Source of the DNA: a virus | Length of the DNA stretch: 64,000 nt | Virus record (IMG/VR): IMGVR_UViG_3300045988_180775 | Strand: one strand, 5' to 3' | Part shown: positions 1 through 64,000 of the stretch, piece by piece | Numbering within the stretch: the first letter of the stretch is position 1 | How the letters are laid out: each line of letters starts with the position of its first letter | The notes under the pieces: model-generated | Told to the model about the DNA's origin: nothing | The model's database searches: none | What the model saw: only the letters and a program-made list of their open reading frames with translations | Program-made: the position numbers and the translations under genes

Positions 1-470
1 ACGGCCTGGGCATCATTAGACGGAATGAGTTCAGGGGTGCCCACCTTGTCGTGGTAGGTCTCCTGCGCCGTTTTGTACCGGCTCTCGCCACGGATGGCGG
101 CGGCGTCAGAGCCGCCGATGCCGAAGTGACGAAGGGCCTCCCACTCTTTCGTCTGCACGAAAGCGCAGTCAACGACAACCTCCGCATTCGGCCACTCGAA
201 GCGATGCTCGACAGGCTTCCCGTCGTAGCTGTTCTGCACCCACATGGCAAGTTCCACGCTGTCCATCCGCTCGAACAGGTCAAAGCTGTTGTCAAACAGG
301 ATTTTGGCCGTCTTCGCGAACGCCGCGCCGTCCATGCCGGACTTTGCGAGCGCGTCATCGAGTTTTGCCATACGGGCCTTAATGACCTTCACCGTGTCCT
401 CGAAGTAGGACCGTTTTCCCGCACAGATGTGCGGGCAGGAATCAGGCAGATTGCATTCAAAATAACTCAT
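1..470 (-). CDS. YqaJ-like viral-recombinase-domain exonuclease (N-terminal part; gene continues past window start)
   Basis: Not in ORF track (no stop in window). ATG at 470-468 with RBS AAGGAGAATGAGAA upstream. Translation MSYFECNLPDSCPHICAGK...ALRHFGIGGSDAAAIRGESRYKTAQETYHDKVG carries the IGGSD..I.G motif of YqaJ/lambda-exo family. ATGA start/stop overlap with upstream gene. Confidence 0.6.
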   Translation of the reverse strand, partial: MSYFECNLPDSCPHICAGKRSYFEDTVKVIKARMAKLDDALAKSGMDGAAFAKTAKILFDNSFDLFERMDSVELAMWVQNSYDGKPVEHRFEWPNAEVVVDCAFVQTKEWEALRHFGIGGSDAAAIRGESRYKTAQETYHDKVGTPELIPSNDAQA

Positions 471-784
471 TTCTCATTCTCCTTTTTGTACTTTTTCTTC
501 GCGCATTCCGGGCAGAGGACGTTTTCGCCGCTCTGCATCATGGTCATGTAGATTTCCTGTCCAAACGCGCTGATGAAGCACTTGGAGCAGAAAACCTTTC
601 CGCATCCTTCCGCCCCACACGACCACAGTTCCCCGTGGACGTCATCGGAGGCGTCCCACTTTGCGTTGTGGCCGCAGAAATCGCAGGTGTAGGTATCTGT
701 CTTTTCGACATACATAAGCAGTTCTCCTTTCATGGGCGGCGGTGTGGGATTGCTCCGCACACCGCCGTAATCACTTACTTCCAA
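467..784 (-). CDS. Cys-rich zinc-ribbon protein (105 aa)
   Basis: ORF with paired CxxC motifs (CDFCGH...CGAEGCGKVFCSKC...CPEC). Translationally coupled to downstream exonuclease gene. Confidence 0.5.
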   Translation of the reverse strand: MEVSDYGGVRSNPTPPPMKGELLMYVEKTDTYTCDFCGHNAKWDASDDVHGELWSCGAEGCGKVFCSKCFISAFGQEIYMTMMQSGENVLCPECAKKKYKKENEK

Positions 785-1971
785 GCAACTGTTCCACCGA
801 TGTCATAATCGGACCAGTTGAGGTTCAGCGTCTTTCCGATAAGCTCTTCCAGCTCCAGAACCTTCGCATCGCTCGCACCTGCGTGCTTGGCGTAGGTGGG
901 AATTTGTGCCATGCTCAGGTAGATGTCCAGCGCAGACATACGCGGGGAGTTGATAGCAAAGGTATCAACTTCTTCACGCGCAGGGTCAGCATACTTTCTG
1001 GGGATTTTCAGGTAGGAGCAGATGCCAACGAGGCAGTTGACGGGATTGGAAATTTCCATGCTTCCCATCTTCTGCATCATTGCTGCGCCATCCTCAAACA
1101 GCGCATACAGTCCGCCCGCTTCGTCCTCAAATTTCTCCAGGCCGTACTTCCCTGCCGCCTGCTTCTTGTGCTCGACACGGATTCCCTTTCCAATGGCAAA
1201 GGAGAAGGAACCGCCGGGGGACATCAGCTTCGGCATCAGAATCGCCGAACTGGTCGCCGTGTCGCTGGTAGACAGACGGACAACAGGAACCCAGTTGATG
1301 GCGTGATTCCGAGAGACTGCGTTCGACAGCGCCTTCTGGTACTTATCAATGAGTTCGTCTCGGACGTCGGGCAACTCCCAGACAGCGCTGGTATAGCTAT
1401 GGGAATTGAACCCTTCCTTGAACTTCGGGACGCCGAATCGGTTGTTCAGCTTCTCCTTCGTGATACGGACCAACTCGCTGATGCGCATAATGGCGTAACC
1501 GTCGGATGCGCCGCTGTGCAGCGCGGACAGTTTGCCATAACGCAGCAGGAGAAGCCCGTTTCCCTTGGCATACCGCAGAGCGATATTCAAGCACTGCGCA
1601 AGGTCGGCAAACCCTTCCGCTTTCACCATGTTCGCATTGGCGGGGCCAATCAAACCGGCGGTGGTGTAGAGTGTCGCACGACCGGTATCACGCAGGCACC
1701 AGGTTGTGCCCTGATACTGAACCATGAGGTTCGTACCGTAACCACCATGCAAATCGTTGACGGCGGTATCATGTGCCGTATCATGGTCAACGCCATACTT
1801 TGCCACAGCGTCCGCTACGAACATCGGCCCATCCAGAGGAATGACCTGAAGCTCTTTGCGAGGGATTTCGGGGAGCCACTCGCTGTTGTTTTCCATGTCC
1901 CGGATAGAGTCGATAAATTCCGACTCGTCATGGAACATTTCTTGGAAATCGTCAAAAATCTTGCTGCTCAT
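775..1971 (-). CDS. hypothetical protein (398 aa), first gene after cassette copy 1
   Basis: Long minus ORF, balanced composition, conserved RBS AAAAGGAGAAATGAAAAA immediately upstream of ATG. No recognisable motif. Confidence 0.6.
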   Translation of the reverse strand: MSSKIFDDFQEMFHDESEFIDSIRDMENNSEWLPEIPRKELQVIPLDGPMFVADAVAKYGVDHDTAHDTAVNDLHGGYGTNLMVQYQGTTWCLRDTGRATLYTTAGLIGPANANMVKAEGFADLAQCLNIALRYAKGNGLLLLRYGKLSALHSGASDGYAIMRISELVRITKEKLNNRFGVPKFKEGFNSHSYTSAVWELPDVRDELIDKYQKALSNAVSRNHAINWVPVVRLSTSDTATSSAILMPKLMSPGGSFSFAIGKGIRVEHKKQAAGKYGLEKFEDEAGGLYALFEDGAAMMQKMGSMEISNPVNCLVGICSYLKIPRKYADPAREEVDTFAINSPRMSALDIYLSMAQIPTYAKHAGASDAKVLELEELIGKTLNLNWSDYDIGGTVAWK

Positions 1972-2146
1972 TTTTTCATTTCTCCTTTTCGTGAATTATT
2001 AGGTGATATATAAAAGCCAGTATCCGCAAGGGATACTGACTGAACTTTCTTTATGTATGTGATACTTCCTTTGTATGGTCTCAGCATACCGGCGGATGAA
2101 GAAAACGCCTTATTCTCCTTTCAAGAACCCAAGAACCGAGGAACTT
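1972..2146 (-). promoter_or_regulatory. conserved intergenic cassette copy 1 (GAACC repeats, hairpin A, hairpin B, U tract, conserved TIR)
   Basis: Shares about 120 bp near-identity with six other intergenic copies. Hairpin B 2018-2038 (cagtatcc/ggatactg), hairpin A 2073-2089 (gtatg..catac), GAACC x3 at 2124-2144. Confidence 0.7.
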
Positions 2147-2334
2147 TACGGCCCAGTAAGGCAACGAAGCCTTTCCTCCCGGAAAAACAGTGCAAATATG
2201 CCCTCTCATGGTGCATTTCTGCTCTTGCATGGACCTTTGGAATCCGGACAAAAAAGCGAGCAGGCATTAAGCCTGCTCGCGGTTTGCGGTTCGCTGAATG
2301 CGGATTCAGTTTTAGCCCCGAAAGGTGGCAAAAA

Positions 2335-2634
2335 CTATTTATCGCATTGGCTCTCAAGATAATCCACATCATCCACATATCCGGATACGCGGATATGCAG
2401 AAAGTTTTCGTCAGGCTCTACACCAACGACATCGTAGCTGATTTCCGATAGGCAGCAATTCAGCCCGACGAGACGCTCGGTAAGAATATCATCGAATCCT
2501 TCCATGTCATTTTCAATGATGTCATCCAGCGAGATGCCAACGACACCGGAAATTTGGCCGTCATCATCGAGATTTTTCAGAATTTCTGCGGCGGTGTAAG
2601 GCTGTTCCATAACCGTGTAGTTTAAGAGTCCCAT
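2335..2634 (-). CDS. small acidic hypothetical protein (99 aa)
   Basis: ORF with RBS AAAGGAGAAGC before ATG at 2634. Confidence 0.5.
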   Translation of the reverse strand: MGLLNYTVMEQPYTAAEILKNLDDDGQISGVVGISLDDIIENDMEGFDDILTERLVGLNCCLSEISYDVVGVEPDENFLHIRVSGYVDDVDYLESQCDK

Positions 2635-2678
2635 TTTGCTTCTCCTTTTGTGTTTTATTTCTGTTCCGGAAAGATAAT

Positions 2679-4433
2679 TCAGGGGTTTGCGGCAAAAAGC
2701 AGGTTACTGATTTCTCCGCACACAGCGTAGATGCCGGCGGTATCTTTCTTTCCGCTGGCTCCGGAGGTAAGTACGACCACGCCGCAGCCCGTGTCAGGAT
2801 TGTAGCACATGAGGTTGTACGCACCGTATGCGCTGCCGGTGTGATAGAACAATCTGCTCTGCCCATAGGTATTGGCTCGCAGACGCAGAGGCTGGCACTG
2901 GTAGAATCCGCCGGACACAGCCTTATCGCCGTGTGACTCCAATGTGGAGACGATGGACGGAGAAAGGTATTGTGCGCCCTCGTATTTGCCATCACCGGCA
3001 AGCAACGCCACAATTTTTCCAAGGTCGTAGGCGCTGATGGTGAGTCCGCCTGCGAATCCACTGCCGTCCGTACCGGGCAGTTCGTCATCAATAGCCTTGA
3101 GCATTTCCTGGTAGGACAGGCCCGTGCTGCCATCGGCACGGTAGAGCACCGCCAGTTTTTTCGTATCGGATACACTCCCTGTTCGGAATGCCGCGTCGAT
3201 GGACAGTGGACGGTAGAGGTAATGTCCAAGCAGCTCGTCCATCGTGCAGCTGTTTGCTCGCTCGACCGCAAGCCCCAGTGCAGAGAAGGCGTAGTTGTTA
3301 TACAGCCAGTTTTCCAAGTTGCCGGAACAGACCTCGCGTGTCGCAGACGAAGACATGAGTCGCGTCTTCATCCCCTCATAGCTTCTTGATACATCCTCCG
3401 GTGCCCTGAGAGAAGATGTATGTGTGAGAACGGAACGGACTGTAATGTGGTCTCCTTCCTGTGCTTTGTGGATGGGAAAACCGAGGTAGGTGTCCAGCTC
3501 TGTATCGAGAGTCATCGTTCCTTCTTCTGCGGAAAGGCTCGCTGCCATACCAACAAGCACTTTTGAGATGGATGCAGCCCGAACTTTCGTATCTGCTGTC
3601 ATGGCTGATACTCCGCGAACCGCCTCTCCATACGCAAAGGTATCTGATACATGGCCGTCCTTAATGTACGCAATCGACAGACCGACCGCACCGTACTTTT
3701 TTGCAATCGCATTGATTCTGTTTTGCAACGCTGCGTGCTGTTCTGTGGCCTGCACCACGGCTGACGCCGGGATTGTCCGGACAACAGGTCCGTTATTCTG
3801 GAGCCAGCAGCCGAGTGCGAGAATCATATCGACAGCTTCTTTATGATTCATCGTGCCTTTCGGCTCGAATCCTTTTTCTGAAGCGGTCAGGATGCCGTTC
3901 TCCATGCACCATTTCACAGCTCTTCTCGCGTAAAGCGGGACCTGCGCGGCGTCAGCGCACGCAAGCAGCGTGCGGGATGAAAGCGGAGCGGCGTCACAGC
4001 CCATCGCCTTCGCCAGACGGGCAGCCATCACAGCGGCCTCATTCCGTGTCAGCGGTGTGTCCGGCTCCAGTACGCCGGCCGCCGTGCCATTTATGATTCC
4101 GTTTGCCTTTGCCCAGCTCACCTGAAGCGCGTAGTATGCGTTCTCCGGAACATCGGGGAACGATGTGCTCTGAACCGTATCAAGCTCCGGGTTTGCGAGG
4201 TTCACCAGCATGGTCAGGAACTGCGCCCGTGTGGTCTTACCTTCTGTCTCAAGCATTTCTTCCAGGATACCGTCCGGCACGCCGGCTTCAAGACTCTGAG
4301 TCGGCTCAGTGTTATACGTTGCGTCTCGCACCTCCGTATCGGTCTCAAATTCTAATGCTGCGGAGCTTGGCGTCGCGAAAAGCAGCAGCAAAAAAGCCGC
4401 AGCAAATGCGGTAAATTTTCTTTTCACGTTCAT
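2679..4433 (-). CDS. secreted SLH-domain serine hydrolase, beta-lactamase/PBP4 family
   Basis: N-terminal signal peptide (MNVKRKFTAFAAAFLLLLFATPSSA). SLH-like repeats (FPDVPENAYYALQVSWAKANGI...LTRNEAAVMAARL). Serine hydrolase motifs SISK (SxxK) and YNN. Confidence 0.75.
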   Translation of the reverse strand: MNVKRKFTAFAAAFLLLLFATPSSAALEFETDTEVRDATYNTEPTQSLEAGVPDGILEEMLETEGKTTRAQFLTMLVNLANPELDTVQSTSFPDVPENAYYALQVSWAKANGIINGTAAGVLEPDTPLTRNEAAVMAARLAKAMGCDAAPLSSRTLLACADAAQVPLYARRAVKWCMENGILTASEKGFEPKGTMNHKEAVDMILALGCWLQNNGPVVRTIPASAVVQATEQHAALQNRINAIAKKYGAVGLSIAYIKDGHVSDTFAYGEAVRGVSAMTADTKVRAASISKVLVGMAASLSAEEGTMTLDTELDTYLGFPIHKAQEGDHITVRSVLTHTSSLRAPEDVSRSYEGMKTRLMSSSATREVCSGNLENWLYNNYAFSALGLAVERANSCTMDELLGHYLYRPLSIDAAFRTGSVSDTKKLAVLYRADGSTGLSYQEMLKAIDDELPGTDGSGFAGGLTISAYDLGKIVALLAGDGKYEGAQYLSPSIVSTLESHGDKAVSGGFYQCQPLRLRANTYGQSRLFYHTGSAYGAYNLMCYNPDTGCGVVVLTSGASGKKDTAGIYAVCGEISNLLFAANP

Positions 4434-4450
4434 AAAAAATATTGGCCGCT

Positions 4451-4490
4451 CCTCCCCCCACGCCTTTCGGCGCGTGGGGGAGAAACGGCA
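4451..4490 (-). terminator. GC-rich hairpin between genes (possible terminator/attenuator)
   Basis: ctcccccacgc...gcgtgggggag inverted repeat. The T-run on minus strand lies about 10 nt after the stem, so terminator function is uncertain. Confidence 0.35.
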
Positions 4491-4508
4491 TTCTCCTTTC
4501 CGATAAAA

Positions 4509-5054
4509 TTATTGCCATCTCACGGCATGGTAGATTCCCGCTCCCTGTTCCGGGTCATTTTTGCTTGCTGGAAGGTCTTCATAGTGGACGCCCCGCATCT
4601 TCCGGGTAATCTTGATGGGATACGGAAGAGCTGCGTTGTCCTCGTTGTAGCAGGCAATGTCGATGCCGACGCCGCGAAGCTCGGCACTATAGGGCCGGTA
4701 TAAGCTGACGGTTTCCCTCAGATGCTTGTCGAGCGCGTCACGCAACTGCTCAAACGGGATGGACAGGTCTGCAATGACCGGATACCATCTGAAATCCTTC
4801 AGACGGTACTGCTTTACGCTCCCGTTGTAGAAGCGGTGGATATGCGGAAGCAGGAAGTCCGGATTCTCCGCGATGAATGCGCGGTTCCACCGAACGACCA
4901 GTTCGTACACATCCTGCCCGTTGAACTCGCCGTAGCCTTCATAGCATGGCTCGTGGATAAAGGTCCCGTCCGGGCAGGCAATATAGCCTGCCCGGTCAGT
5001 ACGCAGGTTCTGTGTGTTGTCAGTATCGGCAAAAAGCCAGGAAAAGCATCCCAT
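4509..5054 (-). CDS. hypothetical protein (181 aa)
   Basis: Track ORF 4509..5231 trimmed to in-frame ATG 5054 preceded by GGGAGGCGGAGAC. Upstream 59 codons look like noncoding read-through (R/S/T rich). Confidence 0.55.
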   Translation of the reverse strand: MGCFSWLFADTDNTQNLRTDRAGYIACPDGTFIHEPCYEGYGEFNGQDVYELVVRWNRAFIAENPDFLLPHIHRFYNGSVKQYRLKDFRWYPVIADLSIPFEQLRDALDKHLRETVSLYRPYSAELRGVGIDIACYNEDNAALPYPIKITRKMRGVHYEDLPASKNDPEQGAGIYHAVRWQ

Positions 5055-5145
5055 GTCTCCGCCTCCCCTCTCACGCCGCGTTGGAACGAATGTCCGTGAG
5101 GATACGCTCCAGCGCCTTGTATACGCCGGACGGCGTAAGCGCGTG

Positions 5146-5487
5146 CTATTCCTTCGACAGGTCATTCCCTCTCCCGTGGTTCCACAGGAGAAGTGTGAAG
5201 ATTTCAGGGTGCTCCGCAAACACGCGGCCATATACGGCCTTCGTATCGGCGTTCAGGATGGACACGGTAGCATTCATCCCCCGGTTCTTGAGCGCACGGC
5301 AGATGCGCCGTGCCTCCAGACGGAGCGCCTGCTTGGATTCATCCAGCAACTTCCCATCCTCGCTCATGTCGAAGTAAATGGTTAGGTTGCCATTGAACGC
5401 ACCATGCACAGCGCCGCCATCCACGATATCGAACAGCTTCACGTTCTCAATGTCATATTCAAAACGCACCAATGTTCTCATTGTCAT
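5146..5487 (-). CDS. hypothetical protein (113 aa)
   Basis: ORF, coding-like composition. Confidence 0.5.
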   Translation of the reverse strand: MTMRTLVRFEYDIENVKLFDIVDGGAVHGAFNGNLTIYFDMSEDGKLLDESKQALRLEARRICRALKNRGMNATVSILNADTKAVYGRVFAEHPEIFTLLLWNHGRGNDLSKE

Positions 5488-6266
5488 TTTTCTCCTTTAC
5501 CTTCTTCAAAAATGATTTTGGCTGCCTTGCGAAGCTCCGCGACCTTTTTCGCTTTATTTCCCGTGTCATCCAGGTCGAAAGTAAGGGCAGCATCCTTGAA
5601 CCGCGTACAGCCATTCAGAGCGTCATCCCAGAGCGCACCGCGTTCCTCCTGTGCCTTGCTGAGCAGCGCCGCCTTATCCGAAGACGCGGCGAGCTGCTTC
5701 TTCAGCGCGGGGAAATCGCGTTCGTCCATTTCGCAGGCGTTCGTATACTCGAAACGCTCATAGAGCGAATCAAGGTACTGGGTGGCTTTTTTTGTTAAGC
5801 CAAAACCCCTTACATAGACGTCTTTCCCGGCAGAATCGCTCAGGAAGCAGAGGCTCGGATTGGACTGCGCGGAGAATTCGTAGACCGCCTCGCAGACAGC
5901 CTGCAAATTTTCCATGCTTTCTTTACGATTGGGGACATCTTTCCCTTCCAGATGTTTGGTCAGGAACTCCTCCAAGCCTTTGCGCTCCTCAGACGGGAAT
6001 AACCATGTGGCTCGCCACGAATTCCGCAGTAAGACGGGGTAGACCGCGCCGCCGACGAGAATGGCGAATTCATCCGCCGCGTCATCTCCGAAGAACTCAA
6101 GAGCGCTTCTGAGCCACGGCAGCAAGGCAGAAGAAACTACATCTTCGGCGATATCCGCCGCTCGTGTTTCTTCCTGAATACCCTGTACGCAACGCGCCAT
6201 AATCGTGAGGTCGTAGATACTCTGCGGCTTTCCGATGTGCCACGCATCGAAGATTGTCATGCTCAT
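5484..6266 (-). CDS. hypothetical protein (260 aa)
   Basis: ORF. 4-nt overlap with downstream gene suggests operon. Confidence 0.6.
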   Translation of the reverse strand: MSMTIFDAWHIGKPQSIYDLTIMARCVQGIQEETRAADIAEDVVSSALLPWLRSALEFFGDDAADEFAILVGGAVYPVLLRNSWRATWLFPSEERKGLEEFLTKHLEGKDVPNRKESMENLQAVCEAVYEFSAQSNPSLCFLSDSAGKDVYVRGFGLTKKATQYLDSLYERFEYTNACEMDERDFPALKKQLAASSDKAALLSKAQEERGALWDDALNGCTRFKDAALTFDLDDTGNKAKKVAELRKAAKIIFEEGKGEK

Positions 6267-6267
6267 T

Positions 6268-7182
6268 TTACGCCTCCCTTTCCGCCTGCTGCATCAGCTG
6301 GGCAAGGATATCGTAGGCGTCTGTACCCTTTACCTTGTTGAGCAGTGCCATTGTGTCCGCATAACGTTCTCTGATGACAGGCATACCGCAGAGCGCGGAA
6401 CGAACCTGAAAATATCCCGGCGTCCGCTTGGCGGCAGCCAGCAGATGTGCTACGTTGCAGACACTCAACTCTTCTGCGCATCCGGCCCACTCGAAGGAGT
6501 CTCGGCCGATGGGTGCGCCGTTGCGGGGTGGAGTATTCCGCTCAATGGCGTCCAGGTACTCCTGCGTGTAACGCTCGGTGGAGGTGTCTTGAAGCGCCTC
6601 ATAGGCCATCTTGAACGCGGCCAGCCACAGCCAAATGCGGTGTGCGATGGTTCGTCCCATATACGGGACGGTCTCCACGCCGTCCATGTCCATCTCCAGC
6701 CATGCGGAGAAGGCAACGGGATTTGCCACGAAGCCCTTCTCAGAGTTGAAGCTGCCCAGCAGGTCCGTTTCTCTCTCGTCGAGGTCGTCCTGATACTCTG
6801 TTTCTCCGTTTGCGAGCATATCGGGATGATTGTCCCTATACTCTTCCAGCAACATGGTCTTGCGCTCACGAAGCTCACCCTTGGCCGTTTCGTAATCAAA
6901 GAAGTAGTCGTCCGTTGTGCAGACAAACTTCTCCATGAAATAGCCGGGTTTCTTCCAGTAGCCGGAAAGAGCCTTCAAAGTGGCAGTCTCCGTCAGGCAA
7001 ATGACCGCAGAGCCAAGGTCTCCGGTGATATACACATGATAGCCGTCCATCACCGCACGAATCGCGTACGCCTGCGTCCCTGGCTGTCTCCAGTTCAGAA
7101 CGCGCACGTTTTCGTCCAGAATGTCGAGACGTGCCTTGTGGTTTGCGAATCGCTTTTCAGCTTTTACCATTTCCTGATTCAT
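6268..7182 (-). CDS. hypothetical protein (304 aa)
   Basis: ORF. The antisense plus-strand ORF 6235..7242 was rejected on composition. Confidence 0.6.
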   Translation of the reverse strand: MNQEMVKAEKRFANHKARLDILDENVRVLNWRQPGTQAYAIRAVMDGYHVYITGDLGSAVICLTETATLKALSGYWKKPGYFMEKFVCTTDDYFFDYETAKGELRERKTMLLEEYRDNHPDMLANGETEYQDDLDERETDLLGSFNSEKGFVANPVAFSAWLEMDMDGVETVPYMGRTIAHRIWLWLAAFKMAYEALQDTSTERYTQEYLDAIERNTPPRNGAPIGRDSFEWAGCAEELSVCNVAHLLAAAKRTPGYFQVRSALCGMPVIRERYADTMALLNKVKGTDAYDILAQLMQQAEREA

Positions 7183-7204
7183 TTTTTACTTCTCCTTTCC
7201 GCGT

Positions 7205-7396
7205 TCAGCAGTAGCTGCGTGCAAAATCCCGGTAAGCGTTGATACTCATTTCACAGTCATCGACCAGTCGATTGATGACGGAGATTTCGTCCTCGGCAAC
7301 ACCGGAATCCTGAAGCTGCTTGAGCTTCTCGTTCACTTCCTCTACGGTCTCACAGGTAGTGAACCGGTGAGAATGGAAATCCAAAACATAAAACAT
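7205..7396 (-). CDS. small hypothetical protein (63 aa)
   Basis: ORF with RBS GAAAGGAGAAGATATC upstream. Confidence 0.4.
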   Translation of the reverse strand: MFYVLDFHSHRFTTCETVEEVNEKLKQLQDSGVAEDEISVINRLVDDCEMSINAYRDFARSYC

Positions 7397-7418
7397 AGAT
7401 ATCTTCTCCTTTCGGTTT

Positions 7419-7649
7419 TCAAATGGTTGTGTTGTAATCCTTCATCTTCACTTGGATGATAATTTGCGTACATTTGACAGTCACGAATGTCACTTTTGCT
7501 TCCAGGATACCCGGCATAGCGACTGCCGGAATCTGGTATAGGCTGCGAAAATGCCCAATCTCCTGCAAGCCGACGCGAACTACGACAGGGATTTCATCGC
7601 TGGCGGCACCGATTTGGCTGCAAAAGTCGAAAACAGTCAGTTTCTTCAT
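7419..7649 (-). CDS. small hypothetical protein (76 aa)
   Basis: Track ORF trimmed to ATG at 7649 (MKKLTVFDF) preceded by GGGGGATAACCCT. Confidence 0.4.
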   Translation of the reverse strand: MKKLTVFDFCSQIGAASDEIPVVVRVGLQEIGHFRSLYQIPAVAMPGILEAKVTFVTVKCTQIIIQVKMKDYNTTI

Positions 7650-7664
7650 AGGGTTATCCCCCAC

Positions 7665-8210
7665 TCAGTTCCAGCAGAGATTCCTGATTTCGCGGTCAGA
7701 CAGACCAATCGTTCCATCCAGCATCTCCGTCAAGAACTCATACTGCTCGTCGCCAGTCATGCGGTCGGCATACTCCAAAACATTGTGGATAATGCGACCC
7801 GCCGTGCCGTCGATGTCGAAGTTGTTCAGAAGCCACTCGTAAGTGCCTTCGAGGCCGCAGGCTTCAGTCTCCTCGTCATCTGTGTCGGCGTTGCCATTTT
7901 CAAGAGCGTCAGCAAGGTCGTTGAGCATCTCTTGGATGGCGTCAGCGTCTTCCACCAACGTCTTGATGTCTGGCACACCACTCACGCTGCCCTGCGCATC
8001 GACCAACATCTTGACGTGTTCCTCGGTATCGAAGCTGTCCGCGTAAGAACGGACTTCGGCTGCAAGACTCTCGGCGTCAGATGCGTCTTTCGTCAGAACC
8101 GTGAAGGAGAAATCTTCCCCCGCCGGACTGCACTGGTTAAATTCGATGCTATCGCTGTCCATATCGACTGCCCATCCGTAGCTTTCTGCAATTTGAATCA
8201 TTTTTTCCAT
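7665..8210 (-). CDS. acidic hypothetical protein (181 aa), first gene after cassette copy 2
   Basis: ORF with conserved cassette TIR AAAAAGGAGAATTAAAAAATG. Confidence 0.55.
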   Translation of the reverse strand: MEKMIQIAESYGWAVDMDSDSIEFNQCSPAGEDFSFTVLTKDASDAESLAAEVRSYADSFDTEEHVKMLVDAQGSVSGVPDIKTLVEDADAIQEMLNDLADALENGNADTDDEETEACGLEGTYEWLLNNFDIDGTAGRIIHNVLEYADRMTGDEQYEFLTEMLDGTIGLSDREIRNLCWN

Positions 8211-8381
8211 TTTTTAATTCTCCTTTTTTGAAATTTTTTTGATATATAAAAGCCAGCATCCGTATGGACGCTGACTGAATTTTCTTTGTGTTTGTGATAC
8301 TTCTTTTGTATGGTCTCAGCATACCGGCAGGCACGGAAAACTCCGCATTTTGCAAATTGGAACCTAAGAACCGAGGAACCT
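8211..8381 (-). promoter_or_regulatory. conserved intergenic cassette copy 2
   Basis: Hairpin B cagcatcc/ggacgctg at about 8256-8275, hairpin A 8309-8325, GGAACCTAAGAACCGAGGAACC at 8359-8380. Confidence 0.7.
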
Positions 8382-8404
8382 CAAATCTGGAGTGTGAAAA
8401 GACA

Positions 8405-8440
8405 AAAAGAAAAAGCGCCGCCCACAAAGGGGCGGCGCTC
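8405..8440 (-). terminator. rho-independent terminator (minus orientation)
   Basis: gcgccgccc-acaaag-gggcggcgc stem followed on minus strand by TTTTTCTTTTTGTCTTTT. Confidence 0.7.
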
Positions 8441-8444
8441 AGGT

Positions 8445-8657
8445 TTAAGACTTGGGAATGGCCTCCAGAAAGGGTTCGACCTTCCGGAACACCTTCTCAG
8501 AGCAGAGAACATTATTTCCGTTGCCAAGGTGCAGTTCCACGCGGTCGCCGATTCTGTTCCAGACCTTCTCCCCGTGCAGTGTATAGACGGGTAGGCTGCC
8601 GTATCTGCCGGCTTCCACGGTATGCAGCAGAGACGTCAAGTTCTTGATTTTATACAA
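8445..8657 (-). CDS. small hypothetical protein (70 aa)
   Basis: ORF directly followed by terminator. Confidence 0.45.
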   Translation of the reverse strand: MYKIKNLTSLLHTVEAGRYGSLPVYTLHGEKVWNRIGDRVELHLGNGNNVLCSEKVFRKVEPFLEAIPKS

Positions 8658-9411
8658 GGGCCGTCACCTCTGTCATTTCCCCGTCGCAACGGAGAATCTT
8701 GAAGACCGCCATATCCACATTGGGATATGCCTCGGCAATCTTCTGGGCAACCTCGGCCTTGGAGGCTGCGTATACGTCCATGACGAGCATGGGACCACCG
8801 CAGTCCGCCCAGTTGCCCTCCTGGGATTCATCCATCGGGTCAGCATCCTCGGACAGCTGTTGGGGGAAGTAGCCCTGCGCGTCGCGCACATACGAGCTAT
8901 TCAGGAACACAAGATAGCGGCATTCCGCAACCTTGTCCCTGACTCGCTCAAAGAAGGCGCTGGCATCGAAGAGCTTTACCGCTTCCTCAAAGTGACTCGC
9001 ACACTCCTCCGCAGGGACAAACAGGGCAATTTCGTCACCCTCCGGGTCGGTATCCTCGCCGAACAGAACGGTCCCCCACGGCTTGCACTGCCTGGTCAGT
9101 TCCGTTGCAATGCTGCGGAGCGCTTTCCTCGCCTTCTGTTTGGCGTCCTTGACAGCAGGGACATCCATCCAGTTACTGTTGAACATCGTCGTGAGGAGCA
9201 TCCCATCCTCGCCGCTGTAAGTGACCGTATAGAGATTTGCGTCGCAGCCGGGGCTGAACTGATAGTGTTCGTACAGTTCCTTCACCGCAGCGGGAAGCCG
9301 CTCAGAGTCACCTGTCGAAAACCCAGAACCGGGATAGTTTACCTCGCCCTCGGCGTTACACCAGTAATACATGGAATCGGTCTGATATGCTTTGTTCAAA
9401 CTTTTAATCAT
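8650..9411 (-). CDS. hypothetical protein (253 aa)
   Basis: ORF. 8-nt overlap with next gene. Confidence 0.55.
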   Translation of the reverse strand: MIKSLNKAYQTDSMYYWCNAEGEVNYPGSGFSTGDSERLPAAVKELYEHYQFSPGCDANLYTVTYSGEDGMLLTTMFNSNWMDVPAVKDAKQKARKALRSIATELTRQCKPWGTVLFGEDTDPEGDEIALFVPAEECASHFEEAVKLFDASAFFERVRDKVAECRYLVFLNSSYVRDAQGYFPQQLSEDADPMDESQEGNWADCGGPMLVMDVYAASKAEVAQKIAEAYPNVDMAVFKILRCDGEMTEVTALV

Positions 9412-9440
9412 TTTTCATTTCTCCTTTTTCCGTATTTTTC

Positions 9441-9986
9441 TTATTCATTGCCCGCCCGGATAACCGCAGCGACGGCCTCTGGCGTCGCGCCGATGGCATC
9501 CGTATAGTTGATGAACTCGTCCTCGGCATAGTCGCGTCCGCCCACGATGTAGGCAGAAACTACCATAGTCCAGAGGTGTTTGAAATCCTCAACGGACATA
9601 TCGGCTGGCCGCTTAGCCAGCAGCCTTGGATGGGTCTTGGCAACAATGTCCAGCAGGGCATCTTCGTCGATGGTCTTGCTGTACGCATAGGTCTCCTTGT
9701 CGTTCAGGAGTCGTTCGACCTGTGCGGCCAGGATTTCGACGCGCTCATAAGCGGTCAGCTCCCCGGCACCGTCGTCAGGACCGCAGCCGTTGTCCAGCTG
9801 GGCCTGGAATGCGGCCAAGTCCTCGTCCCAACAGGCGGTGTGTGCCAAGTAATAATAGGCGTTCTCGGCAGCCACATTGACGTCGAACATGGAGTCATAC
9901 TCCAGCTCGTCCAGTGCCCTGTCGATGACCTCCCGAACCCGTTTAAGGGTGAGAGAGGAGGATTCGTAGTCTTTCAGCAATTTCAT
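9441..9986 (-). CDS. hypothetical protein (181 aa)
   Basis: ORF with RBS GAAAGGAGACAGAAGC. Confidence 0.55.
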   Translation of the reverse strand: MKLLKDYESSSLTLKRVREVIDRALDELEYDSMFDVNVAAENAYYYLAHTACWDEDLAAFQAQLDNGCGPDDGAGELTAYERVEILAAQVERLLNDKETYAYSKTIDEDALLDIVAKTHPRLLAKRPADMSVEDFKHLWTMVVSAYIVGGRDYAEDEFINYTDAIGATPEAVAAVIRAGNE

Positions 9987-10014
9987 GCTTCTGTCTCCTT
10001 TCGAGTCAAGAAAA

Positions 10015-11446
10015 TCAGTTGTTGGGCTTCAGAATATCGGGTATCCAGTTTTCAGCAGATGGCCTGCGGAGACTCTCCGGCACGCAATCATAGAACGCTG
10101 AATTTTCCGCCACAGCCATGTCGATAATCCAGAAATCGTCACCATTCTGCATCACGTCGATGCTCCACTGGCCTTGCAGGTCAAGCGCCGGCAGGAATTC
10201 CCGAATGTGTTCCACCACGGAATCGACATTCTCATGGTAGCGCCGCATCAAGGTCGCTTCGTGACTTTTGAAAATCACATAATCGTGCATCTGATGCGGA
10301 CTGTTTGCGTCCGAGCATGAACCAAAGCGATTGAGCATAGTCTTCGGCTCCCAATAGGGAGAGACACCGATGACAGCATCGCTGTCACAGTCAACAAATA
10401 CGCGATATTCCGTATGAAGCGGCAAACCATGATAGATGCAGGGATTTCCCTCTTTATCCGGAATGAATTCCCGCACGACCCACTCATTTGTCGTCGAGAC
10501 CCCATAAATGCAGGGAAAGCTAAGGGGACCGGCCATCTGTAACGCTTGATGGTGGATGTAGAGCAAAATACTCGCCAAGCTCTCGAACCTCTTTTTCTCC
10601 GTGTACCCGGCAATTCCGAAAGTCGAACTTCGATGAATAGGTGCCGGTTTTCACGAAGTAATCCCGCTCGTCATTCAGACGAAATACAGCGTGCGCCCAG
10701 TTATCGACGATTTGGATGGTCGAAGGCGTTAGGCTGTGATAGTCCAGACGAGTCAGCTGTAAGAGCGTCAGGGGGACCTTGGCTATCGTCGTTGCCGGAA
10801 TCCGGAAGAATCCAGAATCCCGGTAGGCACTCACAAGCTCCGGGAACCAATGTCCGATGGAGTTGCGATTCTGCCCGATGATGCGGTAGGCCAGCGCATC
10901 AAGGTCAAGGATGTCCAGTCCCTGCCGAAAGCGGTCATACGCATCCCTACGGTCCTTCGGCGTCTTCCCGTTCTGCATCTTGTCGTAGTAGAACAGGAGC
11001 GCAGCTGAGGCAGTGATGTCAAGGTCTCTCTTCATCAGTTCCCCACTCAGCTGCGGTCGCAGCGAAGCTGGAATTCGCAGCAGGTCCTGATTGGTGACAG
11101 GAGCATTTTTCTCCGGTGCGTTGGAAAGCGATTTTTCAATTTTGTCTGTTTTTCCATCATAAGTGTAGGTCAGCGTCTGCCCGATAAGCTCCTTCACGAT
11201 GCGCTCCGTAAGAGCTTTCAGCTCTTCCGGGCTGTCGTCGCCGAGCCGCTCGTTTTTCGCCGCTGCCTGCCTGGAATTGACCTCAAAAATGCTTTCTGGC
11301 TCAGTCTGCAACGCAGCTTTGGAATATGCCTTCTCGAAGGCGTCCAGTGCATCAGGACTGACGCGCAGGATTTCCGCGATTCGGTCTCTGCTGATGTTGA
11401 ATTTCTGCGCGGATGCCTGAGCAAACAGATTGTCTAATCCAAACAT
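10015..11446 (-). pseudogene. ATP-grasp-like protein split by a frameshift near 10520-10580
   Basis: Two ORFs (10520..11446 and 10015..10578) overlap by about 58 nt in different frames. Upstream part ends ...DYFVKTGTYSSKFDFRNCRVHGEKEV and downstream part contains EYRVFVDCDSDAVIGVSPYW. Together these resemble one ATP-grasp fold. Confidence 0.45.
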
Positions 11447-11458
11447 CTTTACCCCCCC

Positions 11459-12205
11459 TTATGCAATTTGGAAATCGGCGTTTTTTACATAGTCTTCCGC
11501 TTTCTTCTGAAGCTGGTTGACCTTGCAAATCACGTTCTCCTCGTCGTCGATATCCTCGTAACTGCTGTCACAGCCGTCTACCACATTACCGTTTGCGGCA
11601 ATGTAGAGCGTATCGAAGGAAATGCTATCGTACTCCGTAGAGTAATCCGTTACCAGCTCGTCCATGTCGGTCCTGAGCACCTCCGGTGCTCTTACGCCGA
11701 TGCCGTTCTTGTTGGCACGGCCGGTATTGAGCAGCCAATTCAAATCGTCATCCTTGACCGAATGCTTTTTACCCCGGCCGAGGAAGGACAAGCCTCTCAG
11801 AATTTTCGCGTTGTCGTTGTCGCGGAACGCCTCGTGGAACATATCCACAGAGACATCGACCTCGCACATATCTGGCTCTTCCATCTTAGGATATGCCTCC
11901 AGCAGCGTCAGCGCGAGGTCGCGCATCTGCTCCTTCGACGCCGCTCCGTTGGTGGCAACGTAGAAAGAATTCGGCATCGTACCGTAACGCTCCGCAAGTT
12001 CAAAGTATCGCTTGATGGCCGGCACATTCAAAGATGGCTCGCCGCCCGTGAAAGTGACGGAACTGGGATAGATGTGCTTGGCGATTTCCGATAAGGTGGC
12101 TGTTGAAATGTCCAGATTCTGCGCATCTCCGCGCAGGCAGTGCTCGCATTTCATGTTGCAGCGCCGCGTGACCTCAATGACGAGGGACTCTACATGAATC
12201 TCCAT
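11459..12205 (-). CDS. radical SAM enzyme (CxxxCxxC; QueE/NrdG/viperin-like core)
   Basis: CNMKCEHC cluster motif at residues 16-23 and TFTGGEPSL glycine-rich SAM motif. First gene after cassette copy 3. Confidence 0.8.
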   Translation of the reverse strand: MEIHVESLVIEVTRRCNMKCEHCLRGDAQNLDISTATLSEIAKHIYPSSVTFTGGEPSLNVPAIKRYFELAERYGTMPNSFYVATNGAASKEQMRDLALTLLEAYPKMEEPDMCEVDVSVDMFHEAFRDNDNAKILRGLSFLGRGKKHSVKDDDLNWLLNTGRANKNGIGVRAPEVLRTDMDELVTDYSTEYDSISFDTLYIAANGNVVDGCDSSYEDIDDEENVICKVNQLQKKAEDYVKNADFQIA

Positions 12206-12385
12206 TTTTCATTTCTCCTTTTTTGTGATGGTTATGTGATATATAAAAGCCAGCACCCACGCGGACGCTGACTGAACTTTCTTTATGTTTGTGATACTTC
12301 CTTTGTATGGTCTGAGCATACCGGCGGAAGTGGAAAATGCCACATTCACCTTCCAAGAACCTGAGAACCGAGGAACTGGAGAACT
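12206..12385 (-). promoter_or_regulatory. conserved intergenic cassette copy 3
   Basis: Hairpin B cagcacccacgcggacgctg, hairpin A gtatggtctgagcatac, GAACCTGAGAACCGAGGAACTGGAGAAC at 12358-12385. Confidence 0.7.
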
Positions 12386-12396
12386 GCAAAGAAAAA

Positions 12397-12425
12397 GCGC
12401 CGTCCATTACGGGCGGCGCTTTTTC
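12397..12425 (-). terminator. rho-independent terminator (bidirectional shape)
   Basis: aaaaagcgccgtccattacgggcggcgcttttt, with A-run and T-run flanks. Confidence 0.75.
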
Positions 12426-12426
12426 A

Positions 12427-13344
12427 TCAAATTTTGTGGGTGCAGTACGGGCAGCGCTCGTCTGTCGCGTAGCAGATGCACTCGGTATCATCCTGCCAGG
12501 GGTGGCAGGTATTGATGCGAAACCGTGCGGAAAGTGCGGTTTCCAGATAGTCTGTCACAGGACCAATGGCGGCCATATCCCAGCGAAGTGGAAGCCCGTC
12601 GTCGGCATTCTCCTGCAAGGAGTGTTCGCCGGCGGCTTCCTTCGCCTCGTCCGTGGCGTCAGACAGGAGGCCTTCCGGAAGCACGTTGACGTGTTCCACG
12701 GAAAGCTCATTTACAGCTGCGAGAAGAGCCTCTTTCGGCTCCTCCCCGTTTATGCTGTGGCCTGTAACAACCGCACAGATGAAATCGAACACTGCGTTGT
12801 CAATGCGGTCGCCGGCCTCGGTGAGGAGGTCATCGTCCTTCACAGGCTCCCTGCGGATGGTGCCATGCGTCCACGGCCCCGTGTAGGTGCCGATACTTGG
12901 CAGGCGCTCCAGAAGAGCCGCCTTCATACCGTCGAGATATGCCTTGTAGTGCTTCTTCTGGAAACCCTCCGAACAGGGGTTATCCTTCTGAAGCAGTTCC
13001 ACGGCATAGGCCCAGTCGCTGTCCACGACGCCAATGTAAAACAGGCTGCTTTCGAGGATGACGCGCACATCGCGGCCAAGCCACTTAACCTGATTGACAC
13101 GAGCAAAGCTGGGATACCTGTGCGTGAAGTTCTCCACAAAGCACTCCAGCACATCCTCCAGCTCGTTCGCACTGCCTTCGTCATCGAAGAGCCAGTCGCT
13201 GCCGGACAAATCCTTGGCGCTGAGGTCTTTCCGGAGGATGGTATCCTCACAGTCATCCTCGCGGCGAAGCACTGTGGTATAGTCGTTGTCGATATAGAAC
13301 AGGCCCTCATACGGACCGCTCACACAAACATTACCTTTTCCCAT
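12427..13344 (-). CDS. hypothetical protein with C-terminal Cys cluster (305 aa)
   Basis: ORF. C-terminus CHPWQDDTECICYATDERCPYC. Confidence 0.55.
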   Translation of the reverse strand: MGKGNVCVSGPYEGLFYIDNDYTTVLRREDDCEDTILRKDLSAKDLSGSDWLFDDEGSANELEDVLECFVENFTHRYPSFARVNQVKWLGRDVRVILESSLFYIGVVDSDWAYAVELLQKDNPCSEGFQKKHYKAYLDGMKAALLERLPSIGTYTGPWTHGTIRREPVKDDDLLTEAGDRIDNAVFDFICAVVTGHSINGEEPKEALLAAVNELSVEHVNVLPEGLLSDATDEAKEAAGEHSLQENADDGLPLRWDMAAIGPVTDYLETALSARFRINTCHPWQDDTECICYATDERCPYCTHKI

Positions 13345-13382
13345 TTTTTCATTTCTCCTTATTGTTAAAAAATCGTAGATTC

Positions 13383-13586
13383 TCAGATGTCGTCATCACC
13401 GACATCGAACCCCAAATGACAGAATCCAAACTCGTCGGACAGCCAGTTGGAAATCGTGTCGAGCCATTCTTCCCTACTTGCAAAATGGGACTGGTCGAAT
13501 CTACTCGGCAGCTCGACTTCCTTCGGCAGGGAGGCAAGAGCCTCCCTGCCGCCATCGGTATCCCAAAGGATATTGCGGATTTTCAT
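13383..13586 (-). CDS. small hypothetical protein (67 aa)
   Basis: Trimmed to ATG 13586 with RBS AAAGGAGAAATAATG. Confidence 0.4.
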   Translation of the reverse strand: MKIRNILWDTDGGREALASLPKEVELPSRFDQSHFASREEWLDTISNWLSDEFGFCHLGFDVGDDDI

Positions 13587-13597
13587 TATTTCTCCTT

Positions 13598-14002
13598 TCA
13601 GTCGGCGGACACATACCACCAGCCGGTGTATCTGTCTTCTTCGTGATTTCTTTCGTCCTCCTTGCGGTCGTAGTAGCCGGTGTGGAGGTCAAAGGCCTCC
13701 CCCCGTTCGTTGTAAAGCTGCCACAGGAGGTCGCACAGCGCGTTCGCGGCAGATTCTGTCTTGCACAGAATCTGGTCCCCATCGCTCCAGACTTCGCCAT
13801 CGGAATAGTCGCGAACCCGCGCACAGATGAACGAAAAGAAATCCTTTTCTGCATAGCTGTCGCAGTTCACGGAGATATCGAGCGTTTTGCTGACATTCTC
13901 AATCTCGTCGTAGTGTCTTTTGACGAGATAGTTGTTCACGATGAACTGCATCCGCTTGGAGCACACGCCCACATGAGTGCAGTTGAGACAAGTCTTCTGC
14001 AT
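13598..14002 (-). CDS. hypothetical protein (134 aa)
   Basis: ORF with RBS GAAGGAGGATTGCTGAT. Confidence 0.5.
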   Translation of the reverse strand: MQKTCLNCTHVGVCSKRMQFIVNNYLVKRHYDEIENVSKTLDISVNCDSYAEKDFFSFICARVRDYSDGEVWSDGDQILCKTESAANALCDLLWQLYNERGEAFDLHTGYYDRKEDERNHEEDRYTGWWYVSAD

Positions 14003-14003
14003 A

Positions 14004-14678
14004 TCAGCAATCCTCCTTCATCATGAAATCCTTCATAGCGTAGTCCTGGCAGCCGTCATCGCCCAGTCTCGGAGCCTTTCCGGTGACGAAGGGCAGCTTG
14101 CAGATGCCATGCGGATTGAAGACGCAGAACTCCGCGTCGCATTCCGTACACAGCTTCTCCAGTTCGGCGTAGTTATCCCGCTCCTGGTCGGAACTGCACT
14201 CAATCTTCGTCAGATATTTCAGGCTGGCATTCATGGTATTTCCGGTTTTGAGCAGGTAGTTGAACATACCGTTTCCGGTATCGTCCTTCTCAACGCTCAA
14301 GAACATCACAGCGGCACCGTTGGAATCCGGAAGCATTTTGACGATTTTGACCGTGGCACGGGAAGCGTTCTCCGTCCCAAAGCCATAGGCACAAACATCG
14401 CCGACCTTCAGCTCCTGTGCAGGCTGATTATGACGGCAGGTATCGGTCTCGGAGTTGTAATCGCAGTTCTCCACGCACTTGCCCTCCGGATGCTGGCAGG
14501 CGTCGCAGAGCATCAGCCGATTGCCGCAATGAGGGCAGAACGCCTTGTAGCCGTCTGCGGCCACATTCCATCGCATCTCGACCTCTGCTTCGCAATGCGG
14601 GCAGACCTCTGTCACGATATACTCGCGGTCTTTGCAGGAACCGGTGGTTTTCTCACTAATATTAGTCATAATTCTCAT
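14004..14678 (-). CDS. Cys-rich putative zinc-binding protein (224 aa)
   Basis: Multiple CxxC pairs (CPHCEAE...CPHCGNRLMLCDAC...CVENC). The ATG 9 nt further in (14669) has better SD spacing. Confidence 0.55.
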   Translation of the reverse strand: MRIMTNISEKTTGSCKDREYIVTEVCPHCEAEVEMRWNVAADGYKAFCPHCGNRLMLCDACQHPEGKCVENCDYNSETDTCRHNQPAQELKVGDVCAYGFGTENASRATVKIVKMLPDSNGAAVMFLSVEKDDTGNGMFNYLLKTGNTMNASLKYLTKIECSSDQERDNYAELEKLCTECDAEFCVFNPHGICKLPFVTGKAPRLGDDGCQDYAMKDFMMKEDC

Positions 14679-14693
14679 TCTCCTTCTTTTTTG

Positions 14694-15392
14694 TCAGTCA
14701 CGCCAGTATGCGCCGTCTTTCGCTTCGCCCTTCGGGAAAACGGTATACTCTGTTCCGTGCAGCACGATGTACTCATGGTCCAGAACATTGGCAGAATCTC
14801 CAACGTCAATGGTCTGAATGTTGAATACCTGCTTTGTGTCCAGACAGACATCTGCCTTTGTCGCCGCAATGCAATTTCCGCCGTCCCAAACGGAGACATA
14901 AGGGATGTTGCGAACGATGGAAGGCTCTTCCTCAGTGCTCTGCTCAGCTTTCTCCAGAGCTGCCCGTACCTCGCCAATCTGCCAAGAAGGCATCAACGGG
15001 AATCCGGCTCTCGTATAGAGACCGCCGCCCGCCTCCGCCTTCTCCAAGGCGGCCTTTGCGGCGTCCTCGGATGCGAAGATGGTGTACTGGCTGACCTCGA
15101 TACCGGGCAAGTAGGAAAACGTCTTCGTTTTACCATCAGAGCATTCGACTTCGGTCATTCCCGAATAGGCAACGCCCGTCCAGCCAAACCAACCGGGTTC
15201 CACAAATTCGGAGAAGGTCACAGTAGACACCGTTACTTTTACGACCGCCAACTCTCTCGTGGACGGACGATACAGCCGACCGTATTTGTTGACTTTCTGC
15301 TTAAAGGTGATTGCGTACACCTCGGAGCCAATGCCGATGGGAACGCCGTCAGCAGTCTTGCACGCTGGTAAGAGATATGCCTTGTTCTTCAT
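14694..15392 (-). CDS. hypothetical protein (232 aa), first gene after cassette copy 4
   Basis: ORF with conserved TIR AAAAAGGAGAAACGAAAAAAATG. Confidence 0.55.
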   Translation of the reverse strand: MKNKAYLLPACKTADGVPIGIGSEVYAITFKQKVNKYGRLYRPSTRELAVVKVTVSTVTFSEFVEPGWFGWTGVAYSGMTEVECSDGKTKTFSYLPGIEVSQYTIFASEDAAKAALEKAEAGGGLYTRAGFPLMPSWQIGEVRAALEKAEQSTEEEPSIVRNIPYVSVWDGGNCIAATKADVCLDTKQVFNIQTIDVGDSANVLDHEYIVLHGTEYTVFPKGEAKDGAYWRD

Positions 15393-15570
15393 TTTTTTCG
15401 TTTCTCCTTTTTGTTTATGAAATTTTTATATATAAAAGCCAGCATCCGCAACGGACGCTGACTGAACTTTCTTTGTGTTTGAGATACTTCTTTTGTATGA
15501 TTTCAGCATACCGGCAGAAGAGAAAAAATCACCTATTTCCTGATGGAGAACCTAAGAATATGAGAACTCG
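15393..15570 (-). promoter_or_regulatory. conserved intergenic cassette copy 4
   Basis: Hairpin B cagcatccgcaacggacgctg, hairpin A gtatgatttcagcatac (variant), GAGAACCTAAGAATATGAGAAC at 15545-15568. Confidence 0.65.
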
Positions 15571-15630
15571 ATTGTGGCAAAACATGGAAAAAGCGCCGGC
15601 GGATATTTTCATCCACCGACGCTTCAGTTG

Positions 15631-16626
15631 TTAAGTCGCGTGGAGCTTCCACTCGCTCTTCTCGCGGTCCACCGTATAGATGAATGGCAGCGTGCCAGCC
15701 ATCTCCCAGTTGATATACTTGCTGGGTTCCTGCGTTGTGACGACGCGATTGATGACGATGTGGCCTTCCCTGTCGGACTCGACATACTTGCCGTCACCGT
15801 CCTCGATAAAGGAGTTGACGCTGAAATCCTGACCGGAACGGTACTGCTTCAGCTCAATCGCCATCCAGATGACCTCATGGAAGCCAGCCTTAGCGGCCTC
15901 AATGGTATCGGCAGCGAATTTGTACCCGTAGCAGCCATCGCCGTCTTCCAGCATGATGCTGTTCACATATTTCTGCTCTTCCGCATCCCACTCCTTCAGG
16001 AGCTTCTTGTAGTCCATCTTCTCGTAGGTAGGACGGATGATGCGAAGCACTGCTTCCTGCTCGTCCTTTGATAAGGGGCGCACTGCCTCTACACAGACAT
16101 CACCGAGCCACAGAGATACCGTGAGGTATGGCTTTGCGAGCTTGGTGCAGTATTCGTCTACATCCGCATAGATGTTACAGTAGGAATCGTTCTGCTCCGT
16201 TTCAAAAAAGGTTCCGAATAGTCGGTCCACATCGGAAATGCCTTCCAGCATGACGTTCCACGTCTGCGTTTCATCGTCAAATAGGAAAGCATCGTTATTA
16301 TAACGGTCAACGCAGAAATCAGAGTCGGTGATTTCTGCTCCCATGAGCTTCAGGGAGTCGATTTTTGCCAGTGACTTTCCCTTCTCTTCCTCTGAGCTTT
16401 CAACGAGACGAAGAGATGACGTAAGGAAATTTGACCGCTTCTCGTCCTGAAACAGCACCTCTACCATCTGGAGGTAAGGCTTGGTCTTCAGAAGGGCCAT
16501 GATTCTGCCCGTCTGGTTATGGCGCTTGTTGCCGGAGGTGATGACCTGTACGGCGTCGAACAGGTGAAGGTTGATGCCATTGACATCCTTTACTTCGCTC
16601 CACTTCGGCATGATTCTATTATTCAT
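15631..16626 (-). CDS. hypothetical protein (331 aa)
   Basis: ORF with RBS AAAAGGAGAAATGAAAC. Confidence 0.6.
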   Translation of the reverse strand: MNNRIMPKWSEVKDVNGINLHLFDAVQVITSGNKRHNQTGRIMALLKTKPYLQMVEVLFQDEKRSNFLTSSLRLVESSEEEKGKSLAKIDSLKLMGAEITDSDFCVDRYNNDAFLFDDETQTWNVMLEGISDVDRLFGTFFETEQNDSYCNIYADVDEYCTKLAKPYLTVSLWLGDVCVEAVRPLSKDEQEAVLRIIRPTYEKMDYKKLLKEWDAEEQKYVNSIMLEDGDGCYGYKFAADTIEAAKAGFHEVIWMAIELKQYRSGQDFSVNSFIEDGDGKYVESDREGHIVINRVVTTQEPSKYINWEMAGTLPFIYTVDREKSEWKLHAT

Positions 16627-16643
16627 GTTTCATTTCTCCTTTT

Positions 16644-17057
16644 TTAAGTCCACATCAAATTTATGCCGCCAACCTGCTCCACACGCTCTGTGATTTTCTG
16701 CGCGTCCTTCATACCGGGAATCGCGAATCTTGCGTTCCAAGCACGAATCAAATCCGACAAGGTTTTATCCTTGACGGGCACGGCAAAATCACAGCAGAAG
16801 TTGTATAGGGGCTGGTCCAGCATTTCCTCGTACACATCTTCGGTTCCTTCCACAATACGAATCCGCTTGGCTGTATCGTGGATGTTGATGCGTCCGAGGT
16901 AGAGATGTCCGTGCAGTTCCTTCAGAGCCTTCAGCTTTTCTCGGTTCAGGTCGTTCAGAACACTGTCGGCCTCCGGCAGATTCAAAATGCCGCCGACGGA
17001 ACGGATATGCTCCATCTCGGCTTGCATAAGCTGGTCGATTTTTTCCTGTGCGTTCAT
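16644..17057 (-). CDS. hypothetical protein (138 aa)
   Basis: Trimmed to ATG 17057 with RBS AAAGGAGAAAAC, 13 nt after previous stop. Confidence 0.5.
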   Translation of the reverse strand: MNAQEKIDQLMQAEMEHIRSVGGILNLPEADSVLNDLNREKLKALKELHGHLYLGRINIHDTAKRIRIVEGTEDVYEEMLDQPLYNFCCDFAVPVKDKTLSDLIRAWNARFAIPGMKDAQKITERVEQVGGINLMWT

Positions 17058-17070
17058 GTTTTCTCCTTTC

Positions 17071-17442
17071 TCAAGCTGCCATCTGGTACAGCCATGCTTC
17101 AAAGTCTTCATAGTCCATCAGCCGTCCATCCACCTCGACGAATCCAGGCTGCGTTGTGCCGCGAACAACGGAAAAGGAATCTCCGCCGCCACAGAAAACG
17201 CGAATGTTCGTTCTGGAGATGCTCTCGCAGCGCAAGAAATACGAGCCGAGGCGTTCCCAAATTCGGGACATCTCCTCGTCGGTCGCTTCCCAACTGCGGT
17301 TTTGGCTGGTACGGACCTTTGTTGCGGATACGGACAACTCAACCTGCTCCGTATCTTCCGGCAGCCCAAGCTCCGCGCAGACCTCTTTCCACTTTGTTTC
17401 GTCACCGAAACCCCTCTTAAACATCATTGCTTTCATGTTCAT
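17071..17442 (-). CDS. hypothetical protein (123 aa), first gene after cassette copy 5
   Basis: ORF with conserved TIR AAAAAGGAGAAATGAACATG. Confidence 0.5.
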   Translation of the reverse strand: MNMKAMMFKRGFGDETKWKEVCAELGLPEDTEQVELSVSATKVRTSQNRSWEATDEEMSRIWERLGSYFLRCESISRTNIRVFCGGGDSFSVVRGTTQPGFVEVDGRLMDYEDFEAWLYQMAA

Positions 17443-17606
17443 TTCTCCTTTTTGTTTATGAATTTTTTATATATAAAAGCCAGCATCCGCAACGGACGCT
17501 GACTGAACTTTCTTTGTGTTTGAGATACTTCCTTTGTATGCTCTGAGCATACCGGCAAATATGGAAACACGCCTATTTTAATGTTGGGAACCTGAGAACC
17601 GAAGAA
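17443..17606 (-). promoter_or_regulatory. conserved intergenic cassette copy 5
   Basis: Near-identical to copy 4. GGGAACCTGAGAACCGAAGAATAC at 17586-17609. Confidence 0.7.
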
Positions 17607-17680
17607 TACATATCGTCACGCGCAATGTCCGCTTCACGCTGGCGGAACTGCTCGATTGGATTTAAGAAACGGAGAATAGC

Positions 17681-17713
17681 AAAAAAACGCCGCCCATCTG
17701 GGCGGCGTTTCTT
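17681..17713 (-). terminator. rho-independent terminator after sigma gene
   Basis: aaaaaaacgccgcccatctgggcggcgtttctt. On minus strand the stem is followed by TTTTTTT. Confidence 0.75.
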
Positions 17714-18680
17714 ATTCAAGAAAGTCCTGAAGCATCTTCCCTGCCTTTCCGTTGCGTAGCTTATCGAGTGTTTTATCTGTAACCTGACGGACACGCTCTC
17801 GCGTTAAGTCCATTTCGTCCCCGATTTCTTTGAGGGTATAAGCACAACCATCCTCCAATCCGAATCGTAAGCGAAGCACACAGGCGTCTCGTGCGGGCAT
17901 ATCGTGCAGGATTTTGTCCATCGTTTCCCATAGTGCCTTCCCTGACGTTGAAATTTCCGGGTTATCCCACTCGTTATGGCTTGGGATGAATTCCGAAAGC
18001 GGTGTGTTGGAATCGCTTGCGGCGTCCGAATTGACGGGCGCATCCAACGAGTCCGGCTTCCGGTACTGGAGCGAGTGTTGGATGATGCGCAGTTTTTTCT
18101 GCTGCTCCCTTTTTGAAAGGGAATCCCACGCATCCCCCTCCATGTATTTTGCGATTTCTAAAGGGTCATCACAAGGTAAGCCTTTTTGCTGCATTTGTTC
18201 TTTTGCATTATTGACGCTCCGCCTGCCCTCCGCAACATAGATGGGCTTGCGAATGGCTGGGTCCGTCGTGGCAAGTGCTCTTGTGATGTTTTGCCTTATC
18301 CAGAAGGTTGCGTAGGTGGAGAACTTCACATTCCTCGAAATGTCAAAAGAGTCGATGGAACGCATGAGGCCGATGTTGCCCTCCTGAATGAGGTCCATGA
18401 ACACCATAGAATCGGCTGAGTTTATATATTTCTTTGCGATGGACACAACAAGCCGAAGATTGCCCTCAACAACCTTATCTTTCGCCCGTCTTCCTGCTTC
18501 TATGGCCTTCATCAGGTCTTTCTCGATTTCGGGGTCAACTGCATTCCCACTCTCCTCGGCAATCACCCGCAGCGTTTCGAGCTGTTCGGCAGCGGCATTC
18601 CCCTTCTGCGCTTTTTCAATACAGCGATTCGCTTCTACCTGCGGCATAATGGGGATGCTGCCAATTTGGCTGAGATACAT
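17712..18680 (-). CDS. RNA polymerase sigma-70 family factor (regions 1.2, 2, 3, 4), element-encoded
   Basis: DLIQEGNIGLMRSIDSFDISRNVKFSTYATFWIRQNITRALA (region 2.1-2.4). YTLKEIGDEMDLTRERVRQVTDKTLDKLR (region 4.2 HTH). VAMYLSQIGSIPIMPQ (region 1.2). Track start 18884 is a TTG inside the promoter -35, so I trimmed to ATG 18680 (GTG 18686 also possible). Confidence 0.85.
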   Translation of the reverse strand: MYLSQIGSIPIMPQVEANRCIEKAQKGNAAAEQLETLRVIAEESGNAVDPEIEKDLMKAIEAGRRAKDKVVEGNLRLVVSIAKKYINSADSMVFMDLIQEGNIGLMRSIDSFDISRNVKFSTYATFWIRQNITRALATTDPAIRKPIYVAEGRRSVNNAKEQMQQKGLPCDDPLEIAKYMEGDAWDSLSKREQQKKLRIIQHSLQYRKPDSLDAPVNSDAASDSNTPLSEFIPSHNEWDNPEISTSGKALWETMDKILHDMPARDACVLRLRFGLEDGCAYTLKEIGDEMDLTRERVRQVTDKTLDKLRNGKAGKMLQDFLE

Positions 18681-18855
18681 CGCCACATGGTCGCCGATAT
18701 TTCCCGGCTGCTTCGCTTCGGTCTCCTGTTCATTCGAAGCTGCGATTTCTTCTGTTTCAGGCTGCTTTTCAATGGCTTCATAGGCAAGCGCACGGTCAGC
18801 GGCTAAATTACTGGTATTCGTGATGTCAACCACCCCCCCTTCATTGAATGCAGCA

Positions 18856-18884
18856 ATTATACCACACAATAGCTTACTTGTCAA
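18856..18884 (-). promoter_or_regulatory. sigma-A-type promoter (TTGACA-17-TGGTATAAT) upstream of sigma gene
   Basis: Minus strand TTGACAagtaagctattgtgTGgTATAAT. Member of a 7-copy promoter family. Confidence 0.65.
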
Positions 18885-18932
18885 TCAAAAGGCCGCCAGC
18901 GATGTGCTGACGGCCTTCCAGGATGGGAGAGA

Positions 18933-19436
18933 CTATTTTTGCTGTTGTGCTCGGAGTTGCTCCACCTCCGCCCTCCAGCGCGGTGTGGCCGTACTGATTG
19001 CCTCAACGGTACTTGGCGTGGTGGAGAGAGCCAGAATATCGGCTTTCGTCTTCACTCCTTTCAGACGGCGACACATCTCCTCGTAGGTCGTGCTGTTGTC
19101 TGCCGTAATCCAACAACCGCAGATGTCGTTTGAGCCGTCCTCGTTGTGCCGGCTGGCGGTAGTGGGAATCTCAATGCACCAGAGGGCGAACTCGGAATAT
19201 TCGGTGCTGCGGAATACATCCTGCACAAAGGGGTTTGTTTTCTTGAGCTGCTCCACAAGAGGACGCACGCAGTTTTTTTCCTGTTCATCCCTCCTTTGCG
19301 CAAGCCATATATTTTGCAATTCGAGAAAATGCGTTTCCTCGCCGCTTAATCTTTTCCCGTCAGCCGCCTTCTGAATGAGTTGCTTTCTCCGCTCCAAAAG
19401 CTCTTCAGCCGTTGGGAACTTACCGTTTTCAAACAT
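18933..19436 (-). CDS. hypothetical protein (167 aa)
   Basis: ORF. Confidence 0.5.
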   Translation of the reverse strand: MFENGKFPTAEELLERRKQLIQKAADGKRLSGEETHFLELQNIWLAQRRDEQEKNCVRPLVEQLKKTNPFVQDVFRSTEYSEFALWCIEIPTTASRHNEDGSNDICGCWITADNSTTYEEMCRRLKGVKTKADILALSTTPSTVEAISTATPRWRAEVEQLRAQQQK

Positions 19437-19440
19437 GATA

Positions 19441-19956
19441 TTATACCTCCAAAATTTCGATTCCGTACTTTTCCAACATAAGTTTGCGCTTCATGAGGTA
19501 CTTTTCGGTTCGTTTTCCCTTCGCGTCTTCCACGATACGCTCACCGTTGCGGAGATAGACGAAATCTGCCTTGTAGACCATTGGTCGAACCCGCTTGCCA
19601 TTTGGCCGTGTATAGCCCTCGACCAGCGTGAAGTCCTGCTGGAGCCGCAGGTCCTGGATTGCACCAACCTTGTACTGCAAATACAGTTCATCGAAGCGCC
19701 GTGCCTCCCGCTTGCTGGGGAATTTCACGGTTTCTCCATCCACCACGCGAATGACCTTTTTATTGCGATATTTGGATGGCTCAGCAGCGTCCGCTTCTTT
19801 CGGCTGTTTTTGCCTTTTCTGTGCTTCCGGCTGTTTTTTTGCTCGCTGCTGTTTCTGCTCGTCGAGCTTTGCACGCACCTGAATCTGTGCGGAAAGCGGC
19901 AGGCTATTGATGTCAATACCCACCTTCAGTTCCTCCGCCTGTTTGTGGCGCAGCAT
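19441..19956 (-). CDS. DUF1064-family phage protein (putative nuclease/resolvase-like)
   Basis: C-terminal YRNKKVIRVVDGETVKFPSKREARRFDELYL...DFTLVEGY...YKADFVYL...VEDAKG matches the DUF1064 pattern as I recall it. The K/Q-rich N-terminus may be over-called. Confidence 0.55.
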   Translation of the reverse strand: MLRHKQAEELKVGIDINSLPLSAQIQVRAKLDEQKQQRAKKQPEAQKRQKQPKEADAAEPSKYRNKKVIRVVDGETVKFPSKREARRFDELYLQYKVGAIQDLRLQQDFTLVEGYTRPNGKRVRPMVYKADFVYLRNGERIVEDAKGKRTEKYLMKRKLMLEKYGIEILEV

Positions 19957-20311
19957 TTTGGTTGCTTCCTTCTCGCAGCAGAATCAAATTCATGACCCTC
20001 CATACCGTCCAGATACACAGATGGCGAACTATGCTTCTGCTGGTGCCGTGCAGGTCGGCGATTTGCGAAAACGTCATTCTGTCACGAAAATACTTTTGGA
20101 CGATATCGCGGTTTCGCTCAGGAAGTGTGTCCAGCGCTTCATCGAACATCTCGTTAAAGCCCGGTGTAAATGAAATTTGATTCTTACCCCAGGCTGAAAT
20201 TTGATTTTTACACCAGGCAAAGGATGTATCGTACATAATGGCCGCCTTCCGCCACTCCTCCGGGGCGAACTCAGGCTTGTTAATCTTGTCTGTCGTTTGT
20301 TTCTTTGTCAT
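19913..20311 (-). CDS. small sigma-70 region-4-like HTH protein (132 aa)
   Basis: LPERNRDIVQKYFRDRMTFSQIADLHGTSRSIVRHL resembles sigma region 4/ECF HTH. Trimmed to ATG 20311 with RBS GGAAGGAGAAACAAAA. Contains a 24-bp tandem duplication (20171-20218). Confidence 0.45.
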   Translation of the reverse strand: MTKKQTTDKINKPEFAPEEWRKAAIMYDTSFAWCKNQISAWGKNQISFTPGFNEMFDEALDTLPERNRDIVQKYFRDRMTFSQIADLHGTSRSIVRHLCIWTVWRVMNLILLREGSNQNAAPQTGGGTEGGY

Positions 20312-21404
20312 TTTTGTTTCTCCTTCCAACAATCTCTCTTCGTGAGCTGCGCCACAGCATGAGCAGCATCTCGCTGACCGGTCTGGTTCGGTCCTTCCTC
20401 ACGGCTTTCCTCACGCATCGCAGATGCCCGCCGTCCGGGCAAAGCACACCGACGCCGTATGGCACAGTATCCTTCACCGCTTCGAAGACGTCTGCGGGCA
20501 TAACGTAGTAGTTGTAGTCCGCGATGAAGTTGTGCCCGTTAGGAGATTTGAAATCCTCCACAGAGGACTTGACCTCGTAGGCGTAGAAGTCCCCCTTCTC
20601 AATGCCGGAGGTCGAATTGTTGAGCGGCTGAAAGCGCATATAGTCCACGCGGATTTTGTGGTTCGTAGAGTAGTCGAATGTGACCTCTCTCGCCCAGTAG
20701 ATGCGTGGGTCGTTGCGCGGGTCGATGTATCGCTCCAGCATGGCAGAGAGCTGGCGAGTGTGTTCCTTCCGGGTGAAGGCATCACTCGTTTCCGGACAGA
20801 ATTGAGCTGGCTTTCCAAGGATGAAATGGAACGGCAGAGCCTTTTCCAGTACGTCGATAATATTCTGAAGGGTCCCCTGCCCGCATTGGCGCAGATTCTT
20901 CAGTTTGCCGCTCTCTATCAGTCGAACAACATCGCCGATACTTTGGGCACCACTGAACATAAGGCAGTTCTTGGTGCGAGTCGAGAAATTGAGGCACTGA
21001 AACGGAACAGAATCGCACAACTCCTCGATTTTTTTCCGGTTGCCATTCTCAATGGCTTCCTTCAAAGCAGAGGCGAGAGGGCTGCCTGCAAACCGGCGCA
21101 TTTCTTTCAGGATACCCCCCGCATATTTGGGGTGACGCAGCCTCCTTATGGCGAGGTCGAAGCAAGAGTGGAACTTGCCGATGTCAATTTCCAGTGCGTT
21201 TGCGCATTGTGTTGGTGTAAGACCGTCGCGGTAGCGTTTTAAGATAGCTTCCCGCTCCAACTCAGGGAATGTGGCGATGGCAGCGTCTACAGCTGCGTCG
21301 AAAGAGTCGGAGAACTCAGCACACGGCATACACAAGCAATCCTGCATCAAATTCTTTCGCCATTCTACTGACGAGCGAAGCAGGAAACGCTCCTCAGTGT
21401 TCAT
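20280..21404 (-). CDS. three-part protein: sigma region-4-like HTH, then RNAP alpha-CTD-like helix-hairpin-helix, then C-terminal PD-(D/E)xK-like domain
   Basis: EREAILKRYRDGLTPTQCANALEIDIGKFH (region-4-like). LNFSTRTKNCLMFSGAQSIGDVVRL...LKNLRQCGQGTLQNIIDVL (alpha-CTD-like). GDFYAYEVKSSVEDFK (D..E.K nuclease-like). Confidence 0.55.
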   Translation of the reverse strand: MNTEERFLLRSSVEWRKNLMQDCLCMPCAEFSDSFDAAVDAAIATFPELEREAILKRYRDGLTPTQCANALEIDIGKFHSCFDLAIRRLRHPKYAGGILKEMRRFAGSPLASALKEAIENGNRKKIEELCDSVPFQCLNFSTRTKNCLMFSGAQSIGDVVRLIESGKLKNLRQCGQGTLQNIIDVLEKALPFHFILGKPAQFCPETSDAFTRKEHTRQLSAMLERYIDPRNDPRIYWAREVTFDYSTNHKIRVDYMRFQPLNNSTSGIEKGDFYAYEVKSSVEDFKSPNGHNFIADYNYYVMPADVFEAVKDTVPYGVGVLCPDGGHLRCVRKAVRKDRTRPVSEMLLMLWRSSRREIVGRRNKNDKETNDRQD

Positions 21405-21616
21405 TCCGCTCCAACCTCCTCGTCATACTCTTCCGGGGTGATGATTTCTATGTCTTCCGCACTGTAGCCCAGTGCGTCAAGACACAGAAGTTCCGCGACC
21501 TTCTCTTTGTTGATGGATGCAGCAATTTCCTCGTATGAGATATCCCTCTCTGCCGCCTCAAAGCTCAGCTGTACCACAAATGTGGGCAGCCGAAAACAAA
21601 CTCTGTAATTTGCCAT
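21401..21616 (-). CDS. small acidic hypothetical protein (71 aa)
   Basis: ORF. 4-nt overlap with upstream gene. Confidence 0.4.
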   Translation of the reverse strand: MANYRVCFRLPTFVVQLSFEAAERDISYEEIAASINKEKVAELLCLDALGYSAEDIEIITPEEYDEEVGAE

Positions 21617-21631
21617 TTTTTGAATCCCTCC

Positions 21632-22129
21632 TTAAAAATCGTGGACGTACTGCCAACTCTGCGGTGCTCTCGCAAGTGCGAAGCAGTCGAGGCTCTTGGG
21701 CCGGTCATAGGCCTGCACATCAGAGATGTGCCATCCGTATCCCACGCGGCCACAGAGGTAGTCCTCTGCTTGCTTCACGGTGAGGCAGGCGTCCTCATAC
21801 AGTTTCCCCGCTGGGGTGTAGTTTCCAGGTTGTGCGTTGACACAGTATTGAAGCGGCGCGTTGCTGCCCATATAGCCCACGCGCACCACACGGTCAATTT
21901 CGGTACAGGTAAACTCCCCTACCACAAGACCGTTTGCTTTGTAAATTTTGCCGCCGCTGTGGATTTCAAGAATTTCACCTGGGTTCTTTGTGCCCTTACA
22001 GGAGCAGTAGAGAAATACCATGAAGGGCGGCGTAAGGTTCGGTCTGGACAGGCGCAGCTCCACGGTCTTCTGGCCCGACAGGATTTTCTGGAGCCACTCA
22101 GGTCGGATGCTGAGCATGATGTTTTTCAT
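21632..22129 (-). CDS. ASCH (PUA-like) domain protein
   Basis: MKNIMLSIRPEWLQKILSGQKTVELR matches the ASCH N-terminal pattern. Trimmed to ATG 22129 with RBS GGAAAGGAGTTTTCCT. Confidence 0.6.
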   Translation of the reverse strand: MKNIMLSIRPEWLQKILSGQKTVELRLSRPNLTPPFMVFLYCSCKGTKNPGEILEIHSGGKIYKANGLVVGEFTCTEIDRVVRVGYMGSNAPLQYCVNAQPGNYTPAGKLYEDACLTVKQAEDYLCGRVGYGWHISDVQAYDRPKSLDCFALARAPQSWQYVHDF

Positions 22130-22170
22130 AGGAAAACTCCTTTCCGACGGCAAAAGCCGCCTTGTCTTGC

Positions 22171-22198
22171 TTGACAAAGCGGCTTGCTGGTGTATAAT
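22171..22198 (+). promoter_or_regulatory. plus-strand sigma-A consensus promoter (TTGACA-16-TGTATAAT)
   Basis: TTGACAaagcggcttgctggtgTATAAT. The only strong plus-strand promoter seen. Drives a short transcript ending at the terminator about 90 nt downstream. Confidence 0.6.
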
Positions 22199-22204
22199 AA
22201 AAGC

Positions 22205-22296
22205 AGAAAGGCGATACCGATAAGCGGTCAGCCTAAGAGAATAGAGTCAAACGAAATGACCGTCTTCCTTTGGCGAGGGGCGGTCATTTTCGTTTG
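22205..22296 (+). ncRNA. candidate antisense small RNA (type I antitoxin-like), about 90 nt
   Basis: Starts about 7 nt after the -10 box. Ends at hairpin gaccgtcttcc-tttg-gcgaggggcggtc (G-U wobbles favour plus-strand folding) followed by ATTTTCGTTT. Its 3' end overlaps the 3' end of the convergent 28-aa peptide gene. Confidence 0.5.
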
Positions 22297-22370
22297 CAAA
22301 TCTGAACTATCAGACCCACAAGGCCGATGATAACAAGAGAATACGCAAAAAGCGATTCGTAAGTAACCAT
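22284..22370 (-). CDS. 28-aa hydrophobic peptide, Fst/Ldr-like candidate type I toxin
   Basis: Unannotated ORF ATG...TGA encoding MVTYESLFAYSLVIIGLVGLIVQICKRK (polar N-terminus, TM helix, KRK tail). SD GGAGGGAGGTGAT sits 4 nt before ATG and is buried in stem cacttccct/agggaggtg. Own promoter lies upstream. Confidence 0.5.
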   Translation of the reverse strand: MVTYESLFAYSLVIIGLVGLIVQICKRK

Positions 22371-22452
22371 TGGCATCACCTCCCTCCACAGGGAAGTGCC
22401 GACCGCCTACCGTATATGGTAACGCCTTTCTGGCTCCTTTTGGAGCATTGTA

Positions 22453-22481
22453 ATCTTACCAAAAAGGCCCCGCTTTGTCAA
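22453..22481 (-). promoter_or_regulatory. promoter for the 28-aa peptide mRNA (TTGACA-17-TAAGAT)
   Basis: Minus strand TTGACAaagcggggcctttttggTAAGATtacaat. About 76-nt structured leader. Confidence 0.45.
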
Positions 22482-22644
22482 TTTCCGCCGCCCACGGTTT
22501 ATCCGCAGGTGGTTATTTTTTTGCCTCGGCTGCTGCATGGGGAAGCCGCACCCAGCCGCCCTTGTGACGAACAAGCTGGATTTTCTTCATAGGAGGCTGG
22601 GCCGGAGTTTCCGGCGCACCCGCCCGCCATTCGGCGGGGTAAAG

Positions 22645-22983
22645 CTAAAGAGCAGCGTCCTGATTGACAGGACATTCGAGACTCATGTTTTTTCTCTTCT
22701 CACAGGACTCTGCCTGCGACCACAAGCTGTTTGGTAGATTGAGCACCGTTACGAGGACATCCCCTGCAAACAGATAGACGTGCCGGTGATATACTCGAAT
22801 ATTGTTGATGGTTTTGTTTTTGAAGCGGATGGATGCAAGGTATCCATTCAGGTGGCCTCTGGTCTCCGAGTGCTTCACGCCAAAGTCAAAGGCTTTCTGT
22901 GCATTGCGCACGGCTGCTCTTTTGCCGAGACCAGCACGCTGTTTTGTACGCTTCCTCGCGTGTTTACTTACCTGCGCTGACAT
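22645..22983 (-). CDS. basic hypothetical protein (112 aa), doubtful
   Basis: Track ORF trimmed to ATG 22983 (MSAQVSKHARKRTK...). 20-nt out-of-frame overlap with upstream gene. Confidence 0.3.
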   Translation of the reverse strand: MSAQVSKHARKRTKQRAGLGKRAAVRNAQKAFDFGVKHSETRGHLNGYLASIRFKNKTINNIRVYHRHVYLFAGDVLVTVLNLPNSLWSQAESCEKRKNMSLECPVNQDAAL

Positions 22984-23566
22984 GGTTCGTATCATTCTGA
23001 TGGACAGACACCGCGTTGCGATTGGCCTGCCGAATGAGCGACAGGATATCGTCCAGCCTGTTTCCACCAAAGTACACAAGTAATGGCTGATACAGCGCCA
23101 ATACCGCCACAACAAAGCAGACGGCATCAGCAGTACCCGCAGGGAAATCCGCCCGTGCCATAACTACAGAATACAGGCTTGCCAGCAGTACAATCGCCGC
23201 TGTGAGGGAAAGAACGGTATGGAAGAATAAAGCGAGCGCCTTACTCACAGCACCGCAGTTGGCGAACTTCTTCTCCACGAAATACTTCGCAGCCGGCAAG
23301 CCCACCAGGACTGCCAGCAGCACAAGCTGGATACCAAGAGAGACTTTGGGAATCTGGAACTCCCGGCTCTGGAAGAACAGCGTCACGCGGCTGCCGACGT
23401 TCAGTGTTTCAATGAGTAGGAATAGCCACAGAACCGCAAGCACCAGCGGTCTCGGCGCATTGAGCTTGCCCACGGCGAAATCGCACAACACCCATAGCAC
23501 AATGAGTACCGCAAGCTGCGGCATCATGAGCCGCCCTAATTCCAGAGCAAAACTAACAAAAGTCAT
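22964..23566 (-). CDS. multi-pass membrane protein (200 aa)
   Basis: Five to six hydrophobic helices (LAVLIVLWVLCDFAV, LVLAVLWLFLLI, LVLLAVLVGLPAA, LTAAIVLLASLYSVV, VCFVVAVLALYQPLLVYF). Confidence 0.55.
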   Translation of the reverse strand: MTFVSFALELGRLMMPQLAVLIVLWVLCDFAVGKLNAPRPLVLAVLWLFLLIETLNVGSRVTLFFQSREFQIPKVSLGIQLVLLAVLVGLPAAKYFVEKKFANCGAVSKALALFFHTVLSLTAAIVLLASLYSVVMARADFPAGTADAVCFVVAVLALYQPLLVYFGGNRLDDILSLIRQANRNAVSVHQNDTNHVSAGK

Positions 23567-23624
23567 TGTTCATTCCTCCTGAAAAATTTACTGATTCCTG
23601 TCATTTATTCGGCGGGAGTGCCGA

Positions 23625-23996
23625 CTAATTGTTGTAGGAATTGAAGGGGCAAAGCATACACTTTTGCAGGTCCTCGCCGCAGAACTGGCAGAAATCCACC
23701 TCGCTTTCCCGCATCTTCTCAAAGATGGCGGCGAAGTTCGGCCAGTGGAAGCCCAGCGCCTTTCCGAGATTGTCGAGAAGCACGTCCTGTGACATGGCAG
23801 ACACCAGCTCTGCGTCGCACAGCGGCTCGTCCGTTTCCGGGTCTATGGGACAGGTGATGATAGAGCCGCCGGTGATGTCTTCCCGCCATTGCGGCGGTGT
23901 TTCCCGGATGGTGTTGCCCTCCGTGTCCACAGTTTTTCTGGCCACCGTGTAGACGCCGCGCTGCACTACGACCGTGCTGCTCTTTGCATCCGGCAT
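23625..23996 (-). CDS. hypothetical protein (123 aa)
   Basis: ORF immediately downstream of helicase (2-nt gap). Confidence 0.5.
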   Translation of the reverse strand: MPDAKSSTVVVQRGVYTVARKTVDTEGNTIRETPPQWREDITGGSIITCPIDPETDEPLCDAELVSAMSQDVLLDNLGKALGFHWPNFAAIFEKMRESEVDFCQFCGEDLQKCMLCPFNSYNN

Positions 23997-23998
23997 TT

Positions 23999-25867
23999 TC
24001 AGTCTCCTTTCCCCGCCGCCAGCAGACGCGGCACAAATTCAGATACTTCCAGTTTTTCTTCGTACATCTTTCGGCAGGTGATGATTTCCAGTTCGTGCCG
24101 CGCCCGCGTCGCTCCGACGTAGAATGCTCGTGCATCCTCTTCGTCATCCTCCGCGTCGCGGTCGTCGCTGTCACCGGGAATGATGCCAGATACCATGTCG
24201 ATTAAGATGACCTTATCGAACTCCAGACCTTTACTGGAATGGATGGTGGTAACGGTCACATTGGAATCCTCGCAGCCCTTATATTCCGTGATGTTTTTGA
24301 GTGCGGCAAGAAAGTCCGGAATGGTCGAATATTTCTCCGCTACCATCTTCAAAATGCTGATACGCAGGCGGATAAACTGCTCGGAAGCACCGGCGTCAAT
24401 TTTCTTTGTCAGCCAGTTGTTCCAATAGTCGAGCACGAACAGAATGTAGTCGATAGCCTCGACGGGCTTCTTCTTCGCAATGTCTGAAAAGTCCCTCGGC
24501 AGGCATCCTATTTTCCATGTGTCTCCCTTGCCGCCCGCGAATTTCATCGCGGCGCTGAATACGTTCCGGCACTCCCCTTCTTCAACCGCCTCGATAATGC
24601 GCTTGGCGGTGACGCCCTTCATGTAAAGGCCCATTTTGTAGTACAGATGCCCAAAAGCGGTGGTGTCAGCAGGGTTCAGGGCCAGAAGCATAAAGTCGAG
24701 CAGGTCCCGAATGACGTAGTTCGTCATGAAGGTCCCCGTCGCATCTCTGGTTTGAACCTGAATGCCGTTCATCTGGAGCAGATTGATAAGAGGGATGGCA
24801 GAGTCGTTATTCCGATACAGAATTGCCAGGGATTCATCCGGCTTCTGATTCCGGATGCGCTCCAGCAGAAGCTCCGCCTGCTGTTCCATGCGGTCGATGC
24901 AGGTCACGACGATGGCTCCGTCCTTTTGGGACTGGGCACGCATATTCTTGTCGAGTCGTCTCGTATTCAGTTTGATGAACTGATTGGCCGCTGAGACGAT
25001 GTTCCTGTCGCTGCGGTAATTGGTCTCCATACGCAGGATACAGGGTTCGTTATAGTTGCTCTGGAAGTCCAGCAGTGCGGCAGGATACGCGCCTCGGAAG
25101 CCGTAGATGCTCTGGTCTTCGTCTCCGACCATGAAGATATTGCCATTCCGCCCAACCAGCTTCTGGACGATAAGGTGCTGGACATACGAGGTGTCCTGCG
25201 CCTCGTCCACACTCACATAGCGGAACTTCTCATGCGCCCGCTGTAAGATGTCCGGGTATTCATCCAGCAAATCATTTGCCATGAGAAGCTGGTCATCAAA
25301 ATCCATCAAATCATGCTCGCTCATGTAGAGCTTGTACGCCTGGTAAAAAGCAGAAAAATCAAGGCTGTTTTCTTCGATGGTCTCAATTTCCTGAAAGGTC
25401 ATGAGCTTGTTTTTTACTTTGCACACCTTCTGCGCGAGAGACCGCACCTGTGAATCACTGGGATACTCCGGAAGCATCTTAGCCGCAATAGCACGGACGA
25501 TGCTCTCGTTGTTCGGCACCAGCTTTGGTACATGAATGTACTTCTCTTTCGCACAGGTATTGATGACGGACAGGCAGAAGCTGTTGATAGTGGAGAATGC
25601 CGGTATCCGTTCCGGGGCAAACTTCTTTATGAAACGCTCCTTCATTTCCTTTGCCGCAGCGCGGGTATAAGTGATGGTCAGGATATTCTCCGGCTTTACG
25701 CCTGCGACATACATGAGATAGCCGGTTCTCGCTACGATGACCGTAGTTTTTCCGCTTCCCGGCACAGCAAGGAGCAGCGTTGCTCCATTCACGCGCCGGA
25801 CAGCGGCTTCCTGCTGTTCGTTGAGTCCGCAAATATTGAATTTTTGGCAAAAAGTGTGGTAATCCAA
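23999..25867 (-). CDS. UvrD/PcrA-family superfamily-1 DNA helicase
   Basis: Motif I AVPGSGKTTVIVAR, Ia TITYTRAAAKEMKER, II VSVDEAQDTS, III GDEDQSIYGFRGA. The track start lies upstream of the mapped promoter. Likely start is TTG 25867 (RBS GGGGGTG) or a later codon. Confidence 0.85.
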   Translation of the reverse strand: MDYHTFCQKFNICGLNEQQEAAVRRVNGATLLLAVPGSGKTTVIVARTGYLMYVAGVKPENILTITYTRAAAKEMKERFIKKFAPERIPAFSTINSFCLSVINTCAKEKYIHVPKLVPNNESIVRAIAAKMLPEYPSDSQVRSLAQKVCKVKNKLMTFQEIETIEENSLDFSAFYQAYKLYMSEHDLMDFDDQLLMANDLLDEYPDILQRAHEKFRYVSVDEAQDTSYVQHLIVQKLVGRNGNIFMVGDEDQSIYGFRGAYPAALLDFQSNYNEPCILRMETNYRSDRNIVSAANQFIKLNTRRLDKNMRAQSQKDGAIVVTCIDRMEQQAELLLERIRNQKPDESLAILYRNNDSAIPLINLLQMNGIQVQTRDATGTFMTNYVIRDLLDFMLLALNPADTTAFGHLYYKMGLYMKGVTAKRIIEAVEEGECRNVFSAAMKFAGGKGDTWKIGCLPRDFSDIAKKKPVEAIDYILFVLDYWNNWLTKKIDAGASEQFIRLRISILKMVAEKYSTIPDFLAALKNITEYKGCEDSNVTVTTIHSSKGLEFDKVILIDMVSGIIPGDSDDRDAEDDEEDARAFYVGATRARHELEIITCRKMYEEKLEVSEFVPRLLAAGKGD

Positions 25868-25897
25868 TGCAGCGCACCCCCGAACTTTTATATTTAC

Positions 25898-25926
25898 ATT
25901 ATACCACACATTAGCTTGATTGTCAA
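25898..25926 (-). promoter_or_regulatory. sigma-A-type promoter (TTGACA-17-TGGTATAAT) for helicase
   Basis: Minus strand TTGACAatcaagctaatgtgTGgTATAAT. Confidence 0.65.
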
Positions 25927-26102
25927 TTCGTTTCAGAAAAGCTAAGCGCCCCAAGACAAGGAGCGCTTGGCTTGCTGGCTGACGTCTACTGCTTCTCAAT
26001 ATAGCCGCTGACAGGCTCTGCGTACATATTGTCGTCTGTGACAGGCTGGTAGCTTTGGGTTTTCAAACACAGTATATCACATAGAATTTTGTGTGCAAAT
26101 AG

Positions 26103-26300
26103 TTACCGCTGCGAATGATGATGCCGCTTGCGTCGTGCAATTTGGTATTCGTCGAATGCTTTAAGCGGTTTCTGAGCCTCGTCAATCATATTCTTTTCCG
26201 CCGTCAGCGCCTTCTGAAACTCCGCCCATGCAGAACAAGCCTCCGGCTTATGGCATCCGGGAGTGCGGTCTGGGCAGTCGAGACAAGGAGAATTAACCAT
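26103..26300 (-). CDS. small Cys-rich protein (65 aa)
   Basis: Trimmed to ATG 26300 with RBS AAAGGAGGCGCAGGCCC. Sequence MVNSPCLDCPDRTPGCHKPEACSAW. 8-nt overlap with upstream large gene. Confidence 0.45.
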   Translation of the reverse strand: MVNSPCLDCPDRTPGCHKPEACSAWAEFQKALTAEKNMIDEAQKPLKAFDEYQIARRKRHHHSQR

Positions 26301-28524
26301 GGGCCTGCGCCTCCTTTCCAAGCGCCGTCGCGAAGCGTTTGGCCTGGTATTCCGTAATGGTTCGGACACCGGCGCGTAACTTCCACTCGGACAGCTTTAC
26401 CGGCCATTCCGCGTCCTGGCAGATACTGGTGTCCACGGCGTCCAGAAGCATTTTTTCCTTCGCTTCCCTTTTTCGGATGAAATCCAATGCTGTCTTGAGA
26501 TAGCGGATGGCGTAGGCATAGTCCACGGCAATGCCGCCGATGCGCCAGTCGCCGAGAGACTTGTTTGTGACCACATATTCCAGCCAGACCGAATTGAGGT
26601 AAGTCAGGTTGATATACTCGCCATCGTATAGCTCGAAGTTCGCACGGGCATTTGCGGCGCTTGTACGGTTCCAATTCCATTCGCCGCTCTTTTCAGCGGA
26701 CACAAACATATGGCGCTCAGGCTCTGTCTGATAGTGCCGGAGAATGACGTCCCCTTCTTTTTCGTCGAAATACTTCGCTTTCGCCTTGAAGGGACCATCC
26801 ATCCAGCCCTGGCAGGAACGGCGCTGGAATTCCACCATCTCAATCGGCGGGTCATATTCGACCAGATTCGCTTTATATAGCGTACAATCATCCACAGAGC
26901 AGTCATGCGTGCGATTGCGCTCGCCGCGTCCACGCACATTCTCCCATGCCCGTGGATAGAAAGCGGGTCTGTCCGTTTCAGGGACAAGATGCTGGGTCGT
27001 GAGCAGTACGTCGCCCTGCTGAACCTTCTGATTGCAGCGTGCGATGATATCCGTAAAGGAGCCGTACTTATTGTCTGAAATCCACTTATCCGCAACGGAG
27101 AAGATGACATACTCCGACTGTTTGGCAAGCGTAACGCCCTTCGGCAGCGGGAGCAGCGCGGAGTGGTCCACGACGCCTTGCAGGATGTTGTAGACGAAGG
27201 TGCGGGATACAAGGCCGTCCAGAATTCGCTTGCGCTGTTCTCTCTGCTCTTTCACATACCGTTTACGCTCTGACTCAAAGATGAATTCCTTCGGCTCCTC
27301 CGGCACGGTCTCTGTAACGACCTGCGCTCTGGTGAGAATCAGGTCGTCACTGATATGGACGCGGTTTTCATCCGTCCAGCCAAGGTAGAGATTTTCACCG
27401 TTTCGGATGATAATGCCAACGGTCTTGCCGTGGTAGTAGTCGTAGCGGTCGAGCATATTGTGGTACGGTCTGCCCTCATTGTCCATTGCGCGTCCGATGG
27501 ATTTTCCGGTGCGGCTGAGGCGCACGAGCATGATGCAGCGTTCGTTCGGTGCGAAGGTGTCCAGCGCGTATGGAGAGTGCTTGAGGAAGCTCTCAAACAT
27601 ATCCAGCTCATTCCACTGAATTTCATACAGGGACGCGAGCCTCCCTAAATCCTCGTCGAGGAAGCGAAGTTTCTGATGCACGACGATAGGCTCCGTGTCC
27701 GGCGCGTTCTTGCCGGAGCGGATGCGGGTGAAATTGACGACTTCTCCGGCATAACAGCGGATGGCATAGATTTGGGAGTCCAGCAGGTAGATTTGTCCCT
27801 CCAGCTGTTCCTTTTTCTCTTCCATCTCCTCCATTTTGCGGTTCAGTTCCGCCATGAGCTTATCTTTCTTCTGCCAAAGCTCCTGCTTGAGGGCCTCAAT
27901 TTGCGCTGTCAGTTCTGCAAGTTCGCCGGTCTTTGCGCCTTCGACATCCTTCATCTCACTTTTCAGCTTCTCAATTTCGGTCTGGTGAGTGCTAAGCTGT
28001 TCCTTGACCGTTTTCTGAGACAGCGCGGTTCCCGCACCCACCGGAATGATGCTCATATCGCAGACGGCCGCCGAGCCAAGCTCCGCCATCGCCTGTGCAG
28101 GCGTCAGGTCGGAGTAGTCTCTGTCCGGCGTATATGTCATGTACTTCTCAGGCTCCATGACAATGATGCCCTTCTGCGGATTGCCGATGTATAAAAACGC
28201 TGCTTCCTTCGACCAGAGAGCTGCGCGGATAGGCTGTTCAAACTCCTCCGCGAAGTGGAAGAACTGAAGCATTTTTTCGGAAACCGATGCTCTCTGCTTC
28301 TCCCAATTCTCTTCCGTCTGATGGCCGAAAAAGCTGAAGGTGTTGCGGCCAATATCGTAGAGGTCAACGCCCGCGTTCTTTGCCGCCTCTTTCGTCAGTC
28401 TTGAACAGACGTCGGAAATCTCTTTTGCGTCAGCCATGGAGAGGGTGCGATACCACGCCAAATAGGCGCTCACGCCCTCCTTCGCCACCTTTACGGTGCC
28501 GTTGTTGTAAATAGGTTCCTGCAT
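26293..28524 (-). CDS. large hypothetical protein with central coiled coil (743 aa)
   Basis: Long ORF. Heptad-like segment EIEKLKSEMKDVEGAKTGELAELTAQIEALKQELWQKKDKLMAELNRKMEEMEEKKEQLEGQ. No catalytic motif recognised. Confidence 0.6.
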   Translation of the reverse strand: MQEPIYNNGTVKVAKEGVSAYLAWYRTLSMADAKEISDVCSRLTKEAAKNAGVDLYDIGRNTFSFFGHQTEENWEKQRASVSEKMLQFFHFAEEFEQPIRAALWSKEAAFLYIGNPQKGIIVMEPEKYMTYTPDRDYSDLTPAQAMAELGSAAVCDMSIIPVGAGTALSQKTVKEQLSTHQTEIEKLKSEMKDVEGAKTGELAELTAQIEALKQELWQKKDKLMAELNRKMEEMEEKKEQLEGQIYLLDSQIYAIRCYAGEVVNFTRIRSGKNAPDTEPIVVHQKLRFLDEDLGRLASLYEIQWNELDMFESFLKHSPYALDTFAPNERCIMLVRLSRTGKSIGRAMDNEGRPYHNMLDRYDYYHGKTVGIIIRNGENLYLGWTDENRVHISDDLILTRAQVVTETVPEEPKEFIFESERKRYVKEQREQRKRILDGLVSRTFVYNILQGVVDHSALLPLPKGVTLAKQSEYVIFSVADKWISDNKYGSFTDIIARCNQKVQQGDVLLTTQHLVPETDRPAFYPRAWENVRGRGERNRTHDCSVDDCTLYKANLVEYDPPIEMVEFQRRSCQGWMDGPFKAKAKYFDEKEGDVILRHYQTEPERHMFVSAEKSGEWNWNRTSAANARANFELYDGEYINLTYLNSVWLEYVVTNKSLGDWRIGGIAVDYAYAIRYLKTALDFIRKREAKEKMLLDAVDTSICQDAEWPVKLSEWKLRAGVRTITEYQAKRFATALGKEAQAHG

Positions 28525-28544
28525 GGTCGGTCCCTCCCTGTGCT

Positions 28545-28757
28545 TCAGAAAATCAGACTACCCAAGGCGTCGTAGTCTGTGCTGCTTTTGAGTTTGGCGT
28601 AGCCGCCGTCCTCGCTAACGCTCCAGAGCGTGAAGGTTGGTGTATGGCCATCGTCACGTCTCTGTGTGATGGCATAGTGTGCTCCGTCCCGTGCGGTGAT
28701 GGACACACCAGGGTATCGTGTCTCCTCCGGAGGAAGACTATTCTGCGCTTTTGCCAT
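28545..28757 (-). CDS. small hypothetical protein (70 aa), in same frame as 29182..29738
   Basis: ATG 28757 (MAKAQNSLPPEE...) overlaps stop of 28738..29181 by 20 nt. Composition coding-like. Confidence 0.35.
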   Translation of the reverse strand: MAKAQNSLPPEETRYPGVSITARDGAHYAITQRRDDGHTPTFTLWSVSEDGGYAKLKSSTDYDALGSLIF

Positions 28758-29181
28758 CAGGCTTTCCCTCCTCCGTACTGGTTTTGATAGCACCGCACTC
28801 AACCAGAATGCGGTATATCTCATGGACAGCCGCATCCGAGACAGTGTATGTTCGCCAGCAACTGAATGGGTCGTATCCGTAAAAATCAGCATCAACGATT
28901 TTCTTGATGGCAGAGCGCTCGTCTGCGGTGCGAACCGCTTCCTCATAGGCTGCCATATCCGGATAGAGCACATAGCCGCCATTGCATTCATTCCGGTCGA
29001 TGTATTCACCAGTCTTGCGGCTGAAGGCGTCGTTGCCGATGTAGAAATACTTCTTGCCGACTTTTGTAACGGTTCTTGTGATTGGCGTTCTGCCGCCAGC
29101 GGTCCTTGCAAAATTGCCATACGGCATGAGCACGAGTTCGCGCCCGACACTAATGGTAGAGAGCCAGAGTTTGTCCTGCAT
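28738..29181 (-). CDS. hypothetical protein (147 aa)
   Basis: RBS GAGGAGGACGATACT before ATG 29181. Balanced composition, whereas the alternative frame over this stretch is S/R/A/T-rich. Confidence 0.5.
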   Translation of the reverse strand: MQDKLWLSTISVGRELVLMPYGNFARTAGGRTPITRTVTKVGKKYFYIGNDAFSRKTGEYIDRNECNGGYVLYPDMAAYEEAVRTADERSAIKKIVDADFYGYDPFSCWRTYTVSDAAVHEIYRILVECGAIKTSTEEGKPDGKSAE

Positions 29182-29738
29182 AGTATCGTCCTCCTCTTCA
29201 AGGAAAGATAATCAGCCACTTTGCTTATGACAATTTCTCCGTCTGAGCACTCAATGACGGAATAGGCTCCCTCACTCGAAATAATAATTGGCGCTCCTGC
29301 CTGAAACGTGAGAGTGTCTGGTTCCGTTTTGTTTGATTCTTTGCTGTTAGAAGCTGTAATGCAAACGAGTGCAGCTATAGCCGAAAGCAGAAATAAAGCC
29401 CTCTGCACAATTACCTTCCTCTCAGGGGTTTGCACTCGGTAGAGATGCACGAGTTCACAAACCGCGCAAACGCCGAAGCCAATGCTTCCAATAACGGAAA
29501 CAAAGAGAAAGATAATATACGCCGCAAGAAGTGCCATAGAATCATTCAGAAAAAAGTAAAAGTCTGAAAGTAAATCCCACGCGCAGGCCGATGCAACGCA
29601 CAAAATCGCGGCCGCGACAATACAGCAAAGCGCAAATGCAGCTGATTCGAGTGCGCTGGCGTTTGTCATGTCCGTATCTGTATCGTCATCAAGCCCCTGC
29701 CGCATAAGCCAAAGGGACATGATAATCGGAAAGTTCAA
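29182..29738 (-). CDS. membrane protein N-terminal portion (4 TM plus extracytoplasmic domain); frame runs on without stop to 28545
   Basis: MNFPIIMSLWLM...AAILCVASACAW...LLAAYIIFLFVSVIGSIGFGVCAVC...LFLLSAIAALVCITA. The downstream continuation of this frame looks noncoding, so a frameshift or gene disruption is possible. Confidence 0.4.
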
Positions 29739-29758
29739 AATGATATCCTCCTGTCCGG

Positions 29759-30439
29759 CTATGGAAGCTCCCAGTGAATTGGTGTGCTTCCCATCTGTTC
29801 CAACAATCTGTTAGTTTGAGAAAAAGGTCTGCTGCCGATGAATGCTTTTACTACATCGTTTCCTTTTCGCGCCCCAAGGGGACTTGGGTGACTTGAAAAT
29901 ACCACACCCTTATCAGGCAGTTGTGAAATTGGAATTCCGGCAAGAAAGGCTCTTGCCTGTCCGCCCCATGTGATGAACACAATCGGCTGCGGCAGCTTCG
30001 CACACGCCGCGAATACCGCCTGCGTGAAATTCTGCCACCCCCAGTTTCTATGGCTGTTTGCGGTCCCATCCTGTACTGTAAGTACGGTATTGAGCATGAG
30101 CACGCCTTGTTCCGCCCAGTGAGTCAGGTCTCCACTTTTCGGATACGGACAACCAATGTCACTGACCAGTTCCTTGAAGACGTTTTTGAGCGACGGTGGA
30201 AAAAGCACACCACGGTTTACTGAAAAGCACAGCCCATTCGCCTGCCCCGCCTCGTGATATGGGTCTTGCCCGACAAGGCATACCTTCACCTTCTCCGGCG
30301 TGGTAAGCTCCAACGCACGGAATATCTGCTCCTGCGGCGGGTATATTGTGCGACCCGCTTCGCGCTCACAGGCAGCCCGCTTGGCAAGCTCAGCTCCAAG
30401 CGCCTGTACATCCTGTGGGATTACATCGCTCCACATCAC
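29759..30439 (-). CDS. ung: uracil-DNA glycosylase, family 1
   Basis: GQDPYH water-activating motif, HPSPLGA leucine-loop-type motif and overall UNG length. Start GTG 30439 or ATG 30436. Confidence 0.9.
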   Translation of the reverse strand: MMWSDVIPQDVQALGAELAKRAACEREAGRTIYPPQEQIFRALELTTPEKVKVCLVGQDPYHEAGQANGLCFSVNRGVLFPPSLKNVFKELVSDIGCPYPKSGDLTHWAEQGVLMLNTVLTVQDGTANSHRNWGWQNFTQAVFAACAKLPQPIVFITWGGQARAFLAGIPISQLPDKGVVFSSHPSPLGARKGNDVVKAFIGSRPFSQTNRLLEQMGSTPIHWELP

Positions 30440-30474
30440 TGGAAAATCACATCCTCCGTTTACTTTATGCTTAT

Positions 30475-30503
30475 ATTATACCACACATTAGCTTAAAAGT
30501 CAA
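30475..30503 (-). promoter_or_regulatory. sigma-A-type promoter (TTGACT-17-TGGTATAAT) for ung
   Basis: Minus strand TTGACTtttaagctaatgtgTGgTATAAT. Confidence 0.65.
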
Positions 30504-30536
30504 TTTAATGCGTAGGGAAAACGGCCTTCGCGTGAT

Positions 30537-31076
30537 TCACGCGAAGTACCACTCCCCATTGCTGAATTCAACGAACTCTTCCTCGGCGGCGAAATGCACC
30601 TCCAAAAAAAGCTCTCCTTCGCCATTATCTACGACCACCACATCGTAGTCGTCGTCTCCATAGTAGGAGATGATATCGTGATGCTTATTCGCTTTCTCGT
30701 CGATGATGCACATATCGCGCGGCACCTTGTAGAGCAACGCTCCATCCTTCCGCCGCGTACAGCACGCGGCATCGTAGAAAAGGAAAGTCTCTCTGTTGTC
30801 TTCGTCGGCGTTTTTGAATTCCCTAATACCGTTCTTTTCTTTCTCCGCAAGTTCGTTAAGCAAAGCTACGACCTTCAGCGTTTTTACATTCAACATAGAG
30901 TTCCTCCTCAGTAATTCGTACAGCATCCCATAGAGATACTCCGGCGGGCTGCATTTCTCCTGCTCCCAGTTTCGGACTGTTCCCAGAGGAATTCCGGTGG
31001 TAAGGGCAAATTCACGCTGGGACAGCTTAAAATCCTGACGCTGCTTTCGGATGCGGTTCTGCTCGTGTTCAATCAT
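30537..31076 (-). CDS. XRE-family (Cro/CI-type HTH) transcriptional regulator
   Basis: LSQREFALTTGIPLGTVRNWEQEK helix-turn-helix. Trimmed to ATG 31076. Confidence 0.7.
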   Translation of the reverse strand: MIEHEQNRIRKQRQDFKLSQREFALTTGIPLGTVRNWEQEKCSPPEYLYGMLYELLRRNSMLNVKTLKVVALLNELAEKEKNGIREFKNADEDNRETFLFYDAACCTRRKDGALLYKVPRDMCIIDEKANKHHDIISYYGDDDYDVVVVDNGEGELFLEVHFAAEEEFVEFSNGEWYFA

Positions 31077-31128
31077 ACTTATTTCAACCACCCTTAATAA
31101 TTTGTAGTGCGCAATCTAAGTATTTTTC

Positions 31129-31158
31129 AATATAGCACCGGCATTCTGGCTTGTCAAG
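31129..31158 (-). promoter_or_regulatory. promoter for XRE regulator gene (TTGACA-18-TATATT)
   Basis: Minus strand TTGACAagccagaatgccggtgcTATATT. Confidence 0.5.
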
Positions 31159-31183
31159 CGCAATATCCAAAATGTGTAAAAAA

Positions 31184-31210
31184 TCACTCCCCCGTTGTCG
31201 AGGGAGTGAT
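31184..31210 (-). terminator. rho-independent terminator after flotillin gene
   Basis: atcactccc-ccgttgtcg-agggagtgat followed on minus strand by TTTTTACACATTTT. Confidence 0.75.
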
Positions 31211-31249
31211 GTGTTCTGTTTGGAAGGGTCTGCCGCAGTCAGCTATGTA

Positions 31250-32743
31250 TTATTCAGCCTTGCCGTCCGCGTCATTCTTGGCAGGCGGTTCCTGCGGCTG
31301 TGTGGGAGCTGCCGTATTGTCCGGCTTGTCCATGACGATGACAGGAGAGGTCTGCTGGGCCGTGAGCTTGCCGCCGATGGCTCCGGCAATAAGAGACTTA
31401 ATATCCAACCCCATTCCGGAAGAAAGGCCCTCTGTGACCTGTGTGGTGCCGTTGATGATGTCACCCAGCAGCTTCGCGCTGTTGCCTTCGCCGTACATCG
31501 TGATTTTATCCACCTTGCTGAGAGGTTCAGCGACATTCTTGGCGATTTCCGGCAAAGCGTTCATAATCATCTCAACGATGGCCGCGTCGCCGTATTTCTT
31601 CATAGCTTCTGCCTTCTTGTCGATACCTTCTGCTTCAGCAACGGCCTTGGCACGAATGACATTGGCTTCCGCCTCACCGACGGCGGCAATACCAGCAGCT
31701 TCCTGCTCGCGGGCGTACTTTACGGCGTCGGCTTCCGCTCTCTTTGCATCCGCCTCACGTTGGCGCTCGAAAAGCTGCGCCTCCGCGTCCTTCTGACGTC
31801 GGTAGAGGTCGGCATCCGCCTGTGCGCGGACCTCCGCATCCAGAGACTGCTTCTTAACTTCGACCTCTTTGTTTTTCAGCTCCGCTTCGCGTTCCGCCTT
31901 GGCGATTTGCGCATTGACGGTAGCCGTCTCAATGGAGCGCTGCTGTTCCTGCTGCTGGATGGTATACGCGGCATCGGCCTCGGCCTTCTTCGTATCCTCC
32001 TGAACCTTGAGTTCAGCTTTGCGGATGGAGAGGTCATTCAGCTTCTGAGCGATTTGCATTTCGGACTCGACTTTGGCATCGTTAGACGCCTTGGCCGCCT
32101 GCGCCTGAGCGATAGCCACGTCACGCTCCGCCTCAGCTTTGGCGATGGCAGCATCCTTCTGGATTTTGCTCATATTGTCCTGACCGAGGGAGTTGATTAA
32201 GCTGTTTTCGTCCGTGACACGCTGGATATTGCAGGAGATGATTTCGATACCGAGCGCACTCATATCTGTCTGTGCTTTTGACTGTACCTCGTCACCGAAT
32301 TTCTTTCGGTCATTGCAGATTTCCTTGAGAGAGATGGTGCCGATGATTTCGCGCATATTGCCCTGGAGAGAATCCGCGATGGCGCAGCTGAAATCCGCTT
32401 CTCGCATATTCAGAAAGTTCTTCATGGCGAGCTGGATGCCTTCCGGGTCCGTCTTGACTCTGACCTTGGCAACCGCGTCCACATCGACGCCGATGAAGTC
32501 GTTGGTCGGGATATAGCCTTCCGACTTGATGTCGATGGAGATTTGCCGGACAATGAGCTTATCTACACGCTCCAGAAATGGAATTCGGATACCTGCTCGC
32601 CCAATCAGAACGCGGGGCTTTTTTCGTATACCGGAAATGATGTAGGCCACATCGGGCGGAGCCTTTACATAGCCCAGAAGAAAGATGATTACCACAAGGG
32701 CCACGACTGCAATTACAGGCAGCAGCTTCACGAGATTTTCCAT
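31250..32743 (-). CDS. flotillin-like SPFH/band-7 protein (YqiK/FloT-like)
   Basis: N-terminal TM, SPFH core (YIISGIRKKPRVLIGRAGIRIPFLERVDKL...) and long EA-rich coiled coil (AKAEAERDVAIAQAQAAKASNDAKV...). Confidence 0.85.
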   Translation of the reverse strand: MENLVKLLPVIAVVALVVIIFLLGYVKAPPDVAYIISGIRKKPRVLIGRAGIRIPFLERVDKLIVRQISIDIKSEGYIPTNDFIGVDVDAVAKVRVKTDPEGIQLAMKNFLNMREADFSCAIADSLQGNMREIIGTISLKEICNDRKKFGDEVQSKAQTDMSALGIEIISCNIQRVTDENSLINSLGQDNMSKIQKDAAIAKAEAERDVAIAQAQAAKASNDAKVESEMQIAQKLNDLSIRKAELKVQEDTKKAEADAAYTIQQQEQQRSIETATVNAQIAKAEREAELKNKEVEVKKQSLDAEVRAQADADLYRRQKDAEAQLFERQREADAKRAEADAVKYAREQEAAGIAAVGEAEANVIRAKAVAEAEGIDKKAEAMKKYGDAAIVEMIMNALPEIAKNVAEPLSKVDKITMYGEGNSAKLLGDIINGTTQVTEGLSSGMGLDIKSLIAGAIGGKLTAQQTSPVIVMDKPDNTAAPTQPQEPPAKNDADGKAE

Positions 32744-32776
32744 TATGTATTACCTCCAGTTTTATTTTGTAAATAT

Positions 32777-32805
32777 ATTATACCACATAACACCTTGCAA
32801 GTCAA
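32777..32805 (-). promoter_or_regulatory. sigma-A-type promoter (TTGACT-17-TGGTATAAT) for flotillin gene
   Basis: Minus strand TTGACTtgcaaggtgttatgTGgTATAAT. Confidence 0.65.
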
Positions 32806-32897
32806 TTTTGCATAGAAGAAGACAGGTGAGACGCTGAACACGTCCCACCTGTCTGCCCAAACGATATAACTTCAATCGTGTGCAGCCTTTGCACGTC

Positions 32898-33302
32898 TCA
32901 CTCAATAGAGTCTTCCGGTTCCAAGGCCGCTCCGCAATGCACGCAACGGTTCGACGTTGCGGCGCAGCATCCGCAGAGGACATCGGCCGGAGTATCAGCG
33001 CAGGTGATATGTCTGCCGCAGACCTGACAAAAGCCGTCTGAGAAAGCGTGGAGAACGATGCGGTTTCTACACTTGCGGCATTCCTGCGGACCGGCAAGGC
33101 GCTGGACCCGTCCAACTTGTCCATCCTCCAGCATGACCTTAATGCCGCGTGGATGTGTTGGACTGTTGGTGAGAATCCGCTTCACGACGCCGCGTGTGAG
33201 TTTACCTGTCGGCTGGTCTGCTTTGAGTACGATATCTACTGGCATACCTGGGTGAATGGATGCCCGTTTGGTACAGGTTGGCTCAGGGAATTTATTTGTC
33301 AT
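32898..33302 (-). CDS. YwbE (DUF2196)-domain protein fused to C-terminal zinc ribbon
   Basis: IHPGMPVDIVLKADQPTGKLTRGVVKRILTNSPTHPRGIKVMLEDGQVGRVQR matches YwbE family as I recall it. C-terminus CRKCRN...CQVCGRHITC...CGCC...CVHCG. Confidence 0.55.
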   Translation of the reverse strand: MTNKFPEPTCTKRASIHPGMPVDIVLKADQPTGKLTRGVVKRILTNSPTHPRGIKVMLEDGQVGRVQRLAGPQECRKCRNRIVLHAFSDGFCQVCGRHITCADTPADVLCGCCAATSNRCVHCGAALEPEDSIE

Positions 33303-35031
33303 TCTGAGGGACCCCTCTCACTTTTGCCTTTTCGATTTTTCCAATCACTTCTGTTACCTTCTGTGCAGTTAGAGGACTGGCAGTGGATTTATCCAGTGCG
33401 TCAAGCAGTTCCGGCAGCTCGCCAAGTTTTACGACCGGGATTTCGCTGTTGTCCGCATCCTGCAATTTTACATTTGGGTTGGCAAGGCAGATGATGCCGC
33501 ATACCGGAACATCCTCACCAACGATTTTCGACAGTAAGGCAGCGTGACGCTTAACTTGGAAGGCGGGGCTTTCCGTTGTGGTGAAATGCCCCGCATTTCG
33601 CATATCCCTGTCCCAATAGTTCGTGTCATCGACGCGGATGGTTCCAACGTAGTTTTTTGTCTCAATATGAATGACGCCGGCAGGCCCTACGAGAAGGTGG
33701 TCGATTTCCTGTGGCTCTTTCATATAGTCCCACGCGGCGATACGGATACATCCTCCGCTGTACTTGCTCACGCAGTCTGCCGCGATGCTGCGGTATGCGC
33801 TGTGCTCTGCAAGCCACCACTTGAGTTTGTAATTCACTTCCCTCTCACCGGCTTCGCCCAGTTCTCGTGCTTTGCGCTCCCGCTCCTCCTGCTCTTGCTC
33901 CACACGAGCGGCTTCCGCCGCCGCGCTGGCGATTTGATTGCGGTAGTTCGAGCACACGCTTTCCGCGAGACCAGTCACGCCTTCCAGTATCAGATTAAGC
34001 TGACTGTTGAGTTGAAAATGTTTGGCTTCTATTTCGCTGCGCAAGTGCAAGATGTTTTTCGATTTTTCGAGAAGCACACACTCACCGAGCGTGAGGTCGG
34101 AGTAAGCGTCGCAGAAGGCATCTGGGATATTGAGCCTGCACTTCTCCGTTATCCAGCTTTTTACTTCCGCTCTCTTCTGTGCTCTGACACAGCAATACTC
34201 CGGATGCGTCCGCTCCAGCGTGTCGATGTACTGTCGCGCATGGGCGATGATGCCGCTTCGCTCCGCAGCAATCGCTGCTTCCTCGGCCTGCTTCGCCTCC
34301 GCTTCCCGGCGTCTGGCCTCTTCCTGCCTGCGTTGCCGCTCCTCACGGATATGCTGCGCGGCCTTCCCGCTTACGCCAGGTTTGAACTCGTACATCTTGC
34401 CGGTCGCAAACAGGGCTTTCAACAGGACGGAGACATAATAGGCGCTATACGGAATGAGCAGGACAATGCCAAGGTAGCAGAACACATAGGAGACGACGCC
34501 GAGAGCCTTCCACAACGAGACAACCAGGACGAAAGCCGCAACGTAGGCGGCCAGATAGATAAGGCATTTTGTCCTCTGATTTTTGTCGCGAGTCATGGTC
34601 AAGAATTTGCTCTGCTCCACATAATCCGCATACTGTTCGTCCGATACGACTTTCTGCCACTCGTCCGCCATGCTGCGGTTTGCAAAGAAGAAGGTTCGGA
34701 GCATTAACAACAAGCCGATAACCGCCGGCAGAATGAAGGCCACAATGCAGACACAGAGGAGTACGAGCACAGCGCTAATCACCTTGAGGATACCGTGACC
34801 GAGCAGTTCGGCGAGCCATCCGCACAGCTGGGTCGCCAGAATTCCGCCCATGCCGATGCAGAAGGTCTTAGTGAGCAGCGCGGTTTCCTTTTTCAGAATT
34901 GCCTTGACTGTACTGTAGTATGTTTCCGCAGACCTTATCCCCTCGTCGTTCTCCACAATTTCCCGTGCGGCATCCATGTACTTATGAAGCCGGTCAACAA
35001 ACCAATCTTTGATGGAATCCAACATAAGCAA
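33292..35031 (-). CDS. NERD-domain membrane protein (4 TM, coiled coil, C-terminal NERD)
   Basis: TM helices near the N-terminus. C-terminal GEREVNYKLKWWLAE...EIDHLLVGPAGVIHIETKNYVGTI resembles nuclease-related NERD domain. Confidence 0.55.
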   Translation of the reverse strand: MLMLDSIKDWFVDRLHKYMDAAREIVENDEGIRSAETYYSTVKAILKKETALLTKTFCIGMGGILATQLCGWLAELLGHGILKVISAVLVLLCVCIVAFILPAVIGLLLMLRTFFFANRSMADEWQKVVSDEQYADYVEQSKFLTMTRDKNQRTKCLIYLAAYVAAFVLVVSLWKALGVVSYVFCYLGIVLLIPYSAYYVSVLLKALFATGKMYEFKPGVSGKAAQHIREERQRRQEEARRREAEAKQAEEAAIAAERSGIIAHARQYIDTLERTHPEYCCVRAQKRAEVKSWITEKCRLNIPDAFCDAYSDLTLGECVLLEKSKNILHLRSEIEAKHFQLNSQLNLILEGVTGLAESVCSNYRNQIASAAAEAARVEQEQEERERKARELGEAGEREVNYKLKWWLAEHSAYRSIAADCVSKYSGGCIRIAAWDYMKEPQEIDHLLVGPAGVIHIETKNYVGTIRVDDTNYWDRDMRNAGHFTTTESPAFQVKRHAALLSKIVGEDVPVCGIICLANPNVKLQDADNSEIPVVKLGELPELLDALDKSTASPLTAQKVTEVIGKIEKAKVRGVPQNDK

Positions 35032-35117
35032 TCACCCCCCAAAAACTATGTCTTCATTCTACCGTATATCTCGGTTTCTGACAAGCTGACTTTTTGGCTT
35101 CGCAGCTTCGCATTCGC

Positions 35118-35603
35118 TCAGCAGAATTCGGGAACGAGGACACGGACATCTTCCAGATTTTTATTGAACATTTTTGCAACCATTTCGCCTTGGCCGCTGA
35201 ATAGTACCTTGGAAATTGCGTACTTTGCGTATTTGCCACCCCATGCGTGGGAGAACGGATAGGTATAGCAGATTTCCGATTTTCCTTCGTCTTCCTCAAA
35301 ACCGTCCCACACCACATTCGTTTCCAGCATAACAACGGGCAGGTTCGTTTCGACTTCCTTGATGACCTCCGGGATACTACCCCACAGAACAATCCACTTA
35401 TAGAGCATATTGGAGTTCATGGGGCTGTCATCGTTCTCATAGATGTGTGCATCCATTACTTCCCCATGTCCACTGTTCGGGTTTGCCTTCAGGTAGCGGA
35501 GTGATTTCAGTCTTACGCTCGTACACACTCCGTTCTCACCGGTCACATCGAACTCGGCTTCCCTGACATCGCTTTTGATTCGTACTAAATATTTCTGTTC
35601 CAT
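35118..35603 (-). CDS. hypothetical protein (161 aa)
   Basis: ORF with RBS GAGGAGGATACAGT. Confidence 0.55.
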   Translation of the reverse strand: MEQKYLVRIKSDVREAEFDVTGENGVCTSVRLKSLRYLKANPNSGHGEVMDAHIYENDDSPMNSNMLYKWIVLWGSIPEVIKEVETNLPVVMLETNVVWDGFEEDEGKSEICYTYPFSHAWGGKYAKYAISKVLFSGQGEMVAKMFNKNLEDVRVLVPEFC

Positions 35604-35623
35604 ACTGTATCCTCCTCATGCAG

Positions 35624-37012
35624 TTAAGAGACTGTCATGTATTTGACATCCTGCTCCATTGCTTCATAGTACGGTATCTGCCATTCTTCGCACAGAATTC
35701 CATAATCTACCTGCGTCTTTTCCGAGACTGCTTTCAATGTATCGACTCGCCGGATATCCATAAGGGTTCCCACGGATATCAACAAGCCGTCTTTGGTCTT
35801 GAGCGGAAACAGCTTCGCACTCACATCGGTGTTCTTCGTATAGATGCCGCTCTCGACCGCCGCCTCTATAATGTCCCGCTCCTCCGCATCGACGTCGGTC
35901 TCTGCCAGCGTCCGCATCTGTGCAACGCCCTTTCTATCCAGCGTCAGCACATAAAGGTGGTCTAAGCCCTTTCCGAGATGCTCTTTCCGCTTCCGCCTTT
36001 TCAACTTATCGCTGTAAATGTCGGCCAGGTCTTTTGCGTTCTTTACAATGAGTATTCCGTTGTTTTGCTGAGAGATGGTTCCGGCTCTGTTCGCGTTTCT
36101 GGAAAATCCGTTTTTCAGTGTGATTTCCTTGGATACAATGTGCTCGTGCCAATCCATGCCGTTCGCGTTTGCGAGATAGACAATGTAGCTATGAAAACAG
36201 CCGATTAAAAGACCACTGAGCCTGCACATCATAAGCCCGCGTGCTGCCTGCTTCTTCCGCTCCTCGGACAGCGTTGACAGCTCGACCCGTTTAACTTCAT
36301 CGGACGAATAGAATATGGGGCTATCTTTCTTTTCCCCTCTGTTCCGAATCGTTATATTTCCGTTAGTTGCTTCCATTATCATCTTCATCAATGGCGTCCC
36401 GTCATCTGCTGCGCAGGTCTCAACTTCGTACTCGGCTTCGCAATCTTCCTCCTCGTAATCGTCCTCGTCATTGTCCGCACCATCTTCCCCAAGAATACTC
36501 TCGATGTCGTCGAGCCACCAGCGGTCGAATTGCTCGTCGGTGTTCATCTTCTGTTTGGAGGCTAAAACACTCTTCTCCGTTTCCTCCTCGCTCCTGACTA
36601 TAAACATCATCTTTCCGCTGATGCCAGCTTCCACCGCCATCTGCATTGATACTGTTGACCGAAGAAACCGTTCCGCGTAATTCGTTGAAAAGCGCGTGCC
36701 TTTGATTTGTACTCTTTCGGAGTCCTCGACGCTGAGATTGGAAAGCCATTGGATTTTATGTGAGCATTTCTGCTTGAGGTATTCGATGCCGATTGGTGTT
36801 ATAGTGAGATACGTCAGTTGATGTTTGCGAGATACGCCTTTGATGTTGTATGTCATTCGCCCATCACTGATGGTTCGTTCTTCCAACCCGCGTTCAATCG
36901 CACGATAGATGGCATCTTTTGAAAAGTTGAGCAAGAGAAGGGATTTCTTGGTCGCATAATTGAACACAAGCAGTTGGTATAAGATGCTTTCATAGCAGGT
37001 CAATCGCTCCAT
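35624..37012 (-). CDS. large hypothetical protein with acidic central tract (462 aa); possible replication/transfer initiator
   Basis: ORF with RBS AGAGAGGAGGTCTCAAAG. Poly-acidic segment EDGADNDEDDYEEEDCEAEYEVE. Sits directly downstream of an A-tract/palindrome region. Function not established. Confidence 0.5.
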   Translation of the reverse strand: MERLTCYESILYQLLVFNYATKKSLLLLNFSKDAIYRAIERGLEERTISDGRMTYNIKGVSRKHQLTYLTITPIGIEYLKQKCSHKIQWLSNLSVEDSERVQIKGTRFSTNYAERFLRSTVSMQMAVEAGISGKMMFIVRSEEETEKSVLASKQKMNTDEQFDRWWLDDIESILGEDGADNDEDDYEEEDCEAEYEVETCAADDGTPLMKMIMEATNGNITIRNRGEKKDSPIFYSSDEVKRVELSTLSEERKKQAARGLMMCRLSGLLIGCFHSYIVYLANANGMDWHEHIVSKEITLKNGFSRNANRAGTISQQNNGILIVKNAKDLADIYSDKLKRRKRKEHLGKGLDHLYVLTLDRKGVAQMRTLAETDVDAEERDIIEAAVESGIYTKNTDVSAKLFPLKTKDGLLISVGTLMDIRRVDTLKAVSEKTQVDYGILCEEWQIPYYEAMEQDVKYMTVS

Positions 37013-37303
37013 CTTTGAGACCTCCTCTCTTTCATTCTTTTACAAGCTCTTTTACCGAGCCGTTCGGCGGCTGTTATCGACCTCTGCCTATGCGGAAATA
37101 AGCGCCTGATTTCCCTGGCAGTTACCAAGATGGCGGCAGACGGCTCAAAAGTCCAAAAAATGATTGCTTTCTCCGCTGACTCCTGAGCATGACGGAAAAT
37201 TCCGCTGACCGTGCTTCGGAGCCTTTGCAAAATCACGGTTTTTACAGCTTTTTTGTATACAAATAAACCGTTTTTGCGAATGTCGGTTTTTTTGTATGTT
37301 TTT
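37013..37303 (-). other. A-tract/palindrome-rich noncoding region (candidate origin: oriT or ori)
   Basis: 290 bp without ORF. Repeated AAAAACGG/AAAAACCG units, perfect palindrome TTTGTATACAAA and multiple phased A/T tracts. Confidence 0.4.
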
Positions 37304-38122
37304 TCAGCCGTTTTTTGCCGGTGAATCAGCAAAATTCTGACGGAAAATTTGAATGATTTCGTGCGGATTTGCGGCCGAAAATTTGTCCGGACAGACGCAA
37401 ATGTAGGTTCCTCGTGGGACATCATCGGAGCGAAAACCCGTCATGTGAAAGCTGGTTTTTTCTGCGGAATCATCGCAAAAAGTATGCAGGCAAATGGTGT
37501 CTGTGATTGCTTTTGTGTCGAAGTTGTCGCAATCAACAACGATATTTTCCGAGCAAGGAAACACAAAAATATAGTTGATGCTTTGACTTGGGAACGGGGG
37601 AATTTCGTTGTCAAGAAGCATCAGGCTCTCGTGCAAAGACTGCGTAAAAAAGGAGAAGAACCGCTTCAAAGCAGAGGCCTTTTCGATATGTGTAAGTGCG
37701 TAGCTTCGGCTCCAAATGACAGGCAACATCGGCAACTTTATTAGCAGCTTTCCCTCCGAGAGGAAAGTGCGGATTCCCTCGATTTCAGCGCCAAATGCAA
37801 GATAGTTTTCCCTCTGAACAGCTGCTTGCGAAAGGAGTCCGCCTGCGGTATTCGGCGCGATGATTGCCTGATACAGCGAGTGCGTGTGGACGAGTCCTGA
37901 AACGTAGAAGGACTTCACAATTTTCTGCGCGTCAATTTGATTTGCTTCACGTTCAAGAAAGCCATGGTCGTGCTCCACTTTTTCGGACAGTTTCAACACA
38001 CTTCCTGCAAGGTTATTCAGCGCATTTGCTTCCTCTGCAACTTCCTCTGCCACGGACTTTGCCTCGTCGATTTGCATGAGCGTCAACACGAATTCTTCAT
38101 CCGGCAAAGTTGAATTCACCAT
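37304..38122 (-). CDS. hypothetical protein (272 aa)
   Basis: ORF. 7-nt overlap with upstream gene. Confidence 0.55.
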   Translation of the reverse strand: MVNSTLPDEEFVLTLMQIDEAKSVAEEVAEEANALNNLAGSVLKLSEKVEHDHGFLEREANQIDAQKIVKSFYVSGLVHTHSLYQAIIAPNTAGGLLSQAAVQRENYLAFGAEIEGIRTFLSEGKLLIKLPMLPVIWSRSYALTHIEKASALKRFFSFFTQSLHESLMLLDNEIPPFPSQSINYIFVFPCSENIVVDCDNFDTKAITDTICLHTFCDDSAEKTSFHMTGFRSDDVPRGTYICVCPDKFSAANPHEIIQIFRQNFADSPAKNG

Positions 38123-38736
38123 GAGACATACCTCGGAATATTGTTATTATCCAGCGTACAGAAACAGTCAAATCCACGGTAAAGGCGGCTATTTTCGTCC
38201 AGGCATTCTTTCATAATTGCCTCGCCGGTTTCCTTATTATTCACCAGTGCGATGTGCGTAGCCTCCTCCTCAATGGCGCTCCGTTCGCATTTGCTTCGCT
38301 TGTAAACAACAGTCTTTGCGATGTCAACGGTGTTGCAGACGGCAATATCATACGGAATATACCGCTCCTCACCGTTCTCGTCCAACGTGCTTGCGATGAA
38401 GGAGAACTGCATCGGATGGTCCAGCGAGGTTACATCCAGAATAGCGTCGCATCCGACACGGGCAATCACCCAAAACGCACGGATTTTCGCCTTCACATAT
38501 TCCGGTCTCAGCCTCGAAGTTTTCAGGCCCATCCGGTGAAACCAAATCAGTTCGTAGTCCTGTTCGTCGATGTCAAGGACTCGTTGGCTTGCCAGCGCAT
38601 TGATAAGAAAATCAACCTGCGCTTGCGTAAGCTGCGAAGAGAAAAAGCGATACAACCCGCTTCGACTCAGCACAGTACATGACCTCATGAGACATTTCAA
38701 ATTGTCAACAGGAGCTTCATATAACATAGTCAGCAC
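38116..38736 (-). CDS. hypothetical protein (206 aa)
   Basis: ORF. Confidence 0.55.
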   Translation of the reverse strand: MLTMLYEAPVDNLKCLMRSCTVLSRSGLYRFFSSQLTQAQVDFLINALASQRVLDIDEQDYELIWFHRMGLKTSRLRPEYVKAKIRAFWVIARVGCDAILDVTSLDHPMQFSFIASTLDENGEERYIPYDIAVCNTVDIAKTVVYKRSKCERSAIEEEATHIALVNNKETGEAIMKECLDENSRLYRGFDCFCTLDNNNIPRYVSW

Positions 38737-38766
38737 CTCTCTTGTAAATAGTTTTTTCCCCTGAAA

Positions 38767-41259
38767 TCAGCGCCTGAAGGCAGCGCAAGTACGCTTCTGC
38801 TCAATTCGGCGCTTCGCAGCGGCTCTTGCTTTGGGGTCAGTCGTTATCAGGTATTCTTCCGTATCCGTCGCCTTAACATTGATGAAAATGTGGTTCTCAT
38901 TTGCGGTCAGGAGACAGGTTCCACGGTCCATGGTTTTTACACGCTTGAGTTCTTCGTCGGTCAGACCAATCGCATCCGCAATCGCGTTTGCTTCCTCTTT
39001 TTCGCTGCGCAAAATCATTTTGATTTTGGCGTTTCCAATGATGGCGGTGCCAATTCCCGCAGAGAAGAAGTCTGCGATATTCTGCGTGGCAGCGACGGCG
39101 CTTCCGCCGAAGCCTCGGATAGTACGGAAGATTTCGACCACGAAATTGGCGGCTTCGATAGGTGCATCGGAGCAGACCAAGCGCCAAGTCTCGTCAATGA
39201 AAACACACTTGTTGACGTTCCGATTTTCTTTGCATTTATCCCAAACATAATCCAATGCAAGGAACATAGCCACAGGAAGAAAGTCTTTCTGCGCATCGGA
39301 AACATCCAGCACTACGAACTTGTTGTTAAGGTTCACATTGGTTTGCGCGTTGAACGAAGATGCAGAACCTGTGGTGTATCGCGTCAGCAAACGGCACAAA
39401 CGATTTGCTGGTGCGCCCATCTTTTCCAGCTCGGAATATACGTCCGAAAGGATAGGCATTTTGCGGTATTTCTTCTTGTCGTTGGGGTCCAACAGGCTCT
39501 TGTTCTTATGGGTAATTCCGAAATTGCCGTAAGTTTTCAGCAGCGCGTCATCCACATACTGCACCTCTTCTGGCGTCATGTCCGGGATAATCAGCTTAAA
39601 GAAAATGAGAAGCTGCTGGATTTTCTGTGCCAAAATCGAGCCGGAAGTGACCAACGCACCATCGTCATCGTAGACGTTGCCCTCTTCCTTCTTGCGTATC
39701 TCCATGATATTGATATTCTGTCCGGAACCGGGTTTGATTTCAATGAAACTGCCCCCAACCTTCTCACAAAGCGGCAGGAACTCCTTGCCTTTCAGCGGCG
39801 CGATAATGAAGGTTTGAACCCCCTTCTCCCGCATTCTCAATGCCAGAACCTGCGTGGTGAAGGTCTTACCGGAGCCAGAGGAGCCGACAATATTGATGTT
39901 GGCATTGATATATTGCTGGCGGTCGAAGAAGTTGACCAGAACCGGTGATTTGAACACATCATCCACGCCCAGCATCACGCCGTCCTTATCGCACAGCTCG
40001 GAAGATGTGAACATATAGGTGGACGCAAAATCGGAACACAGAATATTTCTGCGGCTCTTACGGAATAGGTTTTTGTCATACTCACATACGGGAATGGTGG
40101 AGCGAAACGCTTCTGCTTGCTGGAAAGTACAAGGTTTAAGAGTCAATTCTCTCTCAATGAAAATGCGCCGGATTTCCTTGAATTTGTAGTCAATTTCTCG
40201 CTCGCTTTCACCTGTAATAGTGAGCATTGTAGACATATAGGCAAATTCGTCGCCGGCCGCGAGAGAGCTTTTCAGATAGTATCCTGCGTCCACCGCAGCC
40301 TTCACATCATCGTAGTCGCTACTGGTGGTTTCTGTGTTGCGGAAGCGCATTGCATTGAACCGCAGGCCATGATGCAGTGCAGTTTGAATCTTCTCCGGTG
40401 AAATCTTCTGAAGCCAAACATCCACATCAATCCCCTCCCCCAGTCCTGCCAGCAGCTGCATCCAGCCGCCAAGAACGCGCACAGGATAGGCATTGCTCGG
40501 AAGATAGCAGCACATATAGTAGATGCCATCCACGATGATATATCGGGGACTTGACTCCGTATCAATGCAGTACGGAGCAAGCACATCATTGACAGGAAGA
40601 TGCGCCGCGCTATCTCGCGTGAAGTCGATGTTTGCCGCCGTATATCGGGCAACAACATCCGCCATTCTCTCGTCAAACGGGTGGTTCGCGCTCTGTGCTC
40701 TGGACATGATATCGTAAAGCGTGGAAAGCACATAGACGTCATCGTGAGGCCTTGAAATCATAATGTTGCCGCAGGCCCGAAGGTTGCTTCTGATGGCGTC
40801 CTCCTGTCTCGTAATGGTGCTTCTGATTTCATTCCATGATGGTGAACGATGTGCGAATCCCTCTTCTTCCTCGTACTGGAATGCGAGAAAGAAGCGACGG
40901 GATACGCCTTGCGATGTGCCAAATTCTGACATCATGTCGATTTGCTCCCGCATCAGTTCACGGGTTCCTTCATTCTTTTCATGGCGCACACTTTCCACCA
41001 TGCCGGAAATATAGTGTTCGACATTTGCGCGATTGGACAGAACTTTGATTTGGACAACGCTTGGAAACGAGCGGATTGCGGCCGCATATTGTGCCGTAAT
41101 CATGTTCTTATCCTCGTTCGACCGTAAGCCGTAGTTAATGGGAGAGAACTCCATCAACTTCACAAATTTCCCGTCTTTCGTGACGATGATGCCGTCACGA
41201 ACATCGCTTATGGGCGAGAAAGATTGGCAGCTTATCACCTGTTTCAGTTTTCTGGACAT
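38767..41259 (-). CDS. T4SS VirB4/TrsE/TcpF-family conjugative ATPase
   Basis: Walker A IVGSSGSGKTFTTQ, Walker B CVFIDETW, about 830 aa. Typical size and position in Gram-positive conjugation loci. Confidence 0.9.
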   Translation of the reverse strand: MSRKLKQVISCQSFSPISDVRDGIIVTKDGKFVKLMEFSPINYGLRSNEDKNMITAQYAAAIRSFPSVVQIKVLSNRANVEHYISGMVESVRHEKNEGTRELMREQIDMMSEFGTSQGVSRRFFLAFQYEEEEGFAHRSPSWNEIRSTITRQEDAIRSNLRACGNIMISRPHDDVYVLSTLYDIMSRAQSANHPFDERMADVVARYTAANIDFTRDSAAHLPVNDVLAPYCIDTESSPRYIIVDGIYYMCCYLPSNAYPVRVLGGWMQLLAGLGEGIDVDVWLQKISPEKIQTALHHGLRFNAMRFRNTETTSSDYDDVKAAVDAGYYLKSSLAAGDEFAYMSTMLTITGESEREIDYKFKEIRRIFIERELTLKPCTFQQAEAFRSTIPVCEYDKNLFRKSRRNILCSDFASTYMFTSSELCDKDGVMLGVDDVFKSPVLVNFFDRQQYINANINIVGSSGSGKTFTTQVLALRMREKGVQTFIIAPLKGKEFLPLCEKVGGSFIEIKPGSGQNINIMEIRKKEEGNVYDDDGALVTSGSILAQKIQQLLIFFKLIIPDMTPEEVQYVDDALLKTYGNFGITHKNKSLLDPNDKKKYRKMPILSDVYSELEKMGAPANRLCRLLTRYTTGSASSFNAQTNVNLNNKFVVLDVSDAQKDFLPVAMFLALDYVWDKCKENRNVNKCVFIDETWRLVCSDAPIEAANFVVEIFRTIRGFGGSAVAATQNIADFFSAGIGTAIIGNAKIKMILRSEKEEANAIADAIGLTDEELKRVKTMDRGTCLLTANENHIFINVKATDTEEYLITTDPKARAAAKRRIEQKRTCAAFRR

Positions 41260-42131
41260 TAAAACAAATCCTCCTCGTCAAGTTCTTCATCTTCCCCATC
41301 CGCGTCGCCTTCGGCGTCAGAATTATCCTCTGCCGCAGACTCCAGCTGCGTTTCACACGCAGGGGGATTATCGTCAGGTTCCTCGGCGTCAGGCATCTCG
41401 TTAGTGTCATCGTTACTCAATTCCACATCGTCGGCCCCGCCCAAATCCGGCAACGGCAGGCCAGATTCCTCAACGGTGCTGCTGTCGATATCCTCCGTAA
41501 ATCCGTCCAGTTCCAACGAGGTATCGTCATCCTCTTCCAGGACTTCCACTTCAACGAAGGATTGGTTGCGCTCTGTTTTATGGAGATTGCCGGCGCTGCC
41601 GCTCGGCGTTTCATCGCCATCGTCATCTTCATCAATGTAGTTGCCCTCAAGTGAACTGTCAGGTGCAAACTCGAACGTTTTGCCTTCGACCATCTCCTGA
41701 CTCGCCCGTTCAGCGGCCTTCTTTTCCTTTCTGGCATCCAGAAAATCCCTGAGTTTGTCGCCCATGCCATCTTCCGACATCATGAGCTTAATGGGGGCTT
41801 CCTTCAACGCTCGTGCTTCGTTGTTGAACAACATCAGCCCCCGTTTTCTTCGCCATGAAAAGAAAATCTTGATAAAGGTGGACAGCGGGTCGCCGTTCAC
41901 GCCAAACAGGCCAAGCAGACCAAGTGGTGCGGAAAAAAATATGACCAGGGATATTTTTGTGGTGATAGGAACTGAAATGACATTCCAAAAGAAAATTGCC
42001 AATACCCCCGAAATCAATCCTCCTTCCACTACATTGCGTGTCTTTAACTGCCCTTGAAATAGTCTGGATTCTCCCATAAAATTTTCTGGAATAATGAACT
42101 GTTTCAAGTCCTCGTTACGCTTATCGCTCAC
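41259..42131 (-). CDS. conjugation membrane protein (VirB3/TcpE/Orf17-like N-terminal TM hairpin, acidic C-terminus)
   Basis: Two TM helices (GLISGVLAIFFWNVISV, LVIFFSAPLGLLGLFGV). Directly upstream of and overlapping the VirB4 gene start. Confidence 0.5.
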   Translation of the reverse strand: MSDKRNEDLKQFIIPENFMGESRLFQGQLKTRNVVEGGLISGVLAIFFWNVISVPITTKISLVIFFSAPLGLLGLFGVNGDPLSTFIKIFFSWRRKRGLMLFNNEARALKEAPIKLMMSEDGMGDKLRDFLDARKEKKAAERASQEMVEGKTFEFAPDSSLEGNYIDEDDDGDETPSGSAGNLHKTERNQSFVEVEVLEEDDDTSLELDGFTEDIDSSTVEESGLPLPDLGGADDVELSNDDTNEMPDAEEPDDNPPACETQLESAAEDNSDAEGDADGEDEELDEEDLF

Positions 42132-42218
42132 GAGAATGCAAGCCTCCTTTCAAAAAAACGTTTCAAAGAAAAGCGCGGCTCCGACTCCGAGTGGAGGGGA
42201 GCCGCACCGAAACGGTCA

Positions 42219-43472
42219 TCAGGCGTTGGGGAAATTCATGGGGCCTTGGGTGCCGATGCACCGGCACAGAATCATCCCGTTGTCCAAATAATTAAGAACC
42301 TTCAGCCGGACGGTCGAACCACGCGGAGGCTCGCTCCCAAGGAATTTCGCAGGCATATTGTTCACGAGTACGGGTAAATCGTACATCTTGATATACGCCA
42401 ACACATTGATATTCCCAGGCTGTTTCTTACTCGCAGCCACGGAAGATACGATGCCAAACACGATGGAGCCGATTGGAAGAGCGCTGCGCATTTGCTTCGC
42501 ACGCTCCAACTCAGGCTGCTTACAGTTCACCTCGACGATGTGGTGGCCGTCTTTCTCTTTGATGATTTGCTCTACCTGAACCATAATTTCCTGCCCCACC
42601 TTGTATTTGGTTCTCGCGTCAACAAGGTACTCGAAAGTCAGGGCGTGGAGCGGCACCCGCGTATCGACTCCGCCAACCACAACGGCAATGCTGTCGCGTG
42701 CCACAGAGGTAATCTGAGCACGAACAAAATCGCCTTCCTGAATGCGCGGGCCATCACCGTCAGGTCGGTCTCCGTAATTTGTCTCCTCAATAATGTCGAG
42801 CGCAGCCTTACGGGACGCGACAATGACATAAGCCGGAACTCCGGCTTCAGCATCGGTGCTTTCATCGACCTGGATAGTCGTAATCACCATCGGCACATTC
42901 AGGGAATACAGCTTTGCCGCCATCGTAGCGCAGCGGTTGACGTACTCTTCACGACCGGCCTTAGTTTCCATATTTACCGTCGCCATATCAATGGGATTCT
43001 TCTGGTAGAACTCGTCAAAGGGAATGGAAACCTTGTAGCGGCCCTCTACGAGCGCGATAATCATGACACAGGGAACTTCCGAATCCACATCGTTTCGCTG
43101 CTCGATATGAGAGACGAGACCATTTACGATGCTGTGGTTTTTAGCTGCGACTGTCAATGAAGAAAGTCCGATAAGAAACTCCTGATAGGCACGGACAGAC
43201 TCACTTCTTTCCGCTCTCCGCCGTCTTGCCTCCCTCAGTACATCAGCACGGGTAGGCTTCCCTTTGGGAGCGGTTTCCTCCGCGCCGGACTGCTCAGGTT
43301 CGTTTCCATCAAGCCCCTCAAAGAGCGCCTGCATCTCTGCGTCCTCTTCATTGGGGGCCTGCGTTTCAACGCTCTCTGCGGTGGAGGATTGGACGTTGCT
43401 CTGTTCCTCAGTGGGAGCCTGCACTTCAGCGTTTTCCTCGATTGAAGCAGTTGCTCCATCTTTTTTGACCAT
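42219..43472 (-). CDS. S1-domain RNA-binding protein (two S1-like repeats) with acidic N-terminus
   Basis: GDFVRAQITSVARDSIAVVVGGVDTRVPLHALTFEY...VGQEIMVQVEQI (S1-like) and a second GSIVFGIVSSV...GSTVRLKVLNYL repeat. Confidence 0.55.
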   Translation of the reverse strand: MVKKDGATASIEENAEVQAPTEEQSNVQSSTAESVETQAPNEEDAEMQALFEGLDGNEPEQSGAEETAPKGKPTRADVLREARRRRAERSESVRAYQEFLIGLSSLTVAAKNHSIVNGLVSHIEQRNDVDSEVPCVMIIALVEGRYKVSIPFDEFYQKNPIDMATVNMETKAGREEYVNRCATMAAKLYSLNVPMVITTIQVDESTDAEAGVPAYVIVASRKAALDIIEETNYGDRPDGDGPRIQEGDFVRAQITSVARDSIAVVVGGVDTRVPLHALTFEYLVDARTKYKVGQEIMVQVEQIIKEKDGHHIVEVNCKQPELERAKQMRSALPIGSIVFGIVSSVAASKKQPGNINVLAYIKMYDLPVLVNNMPAKFLGSEPPRGSTVRLKVLNYLDNGMILCRCIGTQGPMNFPNA

Positions 43473-43524
43473 TGCTATTGCCTCCTTTGCGTAATTTGGG
43501 GCATCTTAATGCCCTACACTTTTA

Positions 43525-43552
43525 TTATTACAACCTTTCGTTCAAAAGTCAA
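43525..43552 (-). promoter_or_regulatory. sigma-A-type promoter (TTGACT-16/17-TAATAAT) for S1-domain gene
   Basis: Minus strand TTGACTtttgaacgaaaggttgTAATAAT. Confidence 0.45.
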
Positions 43553-43629
43553 TTTTTTCGCAGATTTTCAAAAGCAAAAGGCCTATGAACGGAATCCCGC
43601 TCATAGGCCTTCTACTTGCTTTTCAATGA

Positions 43630-44151
43630 TTACCCGATGATAGTGAGTACATAGGACGATTCGATGTCCGTTCTCGGAATCAATCCGACAATGGAACTGC
43701 GGCTGTCAAGGCTGTTGTTTCGATTATCCCCCAGCACAAAGTAATAGCCATCCTCCACGGTGAGAGGAAACGATATACCATCGTCATATTCGATGTTGGT
43801 CGGGGTATTCGTGTACGGTTCACTCAGCGCGATTCCGTTGCGATAGACCACCCCCTGTTCGAAATCAATGTCGATGGTATCACCGGGGCAACCAATAATG
43901 CGCTTAACGATATTTTCATCCAGACCGCTCGAATTGCAAACAACAATGCTCTCAAACTCCAGATTCGGCTTAATGTGATTTGTCAGAATCACACTATTGT
44001 CCGCAAGCGTCGGCACCATAGAAGGGCCGGACACCACAACAACATTGAACAGGATTCGGAACAAAAGAAGAGCGATAATAAGCCCCTCCAGGGAACCCTT
44101 GAGCACTTCACGGCTCCATACAGTGCGGTTGGTGAGATTTTGTTCTTTCAT
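43630..44151 (-). CDS. type I signal peptidase (S26 family)
   Basis: Catalytic-Ser box GPSMVPTL and GDNRNNSLDSR box. Trimmed to ATG 44151 with RBS AGAGGTGATTCCA, because track GTG 44160 lies too close to the TSS. Confidence 0.85.
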   Translation of the reverse strand: MKEQNLTNRTVWSREVLKGSLEGLIIALLLFRILFNVVVVSGPSMVPTLADNSVILTNHIKPNLEFESIVVCNSSGLDENIVKRIIGCPGDTIDIDFEQGVVYRNGIALSEPYTNTPTNIEYDDGISFPLTVEDGYYFVLGDNRNNSLDSRSSIVGLIPRTDIESSYVLTIIG

Positions 44152-44176
44152 TGGAATCACCTCTTCTTTACGCTTA

Positions 44177-44205
44177 TATTATACCACACTTTATCTTATT
44201 TGTAA
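44177..44205 (-). promoter_or_regulatory. sigma-A-type promoter (TTTACA-17-TGGTATAAT) for signal peptidase
   Basis: Minus strand TTTACAaataagataaagtgTGgTATAAT. Confidence 0.6.
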
Positions 44206-44293
44206 AGTATCGAATGAAGTGACCTTACATACAACGGCGCAAGCAAAAAGGCACGTCAACGAAATGTTGGCGTGCCTGTGGCCTGTGCTGATA

Positions 44294-46570
44294 TTACCGC
44301 ATCCCCGGCAGCTTCCCCGACATTCTCGGTTTCCCTGTAGTCGGCGTAGAACTGAAGCTGCGCTTCGGCGGTGCTGGGCGCTTCCCACCCTGCGCTACAT
44401 CTTTTGCTTCGGCAGGCGTGGGGGCTTCCTTCGGTTTGCTTATGTCTTCCTGCTGCGGTTCTGTTTCGTCCCCTGCGCTTTCCAAGTCGATATCTGCGTT
44501 CGGCTTTGCGTCAACGGACAGTACCGGCTCCTGCTGTGCAGGTGGTGCTGAAGGTTCGACCGCCTGCTCCTCGTCTGTCTCGTCTACCTCGATGTATTCA
44601 TCACCGCAGTCCTCGACCTCTATCACATCGTCATCGGAGCCTTTCTTATTTATCTCCTTGACGTATGCAATAACGGCATCCTTGCTCTCTTCCCAAATGC
44701 TTTGTACTGGTATCGAGTTGCACATCCCCGTGTACGAACGGTCTACCTCGTTGATGTGCGGATGCGTGATATTGAAAGCGTCCAGAATATTTTGCTGACG
44801 CTGATAAAACAGCTCTCGCCCCTCTTTGTCGGTAATGGGTGGGATTTCACGGAAGTCAAAATTGCTGAGTTTCTTGGCGTCCGTATGAAGCGTGTGGGGG
44901 TATTTTTTCGCAAGTATAGGGTTATGCCCCTGAAAGATAATGATGCTGTCGTTCTTCCCCATCTTAAATGCTTCATCCAGCCCCACCAGCGCACGCTTAC
45001 CTTCGCCAGATGACCAGTTGTGAAGGAACTCGTTGTTTTTCAGCAGCGTTTCCATCGCCTTATGCTGGTTGGTCCGGACGTTTACGGTCGTATCACCGAT
45101 ACGAGAGGACACCATTTTCGCGGTAAATTCGTCGTTGATACCAAGGCTCACTAATGTCGAGCAGTTACTCAGGAGGGTTGCCCAGGTTGTCTGGTAGTTG
45201 TTCTGAAGCTGGGTGATGTCCTGAAATATCATACAGACATTCATGGCACGCTTTCGAATCGTCGCCATTTTTCGGTCAAAATCCGGAATCGTGCCGATTG
45301 ACGGAAACTCGTCCAGCAGGAAATCAACAGGGACATCGAGCTTACGGTCCTTGCCGTTATTATCCGCGTCGTTGATAAGGGTAATGAACAGCATGGAGAA
45401 GAACAGGGACACGATGAATTTGTAGGTGTCATGGCTGTCAGGGAAAATGCAGAAATAAGCGCAAGGCTGCTTTCCTGGAAGAGACATATCAATGCAGGGG
45501 GTGGAGAGCAGCGTCCGCACTTTTGCGTCATCCATAACCCCGATATCTGCCGCAAGGTTCACAATGAGGTTGCCGCGAAGATTCGGTGAGGACTGCTTGA
45601 AGGTCATGTACGGTCCGACGCAGGGCTGTTCCTCCGGCGTAAGACTGTCCGGGTCAAACATCATATCCAGATATGCCTCTCCCCCTGGGTTCTTGAGCAT
45701 CTGATGGACAGAGTTGATATTCTTCTTCTCAGGCGGGTAGTCATGTCCAAGCGCAACGCGCAGAAGGAGCGCCTTCAAAAGAGATTTCGGTCCGCTCTCG
45801 TAAATACCAGCACTCCCTCCGGCGTTGGAAATAATAACATTCGCAAAAATCTCTGCATTTTCGCCAATACGTTCTGGGTCTGCCAAAAGCGAGTCCATGC
45901 AATTCCAGCCGTCACTCTTGCTGATATTGTGCAGGTCGAAGCGTCGCACGACATATCCGTTGTCCATGAAGTACCTTGCCATATCTGCGTAAAGGCCGCC
46001 GTCCGGGTCTGTGAATATCAGGGACTCCCGGCGCTTTACCGCCTGGAAAGCGTAGTTCTTTGTAAAGGTATAGGTCTTGCCGCAGCCTGACGCGCCGATG
46101 ACGGCAATGTGCCGGTTCGCACGGTTCATCTTATCCTCTCGGAATACAATGGGGTAGCGGCCTGTCTCGTCCAGCTGTCCGAGGATAGTGCCAACTGCCT
46201 GCGGCTCATGCTGGATGATGGCGACATCCTCGTATTCTTTCGGGTCCTCAAAGTGCGCTTCTCCGTATGTCTTGCGGCCAATCGCCATGGAAAACAAGCG
46301 ACCCATCTTATCGACACCCGCTTCCTCGGAAGCGGAGTATGCCATCAGGATGGAAATGGCAATACCGATGAAAAGAAAACAGCCAAGGAACATCTTCCAC
46401 GGAAAGCCGTACTCACCGAAGAGGCGAATCAAACGGAACGGGTTGAGCGTGGACTTCACTACGGAAATGCTGAGAACAATCCCCGTCATGTAAATAGACA
46501 ATATGAGGACTACCAGCAATGCGATTTTCAGTCTGCGAATCAGATTCTGCTGTTGTTGAGTCATGGTCAC
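44294..46570 (-). CDS. type IV coupling protein (VirD4/TraG/TcpA family)
   Basis: N-terminal TM helices, Walker A VIGASGCGKTYTF, Walker B region FLLDEFPSIGTIPDF, about 758 aa. Confidence 0.9.
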   Translation of the reverse strand: MTMTQQQQNLIRRLKIALLVVLILSIYMTGIVLSISVVKSTLNPFRLIRLFGEYGFPWKMFLGCFLFIGIAISILMAYSASEEAGVDKMGRLFSMAIGRKTYGEAHFEDPKEYEDVAIIQHEPQAVGTILGQLDETGRYPIVFREDKMNRANRHIAVIGASGCGKTYTFTKNYAFQAVKRRESLIFTDPDGGLYADMARYFMDNGYVVRRFDLHNISKSDGWNCMDSLLADPERIGENAEIFANVIISNAGGSAGIYESGPKSLLKALLLRVALGHDYPPEKKNINSVHQMLKNPGGEAYLDMMFDPDSLTPEEQPCVGPYMTFKQSSPNLRGNLIVNLAADIGVMDDAKVRTLLSTPCIDMSLPGKQPCAYFCIFPDSHDTYKFIVSLFFSMLFITLINDADNNGKDRKLDVPVDFLLDEFPSIGTIPDFDRKMATIRKRAMNVCMIFQDITQLQNNYQTTWATLLSNCSTLVSLGINDEFTAKMVSSRIGDTTVNVRTNQHKAMETLLKNNEFLHNWSSGEGKRALVGLDEAFKMGKNDSIIIFQGHNPILAKKYPHTLHTDAKKLSNFDFREIPPITDKEGRELFYQRQQNILDAFNITHPHINEVDRSYTGMCNSIPVQSIWEESKDAVIAYVKEINKKGSDDDVIEVEDCGDEYIEVDETDEEQAVEPSAPPAQQEPVLSVDAKPNADIDLESAGDETEPQQEDISKPKEAPTPAEAKDVAQGGKRPAPPKRSFSSTPTTGKPRMSGKLPGMR

Positions 46571-46578
46571 TTACCTCC

Positions 46579-47904
46579 TCACCGTCCGCCGTAAGCGGGC
46601 CAGTATGTATTTTGCGCGAGATTGCCTCGCTCCACAGAATCTCCGACGCCATCACGCGGACGCTCAAATTTCAGGCACCACAGGAGTCCGGCCTCATACG
46701 CGCCATCTGATGTATTAGGCAGGTCCTTGATGGCGTTCCACGCTGTACGCTCCGAAGATTCGATTTCGGTCTTGAAAAACCAGAGCTGTCCTTCTATAGA
46801 GTCTTCAGCAAAACCATTTTCCTGCAAAAAACTCAGTAGTGCTGTCTTTCTGCTATAGGACCACTGGCATAAACCATAACCTTCGCCCAGTCCATCTCCG
46901 TATGCGTTTTTATCCTCATGTCTTGCCGGGTTAAAACCAGATTCATTTTGGATATTTGCCATAACCCCGCAGGCGGCAGCATTGTTCAGGCCAAGCTCCT
47001 CTGTCAGGAAAGAGAACACCTTCTCCTTGTTGGTGCCGCCCTGGATTTCCCAAAATGCTGTTTCAGGATATTCTACATGAACGATATAGCCGTTTTTCGC
47101 GGCTTTGTATGTGGTCGATGCTGTATAGTGGTTTTTTGCAACACCGCCGCCTGGGATTTGACCGCCGCCAGTTGTGTTGCCCTCGACCGTGTACCATCCA
47201 GTTTCATCCACCTCAACAATGATACCGATGTGATTAAAAGGCTTAGCCAGCCTTAGATTACCAGTCTCTGAAAAAAACATAAGGTCGCCCGGAACTGGTG
47301 TATAAGAACCACCGAACGGGGTTGTGCTTCGAACGGGATAGTATGCGTAGCCGTATCTTCCCGTGAGTTTCTTGAACATACTTGAGCAACTGGCATCCTT
47401 TGGAATTGTATTTTCCAAAAGGTCACATTCATTTGCGCACCAAGAGACAAACGCCGCGCACCACTGTCCGGAACGGTGGCTGCCATAGTACCAGTCGTTG
47501 TATTTGACATAATTCGAGTTCGGCGGGATTTCAATGGAATCATCCAAGCCGAGTTGGCTGAGCGCGACTTCAACGATATTGCTGCCATTTCCGCCTTCTC
47601 CAGTCGAAACACCAAGGTATTGCTTTGTGGTCAGAATGTTATTCCGATACCACTCTTCCTGATACCCTGCTTGCCGCTCATATTCGTTTCCGGTGTCGTC
47701 ATCCGTCCAGTCCTTCTCAAGATACTTATTATAGTCCCAGCCGAAGGAGGTTTCATACGATTCCTGGACTTCATCCCAATGCTCACCAAATGCGCCGCTT
47801 ACGCTCTTGCCGTCAATGGCAAATACGGTAGCTGTCATGCAGGATACCGAGAGAATACCGCACAGCAGTGAGGAAAGCATCTTTTTCCAGATATGGGTAG
47901 TCAT
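46579..47904 (-). CDS. secreted bifunctional cell-wall hydrolase (CHAP domain plus lysozyme-like domain)
   Basis: Signal/TM N-terminus. CHAP Cys motif GQWCAAFVSWCANE with downstream His. C-terminal GYGLCQWSYSRKTALL lysozyme-like pattern. Confidence 0.75.
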   Translation of the reverse strand: MTTHIWKKMLSSLLCGILSVSCMTATVFAIDGKSVSGAFGEHWDEVQESYETSFGWDYNKYLEKDWTDDDTGNEYERQAGYQEEWYRNNILTTKQYLGVSTGEGGNGSNIVEVALSQLGLDDSIEIPPNSNYVKYNDWYYGSHRSGQWCAAFVSWCANECDLLENTIPKDASCSSMFKKLTGRYGYAYYPVRSTTPFGGSYTPVPGDLMFFSETGNLRLAKPFNHIGIIVEVDETGWYTVEGNTTGGGQIPGGGVAKNHYTASTTYKAAKNGYIVHVEYPETAFWEIQGGTNKEKVFSFLTEELGLNNAAACGVMANIQNESGFNPARHEDKNAYGDGLGEGYGLCQWSYSRKTALLSFLQENGFAEDSIEGQLWFFKTEIESSERTAWNAIKDLPNTSDGAYEAGLLWCLKFERPRDGVGDSVERGNLAQNTYWPAYGGR

Positions 47905-47925
47905 GCAGAGCCTCCTTTCCTCGCG

Positions 47926-49251
47926 TTATGCTGCGGGTTCTTCTTCAAGTTCATCTTCGGGTTCTTGAGCAGTATCGTCTTCCGACTGCGAAACTCCAAT
48001 GCCACTCAAATCTCCACTCCAGAAGCCCATGATATCTGTTGCCAATTCATCTATGGAACGCATGGAGATAGATACTGAAAAATAAGCAGAATAATGTGTA
48101 ATACCATCATCATCAACATACGATGTTAAATTGATGGCGGAAGAGTCAGAAAAATCAGGGGACGTTACAACAAACAGCAGGTCTGCTGCCGGAGCCATGT
48201 GGTTCTCATATTCCTCACGAATATCTCTTGCATAGTCTTCATTGCTGCTCAGAGTCCCCGCCTGTGCAAGCTCCAGGCTCTTTGCCGTAATATCCTGTTT
48301 CATCTGTTCCTCCAGATACTGCGGCATAAAAGTGCCGCACCACGTCTTTGCGTAGCCATTGACGCCGCTTGCGCCTCCAATATTGAAGGAAACGCCGTTT
48401 CCGGCAAAGGTCTTATAGTAGCCAAGCCATTTCATGAAATCTGACAACTTCTGATTATCCAGAGAGCCGGCTTTCATGACGGTGTAGGCGGAGAGCAGCT
48501 TAATGGCATCGCTCTTGGTGGTCGGCGATTTCACTACGCAGACAGTTGCCCCGTCCCAAACACCGCTTCCGGCATACATCTGAGCGAGCTTTGTGTTGAT
48601 GCTTAGCTCTGCATTGTGTATCGCCGTCTCAATTTGGTCGGCCCGTTTGTCCAGCTTTTTCTGCGCAGCAGAAACCTTTTCATCAAGAGTTGTTTTTTCG
48701 TTTGCTTCGTTCATTGTGACGTACAATTCATATCCATCTTCAGTCAGAATGTCTGATTCATCGTCAACGGCATCATCTTTTGTGAACCAAGATTGTAAGC
48801 CATTCCAGATACTGCGGAACCAACCGGAAACAGCGTCCCCAATACGGGACAGCCCTTCTCCAGACAATCTTACGCCTGCCTTCAGCGTTGCCTCGACTCC
48901 GGCCACAAAGGTGCTTTTGTCAGAGCCGTAGACGTCAGATTCCCACTGCTCTTCGATATCCGCAAAATAAGTCGATACACCCTCGTAAATGGAGATAGGC
49001 AACGCATACAGGAACATGGTCGTAATCAGCACGAAAGATATGACAGGTATCAACAAGATAAGGAGAATTTTTTTGAGCGTTTCCGGGTCCTTTACTACTT
49101 CTGCTGCCGCTCCTGCCACATCGCCAGCCGCAGCGTGTGCAGCGGCTTTACCTAATGTTTTGGCGGTTCTCGCGGCATCCGCACCCATTTTTACCGCTCC
49201 TTGTATATCCCGTTCTACGGAATCGGAGACTTTTTCGTTTCTGTCATCCAT
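47926..49251 (-). CDS. conjugation-associated membrane-anchored protein (441 aa)
   Basis: Single N-terminal TM (ILLILLIPVISFVLITTMFLYAL) and acidic C-terminus. Sits within the T4SS gene block. Confidence 0.55.
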   Translation of the reverse strand: MDDRNEKVSDSVERDIQGAVKMGADAARTAKTLGKAAAHAAAGDVAGAAAEVVKDPETLKKILLILLIPVISFVLITTMFLYALPISIYEGVSTYFADIEEQWESDVYGSDKSTFVAGVEATLKAGVRLSGEGLSRIGDAVSGWFRSIWNGLQSWFTKDDAVDDESDILTEDGYELYVTMNEANEKTTLDEKVSAAQKKLDKRADQIETAIHNAELSINTKLAQMYAGSGVWDGATVCVVKSPTTKSDAIKLLSAYTVMKAGSLDNQKLSDFMKWLGYYKTFAGNGVSFNIGGASGVNGYAKTWCGTFMPQYLEEQMKQDITAKSLELAQAGTLSSNEDYARDIREEYENHMAPAADLLFVVTSPDFSDSSAINLTSYVDDDGITHYSAYFSVSISMRSIDELATDIMGFWSGDLSGIGVSQSEDDTAQEPEDELEEEPAA

Positions 49252-49352
49252 AAAATCACTCCTTTCCGTGTTGTAATGAGCCTAATGATTGTGTCCTATA
49301 CCGCCACCCGCCGCCCCGGTGAAAATGCTGGACGGCGGGTGGGTTTGTGGTG

Positions 49353-51998
49353 TTACTTTCGCTTATCGCGCAAGGGACCTACGCGAGGAGGCTTCTTGCC
49401 CTTGCCCTGTTCCTCCGGCTTGGGGCCTCCTCCGCCATTGCGGGAGCCGTCATCCCGCTGCCTGCCTTCGCTGCGCGGGGCAGATTCCGGAGAAGAAGGT
49501 GTCTGCGGCGTACCGGAAGCCGGCGTACCGGACGACTGGTCGTTGATGACTTCGATACGCTGTGTAGGCGTATAGCTGGGAGGCTGATTGATGATGGTGT
49601 TTTGTGTGACGGTCCGAGGTTCACCGTCGCTTCCGCCCGAAGCAGCACCCGCATCTCTGGCGGGAGGTTCGTAAGAGTGGGCTTCTCCACCGCCGGAGGG
49701 AGTCTCGTAAGTACGACGCTCACCGCCTGCGGCACCACCTGCGTCTTCGGAACGACGCTCATAAGTGTGCGTCTCTCCACCGCCGGAAGGAGTCTCGTGA
49801 GTACGGGAACTTTCTGTTCCTCTGCCGGTATTCGGCAGAGAATCGTCCGTATGAGGCTCATACCGCGTACTTGCAGCAATATTCTGTGCGACAGGTCTGC
49901 CCTGCTCAAATCTGGGGTTCTCGATATCCTGAAGTCCGCCGCCTTCCTGAACAGCGCGAGACCAATCTTCGACGCTGCCCTGAGTCTGGTCCACATCCAT
50001 TGCTCTCGCATAGAAAATCTCACCGTTCTTCGAGGGAATCTGCTGCATCTGAGCCTGCTGGATAGAGGACATCTGCTTATAGGCAGTCTCGTCCATGATT
50101 TCCAGACGCTTGAACTTCGGGACTTCCGTTCCGTCCTCATAGGTGCGGCCGGAACTGCCGGGAACGGCGCAGAGACCGCTGACCACTCGGCCGCCGCCCC
50201 ACTGATTCCCTGCTTCATCAGTGTATAGGGGCTGTGTCTCTGCACGGATATTGCTGAGGCGACTGGCCGCCGCCGTGCCGGACTGGTCGCCTACGCGGAG
50301 ATTTTCTCCGAAAGTATTGGAGAGTGCTGCCTGCGCAAGCGTATCGTTGCCAGAAATATTCTTTCTGTCGTTGAAAAGGACTTCCTGCGCGACAACAGGC
50401 GAGCCATGCGCGAGCGTATTCGCAAGCGTGCTCTGATACGCATTGGTCGAGTCTTCCTGCTGCGCCTTCATATTCTCCAGATTTTCCGGAGATAGGTTGG
50501 CGGGATTGACGTCATGGAACTCCGTGTCCGGAGCAAAATCAGTCAATTCGGTCTTATCAAAGTTATCCTGAATATGCGCGGCCACAGCGCTGTCCGGGCC
50601 AACCAGCATTCCGTCCTTGTCATCCCCAAACGGAAACGAGGTCATCAGGCCAGCATTTTTGGCTTCCGGAGACAGTTCGAAATTGGCTTTGTTGTCGCCG
50701 TCGGGTCCAATCAAGGCACAACCTGCACCGTTTGTCTCCAAATTCATGCGGGCAAACTGCTGTGCAGACATACCCATCTTCTTGGCATTGTCCTGGAAAT
50801 CCTGTTGACCTGTACGGCCTCCACCGTTCTCTCCGACGGGTCCGCTCTGCCGCTGGACCTTCTCCTGCCATGCGGCGGCACTTTCCTGAGAGCGTTTTGC
50901 CGTTGCCACAGCGTTTGCATTGCGGGGGGTGAACTGGTTCATGCCCCAGTCTCCAGCAGGAGTTTTCGCGTAATCCCTGGCCGCCTTTCTCGCGGCACGG
51001 CTGTCCGCCGGACTATTCCCCTGAGCGAATGCGTCATTGTACGCTCGCTTCCCACGAAAGAGATTGCCGAACGTGCTGTTGTTGCCGGAAAGAGCGTCTC
51101 CTTTGGATGCCTTCTGAGCTGCACCGCCAAATGCGTGCTTGAGTGCATAGCCGACTGCCATAGCGTTTCCAAGAATGCCTTCTCCGGTCGTCGGAACACC
51201 GATGCCGAGTTGCTGCATATAGGAATCCACCCGCTGTGCGATTTTGCACATGGTCAGGCACATAATCAGCTTTGCAATAACGGAGTTTCCTCCGCTCGTT
51301 GAACTGAGTGCGGAAATAGACAGTTTGGTAAAGAGTACGGAGAGCGACATCAGGGCGCATTCACCGCAGAACATTCCTACCCATCGTTGAAATACAGTAG
51401 CCGTCGCGGCAGAGGACAGGAACGGGTAAATGAGAGGCGATGTATAAACAAGAACGCCGACCATCAGGTATCGCTCAACACACTCCAGCAACAGCTTGAT
51501 AAGGTTCCATGCAATCGCAATGATTAGAACGAGTGAGACAAGCAGCCCAGCAGCTCCGACACCTACGGCAACGGACAAGTCTGTTAAGAGACTGTCGGGT
51601 ATGCCAAAATGATGGGTGATAGCGTCAGACCCAACAAAGATGTCGTATGGGACTTTCGCGATTCCCACAACTGCGGAAAGAAGATAGCCGCCGAGATAAA
51701 TGAGAACCGTGGCGAGTGCGGCTCGAACAAGGATTTGCGTAGGAGTATCCTGCGCTTTGGACAGGCTGCCAAGGAATACTTTGAACAAATTGACAGCCGC
51801 AATGGCAAGAACCAATCCCAGCCCGCAGGCTTGTAGAATTGCATAGGCTGTACCGAAATATGGAAAATTCTGATAAAGGTCTCCCAGGGTAAAGTTCAGG
51901 AGACCCCCATCGTTTCCATTGCCGAAGAAGAAATTGACAAACAACTGCAATCCTTCTCCGACCGCACTGAGCAGCCAGGAAAATATAGTTTCGAGCAT
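49353..51998 (-). CDS. VirB6/TcpH-like polytopic conjugation channel protein with Gly/Pro-rich repetitive C-terminus
   Basis: At least 8 predicted TM helices in the first about 360 aa. C-terminal low-complexity repeats (TPSGGGETHTYERR / TPSGGGEAHSYEPP). Confidence 0.6.
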   Translation of the reverse strand: MLETIFSWLLSAVGEGLQLFVNFFFGNGNDGGLLNFTLGDLYQNFPYFGTAYAILQACGLGLVLAIAAVNLFKVFLGSLSKAQDTPTQILVRAALATVLIYLGGYLLSAVVGIAKVPYDIFVGSDAITHHFGIPDSLLTDLSVAVGVGAAGLLVSLVLIIAIAWNLIKLLLECVERYLMVGVLVYTSPLIYPFLSSAATATVFQRWVGMFCGECALMSLSVLFTKLSISALSSTSGGNSVIAKLIMCLTMCKIAQRVDSYMQQLGIGVPTTGEGILGNAMAVGYALKHAFGGAAQKASKGDALSGNNSTFGNLFRGKRAYNDAFAQGNSPADSRAARKAARDYAKTPAGDWGMNQFTPRNANAVATAKRSQESAAAWQEKVQRQSGPVGENGGGRTGQQDFQDNAKKMGMSAQQFARMNLETNGAGCALIGPDGDNKANFELSPEAKNAGLMTSFPFGDDKDGMLVGPDSAVAAHIQDNFDKTELTDFAPDTEFHDVNPANLSPENLENMKAQQEDSTNAYQSTLANTLAHGSPVVAQEVLFNDRKNISGNDTLAQAALSNTFGENLRVGDQSGTAAASRLSNIRAETQPLYTDEAGNQWGGGRVVSGLCAVPGSSGRTYEDGTEVPKFKRLEIMDETAYKQMSSIQQAQMQQIPSKNGEIFYARAMDVDQTQGSVEDWSRAVQEGGGLQDIENPRFEQGRPVAQNIAASTRYEPHTDDSLPNTGRGTESSRTHETPSGGGETHTYERRSEDAGGAAGGERRTYETPSGGGEAHSYEPPARDAGAASGGSDGEPRTVTQNTIINQPPSYTPTQRIEVINDQSSGTPASGTPQTPSSPESAPRSEGRQRDDGSRNGGGGPKPEEQGKGKKPPRVGPLRDKRK

Positions 51999-52027
51999 GA
52001 GCTATTTCACCTCCACTTCCGCTGCCG

Positions 52028-52438
52028 TCACCAAGTAAAATCTGGATGTGCGGGGTCCCATTTGACCCCGTTCAACGAGTTGTATGCTGCTGAAATGACC
52101 AGCGGCAATAAGTACAACGCCATGAGCGCAATCAGGGACATCTTTATCATGGAGAAGCCCCTTTCCGCATCTTTCTCAGACCCAAAAAAAGCAATAAGGC
52201 CCCCGACAGTAATCGTGACAAGTGCGAATGGGGCTGCCATGCTGAGAATAAATTTGTAGGTTGCGCTGATGCGGTCCCGATACTCCCGCATAGACGAATC
52301 AGATACATTCGTACCAAACTCTACATCCGGGGACCACGGGTCTGCCGCAAACACAGGCGCAGAAAGCGTCAGGCTGACCGACACGATGCAGAGAGCTACT
52401 AAAATGGGAATCAAAAATCTATGAATTCGTTCATCCAT
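52028..52438 (-). CDS. small polytopic membrane protein (136 aa) of T4SS block
   Basis: Three to four hydrophobic helices. Confidence 0.5.
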   Translation of the reverse strand: MDERIHRFLIPILVALCIVSVSLTLSAPVFAADPWSPDVEFGTNVSDSSMREYRDRISATYKFILSMAAPFALVTITVGGLIAFFGSEKDAERGFSMIKMSLIALMALYLLPLVISAAYNSLNGVKWDPAHPDFTW

Positions 52439-52624
52439 AAAAAATAGGGCAAGGATACCCCCGCCCTACAAAGCCGGCGGAAGAACTGCCCGTCCTCCTT
52501 TCCGAAAATAGAAAACAAAAGAGGGCTTGCGGAATCCGGTGTGGGCCGGACTCCTGACAAGCTCTCTCTATATTGACAACCACAAAGCAAACGCAGTGGA
52601 TGACCTGCTCAACAGCCTGAGCTA

Positions 52625-53038
52625 TCAACCAAAGATTTGGTTCGTGGAGTTGTCAGCAATATTGCCAATCGCGCCGGTAACGGTCGTAACGAACAGCGGA
52701 GCAAGGAAGATGACGCCAACAACAAACAGAATCTTGATGATGTTGTCCTTGCACTTTTCCATGCCCTTTTCCGTACCGAGCAGAGCCTTCACAACATTGA
52801 AGCCAATGCCGACCAGAGCCAGAGGCGCGGTAATCGCTTGCAGCATATCCCAGATGCCCTTCAGAATGGTCTTGCCGGCCGACGTGATTTGCTGGAAGCC
52901 CTGCGCGGTTTCCGTATTCGCCGCAAAAGCGGTGACGGTAAACATAGCAGCCGTCAGGCACACGACCGTTGCTAAAGAAACGATGCGGGCGCGGACGCGC
53001 TGTCTCTCTTGAATTTGTTCGAGATTGCTATTCATCAT
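52625..53038 (-). CDS. small membrane protein with VirB2/TrbC-pilin-like topology (137 aa)
   Basis: Trimmed to ATGATG 53038 with RBS AGGAGCG (the track start is a TTG in the leader). Charged N-terminus, two hydrophobic segments, Gly-rich core. Confidence 0.45.
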   Translation of the reverse strand: MMNSNLEQIQERQRVRARIVSLATVVCLTAAMFTVTAFAANTETAQGFQQITSAGKTILKGIWDMLQAITAPLALVGIGFNVVKALLGTEKGMEKCKDNIIKILFVVGVIFLAPLFVTTVTGAIGNIADNSTNQIFG

Positions 53039-53199
53039 AGAAAAATCGCTCCTGTCTCGCGCCCAGAATATTTTTCGCTCAAAGTCAAATCCCTCACCCA
53101 CATGGGGAATCCAGCTCCGGGCCAGAGGTGCTTGACGCGGCGCTCCTCTTAGTCTAACTTTCCCACCCTTTCTCAAAAAGTCAAAATTCAGGCCTCCTT

Positions 53200-53227
53200 C
53201 TTATACCACACATGGGCAACACTTTAA
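53200..53227 (-). promoter_or_regulatory. extended -10 promoter (TGGTATAAG) with weak -35
   Basis: Minus strand TTAAAGtgttgcccatgtgTGgTATAAG. Shares the conserved TGTGTGGTATAA core of the promoter family. About 150-nt leader. Confidence 0.4.
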
Positions 53228-53260
53228 GAAGGTCGTGAGCGCAAAAAAAGAGCCTCTGCG

Positions 53261-54745
53261 TTAAGCAGAGGCCCCTTCACCGCCTGTGGCGGTTCTGATA
53301 GACAACAGATAGTCGTCAATTCCCTTGGTCTTATCAGACCAGTAGTGTTTCTCTTCCAGCCCATCTGCGTTTTTGACGCGGCTGTGCCGGATATTTCGCT
53401 TTGCAAGCTCCTGAGAAACATTTGCGAGGTCTGTGAACACGTTGAAGGTGGTCGGAACGAAAATGCCATGCTCACAACAGATGGCATTCAGTTCGCTGAG
53501 TTTCTGTTGTGCATATTCCGCATCCCAGCATTTCTCTGCAAGTTTGATGCCGTATCCTGCGGCAATGGCTCGAACACGCTTTCCCGCCTTTGCGACATTG
53601 ACATTTGTGACCTTATCCATGTCAAATACATTGAATACCGTTTCAACACCTTTGCCTTTCAGCCATGCGAAAATTGCTGGCAAGGTTTTGGTATTGGACG
53701 TTCCGTGCAGCGCAATGAAAAACATCTTTCGATTGCCCTTCAATTCAACTGCCGCATCCGCCTTGAGAGGGCCTTCCGTAATGCAGACAGCGGTTTCCGG
53801 GTCATCCAGGCTATCGTTCCCAAGTGGGAGATGCGCCTGACTGATATCCGTGGTAACGCCGTCTGGCAGGCCCTTCGCGGAGATGGTCATGTACCGAAGA
53901 AACTCCTTGTTCTGACCGGTACGCTTGCAGTAATCGTTCCAGTCGGACGGTTTATCCCGCCGTACTTGCAGGGCAACGATTTGACCTACCGCATTTCGTG
54001 TTGGAATCAGCATCCCAGGTTCAAGGTTGAAGCACCACACACCGTCTATCCGGAAAAAACCGGGTACGCCTCGCAGCTCGCATCCACATTTGGCAAGGAT
54101 GGAGGCCGCAATGAGACCTGCGATAAGCCGTTCTGGGGTACGGCGCTTGAGGATATTGTCCTTGCGAATAGACGGAATCAGCTTCTGATACTGCTCCTTC
54201 GCTTTCCGGTAACGGTTGACCCACGGAAAATCGGCCGAAATGCTTCGATACCCGTTTCGCTCAATCGCTTCATCGGAAAAGCCGCGCCTGTGCAGGTTCT
54301 CACGGTGCAGGTCGGAAAGCTGAAAGAACTTGATGTCCAAGAGCTTCCGATACGCCTTATCCACCACCTCGTCGCTGGCGCGGTGGATTTCCACGACCTC
54401 CGGGAGTTGTGCTTTCTGTACGCGGCTGCGAACTGGGGCTTCGATGTGCAGGTCGTCGCAGAGCTTTCGGTACATTTCCCTGCTGTTCTGTCCCTTGACA
54501 CAGCGAACGCCATGTGCAACGCGGGCATACAAGTCCAACGCACCTTGCCCCTTCTCACCCCCGGAGCATTTCACACACGAATACGCATTCTTCACGGTAT
54601 TGATATTCATGTGATATTTGGTGTCATTGCAAAACGGACAACGAACGTTGAAAGACGTCCCATTAAAATCCGATTGCGGAGACACCTTTAAGCCAAGCAG
54701 TTTGACAACCTCTCGGATGTCAATGCTGAATTTATCGTAGCCCAT
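53261..54745 (-). CDS. DNA primase (CHC2 zinc finger plus Toprim; conjugative TraC/DUF3991-like)
   Basis: CPFCNDTKYHMNINT...CVKCSGGEKG zinc finger. Toprim-like region with FDMD acidic motif. RBS GAAAGGAGCCTGCTCGG. Confidence 0.7.
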   Translation of the reverse strand: MGYDKFSIDIREVVKLLGLKVSPQSDFNGTSFNVRCPFCNDTKYHMNINTVKNAYSCVKCSGGEKGQGALDLYARVAHGVRCVKGQNSREMYRKLCDDLHIEAPVRSRVQKAQLPEVVEIHRASDEVVDKAYRKLLDIKFFQLSDLHRENLHRRGFSDEAIERNGYRSISADFPWVNRYRKAKEQYQKLIPSIRKDNILKRRTPERLIAGLIAASILAKCGCELRGVPGFFRIDGVWCFNLEPGMLIPTRNAVGQIVALQVRRDKPSDWNDYCKRTGQNKEFLRYMTISAKGLPDGVTTDISQAHLPLGNDSLDDPETAVCITEGPLKADAAVELKGNRKMFFIALHGTSNTKTLPAIFAWLKGKGVETVFNVFDMDKVTNVNVAKAGKRVRAIAAGYGIKLAEKCWDAEYAQQKLSELNAICCEHGIFVPTTFNVFTDLANVSQELAKRNIRHSRVKNADGLEEKHYWSDKTKGIDDYLLSIRTATGGEGASA

Positions 54746-54772
54746 CCGAGCAGGCTCCTTTCTTCATTTTTG

Positions 54773-54800
54773 CGCGGCGGGGGTAGAAACCCCCGCCGTT
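54773..54800 (-). promoter_or_regulatory. GC-rich intergenic hairpin between ERF and primase genes
   Basis: gcggcggggg-tagaaa-cccccgccg. No U-run on the minus strand, so possible RNA stability or attenuator element. Confidence 0.3.
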
Positions 54801-54815
54801 GTGTGTTTGATACGC

Positions 54816-55610
54816 TCAACCGGCTTTGCTCTGCGTAATGACCTGTGCAGCCTCATGCAGCTGCGGGTAAGTATCCCTGCGGGAGAAGCGGTCACTTGCG
54901 TAGAACTCCACCAGACTGCGGTCAATCGTCATCAGCTCACCAAGCGTCTTCTTGGCGTAGTTGCCGAACGGAACGATGACCTGTCTCGCCGCGTCAAGAG
55001 ACATCTGCGTATTCGCAGCCGCCTTTGCCGGGGCCTGTGTGGGCTGGGTGACGGGGGTGCTGGCCGCCGGACTGGTCGCCGGAATCATGGGGTTATTCTT
55101 GGAGGACGGAATCAGGGGATTCGTCTCCACGAAAGCAACGCCTTCATCGGGAGACGGAATGGAATCCGGGTCATTGGCTATGCCGGTGCTGATTTTGTAC
55201 GTCTTCATCAAAGCGTACTTATCGGCGTAGGTCATAGCCTTACCGGGAGCCTTATCTCCGGAATCCATACCCGTGCCGAAGCTAACGGTCTCCAGACAGT
55301 CTGTCGGCTCGTCAACGTTGACGAAACGGTAGACCTCAGTTACCGTCGCCATAACCAAGCGGACCAAACGCTGCTCACCGTTCCACATATACGGCTTCTC
55401 GACGATTTTCTGGTCGAGGGTGCGGCTGACCGCGTAAGAAAAGACGCCGTGCTTCTCTTCCAGCGGCTTGACTGCCGCAAGAATCGTAGCCTCGGAGGTT
55501 GCGCTGTACGCCTTATCCCCCTCACCAACGGTCAGGTCCTTGGCAATAGCGCCCAGTTCTGCGGTGATTGCCGCCACGCGCTGAAAAATGTTCTTATTGC
55601 TCATATTCAA
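54816..55610 (-). CDS. ERF-family single-strand annealing protein
   Basis: N-terminal IFQRVAAITAELGAIAKDL...KAYSATSEATILAAVKPLEEKHGV and GKAMTYADKYAL match ERF (PF04404) patterns as I recall them. Confidence 0.65.
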   Translation of the reverse strand: MNMSNKNIFQRVAAITAELGAIAKDLTVGEGDKAYSATSEATILAAVKPLEEKHGVFSYAVSRTLDQKIVEKPYMWNGEQRLVRLVMATVTEVYRFVNVDEPTDCLETVSFGTGMDSGDKAPGKAMTYADKYALMKTYKISTGIANDPDSIPSPDEGVAFVETNPLIPSSKNNPMIPATSPAASTPVTQPTQAPAKAAANTQMSLDAARQVIVPFGNYAKKTLGELMTIDRSLVEFYASDRFSRRDTYPQLHEAAQVITQSKAG

Positions 55611-56558
55611 TTAAACTCCTTCCTTCTGCCGCGCCAGATACTCCTGACGTTCGGCCTCCTTTTTGTTCTCTCCTTCGATGATGACGGGGATGCACATGGC
55701 ATTCTCCCACGTTTCGATGAAGCGTGTTACGCGATACATCATGCGGTACATATCGCGGTCAGAAACCTGGATAAATACCTCCACCTTGTTTCGCATGGAT
55801 TTTCCGTCGAATGTCGTGGCCCCGGTCGCCTGTTCAATCACCTTGGCCTCGCCGTTGGTGATTTTCAGGACCCAAGGATACATTGCAAGGTCTCCGTCCT
55901 GACGAACGCTGTCATGCGTGACTGTCAGCATAGACACCGGCGCAAATCCGTCCGTGCCTTTCTTGTAGGTATTGACCTTGGACATGGCATACTGGTAGTC
56001 CATTCGGTTCGGAAATTTGAGCGCAGTCCCAACGTCCGCATCCGCGATAGCAGTACGGGCTTCTTTCAGAACTGTGCCGGCTGCCATGAGGATATCCTTC
56101 TTTTCTGCTCCCTTAACGGCCTTGGCCACAATGCTTACGCTCTTGCTCAGAAGACTGCCATAAGCCTTTGCAACGCTGGCAGTGCGATGAATCGACTTCA
56201 TCAGACCATTGACAGCATTGGGGGCCAAAACAGTCTCCCAGGGCTTCTGCGCATCCTTCGCGACACGTCCAATCAGCGGAACAGCCATCGTACCGACATT
56301 GCAGCGGCAAACGGTGAGCCATTCGTCGAACATGGTCGGGTCAATATTCACAGAACAGGTGACACTTTTATCGCCCGTTCCCTTCGTGAAATCACAGATG
56401 ACCATTTCGATGACAGAGGGAAAGGTCTTTCCTCCATTTTTCTTGCCGCCAGACTGGTGCATCATCGCATACTCGTCAGGCAGCGACCGGCTCAGCTTGT
56501 CGCGAAAGTCAACGACTTTATCCTTGCCGTTACACTTGGTAATCACATTTGTTACCAT
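55611..56558 (-). CDS. hypothetical protein (315 aa), first gene after cassette copy 6
   Basis: ORF with cassette TIR GTAAGGAGAATCAGAAAAAATG. Confidence 0.55.
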   Translation of the reverse strand: MVTNVITKCNGKDKVVDFRDKLSRSLPDEYAMMHQSGGKKNGGKTFPSVIEMVICDFTKGTGDKSVTCSVNIDPTMFDEWLTVCRCNVGTMAVPLIGRVAKDAQKPWETVLAPNAVNGLMKSIHRTASVAKAYGSLLSKSVSIVAKAVKGAEKKDILMAAGTVLKEARTAIADADVGTALKFPNRMDYQYAMSKVNTYKKGTDGFAPVSMLTVTHDSVRQDGDLAMYPWVLKITNGEAKVIEQATGATTFDGKSMRNKVEVFIQVSDRDMYRMMYRVTRFIETWENAMCIPVIIEGENKKEAERQEYLARQKEGV

Positions 56559-56750
56559 TTTTTCTGATTCTCCTTACTTGTTATTTTTTGATTTATATAA
56601 AAGCCTGCGCCCGTTGGGTGCAGACTGAACTTTCATTATGTTTGTGATACTTCCTTTGTATGGTCTCAGCATACCGACCTTTTTCTCGCTTACAGAATTG
56701 CGCTGTGCAGGAATACAGGTTCTTAGGAATAGAAGTACCTAAGAACCAAA
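56559..56750 (-). promoter_or_regulatory. conserved intergenic cassette copy 6 (contains perfect 10-bp palindrome)
   Basis: Hairpin B ctgcgccc/gggtgcag (entirely different arm sequence, pairing preserved). Hairpin A gtatggtctcagcatac. GGTTCTTAGG-N10-CCTAAGAACC at 56718-56747. Confidence 0.7.
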
Positions 56751-56763
56751 GAAGGGCAAAAAG

Positions 56764-56788
56764 AAATCCGGGCCAGAAGGCCCGGATT
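56764..56788 (-). terminator. rho-independent terminator after VWA gene
   Basis: aaatccgggcc-agaa-ggcccggattt. On minus strand the stem is followed by CTTTTTGCCC. Confidence 0.65.
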
Positions 56789-56791
56789 ATC

Positions 56792-58933
56792 TCAAATATT
56801 GCGCAGAATCCTCTTCTTCACCATCCCTGTGAGCATCTTCGGAAATTTGCTCAGGTCGGTGATGTCGAGAAAGCCGTCACCGTAAATTGCCTGGATGTGC
56901 TCCTTGTCGTTGCCAATAGCTGCCGCAAAAACCTCGATACCGTTCCGTCGTGCGGATTTCACGATATTCTGGATATCTGCTCTGGCACTACTGCCGGAAT
57001 AGTTTCCGTCATTAGGCTGTCCATCGCTGATGACAAACATCAGCTTGACCTCCTCCGGTCTCTTTGCAAGAAGGCCAACGGAGGCTGCGATGGCAGCGCC
57101 ATCACGGTTACAGCCCCCTGTGCTCAGTTTGGCAAGCCGGAAGGCATCCTGCTTCCCGATGGCATCAAAGCGGGAGAACACATAGTATTCGGCACATCCC
57201 CTTGTCTGGGTATTGTGGCCGGCAACCATGACTGGAATGCCCAGTCCCGTCGCAAAGTCATAGAGCAGCATGGCCGCCCGCATTGCGGAGTTCATCCGTG
57301 CGCCCTGCATGGAGCCGGACATATCAACCAAAACGCTGACCGCCATAGACGGATAGTCCTGCGGCAGCTTCTTGCTGGCATAGAACTTCTGGTCCGGACG
57401 ATAGGCATTCTTGATTTCAAGACGGTTGCCAATGATGCGGTGATGAAGGATAGAACCCTGCTGGATATCAGCCAGAGCTTCCCGAATGAGTTTCTGAAGC
57501 CTGCGGGAATATCCCTTCAGGTCAGCCATCTGCCGCTCATACAGCTTTTTGTCCTGCTCTGTAACGCCTAAGATGCGATGGGGCCTGATATGGCCTCGAT
57601 GCGTGGGGCCAAGCTCCAACTGGGGGATTTCTGCCATCAGGTCGGACGTAATGTCCGCCTCCAGCTTTTCCTCCGCCTTCTGGTCGCTGATGCCCCGTGC
57701 AATAGCTTCCAAGGCCTCTTTGATTTGCTTGTCCGTCCCACTCGTATTCGCCGAAGCCTTCGTTTGGGGGGAAGTTTTCTGTCCGCCTTGCGCCTGCTGA
57801 CCCTTTTGGGCCTGCTTGCGATTTGCGGAAGCAACTTTGGACGTGGACTGGTTCTGCGGGGCGGCGTTCGCACCGGTATTCGATGCGGTCTGAGCAAGGC
57901 CGTTTACAACAGCCTGAATAGCAGCGGCAGAATGATTCATCGACTGAGTGTTGCCGGAGCTGTTCGGATTCCCGCTTCCAGGATTTCCGTTCGAGCCGGT
58001 CTGCCCGTCGCTGGAATCGCCGTTGCTGTTGCTCTGGGGATTTCCCGCTCCCGTCTGATTCTGTTGCTGTTCCGCTTCATCCAGGGCCTCTTTGATGATG
58101 GGCCACATGATAAGAAAGATTTCGTTGATTTGCGTAAAACGATATGCAACGTCATCTGTCCATCTGGCCTGACTCAAGGGCTTTGCCATGTCAATGACCA
58201 TCTTCATGATGTCGTTGTCACGCACGCACTGTTCAAGGTCTCTTGCGAAGACATCCTCGAATCGGGCAAACTCAAGCATCAGGGCATAGAGCTTTTGCAG
58301 CTTGGTTGCCTTATCATTTGCGAGGATGTTTTCCGCATAATCGAAACTGCGGAACAGGGCCTCACGCGATGTTGCGATTCCCTTTTCCACTATGCCGCCG
58401 AACTCGTCGATGATTTTGCCTTCATCGTGCGGGTCATCAATGGTGTTGGTCACATCGTTGAAAATCTGCTGAAACAGTGGCCGGTACGCACTGTTCTGAA
58501 GCGCGTCCTTCATTTCAGTCAATGCGTCAACCTCTGCCTGAGTCTTTGGCACCGGCAGTTCTCCGTAGAACTCTCCGGCCTTGATTTTATCAATGGCCTT
58601 CTGCTCCTCTGCAAAATCGCAATAAATGATATGTGCAATTTCGTGGAAATGGATACCCAGCAGAGCCGTAAACTTGGCATAGATGTCATTGTACGCCTCC
58701 GTGATGGTATTTTCAGGTACGAGATACTCCTTCTTTCCGTCCGTCCAGCCTGGTGCAATGCCTGTCGGCAGAATTGTCAGGGACAGTCGCTTAGTGATGC
58801 CGCAATGCCGCAACAGCGTCTCCCCCATCTTTTGCAGATAGCTGGAAAACTCAGCGGAGTGGAAGATTTCTTCGGAACTCAAGTTCTTGCGCTCTTCAGA
58901 ACTCAGCTTCCTGAGCTGGTGTTCGTATTTCAT
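56792..58933 (-). CDS. VWA-domain protein (MIDAS DxSxS) with N-terminal HExxH motif; CobT-like partner of AAA+ ATPase
   Basis: VLVDMSGSMQGARMNSAMRAAMLL (VWA MIDAS). FHEIAHIIYCDF (HExxH). Gln/Gly/Asn-rich linker. Confidence 0.7.
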   Translation of the reverse strand: MKYEHQLRKLSSEERKNLSSEEIFHSAEFSSYLQKMGETLLRHCGITKRLSLTILPTGIAPGWTDGKKEYLVPENTITEAYNDIYAKFTALLGIHFHEIAHIIYCDFAEEQKAIDKIKAGEFYGELPVPKTQAEVDALTEMKDALQNSAYRPLFQQIFNDVTNTIDDPHDEGKIIDEFGGIVEKGIATSREALFRSFDYAENILANDKATKLQKLYALMLEFARFEDVFARDLEQCVRDNDIMKMVIDMAKPLSQARWTDDVAYRFTQINEIFLIMWPIIKEALDEAEQQQNQTGAGNPQSNSNGDSSDGQTGSNGNPGSGNPNSSGNTQSMNHSAAAIQAVVNGLAQTASNTGANAAPQNQSTSKVASANRKQAQKGQQAQGGQKTSPQTKASANTSGTDKQIKEALEAIARGISDQKAEEKLEADITSDLMAEIPQLELGPTHRGHIRPHRILGVTEQDKKLYERQMADLKGYSRRLQKLIREALADIQQGSILHHRIIGNRLEIKNAYRPDQKFYASKKLPQDYPSMAVSVLVDMSGSMQGARMNSAMRAAMLLYDFATGLGIPVMVAGHNTQTRGCAEYYVFSRFDAIGKQDAFRLAKLSTGGCNRDGAAIAASVGLLAKRPEEVKLMFVISDGQPNDGNYSGSSARADIQNIVKSARRNGIEVFAAAIGNDKEHIQAIYGDGFLDITDLSKFPKMLTGMVKKRILRNI

Positions 58934-58999
58934 ATTCTTTCTCCTTTTTCAGAGAATGGGGACCATGCGGCCCCCATTCTCAGCGTATTGTGTGGAAAA

Positions 59000-60751
59000 T
59001 CAGAGATACAGGTCCACAACGGAACCCATAATCTCCTCTTGCTCCTCTACGACAGAAGTTGCCTTCGACACGACGCAGCAGCGGCAGTTCTCACGGACAT
59101 TACTCATGCCATCGACCTGTACCGACTGTGCCCACATCTCAAGCTCCGTCGCAGAGATAGAGCCTTCCGTAATATCATTCTCCTTGCAGTGCTTGGAAAT
59201 TGCCAGCCAGACCGTATACATCTTCTCCAGCAAATCCTTGTCAGGGAAACCGGTGTTATACCGAACACGGGCCAACAGCGTCTCCTTCGTCAGCTCATAA
59301 GAGTCAATGACGAAAGCACAGCGACGGATTACGGACGGGTCAACCGGACGACAGGAAGCATAGCCGACGTTATCGGTATAAACAACCATCGCATCCGGAT
59401 GACGGCGCACGAAGCGCCCATCAACCAGCGGAATCATCGCCCCTGCGCGGTCGTATTCGTTCAGACCGACGAGCACGCCAGCGTCGCGGATACGGGAAAT
59501 CTCCTGTACCTCAACGATGTAGCCGTGTTCCAGCGCCTTGACATAGTTCGACTCAACGAACTTGTAGCGCGCCACAGAGCCGTTACTCGCCGCCGCCTTG
59601 CCATACGCCTCAAGGGCCATCTGGCAGGTCGCGTCTTCGTCCTCCACGCCGGTGAGCTTGAAGTAAGCACTGGCGGGGTCCGCCGCGATTTCCGCGAAGT
59701 CAGGCAGTTCCGCTGTGTGCGCCCCATCCGTATCGGGAATGATATCGGAGAGGAAGTTCTGCGTCTCCATCGTGGAATTGCACGTCATACGCAGCAGCGG
59801 GATATTCAGGAACCCAGCCATCAGTTCAACACCCGTGGACTTACCATAGGAGGTAATGCCGCGCCACATGAAGTTATTCATGGGACGCTTATCCTTTCTG
59901 GTATTCACGAACTTTTTGGCAATGTCGATTGCCTCCGGCGCGACGGGATAATCGTCTGGGAACTGAGGAATGAGCGCCCGCTCCGCCGCTGACCAGCTGT
60001 GACTGGCTGCGAACGCGGAAAACAGCTTCTTTGCGCTTGCGAATGTGTGCGCCTTTGTTGCTGTTACGCGGATACTGCCGCACAGGACACACGCCTTGCC
60101 GCACAGCTCCGTGCCGGACAGAGAACCGCTTTTGACGCTGGTTCCCGTGAGGATATCAATATTCCCACCGGGAACCTTGACCTCGACCTCGTTGTTGTTC
60201 AGCATCACCACCAGCGTGTCGCAGATGCGGCGGAAACAGCCCTCGTCAAAAGGCGTTCCCGCGTTATACTGCTGCGTGATAGCGTTGAGGTCAGTACCAA
60301 CACCGTTCCAAATGGAAGTGGCGATAGGCAACAGGCACAGATAGATAGGTGCGAGGTTGACCTCGCAGCTTCGGTCAATCGTGGGGAGCGACGTAAAGGT
60401 ATAGTCCGCAGTTCCCACAACCGGCTTCGCAATGGCCGCACGAAGGCGGACCGTCTTGCCGTTCGGGTCCGGACGGTTCACCGTCGCAATCAGGACCGTA
60501 CCATCCGCCTGCGGAAGCTCCGCTGCGTAGGTAGAGCCGCCGACATCGACCAGCGCCATATCAGCGTGTTCGCCCTTCATCCATGCCACAACCGCCTGTG
60601 CGGCGTATGCGTTCAACGCGACATTGCCGCCACCGTTTCGGAGTGCCGAGAACATAGCTGGCTCCTTTACTGTCGGAGCATAGTTCTGAACCTCTTTCGG
60701 GAATCTGGCAACTGACCAACTGGCAGACGGCGTATTCAAAGTGTGATTCAT
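59000..60751 (-). CDS. AAA+ ATPase, MoxR/CobS-like (AAA_5-type)
   Basis: Walker A RGITSYGKSTG with downstream acidic Walker B region. Size and pairing with the VWA gene are typical of MoxR-VWA / CobS-CobT pairs. Confidence 0.6.
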   Translation of the reverse strand: MNHTLNTPSASWSVARFPKEVQNYAPTVKEPAMFSALRNGGGNVALNAYAAQAVVAWMKGEHADMALVDVGGSTYAAELPQADGTVLIATVNRPDPNGKTVRLRAAIAKPVVGTADYTFTSLPTIDRSCEVNLAPIYLCLLPIATSIWNGVGTDLNAITQQYNAGTPFDEGCFRRICDTLVVMLNNNEVEVKVPGGNIDILTGTSVKSGSLSGTELCGKACVLCGSIRVTATKAHTFASAKKLFSAFAASHSWSAAERALIPQFPDDYPVAPEAIDIAKKFVNTRKDKRPMNNFMWRGITSYGKSTGVELMAGFLNIPLLRMTCNSTMETQNFLSDIIPDTDGAHTAELPDFAEIAADPASAYFKLTGVEDEDATCQMALEAYGKAAASNGSVARYKFVESNYVKALEHGYIVEVQEISRIRDAGVLVGLNEYDRAGAMIPLVDGRFVRRHPDAMVVYTDNVGYASCRPVDPSVIRRCAFVIDSYELTKETLLARVRYNTGFPDKDLLEKMYTVWLAISKHCKENDITEGSISATELEMWAQSVQVDGMSNVRENCRCCVVSKATSVVEEQEEIMGSVVDLYL

Positions 60752-60773
60752 AGTTTCTTTCTCCTTTCACTCA

Positions 60774-60959
60774 TTAACGGGCGTTTGCAGCAGACAGATT
60801 CCGCCACACGCGAAACAGATGCGCGAGATAACTCTCCGCTTCCTGTCTCTCCATGAAACCGGAACCCGTCAGGTACTTCATTGCACTTTCCTTGCTGCCA
60901 CGGGATTCGCCGTCGATGACATAACCCATTGCTTTCGTAAAGTAGTCGTTTGTAAACAT
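60774..60959 (-). CDS. small hypothetical protein (61 aa), first gene after cassette copy 7
   Basis: ATG 60959 preceded by conserved TIR AAAAAGGAGAAATGAAAAAATG. The track ORF extension to 61277 runs through the cassette and was rejected. Confidence 0.4.
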   Translation of the reverse strand: MFTNDYFTKAMGYVIDGESRGSKESAMKYLTGSGFMERQEAESYLAHLFRVWRNLSAANAR

Positions 60960-61150
60960 TTTTTCATTTCTCCTTTTTGTTTTGTGTGATTTGGGATATA
61001 TAAAAAGCCAGTATCCGTAAAGGATGCTGACTGAACTTTCTTTATGTTTGCGATACTTCTTTTGTATGGTCACAGCATACCGGCCTTTTTGCCATTTGCA
61101 GAATTGTGATAAACAGGAATACAGGTTCCTGAGTTCCGAGGTGCCTGAGT
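60960..61150 (-). promoter_or_regulatory. conserved intergenic cassette copy 7 (GGTTCC motif in inverted orientation)
   Basis: Hairpin B cagtatcc/ggatgctg, hairpin A gtatggtcacagcatac. CAGGAATACAGGTTCCTGAGTTCCGAGG at 61114-61141, shared with copy 6. Confidence 0.7.
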
Positions 61151-61158
61151 GTTTCGGC

Positions 61159-61205
61159 AAAAAAACAGCAGCACCCATCCGGTATGGATAGATGCCGCTG
61201 GAAGA
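61159..61205 (-). terminator. imperfect hairpin plus T7 run after membrane protein gene
   Basis: cagcagcacccatcc-ggtat-ggatagatgccgctgg (12 of 15 positions pair, 3 mismatches) followed on minus strand by TTTTTTT. Confidence 0.45.
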
Positions 61206-61210
61206 TGTAC

Positions 61211-61774
61211 TCACATCTGCAAATAGGCATATAACAGATGCGGTGTTTTTTCGTTGATGTAGACGAGATATGGGCAATTCGGATAAAACGTCACCTTGCG
61301 GGGAAGTGTAAAGGTGAAATAAGACGGAACATCATCGTCTGTCCGGAAACACACTTTCGTGGAGCCTTTCAATCCGTTGGAAATTGCATTTGTCTGTACG
61401 CTGTAGCAAATCATCGGCAGTTCCCTAATAGTGCCGTCCTTAAAATCCAACCGCAGAGAAACCGCACAGTATAGAAGATAGACGGGGAAAAGAAGAAACA
61501 TGAGCAGCCGCACGGATAGAAGCGTGATGGACAACACGATGACTGTCAGCGTCATCAGTACCGCGACCGTACAGAGCATGACTTCCTTGGACTGCAAGGC
61601 GGTCGGCAGCTCGATGTCCCGCAGCTCCTGCCAGATAGATTTCTTCTCCCCCTCCGGTTCCGGTGCCGAGTCCGAAGCCTGTTTCCCTGCGGCATTTTCG
61701 GCCCGATTGGCGTCATCCTGCTCCAGCAGGGCACGGAGATGCGGGAATTCAATAATTTTTGACTTCTTCGGCAT
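61211..61774 (-). CDS. membrane protein (187 aa)
   Basis: Trimmed to ATG 61774 with RBS GGGAGGTAGTC. Two TM helices (LCTVAVLMTLTVIVLSITLL, LLMFLLFPVYLLYCAV). Confidence 0.5.
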   Translation of the reverse strand: MPKKSKIIEFPHLRALLEQDDANRAENAAGKQASDSAPEPEGEKKSIWQELRDIELPTALQSKEVMLCTVAVLMTLTVIVLSITLLSVRLLMFLLFPVYLLYCAVSLRLDFKDGTIRELPMICYSVQTNAISNGLKGSTKVCFRTDDDVPSYFTFTLPRKVTFYPNCPYLVYINEKTPHLLYAYLQM

Positions 61775-62855
61775 GACTACCTCCCAAAAGCGGTTCACCG
61801 TTTATCGTGAGTGAGTGGAAATATTCGTATGTTTTGGGCGTGCTTTTTTTCAGAAGCTGCATGGACTTGCTGCCATCCGAATGTGTCAGCAGATAAGCGA
61901 AATAATCTGCAAAATATTCGTTGCTGCTTGTTTTGGCATAGCTGCGGAAGGGTGCATCTTTTGCTTCTGCGTTGAAGAGTTCCTGACTTCTGGCAGGAAA
62001 GCTGAGCAGTTCCCCTTCTATAAAATGCCCGAACTCATGCAGGACTGCCCCCGCTTCCGAAACATAAATGGTTCGCTCCTGATAGCTGGTGACGCCGGTG
62101 CAGGACACATTATACAGCTTGCCCATTTTCGCCGTATACGCATGGTCGATAACGAGCTTCCATCCGTGCTCATTGAACGCATTGAGGACGGTATCCGGAA
62201 GATAGCGCAGTTCCATAAGATAATCGTTGAGATTCGCGTCAGAGCGATTTTCGCACACGACCGGAGATTTAGGCGCTTCGACCACAAATTGATGTGTCAA
62301 TGTCTCATATAGATAGACAGCCGCCTCTCCCCTCGTTACTCTTTCACCTACGGTCGAGGACGCAGAACATAAGCCCAGCTCTTGTCCAACACGCAGGACA
62401 TTTTCCTCACGGATAAGTGCCTTCCCTCCATAGAGTACATTGTCGTAGACCGGTATCTGTGCGGCATCGAACGCACTTTCCAGAACCGCACTCCGGCAGA
62501 GTTGTGTTTCTGGTGAGACGACAGCAGTCTCACTCAGCCAACCGTTGCCGTAAGCAGCATCCACGCCGCTCTGACTCTGCTCCATCCATCCATTGCCTTT
62601 CATTTGGACACCATAGGCTCGGCAGAGCATGACCGCCCATTGCCGAACGGTAATGGGGGCGTCCGGGGAGAACTGGCCGACGCCAGTCCCTGTGACGATT
62701 TGCCGTTCTGAGTGATAGACAACGCTATCATGATACGGTGCCGTTTCTGGCACATCGGAAAAGCCGGCGTCAGTGGCAGACGCTGTAACGGGAAAAGTCA
62801 GTATCAGCGCCAGAGTAAGAATTGCCAGCGCTGTCCTTCGCAGACCTCGAAACAT
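61749..62855 (-). CDS. secreted SLH-domain zinc metalloprotease (HExxH)
   Basis: Signal peptide MFRGLRRTALAILTLALILTFPVTASA. SLH-like segment (GQFSPDAPITVRQWAVMLCRAYG). VLHEFGHFIEGE zinc-binding motif. Confidence 0.65.
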   Translation of the reverse strand: MFRGLRRTALAILTLALILTFPVTASATDAGFSDVPETAPYHDSVVYHSERQIVTGTGVGQFSPDAPITVRQWAVMLCRAYGVQMKGNGWMEQSQSGVDAAYGNGWLSETAVVSPETQLCRSAVLESAFDAAQIPVYDNVLYGGKALIREENVLRVGQELGLCSASSTVGERVTRGEAAVYLYETLTHQFVVEAPKSPVVCENRSDANLNDYLMELRYLPDTVLNAFNEHGWKLVIDHAYTAKMGKLYNVSCTGVTSYQERTIYVSEAGAVLHEFGHFIEGELLSFPARSQELFNAEAKDAPFRSYAKTSSNEYFADYFAYLLTHSDGSKSMQLLKKSTPKTYEYFHSLTINGEPLLGGSHAEEVKNY

Positions 62856-64000
62856 CAGTCACCGCCTCCTTCCGCAGCCGTCTCAGCGTTTGCGTGGATG
62901 GCATCCCGAATCGTCTCCGCCAGCGCCCTTGCCTGCGCTGCGTATTCGCGCTTTGCGTCGGTCGTCGTGTCAATGTCGGAATCGTCGTGGAGCTTATATT
63001 TGATGGAAATGGACTTATCGGACAAGTCGCCGATTGCGTCCGATTGGTCGATGCCGATTTTGATACGAATATAGGCGGGCGTCAAGGTATCTGCCAGCGT
63101 TTCATCTTCCAAAAGCGCCGCACGGAGGTAATTGAGCTGTTCACCAGCAGGAATCTCCATCAGCTTGGTATATTCGTCGTAGATGCTGACCTGCTCCGCG
63201 TTCAGGATATCGCACACAATGACATTCTGCATTTCGTAGGTGTCAATGGAAACACTTTGATAGATGGTCGTCTGATGCGTCATTCCGGGAATGTCCGGAG
63301 AATCATCCGGGGCTTCCGTCTGCCGGACAGTCTCCTTTTTAATCGTCATATCAACTTTCGCGCCAAAATTGAGGAGAACGCTGGTCGCGGTTTCATCGTC
63401 CAGAGGGGCAGTCACATAGACCTTCCCCTGTTGCTCATTCACCCACGGATTCTTCGGCGGCGTGTATGCACTCGCTACATTGTTGTATGCGAGATACTGG
63501 CCGGTCGGGATATATGCGGTAGCATACTTGCCGATAAGGCTGGAAGCACGGTTATACTGGTAGATATTCGTTCCGCCCAGAGTAATTTGATTGTAGCTCT
63601 CTGCGCTGATGGTGGCGCTCTGAATGACGTCTTCCGTGATAACATCTCCCGGAATCAGGTCCTGCTTGACCTGAATGACCTGTATCGTGTTCAAGGACGG
63701 GTCTGGTTCATCCACGGGTTCCTGATTTTCAATCGGCGTAGGGTTAGACGGTGTATCATTGCCGCCGAAAAGCACACTGCTCGCAATGGAGCCGATGATG
63801 AACAACACCATCATCCCGCCGATGATGACAAGCAGCTTCTTCCTGGTCAGCGGAATTTTCTCAAATAGCGGCTGCTCCAAAGATTCCTTCAAGGCGTCCA
63901 ACCTGCTCCTACCGTCCTCAGATTCATCCTCAACATCGGATTTGGCCTTCCTGCGCAGCCACCTCCTTTTCCCACTTTCCTCTTCCTCACCGTTCTCTTC
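62855..64000 (-). CDS. membrane-anchored CpaB/RcpC-like (SAF-domain) protein, possibly 5'-truncated by window end
   Basis: N-terminal TM (LLVIIGGMMVLFIIGSIASSVLF) then IQVIQVKQDLIPGDVITEDVI, reminiscent of CpaB SAF domain. The open frame continues upstream to position 64000. Confidence 0.4.
   Translation of the reverse strand, partial: EENGEEEESGKRRWLRRKAKSDVEDESEDGRSRLDALKESLEQPLFEKIPLTRKKLLVIIGGMMVLFIIGSIASSVLFGGNDTPSNPTPIENQEPVDEPDPSLNTIQVIQVKQDLIPGDVITEDVIQSATISAESYNQITLGGTNIYQYNRASSLIGKYATAYIPTGQYLAYNNVASAYTPPKNPWVNEQQGKVYVTAPLDDETATSVLLNFGAKVDMTIKKETVRQTEAPDDSPDIPGMTHQTTIYQSVSIDTYEMQNVIVCDILNAEQVSIYDEYTKLMEIPAGEQLNYLRAALLEDETLADTLTPAYIRIKIGIDQSDAIGDLSDKSISIKYKLHDDSDIDTTTDAKREYAAQARALAETIRDAIHANAETAAEGGGD

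Follow-up and report, generated by a model that had tools for sequence, protein, structure and literature searches.

A repeated cassette with a putative -10-only promoter and leader attenuator in a conjugative element of gut Clostridia

Activator-dependent promoters that lack a -35 box are exemplified by phi29 A3 with p4, the P2/P4 late promoters with Ogr/Delta and the T4 middle promoters with MotA/AsiA, all of which form sets of near-identical promoters with a housekeeping -10 box and an upstream protein site in place of the -35 box, and a second temporal class alongside consensus early promoters. Global co-regulation through short repeats of variable number and orientation upstream of many promoters is found with the Omega (RHH) heptad operators of inc18 plasmids and with KorA/KorB of IncP, which are repressors acting on otherwise competent promoters.

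Control of elongation close to the promoter is known from the lambdoid pR'-qut-tR' region, the site of Q-dependent antitermination, where the promoter is followed by a conserved initial-transcribed element and an intrinsic terminator, and where a short RNA is produced without the factor (PMC5001585, PMC6606751, PMC9388147). In phage 82 the transcript is 21 nt long when the pause element is read, and the pause is at +25 (PMC5001585). Among Gram-positive conjugative elements, attenuation or antitermination is represented by the pLS20 zipper attenuator (PMC13401043), conAn (PMC8191782) and canT of Tn916 (PMC11658703), whose terminators sit in the 5' leaders of transfer-related operons. We describe here a repeated non-coding cassette that shares features with each of these groups, found in a 64,000 nt stretch of DNA (IMG/VR record IMGVR_UViG_3300045988_180775), hereafter called the window.

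Copies and genetic context of the cassette

The window encodes VirD4, VirB4 and a pilin, components of a type IV secretion system, and is a conjugative element, not clearly a phage; a phage identity was rejected on the basis of this conjugative gene content and of the lack of any INPHARED megablast match. The element is roughly 150-160 kb in size, has all its genes on one strand and belongs to gut Oscillospiraceae (Clostridia, Firmicutes). Members of its family turn up repeatedly in human-gut assemblies, in the form of contigs of ∼150-160 kb, each element carrying at least 11-13 near-identical cassette copies, and no PLSDB record was found to carry the cassette.

The core pattern GGTATGCTnnnnnCATACAAARGAAGTATC occurs exactly seven times in the window, always on the minus strand (at 2061, 8296, 12293, 15483, 17524, 56646 and 61052), and had no match in 100 shuffles, none being expected by chance. 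A repeat search of the window recovered the same family, and the covariance model proposed in the preliminary description, when built from the leaders, returned the identical seven sites at 86-99 bits, the next best match scoring 15.9 bits. Seven copies in a single orientation, as originally described, are thus confirmed by both approaches. The unit, of ∼175 bases, begins with the distal GTTC repeat and stops one base ahead of the ATG of a minus-strand ORF, in agreement with the boundaries first assigned to the copies. In all seven cases the copy ends at such a start codon, as had been claimed. Copy 1 (1972..2146) precedes the 398-aa gene starting at 1971, copy 2 (8211..8381) a 181-aa gene (ATG at 8210), copy 3 (12206..12385) the radical SAM gene (ATG at 12205), copy 4 (15393..15570) a 232-aa gene (ATG at 15392) and copy 5 (17443..17609), located directly downstream of a sigma factor gene, a 123-aa gene (ATG at 17442). 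Copy 6 (56559..56750, ATG at 56558) heads an operon comprising a 315-aa gene, ERF, a primase-like gene, a pilin-like gene and, further on, VirD4, and copy 7 (60960..61150, ATG at 60959) heads a 61-aa ORF followed by 583-aa and 713-aa genes. Of the earlier gene assignments, radical SAM (11459-12205) and ERF (54816-55610) were upheld, and the label 'MoxR' for 59000-60751 found no support in Pfam, PHROGs or NCBIfam.

The preliminary description had placed five of the seven copies behind a strong terminator; the terminators are indeed present, but the count was too low, as every copy follows a canonical terminator with a GC stem and a T-run. These structures, all on the minus strand, lie at 2256..2280 before copy 1 (an operon-end terminator, GCGAGCAGGC..GCCTGCTCGC followed by TTTTTTG), 8413..8440 before copy 2, ∼12392..12424 before copy 3 (GCGCCGCCCGTAATGGACGGCGC followed by TTTTTCTTT), ∼15591..15621 before copy 4 (GCGTCGGTGGAT..ATCCGCCGGCGC followed by TTTTTCC), 17682..17710 before copy 5 and after the sigma gene, 56765..56788 before copy 6, and 61166..61200 before copy 7 (a 15-bp stem followed by TTTTTTT). 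With a strong terminator ahead of each copy and a start codon at its end, transcription must restart inside the cassette. This location, together with the occurrence in related elements of a textbook promoter followed by a similar leader, bears out the original proposal of an element-specific promoter/leader family.

The core is near invariant, as first stated: its sole variable bases are the five discriminator positions described below, and the hairpin varies in sequence with its pairing kept. The near identity of these paralogous copies may, however, derive in part from recent spread or gene conversion and not from constraint on every base.

Promoter region and upstream repeats

The hexamer TATGCT is invariant in all seven window copies (2083-2088, 8318-8323, 12315-12320, 15505-15510, 17546-17551, 56668-56673 and 61074-61079 in copies 1 to 7, respectively). 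Across all collections it is found in 80 of 92 unique copies, the other 12 having TATACT, the sole natural variant and one that is nearer to the consensus. The hexamer is of the TATAAT type, having both the A of position 2 and the T of position 6. Its identity as a -10 box is supported by four related elements (L062, L063, L064 and L066), which carry orthologues of the 398-aa gene with 37-68% protein identity and which, upstream of this orthologue and of other operons, have TTGACx-17-tGG-TAtAAT at the position of the cassette. In the alignment, each base of the invariant GGTATGCT has its counterpart in the tGG-TATAAT of these canonical TTGACx-17-TATAAT promoters, cGG-TATGCT filling exactly that slot. 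A variable 5-nt stretch and an invariant C follow the hexamer as a 6-nt discriminator, and in cassettes and relatives alike C(-1)A(+1) stands 6 nt past the hexamer, which is the standard distance. We therefore infer that transcription starts at the invariant A of CATAC, 6 nt after the -10 box, the putative start sites being 2076, 8311, 12308, 15498, 17539, 56661 and 61067. In the modules of the relatives, C(-1)A(+1)T is likewise followed by AWRGRASTAT at about +7..+16, and the modules end with a GC hairpin, mostly with TTTT(T)ATATATA behind it, and a ribosome-binding site.

No conserved -35 hexamer was detected at the corresponding position, where none of the 92 unique copies has TTGA or TTGC and none TTGAC, and a consensus promoter scan reported no promoter within any of the seven cassettes. 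An extended -10 element (TRTG) is also absent, the cassettes reading cGG (78/92) or CCG ahead of the hexamer and the relatives and the five consensus promoters described below reading tGG or TGTGG. The original statement that neither a -35 nor a -10 consensus of sigma-A is conserved thus holds for the -35 box (0/92) but not for the -10 box, TATGCT or TATACT being aligned to the TATAAT of the relatives. The truly unusual trait, the missing -35 box, suggests a dependence on an extra factor. Five other promoters of the window conform to the TTGACA-17-TGTGGTATAAT consensus; their leaders are short and lack a hairpin, and the cassette therefore represents a distinct, weaker and conditional class. 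An antisense (countertranscript) promoter inside the cassette was considered and rejected, as no consensus promoter was found there on the plus strand.

Two to four tandem 8-bp repeats, rGTTCYnn, are found at about -46 to -77. They occupy 2122-2145 in copy 1, 8359-8381 in copy 2, 12356-12385 in copy 3 (four repeats), 15546-15568 in copy 4 (GTTC/ATTC) and 17587-17609 in copy 5. Copy 6 has GGTTCTTAGGTAC at 56734-56747 and an inverted CCTAAGAACC, and the pair of copy 7 stands in inverted orientation (GGAACTCAGGAACC, 61124-61137), with TATTCC on the proximal side. At least two GTTC/GAAC motifs are present upstream in all 92 unique cassettes, and in the window the GGTTCYNRGGTTCY pair is confined to cassettes (seven matches versus 0.39 expected). 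The most probable role of the repeats is to bind a DNA-binding protein encoded by the element, although they might serve a repressor and not an activator. A LexA/Cheo box was rejected, the arrangement being GTTC-N4-GTTC direct and not GAAC-N4-GTTC inverted.

In its housekeeping -10 box, its missing -35 box and the putative protein site upstream, as well as in forming a near-identical set beside consensus promoters, the cassette resembles the phi29 A3, P2/P4 late and T4 middle promoters. It differs from them in that its upstream site consists of direct repeats with an 8-bp period at -46 to -77 (inverted in copy 7), and in the coupling of each promoter to a leader terminator, which those promoters do not have. 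Short repeats of variable number and orientation upstream of many promoters are shared with the Omega and KorA/KorB systems; however, the repeat sequence and period differ (7 bp for Omega, 8 bp for the cassette), and no RHH or KorB-like protein was identified in the element.

Leader, start-proximal motif and hairpin

The leader is 101-108 nt long, its first 35 nt being invariant, and the ∼35 nt upstream of the hairpin are predicted to be unstructured. Within this region the motif AAGGAAGTAT at +7..+16 (2061-2070 in copy 1) is invariant, and its distance to the inferred start is fixed in all related elements, which otherwise conserve only this motif and the flanks of the hairpin, the rest of the 5' region varying even within one element. 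AAGTAT at +10..+15 has the A at position 2 and the T at position 6 of a -10-like hexamer; the form nAsTAT at +10..+17 is kept in the window, L062, L063 and L066 but not in L064, a three-of-six match of this kind being easily obtained by chance in AT-rich sequence.

The hairpin, at +36..+62, has a 12-bp GC-rich stem and a loop of 3-5 nt and is located at 2015-2041, 8251-8276, 12248-12273, 15437-15463, 17478-17504, 56602-56626 and 61006-61032 in copies 1 to 7. In the alignment 93.3% of cells are paired and two-sided changes occur in 7 of the 12 pairs, a value reached in none of 500 shuffles (slid controls, 29-48% paired); the predicted RNA fold has -18.5 kcal/mol (z = -4.2). Directly 3' of the stem follows a U-rich tract, UUUUAUAUAU in the window (2005-2014, 8241-8250, 12238-12247, 15427-15436, 17468-17477, 56592-56601 and 60996-61005), with mostly 5-7 U in the relatives. 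Cassette hairpins made up five of the top seven entries in the list of terminator-like structures for window positions 1-20000, and the terminator scan listed five of the seven cassette hairpins, those of copies 6 and 7 not being listed. From the hairpin, which is established by covariation, and the adjoining GGCTTTTATATAT, we infer an intrinsic-terminator-like attenuator inside the leader. In the window copies the U-tract has just 4 U ahead of AUAUAU, and with so short a tract termination might be incomplete. The leader ends with a strong, consensus ribosome-binding site (1980-1987, 8218-8225, 12213-12220, 15402-15409, 17443-17450, 56568-56575 and 60968-60975).

An alternative antiterminator pairing covarying with the variable upper stem was not found, and a classical riboswitch-style attenuation is therefore unsupported. 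A search of the whole window against Rfam 15 at gathering thresholds gave no hits, and a permissive E-value search of copy 3 matched, weakly, only the upstream terminator. Two further candidates in the leader were rejected. The small 'hairpin 1' (GTATG-N7-CATAC) is not compatible with an RNA structure, its G-to-A variant (TATACT) being uncompensated and its stem spanning the -10 box and the start site. A leader peptide is excluded by the position of the ATG in GGTATGCTG upstream of the inferred start, by its loss in the TATACT copies, by a TGA at codon 3 in copy 7 and by 1-nt differences in hairpin length that break the frame.

As in the lambdoid pR'-qut-tR' region, the cassette promoter is followed by a conserved initial-transcribed element at a fixed short range and then by a putative intrinsic terminator, and AAGTAT lies about where the phage 82 pause element lies. 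Unlike the single late promoter per phage, the cassettes number seven in the window, with a minimum of 11-13 in each element; they have no -35 box and reside in a Firmicute conjugative element, the -10-like hexamer is not kept in the most distant relative (L064), and no Q-family match was obtained in scans of almost all window ORFs. The resemblance may, speculatively, be one of function and not of membership. With pLS20, conAn and canT the cassette shares a place in Firmicute conjugative elements, a terminator-like structure in the leader, a presumed need of read-through for expression and terminators that insulate units. Those systems are single-copy, however, with structured leaders or RNAs of ∼280-456 nt heading one long operon, and the cassette leader is short, has the terminator as its sole RNA structure and serves many operons, each with its own promoter; sequence or Rfam similarity between them was not detected. 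A structured RNA upstream of terminators, one per operon head, as is typical of put, EAR, conAn2 and canT, is not what was found in this multi-copy cassette.

Candidate factors, alternative explanations and significance

We slightly favour the view that each cassette combines a -10-only promoter, dependent on a factor, with a promoter-proximal attenuator, so that it would constitute a complete, five-part transcription-start module of the conjugative element. An element-encoded DNA-binding protein would occupy the upstream rGTTCYnn repeats, and RNA polymerase with either host SigA or the RpoD-like sigma of the element would, for lack of a -35 box and a TG extension, start efficiently only with the help of this upstream-bound factor. 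Most transcripts would then stop as an RNA of ∼65-70 nt unless a read-through signal is given, read-through yielding an mRNA that bears the consensus ribosome-binding site. Read-through itself might be set by a factor acting via the start-site-proximal motif, either on DNA or sigma as elongation gets under way or on the emerging transcript at its 5' end. The outcome would be a two-key switch of initiation and attenuation common to at least 11-13 operons.

A more far-reaching form of this model, distributed promoter-coupled antitermination, is put forward as a tentative and unlikely idea: each of the at least 11-13 operons would have its own 'qut-like' site, composed of the -10-only promoter, the motif at +7..+16 acting as a recognition or pause motif, and the terminator at +36..+70. 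Only polymerases that initiated at a cassette would be modified so as to get past the terminator, either by retained sigma or by a factor of the element that has so far escaped recognition, and those entering from outside would be stopped there.

Candidate factors were sought in almost all window ORFs, ∼90 kb of the element lying outside the window. These scans (Pfam, PHROGs and NCBIfam) revealed sigma-region-4-like proteins, an Xre-type HTH protein and an S1-domain protein; they gave no recognised antiterminator and, specifically, no Q, N, NusG/LoaP-like, ANTAR or BglG-type protein. A 374-aa sigma4/alphaCTD-like protein was observed whose full architecture is present only in close relatives of the element. 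The products of 19913-20332, 20280-21404, 30537-31091 and 42219-43472 are regarded as candidate factors. The sigma factor of the element (17712..18680, minus strand; 322 aa, without region 1.1) is RpoD/SigA-like, its best NCBIfam matches being RpoD models (E = 4e-65), and its gene has a consensus sigma-A promoter at 18856-18884. Alignment to E. coli sigma-70 and a Firmicute SigA revealed that the residues reading TATAAT and TTGACA are kept (region 2.4, YATFWIRQNITR; region 4.2, TRERVRQ), including the equivalents of Q437/T440 and R584/E585/R588, with H455Y-like and W433F-like substitutions. As this sigma is RpoD-like with canonical -10 and -35 reading residues, the odd cassette sequence is not explained by the sigma, which, lacking residues of altered specificity, might read either class of promoter.

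The preliminary description had judged that the cassette is probably not read by the host housekeeping sigma and had pointed to the element sigma, which in this model would recognise non-housekeeping -35/-10 elements hidden in the invariant core. The sigma gene adjoins copy 5 on its upstream side and has a consensus sigma-A promoter of its own, an early-to-middle layout, the cassette has no -35 box, and a sigma without region 1.1 and with the two substitutions might tolerate -35-less promoters better than host SigA. Nevertheless, this view is not supported and the explanation is unlikely, since the cassette -10 box is of the housekeeping type and homologous to TATAAT in the relatives, and since the predicted targets of the RpoD-like sigma are TATAAT and TTGACA, i.e. 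the class of the five consensus promoters.

Alternatively, the hairpin with its AU-rich tail could be an element of RNA stability, processing or protein binding, and the purine-rich motif at +5..+16 a STAB-SD-like stabiliser, the leader raising mRNA life and translation with no gating of transcription. In the copy 1-type (c1-type) window cassettes and L066 the pairing of this motif to the 3' end of 16S rRNA reaches -8 to -9 kcal/mol and is better than in shuffles; the motif occupies the position of the real ribosome-binding site of the short-leader consensus promoters, and the ATATAT tail and the stem base (UUCAGnCAGC...GCUGGCU) are conserved beyond the needs of termination. However, the anti-SD pairing in the AAAAGAAG window copies, L062, L063 and L064 is only -1 to -3 kcal/mol and no better than in shuffles, and STAB-SD-like 5' ribosome binding was rejected as a general role of the motif, being strong in some lineages only. 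The hairpin begins at +36, too distant from the 5' end for a 5' stabiliser, and the relatives' hairpins with 5-7 U are textbook terminators, all of which makes this explanation unlikely.

That the terminated ∼65-70 nt leader RNA is itself the product, a multi-copy small RNA acting in trans on targets of the host or the element, to which read-through is secondary, is quite improbable: an unstructured invariant 35-nt 5' region with a terminator hairpin, present in at least 11-13 near-identical copies per element, does have the architecture of a base-pairing sRNA, but the sense strand of the window has no complementary target of at least 11 nt, each copy leads directly into a ribosome-binding site and a gene, and outside the motif at +7..+16 and the hairpin flanks the 5' region is free to vary in relatives. 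Still less credible is a single-stranded-DNA promoter of the Frpo/ssi type, in which the transferred strand would form a promoter-like hairpin and establishment genes would fire on entry into the recipient, as the conjugative nature of the element, its genes on one strand and repeated non-coding units before selected genes, including recombination genes, might recall plasmid leading regions; folds of both strands of the seven cassettes with DNA parameters were like those of shuffles (z -1.6 to 0.0; separate fold z = 0.37), the short terminator hairpin was the sole stable stem and the -10 region lay outside any long duplex. A selfish or neutral MITE-like dispersed repeat with no regulatory role, suggested only by the many near-identical copies, can hardly be entertained given the lack of terminal inverted repeats and target duplications, the one orientation always after a terminator and ending exactly at ribosome-binding site and ATG, the homologous promoter-leader modules at orthologous positions in diverged elements and the compensatory changes that maintain the hairpin.

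Very little work has been devoted to large conjugative elements of gut Clostridia, and most genes of this element family are without a known family. The cassette provides a regulon map, marking the start points of at least 11-13 operons and the genes that are co-controlled, and a single on/off switch appears to be common to twelve or more operons. This switch would have two layers of control, a crippled housekeeping promoter in need of help and, right behind it, a terminator. A read-through factor of a new kind would extend the known types of antitermination system; were the factor not new, the cassette would still be a compact, portable and tightly off 'promoter + attenuator' part for Firmicutes. 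Should distributed antitermination prove true, it would represent a new way to insulate and co-induce a whole mobile element, by means of an antiterminator family not yet described.

Copies and distribution of the cassette

A pattern search of the whole window with the core GGTATGCTnnnnnCATACAAARGAAGTATC returned exactly seven matches (positions 2061, 8296, 12293, 15483, 17524, 56646 and 61052), all on the minus strand, where none is expected by chance. The cassette family was also recovered by a repeat finder, a seven-way alignment revealed ∼150 nt common to all copies, and a covariance model of the leader, i.e. the transcribed part of the cassette, scored the same seven sites at 86–99 bits and no other window site above 16 bits. 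The preliminary description of seven same-strand copies was thereby confirmed. Its statement that each copy stops at the start codon of a minus-strand gene was likewise borne out, the 3′ limit of every copy being the ATG of a minus-strand ORF. A strong terminator had been reported ahead of five copies; the placement was right but the count too low, as a canonical GC-stem/T-run terminator lies upstream of all seven.

Database searches, which had been proposed together with the covariance model, yielded further copies in IMG/VR, GTDB and gut metagenomes. IMG/VR contigs as long as 136 kb share the core, one of them with at least 12 copies, and so does a single GTDB genome (Oscillospiraceae bacterium CM18GR_63), where at least 11 copies sit on one 570 kb contig; the cassette is also carried by human-gut metagenome contigs of ∼150–159 kb. 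From these collections, 92 unique cassette sequences at ∼17 paralogous gene positions were obtained. It was absent from INPHARED phages and PLSDB plasmids, and no Rfam entry matched it. As a regulatory unit, the cassette is real, clean and uncommon.

Core promoter, upstream repeats and sigma factors

The 398-aa gene behind copy 1 (1972–2146) has orthologues in other assemblies with 37–68% identity, and four of these loci (L062, L063, L064 and L066) were compared together with their flanks. Ahead of the orthologue and several other operons, they carry a textbook promoter, TTGAC(A/C/T)-17 bp-tGG-TA(t)AAT, with an invariant C-A-T six bases after the −10 hexamer. Their leaders contain a purine-rich motif, AWRGRASTAT, at ∼+7 to +16, followed by 2–45 variable bases, a GC-rich hairpin, mostly then TTTT(T)ATATATA, and lastly the ribosome-binding site. 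When the anchored sequences were aligned, cGG-TATGCT of the cassette occupied the exact slot of tGG-TATAAT in the relatives, the five variable core bases being the discriminator and the invariant CATAC providing C(−1)A(+1). The sole natural variant of the hexamer, TATACT (12 of the 92 unique copies), is a shift towards consensus. A small GTATG/CATAC ‘hairpin’ drawn by the fold program was rejected, the TATACT change being uncompensated there. From sequence and homology, we concluded that TATGCT is the putative −10 box of a primary sigma, with transcription predicted to start at the A six bases downstream (2076, 8311, 12308, 15498, 17539, 56661 and 61067). The earlier view that neither sigma-A hexamer is conserved thus stands for the −35 but not for the −10, as TATGCT aligns with TATAAT of the relatives. 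No −35 hexamer was present in any cassette copy (92 unique copies), nor was a TG extension of the −10, and a consensus promoter scan called no promoter inside any window cassette. Conserved instead of a −35 box are AAT at −38 to −36, a T-run at −29 to −25 and GCC at −17 to −15.

Further upstream, at ∼−46 to −77, the cassettes bear two to four tandem 8 bp repeats, rGTTCYnn, and the paired motif is confined to cassettes (7 matches versus 0.39 expected). In copy 7 (60960–61150) the pair is inverted (GGAACTCAGGAACC), which favours recognition by a protein as double-stranded DNA and disfavours an RNA role. In L062 (9440–9700, minus strand), the same leader module is found on the opposite strand, serving a RelB/Zeta toxin–antitoxin operon. 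This copy has GAGAACCTGAGAACT repeats with the 8 bp period of the cassettes ∼70–95 bp upstream of a near-canonical promoter, which dates the repeat motif to before the −35 box was lost.

Two sigma-related proteins are encoded on the minus strand shortly upstream of the sigma gene, one of 374 aa (20280–21404) and one of 139 aa that consists of sigma region 4 only (19913–20332). The larger joins a sigma region-4-like HTH to a domain resembling the RNA polymerase alpha-CTD and to a C-terminal domain of wide occurrence, which weakly matches the NCBIfam ‘sce7726 family’ (E = 7e-4) and in other proteins is fused to modules of HTH, methylase and ParB-like type. The cassette repeat GTTCC is the reverse complement of GGAAC, the sequence read by ECF-type region 4. 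As a lead, the two proteins are candidates for the repeat-binding factor.

A second repeat family in the window comprises five near-perfect sigma-A promoters, TTGAC(A/T)-17-TGTGGTATAAT, on the minus strand at 18845–18884, 25887–25926, 30464–30503, 32766–32805 and 44167–44206, the last having TTTACA as its −35. All five come after a terminator and have short leaders (∼10–30 nt) devoid of a hairpin; they drive the sigma gene, the UvrD helicase, UDG, a lipoprotein-like gene and a signal-peptidase/VirB4 operon. Promoters of the element thus fall into two classes, a strong, self-sufficient consensus class and a crippled, presumably factor-dependent cassette class.

Alternatively, a special sigma might read the cassette, the candidate being the 322-aa, RpoD/SigA-like product of 17712–18680. 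Aligned with E. coli sigma-70 and a Firmicute SigA of solved structure, this protein lacks region 1.1, retains regions 2.4 (YATFWIRQNITR) and 4.2 (TRERVRQ), which hold the residues reading TATAAT and TTGACA, and displays no feature that would predict a novel specificity. Reading of the cassettes by this sigma via their −10 box is quite possible, but would leave their unusual parts unexplained. Factor-dependent initiation at the cassettes is likely.

Leader hairpin and possible read-through

Counted from the predicted start up to the ATG, the leader measures 101–108 nt. It opens with 35 nt that hardly vary and are predicted to lack structure, and a 12 bp stem follows at +36 to +62, the upper half of which varies between paralogous copies yet remains paired. 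Pairing was retained in 93.3% of cells, with both-side changes in seven of the 12 pairs; none of 500 shuffles reached the observed covariation, and slid controls were 29–48% paired. The tail after the stem is UUUUAUAUAU in the window and 5–7 U in relatives, and an A-rich run just upstream of the stem (AUAAAGAAAG) is partly complementary to the tail. Cassette hairpins account for five of the top seven rows of the terminator-like list for window positions 1–20000. By every sequence criterion, hairpin and tail are a predicted intrinsic terminator ∼65 nt past the start. A promoter with a transcribed leader and a conserved hairpin is well supported. One alternative is a hairpin acting as a stabiliser and not as a terminator; another takes the short leader RNA itself as the product. 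In L064, the most distant relative, the sequence of the hairpin region (∼805–900, 3400–3450 and 9840–9910) would also encode a short hydrophobic ORF after the purine-rich motif (MWIFICVGSFYIL..., MWIIICFGSLLAY..., MLSVWIFIHAANF), which may be a true leader peptide or a small membrane peptide in that lineage; window cassettes lack an ORF of this type.

Regulated read-through of the leader hairpin is plausible but unproven. Covariation with the variable half of the stem was seen for no upstream segment, which makes a classical alternative-hairpin attenuator unlikely, and no conserved leader ORF was found in the cassettes. The +7 to +16 motif keeps a constant distance to the start site and not to the hairpin, tying it to initiation, early elongation or the RNA 5′ end; only in some lineages does it pair strongly with the 3′ end of 16S rRNA. 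Within it, a hexamer nAsTAT (A at position 2, T at position 6) lies at +10 to +17 in four of five lineages, a weak match absent from L064; in phage 82 pR′, a pause element that depends on sigma occupies about this position (PMC5001585). Among the proteins encoded in the window, none of the Q, N, NusG-like, ANTAR or BglG type was found; the element extends for a further ∼90 kb beyond the window.

The evidence best supports a switch of two layers that recurs at many operons, in which a −10-only promoter would be aided (or possibly repressed) through the upstream repeats and a promoter-proximal attenuator would form the second layer. A selfish repeat is a further alternative, against which the placement of every copy before a gene speaks. 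A single-stranded DNA promoter, a natural idea for a conjugative element, failed the folding test on all seven copies.

Activator-dependent, −35-less promoter families exist in phages, and the cassette resembles these in function without being a member. Its likeness to the promoter–pause–terminator layout of lambdoid late regions (PMC5001585, PMC6606751, PMC9388147) is likewise functional and not one of membership, as is that to leader attenuators and antitermination systems known from recent work on Tn916 and on conjugative plasmids of Gram-positive bacteria (PMC13401043, PMC8191782, PMC11658703). The cassette is short, has the terminator as its only structure and recurs at every operon instead of standing once at the head of one. 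No cognate factor was recognised for it.

The host conjugative element

The cassettes reside in a conjugative element of large size, which in the sequenced genome is integrated and which, despite its IMG/VR label, is not clearly a phage. The window encodes a VirD4-type coupling protein (44294–46570; Pfam E = 2e-49), for which the best matches in PLSDB bear the annotation ‘VirD4-like conjugal transfer protein, CD1115 family’, a VirB4-like ATPase (38767–41259), a cell-wall (peptidoglycan) hydrolase (46579–47904) and, by weak matches, TrbC/VirB2 pilin-like (52625–53176; under Pfam's cut-off) and PrgI-like (41259–42131; E = 0.003) proteins. Given these type IV secretion genes, IMG/VR ‘viral’ contigs sharing the sequence are conjugative elements, or at least carriers of a full transfer apparatus. 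ERF, a primase-like protein, UvrD helicase, uracil-DNA glycosylase and SLH-domain surface proteins are also encoded, and the majority of the other window genes had no family match. The SLH-domain proteins, a beta-lactamase/PBP-like enzyme (2679–4433) and an anthrax-lethal-factor-like metalloprotease-domain protein (61749–62855), both on the minus strand, look like cargo for cell-envelope function. The transfer operon also encodes a possible RNA-level regulator, a protein of 417 aa (42219–43472, minus strand) that has one S1 RNA-binding domain. Two 83 nt direct repeats, 76% identical and 90 nt apart, lie at 49633–49805 inside an 881-aa ORF (49353–51998) with no family match. Every credible window gene lies on the minus strand, and across all 64 kb the GC skew is negative, in keeping with an element that is transferred or replicated in a single direction.

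As a type, a promoter combined with an attenuator is already known, and the element family carrying the cassette is uncharacterised. The main interest of the cassette is as a way into the regulation of its host conjugative element and, should read-through prove to be factor-dependent, it may represent a new antitermination system.

Follow-up and report, generated by a model that had tools for sequence, protein, structure and literature searches.

A covarying, probable RNA stem-loop of terminator-like anatomy upstream of the SD sequence in the repeated cassettes of a predicted conjugative element of Oscillospiraceae

Results

Gene content of the window

The window, by which we mean the whole stretch of 64,000 nt analysed here (IMG/VR record IMGVR_UViG_3300045988_180775), carries all of its long open reading frames on the minus strand. 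Pfam searches identified a VirD4-type coupling protein (44294-46570) and a VirB4-like ATPase (38767-41259), together with matches to a CHAP/lysozyme hydrolase, two T4SS pilin-like proteins, a PrgI-like protein and a signal peptidase; a UvrD-like helicase, a primase-like protein, ERF, UDG and a NERD nuclease are also encoded. The window revealed no genes for capsid, portal or tail proteins, a phage origin was rejected since a megablast search against phages returned no matches, and the 'terminase' matches in PHROG correspond to the P-loops of VirB4 and VirD4. The locus had been regarded as generic or phage-like; judging by its VirD4, VirB4 and pilin genes, it is instead a conjugative element of Oscillospiraceae and not a phage. 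The window yielded neither a relaxase nor an oriT. The sole match in a cultured genome lies on a 570-kb contig of an Oscillospiraceae bacterium, the carrier isolate being CM18GR_63 (JAWQDX01), which indicates that the element can be integrated, and the other matches, among those listed, are human-gut metagenome and IMG/VR 'viral' contigs of 27-159 kb; the 159-kb contig, ERZ835980.36, is an example of a complete element. VirD4 shares 33-36% identity with its closest annotated plasmid proteins (Vescimonas, Subdoligranulum and Clostridium), and a search of PLSDB with the cassette described below gave no match. The same conjugation genes and cassettes occur in IMG/VR contigs L001-L042 (e.g. IMGVR_UViG_3300029584_000162, 136 kb), with no virion genes in the parts examined; the 'viral' label, of the window as of these contigs, is probably wrong, and the contigs would be misclassified conjugative elements. 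Within the T4SS block, the largest ORF (881 aa, 49353-51998) encodes a membrane-anchored protein with no family match and contains two tandem repeats of 83-90 nt, 76% identical, at 49633-49805.

Organization of the cassette and the genes that it precedes

A cassette of ~140 nt is present in exactly seven copies in the window (a 30-nt core pattern gave seven matches, with none expected), and about 15-20 co-oriented copies are found per element. Each cassette directly follows a strong terminator of the preceding operon. Its 5' edge is formed by Box1, three or four GGTTC (or TATTC) units with a period of 8 nt (14 matches against 1.85 expected), located on the minus strand in copies 1-6 (2124-2145, 8359-8381, 12356-12385, 15547-15568, 17587-17608 and 56710-56748) and inverted, on the plus strand, in copy 7 (61124-61144); one unit is also inverted in copy 6. 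Due to the inversion in copy 7, Box1 looks like an orientation-independent protein-binding DNA site rather than a -35 box. Box1 is followed by 30 variable nucleotides within which AAT and TTTTCC are conserved, by an almost invariant core (GCCGGTATGCT-N5-CATACAAAGGAAGTATCAC...TTCAG), by a hairpin, hereafter hairpin B, and by TTTTATATA; a variable A-rich spacer, a strong SD sequence and the start codon complete the 3' end, hairpin B being positioned 20-30 nt upstream of the SD. Copy 1 (1969..2145, minus strand) extends from Box1 to the ATG of a 398-aa ORFan: the GGTTC repeats (2124-2145) and the variable segment are followed by the core GGTATGCT..CATACAAAGGAAGTATCAC (2061-2090), hairpin B, GGCTTTTATATAT, ~20 A-rich nucleotides, the SD AAAGGAGA (1981-1987) and the ATG (1969-1971). 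The core, e.g. at 2061-2090 on the minus strand, also displays three almost invariant GTAT/ATAC motifs (GGTATGCT, CATAC and AGTATC) spaced 11-13 bp apart. A possible core RNA helix, GUAUGCU/AGUAUCAC, in which G.U is replaced by A-U in a G-to-A variant, is almost invariant and hence uninformative, and these motifs could form an RNA helix or, equally, a DNA site.

The genes located downstream of the cassettes are mostly ORFans, and searches of PDB, PADLOC and PHROG with the proteins that they encode gave mostly no matches. The recognizable ones are a radical-SAM gene below copy 3; a small ORF followed by a pair encoding a MoxR/CbbQ-type AAA+ ATPase and a VWA (CobT-like) protein below copy 7 (59000-60751, minus strand); and, assigned to copy 6, an operon with an uncharacterised 315-aa gene, an ERF single-strand annealing protein and a primase-like gene (56792-58933, minus strand). 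A given downstream gene can stand behind cassettes that differ in Box1 type and hairpin allele, and vice versa (e.g. L056, L148, L137 and L132 compared to the window); the cassettes are recombination junctions and seem to promote the shuffling of gene modules between positions and elements. In related elements (L129, L020, L091 and L017) the homologue of a 99-aa gene is preceded by a cassette with a weakened hairpin, AGCCAGTATTC/AGATACTTGCT, carrying a C.T mismatch. In the window, the cassette is absent (2635-2700) before this 99-aa gene (2335-2634), upstream of which lies a gene for an SLH and beta-lactamase-fold protein (2679-4433).

Hairpin B is found in every cassette of the window

Positions 2018-2038 of the plus strand, which read CAGTATCCGCAAGGGATACTG, comprise the inner 8 bp and the loop of hairpin B of copy 1, whose complete form, AGTCAGTATCC-CTTGC-GGATACTGGCT, spans 2015..2041 on the minus strand. 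The first-pass annotation had described an 8-bp stem, which proves too short: the flanking AGyC...GrCT extends the stem to 11-13 bp, and that of copy 1 continues outward via AGTC/GGCT to 11 bp. Directly 3' of hairpin B lies the U-rich tail, TTTATATAT in copy 1 (2006..2014, minus strand); UUUUAUAUA occupies this position in each cassette, written TTT(T)ATATA after GrCT in every copy, and the 9-mer TTTTATATA, which takes in the closing T of the stem, is near-invariant across the cassette family. The remaining hairpins, all on the minus strand, are located at 8251..8276 (copy 2, cassette ~8208-8381), 12248..12273 (copy 3, ~12203-12385), 15437..15463 (copy 4, ~15390-15568), 17478..17504 (copy 5, ~17434-17608, directly downstream of a sigma-factor gene and its terminator), 56602..56626 (copy 6, ~56556-56755, with the structure AGTCTGCACCC-AAC-GGGCGCAGGCT) and 61006..61032 (copy 7, ~60957-61144, the cassette with the inverted Box1). 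A search for the module composed of hairpin and TTTTATATA outside cassettes never returned one.

The hairpin noticed at first pass is thus real, with conserved pairing in 7/7 cassettes of the window and in their homologues, and the arms quoted for copies 1, 2, 4, 5, 6 and 7 are correct as readings of the plus strand. The order given there, a stem followed by GGCTTTTATATAT, holds on the minus strand and not on the plus strand, the genes and the cassette being on the minus strand. Likewise, copies 2, 4 and 5 do not contain the single mismatch ascribed to them, since the two bases form G.U when the gene strand is read. Several stable alleles, those of copies 6 and 7 among them, do have an A.C mismatch in the sense orientation, which counts against a leader terminator.

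Covariation of the stem

Scans of sequence collections and nhmmer searches yielded at least 254 cassette matches in 171 sequences (170 fetched loci and the window), the more than 200 added copies being from related gut metagenome, IMG/VR and genome contigs. At least 35 distinct hairpin sequences and at least seven arm alleles were found among them. Besides the base series CAGYRTCC/GGAYRCTG, the arms include CAGCGG/CCGCTG, which is combined with four different loops, CGACGGTT/AACCGTTG, CGGTGCCCCC/GGGAGCRCTG, CGGAGGTC/GACCGCCG, CTGCACCC/GGGCGCAG, CAGCGCCTC/GGGGGTGCTG and CAGTATTC/AGATACTT, while the outer bases AGyC/GrCT are conserved. For the 23 distinct sets of the outer ten pairs, 96.1% of the pair cells are standard pairs, against 23-52% in register-shifted controls, and changes on both sides occur at 6/10 pairs (29 cells), a value matched by none of 500 shuffles. 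RNAalifold independently predicted the same helix. Nevertheless, the copies are paralogues that exchange blocks and both arms travel together, since one downstream gene can be preceded by different hairpin alleles, and the 29 cells consequently represent ~7-10 independent arm alleles rather than 29 events; even so, the covariation is still far beyond chance. These results sustain the earlier proposal that selection acts on the pairing and not on the sequence of the arms, and when the added homologues were inspected for arms varying independently of each other, pairing was found to be kept across the seven or more alleles.

Strand bias of the hairpin

The 35 variants have stems of 9-13 bp, loops of 3-10 nt, a total length of 25-31 nt and folding energies of -11 to -22 kcal/mol. 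In 29 of them the sense-strand RNA folds more stably than the antisense one (mean of -17.1 against -12.9 kcal/mol; Wilcoxon p=1.6e-6, for variants that are phylogenetically non-independent), and G.U outnumber A.C cells on the sense strand by 53 to 10, these counts being equally non-independent. Both biases support the proposed RNA-level element and place it on the transcript-sense strand. In addition, a variation of 6 nt in hairpin length would fit an RNA element better than a DNA promoter part of fixed geometry. An RNA structure of the whole cassette was rejected, as it is no better than that of shuffled sequences, and a local 'hairpin A' (GGTATG/CATACC) was likewise rejected, being broken by a G-to-A variant and by a CAAGCC variant.

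The sense-strand bias and the variable loop length speak against two DNA-level explanations, the second of them in the form of a template-strand promoter. The first is a palindromic operator for a dimeric DNA-binding protein, which would account for an inverted repeat within a regulatory region and for the conserved outer AGyC/GrCT. Nevertheless, at least seven alleles have their arms replaced wholesale with pairing kept, the half-sites would be spaced by anything from 3 to 10 nt, and a G.U type of strand asymmetry, irrelevant to duplex DNA, is observed; the first-pass view that a sequence-specific site is unlikely agrees with these loops and with stems of 9-13 bp, and we consider the operator highly improbable. 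The second is a single-stranded DNA element acting in conjugative transfer, i.e. an Frpo/ssp-type promoter, an ssi/sso-like priming site or a replication roadblock. In its favor, some 15-20 cassettes per element share one orientation on a conjugative host, a primase-like protein is encoded there, and the strand bias is compatible with single-stranded DNA of the sense strand, G.T being the least harmful mismatch in DNA hairpins too. However, the template-strand DNA of the whole cassette folds no better than shuffles (z=-0.65) and only into short local hairpins, so that an Frpo-like long hairpin was rejected and no long hairpin with -35 and -10 boxes is formed; a single-stranded promoter requires the template strand, which folds worse than the sense strand; and the fixed link to the SD and ATG suggests a role in gene expression. 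Such an element is accordingly judged quite improbable.

Promoter placement

A promoter scan of 47 representatives revealed no convincing sigmaA promoter in the cassette. The best sigmaA candidate in Box1, TyGGTT-16-nAnAAT, is weak (at least 8/12 in only 7/47 representatives) and is undermined by the inversion of Box1 in copy 7. The invariant cGgTATGCT of the core resembles the extended -10 TGgTATAAT of a second promoter family of the element, described below; TATGCT has no -35 box, and its only variation, to TATACT, brings it closer to consensus. From this resemblance we infer that cGgTATGCT is the best promoter candidate of the cassette. Readings of the core as sigmaH-, sigmaE-, sigmaK- or sigma54-like promoters were rejected by eye, because spacing or key bases do not fit, and so was an antisense promoter at TATAAA on the plus strand, which has no usable -35.

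A cassette variant lacking the hairpin bears on the same question. It was found at seven loci (L049:4547-4621, L068:941-1015, L112:1106-1180, L124:5181-5255, L147:6189-6263, L152:8002-8076 and L168:12288-12362), where Box1 and the core are kept, CATACAAA of the core reading CTATGCAA or CTATGCGA, and unrelated sequence replaces hairpin B and TTTTATATA. There follow a weak 6-bp hairpin without a U-run, an SD, an ORF of 18 codons and a conserved gene, in which the contigs differ mostly by synonymous changes. Since this variant precedes a gene that varies in such a manner, the promoter probably lies upstream, in the part formed by Box1 and the core, and every placement that we consider viable would leave hairpin B in the transcribed leader.

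A different arrangement would have hairpin B stop transcription arriving from upstream, either read-through or a short cassette RNA made between two terminators, with TATATA as the -10 of a promoter for the downstream gene. TATATA lies 16-22 nt before the SD, like the -10 of the sigmaA-type promoters of the element, its region is conserved beyond U-richness, and there is a weak likeness to Rfam caiA (hairpin, UAUAUAU and SD), which is at chance level only (E=1.7). Against this arrangement, no hexamer within TTTTATATAT has an A at position 2 together with a T at position 6, the TG extension is absent, a -35 would have to lie in the variable loop and arm, nothing was detected at TATATA by the promoter scan, and the hairpin-less cassette has no -10-like sequence before its SD, yet precedes a conserved gene. 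We regard such a junction of terminator and promoter as improbable.

Transcription proteins and a second promoter family

The element encodes its own RpoD-like sigma factor (17712..18833, minus strand), with regions 2 and 4 (Pfam) and the motifs TRERVRQ and YATFWIRQNITR; NCBIfam RpoD models match it at 1e-67, under the cutoff. The list of NCBIfam matches also includes the MZA anti-phage sigma factor MzaA. The promoter that drives its gene is of the sigmaA type and perfect, TTGACA-17-TATAAT with TG (18856..18884, minus strand), and belongs to a second repeated promoter family of near-perfect sigmaA consensus, TTGAC-17-TGtGGTATAAT with conserved flanks. Members of this family (18856-18884, 25893-25929, 30470-30506, 32772-32808, 43519-43555 and 44173-44209, minus strand) stand before the sigma-factor gene and the T4SS/maintenance operons, and the element would thus possess two classes of promoters, each in a block of its own. 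Because TRERVRQ and YATFWIRQNITR match the residues with which primary sigma factors recognize -35 and -10 boxes, this protein probably reads the consensus-type family and not the cassette. The sigma factor is encoded directly upstream of the cassette block, and nearby are a protein with sigma-region-4-like and RNAP alpha-CTD-like parts (20280..21404, minus strand), a candidate regulator of the cassette, and a small region-4-like protein (19913-20311, minus strand). Either of these, the sigma factor or an S1-domain protein (42219-43472) could be a trans-factor for the cassette.

Terminator-like anatomy of hairpin B

The terminator-like anatomy proposed at first pass holds. Hairpin B has the stem and loop size of intrinsic terminators, for which a G+C-rich stem of about 5-14 bp and a short loop are typical, with the U-tract directly at the 3' end of the stem, the T-tract beginning at the last stem base in every copy. 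A d'Aubenton-Carafa-type score is positive in nearly all of 38 variants (median +27.8, minimum -0.8), the operon-end terminators of the element itself scoring from +11.6 to +59.8; the median tail score is 4.57, and 5/7 window copies are among the top sites of a terminator pattern scan. With -11 to -22 kcal/mol and a mean formation probability of 0.94 in the leader context, the hairpin is not particularly weak, contrary to the 'weak' attenuator or terminator first suggested. Rfam 15 gave no match in the window at the gathering score, the best sub-threshold one, caiA, being at chance level (17.2 bits against the 55.5 needed, E=1.7), and no tRNA or tmRNA was found in the window.

The regulatory roles also envisaged at first pass gained less support. 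A riboswitch-type attenuator is not supported, as no conserved alternative (antiterminator) fold was found: the only other helix given by RNAalifold is weak and does not overlap hairpin B. An antiterminator pairing between the loop of hairpin A and the 5' arm of hairpin B was rejected on inspection, no covariation being seen when the arm changes. A put/nut-like role is without support, since covarying structure was seen nowhere else in the leader and the window revealed no protein resembling N or Q; Pfam found no N, Q or NusG-paralogue domain in ~60 of the ~69 predicted window proteins, of an element that extends beyond the window, and no antiterminator protein was identified there. Since no competing fold exists, hairpin B would be constitutive, with relief in trans or partial read-through. 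We tentatively favor, at close to an even chance, a constitutive leader terminator or read-through barrier placed 20-30 nt before the SD of the cassette operons.

One feature counts against termination alone, namely that the tail is kept as TTTTATATA, including its A's, which hints at a second, sequence-specific role. It may be argued that the transcribed hairpin serves another purpose, as a stabilizer against 5'-exonucleases, an RNase processing site or a structural insulator that keeps the AU-rich standby region and the strong SD clear of upstream pairing. The covariation and sense-strand evidence applies equally to such a hairpin, the tail is followed by a conserved, unstructured A/U-rich tract and a very strong SD, the invariant A's of UUUUAUAUA suggest sequence recognition over plain U-richness, and a possible promoter, CATACA-16-CAyAAA, would set the transcription start at the first base of the hairpin. 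On the other hand, the -10 of this candidate falls in the least conserved part of the core, a stem closing directly on a U-run is a specific terminator signature, and the hairpin-less cassette still precedes a gene under purifying selection, so that expression as such does not require hairpin B. We regard a role other than termination as rather unlikely.

Discussion

Proposed mechanism and significance

Based on the comparison of cassettes, we hypothesize that hairpin B and its UUUUAUAUA tail constitute an RNA stem-loop of the intrinsic-terminator type in the 5' leader common to all cassette operons. As the strong terminator of the previous operon directly precedes each cassette, each is likely to need a transcription start of its own; transcription would begin inside the cassette, the best start candidate being the invariant extended -10-like cGgTATGCT, and Box1 (GGTTC x3, at about -60) may act as an activator or operator site. 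RNA polymerase would then meet hairpin B after ~45-95 nt, where most transcripts, as well as read-through from the upstream operon, would end, and the downstream genes would stay low until a trans-acting factor of the element or the host lets the polymerase pass. Transcription from a cassette-internal promoter, termination and relief by any factor are all three steps that we infer from the anatomy of the cassette.

A further-reaching and doubtful possibility is that the ~15-20 modules of promoter, short leader and terminator make up one large regulon run by transcription proteins of the element itself, namely the RpoD-like sigma factor and the proteins with sigma-region-4-like and alpha-CTD-like parts encoded just upstream of the cassette block, with the hairpin as a gate. 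If so, only a polymerase modified or recruited by the element would pass the hairpin, resulting in all-or-none, possibly post-transfer, expression of a rapidly shuffling set of accessory or establishment genes in gut Clostridia; we know of no regulon-wide terminator gate described for conjugative elements. The conjugative elements of gut Clostridia are major and poorly understood carriers of genes, and to our knowledge the timing of accessory and establishment gene expression has been worked out only in a few plasmids of Bacillus and of enterobacteria. The cassette delimits a whole regulon of mostly uncharacterised genes in an element of uncultured-type Oscillospiraceae, and presents a compact control module of operator-like repeat, conserved leader and terminator hairpin. 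Should the hairpin gate transcription, it would show how numerous operons can be silenced and then released together, and the sequence of the cassette could be used to find the cargo genes of the element in metagenomes.

Comparison with known systems

Attenuators based on an intrinsic terminator in the 5' leader include lambda PR'-tR'/Q, the countertranscript attenuation of pT181 and pIP501, and LoaP-controlled leaders. Like these, the cassette has a GC-rich stem closing on a U-run between the promoter region and the SD, and short leader transcripts are expected unless termination is relieved. In contrast to them, it displays no conserved alternative fold and no obvious antisense promoter, the window yielded no gene for Q, N or a NusG paralogue, the module heads many operons, and the tail is an invariant UUUUAUAUA rather than a variable U-run. 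The Frpo/ssp single-stranded DNA promoters of F-like plasmids are hairpins of at least 100 nt in which the folded template strand re-creates -35 and -10 boxes. Both are structured repeats in one orientation upstream of genes of a conjugative element (early ones in F-like plasmids), but the hairpin described here has only 25-31 nt, forms best on the non-template strand and has no boxes in its stem. A third parallel is provided by the sRNA genes located between dual terminators in the rrn operons of E. coli (PMC8144298), which share with the cassette a conserved ~100-nt segment between an operon-end and a second terminator in multiple near-identical copies; here, however, the second terminator always precedes an SD and a gene, and there is no sign of a stable sRNA.

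The establishment-gene regulatory sequences EGeRS1 and EGeRS2 were described in the pLS20 family (pLS20 and p576) of Bacillus conjugative plasmids (Val-Calvo et al. 2018, 2021; PMC6294495, PMC8708921). EGeRS1, which includes inverted repeats, is devoid of a constitutive sigmaA promoter and acts as an orientation-dependent block to read-through, an effect that in pLS20 resides in its 3' part, directly upstream of the RBS, while EGeRS2 consists of a promoter with adjacent direct-repeat operators (PMC8708921). Similarly, the cassette is a conserved non-coding repeat just upstream of the RBS of several operons in a Gram-positive conjugative element, and its downstream genes are variable, mosaic and mostly without known function; the window holds T4SS genes and seven copies, each after a terminator and before an SD. 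Box1 is comparable to the direct-repeat operators of EGeRS2, and the control of ERF, primase-like, MoxR/VWA and radical SAM genes is at most suggestive of an establishment function, most of the controlled genes being ORFans. The differences are nevertheless considerable. The EGeRS2 operator motif TTATCCCnnTTATCCC is absent, Pfam found no RHH protein, the class of the Reg repressor, in the window, and EGeRS2 has a strong sigmaA promoter, unlike the cassette; no other feature points to homology. Compared by description, the cassette has ~140 nt and one dominant hairpin, whereas EGeRS1 is 420-750 nt long and GC-rich with many hairpins. Moreover, the host belongs to the Clostridia (Oscillospiraceae), with many more copies and an RpoD-like sigma factor of its own. 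As size, structure and operator motif differ, the cassette would not be a member of the EGeRS, which are the closest known concept, and is better seen as resembling a compact version of them.

Follow-up and report, generated by a model that had tools for sequence, protein, structure and literature searches.

The gene described here raises the question of whether a sigma factor carried by a mobile element directs RNA polymerase to a promoter class of its own or acts as an additional sigma factor of the housekeeping type. It lies in a 64-kb stretch of DNA, which was analysed as a whole and is referred to as the window. The first-pass annotation had described a full sigma-70 factor in a mobile-element setting and had proposed it as master regulator of a seven-copy cassette family with non-sigma-A promoters. 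The setting was confirmed by VirB4-, VirD4- and PrgI-like genes, which represent a type IV secretion conjugation system. DUF1064, UvrD and T4SS genes and unknown small ORFs surround the sigma gene, and the dnaG-rpoD context is missing. A phage origin of the window finds no support, as PHROGs gave no phage structural genes, and the search for tRNA genes yielded no matches.

Gene model and transcription unit

The presence of a sigma-70 family open reading frame at window positions 17712..18884 (-) was confirmed. Its annotated TTG start at 18884 coincides with bases 1 to 3 of the -35 box, as had been remarked earlier, and it is out of frame in four of ten natural variants owing to a G-run that is one nucleotide shorter. 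These variants are the 98-99% identical copies retrieved by an IMG/VR scan with the window sigma, which gave nothing else. Codon 18 of the 390-aa reading frame is GTG in nine of them and TTG in one, so that a start is kept in all ten. The real start is the GTG at 18833, the product comprises 373 aa, and this question is settled. Two further candidates were discarded: the first in-frame ATG (M69, 18680) would remove the conserved ADRxxxYxAIEK helix and the beginning of region 1.2, and a TTG at 18829 lies in the wrong frame and runs into a stop after eight codons. The database gene model is hereby corrected, as every 390-aa entry begins within the -35 box. The transcription unit and the protein regions are arranged as follows.

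18887..18919 (-), terminator-like hairpin at the end of the preceding operon (genes 18933..22177), folding at -24.9 kcal/mol (centroid) with z -3.7
18879..18884 (-), -35 hexamer TTGACA, unchanged in 10/10 natural variants, its first three bases being the mis-called TTG start
18862..18866 (-), TGTGG, a TRTG or extended -10 (TGn) motif immediately 5' of the -10 box, unchanged in 10/10 variants and common to other consensus promoters
18856..18861 (-), -10 hexamer TATAAT, unchanged in 10/10 variants
18848..18850 (-), transcription start predicted from promoter geometry, about 7 nt past the -10 box
18834..18842 (-), Shine-Dalgarno-like GAAGGGGGG, with a G-run of polymorphic length (5 or 6 G) ahead of the start codon, whose first base prolongs the run
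17712..18833 (-), sigma coding sequence, 373 aa, GTG start, stop codon TAA at 17712-17714
18765-18800 (-), remnant helix of region 1.1
18651-18692 (-), region 1.2
about 18270-18464 (-), region 2
18225-18254 (-), region 3.0
18066-18137 (-), clade-specific insertion in region 3
17748-17840 (-), helix-turn-helix of region 4.2
17681..17707 (-), intrinsic terminator at the 3' end of the sigma transcript, CGCCGCCC-AGAU-GGGCGGCG followed by U7, stem-loop 17707-17688, -25.6 kcal/mol, z -5.07

The promoter, previously called near-perfect, in fact matches the consensus at 12 of 12 positions (TTGACA, a 17-nt spacer with TGTGG at its end, TATAAT), and the predicted transcription start lies about 16 nt 5' of the GTG at 18833. 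The strong terminator announced for the region past the gene was likewise recovered (z -5.1 when rounded). UUUUGA follows the hairpin that closes the upstream operon, and the sigma -35 box comes at once thereafter. With the upstream operon terminated, a consensus promoter of its own and a strong terminator past the stop codon, the sigma gene is, on the evidence of these predicted elements, a monocistronic unit.

The element-borne protein is related to primary sigma factors

The gene encodes a full sigma-70 factor with regions 1.2 to 4. Pfam matches above cut-off were obtained for Sigma70_r2 (PF04542; 64 bits, E 1e-17) and Sigma70_r4 (PF04545; 51 bits, E 9e-14); Pfam reported no region 3 domain, and this region nonetheless aligns throughout with SigA structures. 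Solved SigA/RpoD chains in the PDB align with residues 47-390 at E values around 1e-50 (3e-50). The AlphaFold model has a mean pLDDT of 86.4, with regions 2 and 4 above 90, helices 192-256 at 88-96 and residues 257-291 forming a linker of low confidence. Foldseek matches the model to the primary sigma factors of holoenzyme structures with a probability of 1.00, spanning 326-370 columns of SigA chains.

Among the NCBIfam models, RpoD/SigA score best (229-215 bits), followed by RpoS and SigB with 184-198 bits, whereas group 3 and ECF models (SigB/F/G, SigK/E, RpoH) reach only 76-94 bits. Judged by these weak scores and by the presence of regions 1.2 and 3, the protein does not belong to group 3 or to the ECF factors (group 4). 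It also misses the RpoD/SigA equivalog cut-offs (NF004208, 229 versus 555 bits; PRK09210, 217 versus 572; RpoD_Cterm, 201 versus 354) and remains below the cut-off of every group 2 family model in NCBIfam (RpoS, SigB etc.). Over regions 1.2-4.2 it is about 40% identical to one SigA of the Oscillospiraceae, whereas genuine SigAs share 57-79% with one another.

Together with three metagenomic element-borne sigmas (P0122, P0126 and P0128) the window sigma forms a clade of its own, characterized by two common insertions (2 aa and roughly 15 aa) and by synteny that is conserved in the four diverged elements. Searches beyond this set were negative: tblastn against plasmid and phage databases gave no relative above 41% identity, a metagenome scan with the clade alignment, whose peptide patterns (FSTYAT[WFI]W, E[GA][NH]LRLVVS) were generic, gave no further clade members and only ordinary sigma factors of 33-42% identity, and an IMG/VR scan with P0126 gave no matches.

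The order of regions 1.2, 2, 3 and 4 is retained in the 373-aa protein, with region 1.1 reduced to its last helix. The full region 1.1 is present in P0122, P0126, P0128 and the Subdoligranulum SigA; in comparison with these, the alignment of the window sigma begins only at the last helix (ADRALAYEAIEK). The earlier statement that most of region 1.1 is gone thus holds, while the ATG at 18680 with which it was coupled has to give way to the GTG at 18833. Residues 1-7 and 24-46 of the AlphaFold model have a pLDDT below 50.

Recognition residues

Recognition positions are given in E. coli numbering and were taken from alignments to SigA. The recognition helix of region 4.2, TRERVRQ, is the same as in primary sigmas and corresponds to R584/E585/R586/R588/Q589 of E. 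coli. Region 2.4 reads FWIRQNITR and retains Q437, T440 and R441; E458 is retained in region 3.0, and the readers of position -12 and of the extended -10 motif are thus unaltered. With these positions as in primary sigmas, the idea of a specificity-switching sigma finds no support in the sequence. The first-pass annotation had itself named tight clustering with SigA orthologues and identical DNA-reading residues as the outcome that would refute its proposal: the clustering is absent, while the -35 determinants are identical and the -10 determinants largely so.

When compared with 46 other primary-like sigmas, the protein deviates at 15 of 72 positions with at least 90% conservation, among them W433F, K418S, D445T and R448P, and Y425V and H455Y are altered as well. 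Because all six of these residues fall in the -10/melting region, the -10 box may be handled differently than by SigA. The activator-contact surface of region 4.2 is also changed (R596D, H600N, E591T).

A family of consensus promoters on the element

The motif TTGACN15TGNTATAAT (at most two mismatches) occurs eight times in the window, always on the coding strand, where 0.96 occurrences are expected; none of 100 shuffles reached eight. Four of the eight are perfect matches, and the promoter of the sigma gene is one of the eight. The other seven are predicted targets of the sigma factor.

22453..22481 (-), two mismatches, ahead of the operon whose end adjoins the sigma gene
25898..25926 (-), no mismatch, ahead of a UvrD-like helicase gene
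30475..30503 (-), no mismatch, ahead of a UDG-family gene
31129..31157 (-), one mismatch, ahead of gene 30537..31091
32777..32805 (-), no mismatch, ahead of an SPFH/flotillin gene
43524..43552 (-), one mismatch, ahead of an S1-domain gene
44178..44206 (-), one mismatch, ahead of gene 43630..44160

A like promoter lies 33-35 nt upstream of the sigma genes of the relatives L017 and L018, with 6-9 consensus-type promoters per 20 kb around these genes and none on the opposite strand. A repeated promoter motif that spreads across the element and includes the sigma's own promoter was therefore found in the window, L017 and L018. This family is the consensus type and not the cassette type, at variance with the proposal that the cassettes are the promoter regulon of the sigma factor.

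The explanation that we favour with moderate confidence, as far as sequences can tell, is that the window sigma is a primary-like (group-2-type) sigma-70 paralogue of a conjugative element, a surrogate housekeeping sigma with positive feedback rather than a specificity switch. Host SigA would start its expression from the perfect -35/TRTG/-10 promoter, which should be usable by any primary sigma. The prediction is that the element sigma then associates with the core RNA polymerase of the host and initiates at TTGAC(A/T)-17-TGnTATAAT, because its -35 helix is identical to that of housekeeping sigmas and the readers of -12 and the extended -10 motif are kept. It would feed back on its own promoter and capture core polymerase for at least eight consensus promoters of the element. 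What the sequences show comprises the identity of the protein, its start codon, the layout of the transcription unit, the recognition residues, the promoter family, the clade and its synteny; that the protein binds core polymerase, uses these promoters and feeds back on its own, and to what biological end, is what we infer here.

The need for a host-like sigma is not obvious, as the promoters of the element are already ideal for host SigA.

The seven-copy cassettes

The sigma gene heads an array of cassette-led operons, and the three related elements are arranged likewise. A run of five cassettes lies directly downstream of the sigma gene, in the same order in the relatives. The first cassette has the following parts.

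17438..17625 (-), first of seven cassettes, directly 3' of the sigma terminator, its link to the sigma factor being conjectural
about 17596-17620 (-), GGTTC repeats
17546-17551 (-), -10 box TATGCT
within 17438..17625 (-), leader AAAGGAAGTAT
17478-17504 (-), leader hairpin, followed by the tail TTTATATATA
17442 (-), ATG, preceded by a ribosome-binding site

An Rfam scan of the whole window at gathering thresholds gave no matches, so that the cassette leader belongs to no RNA family described so far. None of the window cassettes has a TG motif or a conserved -35 box 16-18 nt from TATGCT; the sequences at the -35 position vary from copy to copy (AGGCGT, AAGGCG, GCGGAG, GTGGCA, GGTGAT, TCTGCA, TCTGTA). 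The homologous cassettes of L017 carry TTGACT-17-TGGTATAAT, and the TATGCT of the window aligns with their -10 box. It keeps T-12, A-11 and T-7 (T-A-n-n-n-T) as in a primary-type hexamer and is homologous to the TATAAT of L017. With consensus promoters in these homologues, the description of the cassettes as non-sigma-A promoters finds no clear support in the sequence.

The proposal that this is a dedicated alternative sigma governing the cassettes would imply a two-step temporal programme, in which host SigA drives the sigma gene and the sigma, alone or with a partner encoded on the element, is needed at the seven cassettes without -35 boxes, probably those of establishment operons. We regard this as doubtful. 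Poor use of the cassettes by host SigA alone is to be expected, since -35 box and TG motif are missing, and the adjacency of the sigma gene to the five cassettes, preserved in relatives, is consistent with a functional link, as is the altered surface of region 4.2. Cassettes of the GGTTC/TATRCT type without -35 boxes occur only in the elements of the window sigma and of P0122, and exactly these two sigmas have derived residues of regions 2.3-3.0 in common (W433F/I, Y425V, K418S, H455Y); the sigmas P0126 and P0128, which have the canonical residues, accompany consensus promoters. This pairing would fit co-evolution, though it counts as one phylogenetic event only. On the other hand, the sigma cannot be the source of -35 specificity, given canonical base readers in region 4.2 and variable -35 positions in the cassettes. 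The -10 box of the cassettes retains the primary-type bases, and the promoter of the sigma gene itself is of the consensus type. P0122, moreover, has the region 4.2 sequence TRECIRR, unlike the window sigma, and both elements nevertheless carry the same cassette type.

As the variable -35 sequences are unreadable by a canonical region 4.2, an extra factor would be needed under either model. Genes for r4-only and alpha-CTD proteins were considered as candidate activators; in the 9.8 kb of the close relative L014, however, the cassettes are present and these genes are not. Within the favoured explanation of a surrogate housekeeping sigma, the sigma, should it act on the seven cassettes at all, would do so via the TATGCT -10 box and a separate factor on the upstream GGTTC repeats. 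A cascade from the host sigma via the element sigma to the cassettes is possible; to judge from the residues and promoters compared, the sigma probably has no cassette-specific role.

Relationship to known systems

Housekeeping SigA/RpoD of Bacillota (group 1), such as C. difficile SigA (PDB 7l7b_F) and Subdoligranulum variabile SigA (L013:1249-2337), share domain order and -35 helix with the window sigma and are its best matches in NCBIfam, PDB and Foldseek. The window sigma differs from them by the low identity (40%), scores far below the equivalog cut-offs, the loss of all but one helix of region 1.1, the 2-aa and roughly 15-aa insertions and the exchanges W433F, Y425V, K418S, D445T, R448P and H455Y. 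Its gene resides on a conjugative element outside a dnaG-rpoD operon, while that of the Subdoligranulum SigA follows dnaG. Group 2 sigmas (RpoS, mycobacterial SigB, cyanobacterial SigB-E) likewise resemble group 1 closely in regions 2.4 and 4.2, have a reduced N-terminus and are, as is presumably the case for the window sigma, dispensable to the host. Unlike these families, the window sigma is borne by a mobile element and falls into its own clade with the three metagenomic element sigmas.

Phage RpoD-like sigmas (PHROG 351) match residues 86-389 with 215 bits and are likewise found on mobile elements; the context in the window is type IV secretion conjugation without phage structural genes. 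The C-terminal RpoD-like part of MzaA, the sigma-70 component of the MZA anti-phage system, also matches (NCBIfam 212 bits, PADLOC 128 bits). An MZA defence system was rejected, as the 212 bits compare with a cut-off of 800, only model positions 433-715 are covered and the N-terminal part of MzaA is missing; PADLOC found no matches among nine neighbouring proteins of the sigma.

Repeated regulatory sequences ahead of several variable operons, EGeRS1 and EGeRS2, have been described for pLS20-family plasmids, EGeRS2 consisting of a strong promoter with direct-repeat operators immediately 5' of the -35 box (PMC8708921). They are controlled by an RHH repressor, and no own sigma is reported for those plasmids (PMC8708921). 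The window cassettes resemble them in layout, with repeats before variable operons on a Gram-positive conjugative element, and show no sequence similarity. The 'Hodor' megaplasmids are by description a similar kind of element, with a GC content of 44.6-47.1% versus about 52% in the window, and a sigma factor is never mentioned in the paper describing them (PMC12934698).

A functional analogue is SigN (ZpdN) of the B. subtilis plasmid pBS32, which is first made from SigA promoters, then activates its own synthesis, drives a repeated promoter family over the plasmid and competes with SigA (PMC6751061, PMC10601692). SigN is able to out-compete SigA, and its toxicity can be independent of its regulon (PMC10601692, PMC6751061). 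It is weakly ECF-like and reads ATTTACGTTT...GATATAA, unlike SigA promoters (PMC6751061, PMC10601692). The window sigma, in contrast, is RpoD-like and its promoter family is the SigA consensus itself, so that the analogy is a functional one only.

Selection, abundance and less probable explanations

Among the natural variants, regions 2-4 of the sigma gene contain ten synonymous variable codons and one nonsynonymous codon, which points to strong purifying selection on the sigma including the DNA-reading regions 2.4 and 4.2. More than 120 near-identical sequences in the databases carry the intact reading frame. Exact protein variants are borne by hundreds of metagenomic contigs of up to 200 kb, and on this count the element is one of the large mobile elements that are common in gut Clostridia.

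Following the SigN precedent of a plasmid sigma with positive feedback that out-competes SigA (PMC10601692, PMC6751061), the window sigma might be a takeover factor that would displace host SigA from core polymerase after entry or on induction of transfer and damp host transcription, with promoter targets being secondary. Its consensus promoter is potentially self-amplifying and the autoinhibitory region 1.1 is missing, yet a sigma reading consensus promoters would not selectively silence host genes, regions 2.4 and 4.2 are under strong purifying selection, and SigN with its ECF-like character and distinct promoter motif is an analogue in function only. On this balance we consider takeover very unlikely.

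That the gene is a captured, decaying copy of host sigA devoid of present function, as the truncated N-terminus relative to its relatives and the 15 deviating positions out of 72 might suggest, is strongly disfavoured to the point of being hardly conceivable, given the intact reading frame in the many database sequences, the ten-to-one excess of synonymous changes, the promoter boxes and start codon kept in 10/10 variants and the clade synteny in four diverged elements.

Significance

Sigma factors on mobile elements are already a known kind of thing; a special role of the one described here is what we infer. If it acts as a surrogate housekeeping sigma, the combination of its own primary-like sigma and arrays of perfect promoters could give the element high-level expression largely independent of the recipient's sigma. 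A broader conjecture, which we judge unlikely, is that an undescribed clade of portable housekeeping-type sigmas runs the promoter arrays of large conjugative elements of Bacillota, and that the branch of the window sigma and P0122 (W433F/I, Y425V, K418S and, in the window, loss of region 1.1) co-evolved with GGTTC cassettes lacking a -35 box, in a cascade leading from host SigA to the element sigma plus an activator and on to establishment cassettes. Such a cascade, if true, would shield the expression of the cassettes from the host sigma. Within the clade, naturally occurring sigma variants (W433F/I, loss of region 1.1) go with two different promoter architectures, a pairing through which the co-evolution of sigma and promoter can be tested directly. 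Independence of the element from the recipient's sigma would bear on its host range, its establishment after transfer and its fitness cost.

Transcription unit and translation start of the sigma gene

The first-pass annotation had placed a near-perfect sigma-A promoter ahead of the element's sigma gene and a strong terminator behind it, and both are borne out, the promoter boxes with a 12/12 match together with an extended -10 motif. The elements concerned are:

18919-18887, minus strand: hairpin closing the upstream operon (-24.9 kcal/mol, U-run)
18884-18879, minus strand: -35 box TTGACA, directly after the upstream hairpin
18861-18856, minus strand: -10 box TATAAT, preceded by a 17-nt spacer that ends in TGTGG
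17707-17681, minus strand: terminator stem-loop with U7, 3' of the stop codon (8-bp GC-rich stem, -25.6 kcal/mol, z -5.1)

With flanking hairpins and a promoter of its own the gene is therefore insulated at both ends. Two natural variants of the locus, L105 and L106, are otherwise 98.6-98.7% identical to the window and diverge from it completely right after the sigma stop codon (17712), which hints that recombination has created a junction there, with the sigma gene on one side and the cassette array on the other.

As already noted from the sequence, the 390-aa database gene model starts at a TTG that makes up bases 1-3 of the -35 box. The window was aligned with nine natural variants of 98.5-99.2% identity (L001 and L101-L108). 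Four of these have one G less in the G-run just 5' of codon 18, which puts the upstream TTG out of frame, and codon 18 is GTG in nine of the ten sequences and TTG in the remaining one; the start is therefore placed at 18833, giving a protein of 373 aa. None of the ten sequences varies in the -35, TG or -10 element. The first in-frame ATG (18680), earlier proposed as the alternative start, was rejected, as it would delete a helix conserved with the relative P0122 and cut into region 1.2. The G-run itself (18833..18839, minus strand) overlaps the ribosome-binding site and the start codon and consists of seven G in five sequences, six G in four and G6 followed by T in one, a length variation that alters the spacing between Shine-Dalgarno sequence and start. 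Variable codons across the ten sequences comprise 16 synonymous and 9 nonsynonymous cases, with a ratio of 10 to 1 in regions 2-4; the window sigma factor is under purifying selection.

A divergent primary-like sigma factor

Assignment of the encoded protein to the sigma-70 family holds. The ORF 17712..18884 (minus strand) matches Sigma70_r2 and Sigma70_r4; its top NCBIfam models are RpoD/SigA (215-229 bits), ahead of RpoS (184 bits) and group 3/ECF models (76-94 bits), every match lying below its curated cut-off; and solved primary sigmas from the PDB align to residues 47-390 (390-aa numbering) with E ~1e-50. An AlphaFold model of the 373-aa protein, built on an input alignment of 50 sequences (mean pLDDT 86.4), is of high confidence from residue 48 through the C-terminus; at the N-terminus it shows a lone helix (9-22) flanked by disorder (1-7, 24-46). 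Foldseek retrieved only primary sigmas in holoenzyme complexes (probability 1.00, 326-370 aligned columns), the TM-scores being low because the free model has a different domain arrangement.

When 1.84 billion representative proteins were searched, the protein's own 50% cluster came first, then P0122 as the single relative at 50% identity, then P0125, P0126 and P0128 (~38% identity, ~213-232 bits) and, next below, ordinary RpoD/SigA proteins in their thousands (170-200 bits). Tight clustering with housekeeping SigA is not found: over regions 1.2-4.2 the identity with SigA of Subdoligranulum, an Oscillospiraceae housekeeping sigma whose gene adjoins dnaG, is 40%, whereas housekeeping sigmas share 57-79% with each other. 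Two insertions absent from SigA, one in region 2.1/2.2 (2 aa) and one in region 3 (~15 aa), are common to the window sigma factor, P0122, P0126 and P0128. These four also form a neighbour-joining clade (bootstrap 70/100, insertion columns removed beforehand), within which the window sigma factor groups with P0122 at 100/100; long-branch attraction may contribute to the clade as a whole. Each of the four genes is preceded by a UvrD helicase gene, a DUF1064 gene or both, and followed by a long array of small, co-oriented unknown ORFs. Contig L014, which carries P0122, shares 60-80% protein identity with the window in eight genes and is, by this measure, a true relative of the element. Region 1.1 is complete in P0122, P0126 and P0128; of it, the window protein retains the last helix only.

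Predicted promoter specificity and the consensus promoter family

The roles of individual residues in promoter recognition are established in the structural and genetic literature on sigma-70, and E. coli numbering is used here, with offsets consistent with the coordinates of the alignment to solved sigmas. Region 4.2 of the window sigma factor reads T-R-E-R-V-R-Q, with R584, E585, R586, R588 and Q589 all present. Q437, T440 and R441 are retained in region 2.4, as is E458 in region 3.0, the residue that reads the TG of an extended -10 element. The substitutions W433F, Y425V, K418S, D445T, R448P and H455Y cluster in the part handling the melted -10 strand; in all, of 72 positions conserved to 90% or more among 46 other primary-like sigmas, 15 differ in this protein. 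It is expected to recognise TTGACA and a -10 box of the TGnTAnnnT type, possibly with altered melting behaviour.

The pattern TTGACN15TGNTATAAT, with up to two mismatches, occurs eight times in the window (0.96 expected), every copy lying on the coding strand before genes, among them the sigma gene, UvrD, UDG, SPFH and an S1-domain gene. Four of the eight are perfect, and several have the spacer AAGCTAATGTGTGG in common:

18862..18878, minus strand: conserved spacer
25904..25920, minus strand: conserved spacer
30481..30497, minus strand: conserved spacer

Related elements have conserved spacers of their own, such as AAAATATGG in L018. The conserved spacer could serve as operator to a repressor that the element encodes, or be the trace of recent duplication. 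On the related contigs L017 and L018/L019, 6-9 consensus promoters occur per ~20 kb, none on the opposite strand, and in each case one ends 33-35 nt before the sigma gene. It is this consensus family that accompanies the sigma clade as its promoter set.

The seven-copy cassette

The repeated leader, alignable over ~170 nt in its seven copies, was dissected by alignment with the cassettes of L017 and L014.

61079, 56673, 17551, 15510, 12320, 8323 and 2088, minus strand: cassette -10 boxes

In L017, the leader contains AAGGAAGTAT and comes after a TTGACT-17-TGGTATAAT promoter; further 3' are a hairpin, a T-run with ATATA and a ribosome-binding site. The position of TATAAT is taken by TATGCT in the window (7/7 copies) and by TATACT in L014 (3/3 copies), so that the former description of the cassette as a non-sigma-A leader is not supported. 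Across the variants TATAAT, TACAAT, TATTAT, TACATT, TATTCT, TATGCT and TATACT, positions 1, 2 and 6 are invariant and 3-5 variable, which is the signature of a primary-type -10 hexamer. No conserved -35 hexamer is found among the copies 17 nt upstream of TATGCT. With a primary-type -10 box and no conserved -35 box, the cassette is therefore a -35-less sigma-70-type promoter that would need an additional factor, and it does not speak for a new sigma specificity.

The stretch from about -70 to -48 holds GGTTCY as three direct repeats, 8 bp apart. Candidate partners for them are two RNA-polymerase-related proteins encoded just upstream of the sigma gene: one of 374 aa (20280..21404, minus strand), which combines a sigma-r4-like HTH with the C-terminal domain of the alpha subunit (PF03118, E 9e-7), and one of 139 aa with a sigma region 4 HTH only (19913..20332, minus strand). 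An alpha-CTD protein is likewise encoded by L017 (20931-21368). In its logic the cassette resembles the repeated regulatory sequences of the establishment genes of pLS20 and p576 (PMC8708921).

The window leader, AAAGGAAGTAT, is followed by a 12-bp hairpin, TTTTATATAT and the ribosome-binding site. Three of ten hairpin pairs show compensatory double changes and none is broken (eight sequences). The hairpin scored terminator-like, and with the T-run it resembles either a terminator within the leader or the 3' terminus of a ~65-nt RNA; the operons behind the cassettes may therefore depend on antitermination for their expression.

The mobile element

In the 64-kb window every long ORF is on the minus strand, and neither tRNA genes nor Rfam matches were found in it. 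Its genes include:

38767-41259, minus strand: VirB4-like ATPase
41259-42131, minus strand: PrgI-like protein
44294-46570, minus strand: VirD4 coupling protein
46579-47904, minus strand: CHAP/lysozyme hydrolase

Together with ERF, UvrD, UDG, primase-like and DUF1064 resolvase genes these point to a conjugative element of Bacillota. For the large unknown ORFs of the window, PHROGs gave no match to phage structural proteins. The viral filing in IMG/VR, where eight copies are catalogued (L101-L108, contigs of 8-136 kb), contrasts with this gene content; the same kind of misfiling has been reported for the 'Hodor' gut megaplasmids (PMC12934698). A 99% identical copy resides in a 570-kb contig of an Oscillospiraceae isolate, and the metagenomic contigs with near-identical proteins number in the hundreds and reach 200 kb.

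Cargo in the cassette regions includes two S-layer homology (SLH) proteins (2679..4433 and 61749..62855, minus strand), one beta-lactamase-fold/SLH and one ATLF-like metalloprotease/SLH, both of which would give the element surface-associated functions. An 881-aa ORF (49353..51998) that has no Pfam or PHROG match contains two 83-nt direct repeats side by side (76% identical, 49633..49805).

Proposed role of the sigma factor

The most economical reading is that of a surrogate primary-like sigma factor. Host SigA would fire the perfect promoter of the element's sigma gene; the product would bind core polymerase and use the same consensus promoters, its own included, so that expression would feed back positively and the element would gain a larger portion of the polymerase. 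The cascade put forward in the first-pass annotation, in which the host sigma drives the element sigma as master regulator of the cassettes, can draw on the co-occurrence of a derived sigma subclade with -35-less cassettes, a weak correlation because it represents one evolutionary event. Three points weaken it: the window protein has a canonical region 4.2; P0122 goes with the same cassette type although its region 4.2 differs (TRECIRR); and the -10 box of the cassette is a primary-type hexamer.

A precedent for auto-amplification of a plasmid sigma and for its competition with SigA is SigN of pBS32 (PMC6751061, PMC10601692), which differs from the RpoD/SigA-like window sigma factor with its consensus promoters in being ECF-like with a distinct motif. 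No description of the window sigma factor or its clade was found in the searched literature; a 2026 preprint on the 'Hodor' conjugative megaplasmids, whose GC content is lower than that of the window element, does not mention sigma factors (PMC12934698). Sigma factors of mobile elements are an already known kind, of which the window sigma factor is a new and abundant member. Its unusual trait is a housekeeping-type predicted specificity paired with arrays of perfect promoters.
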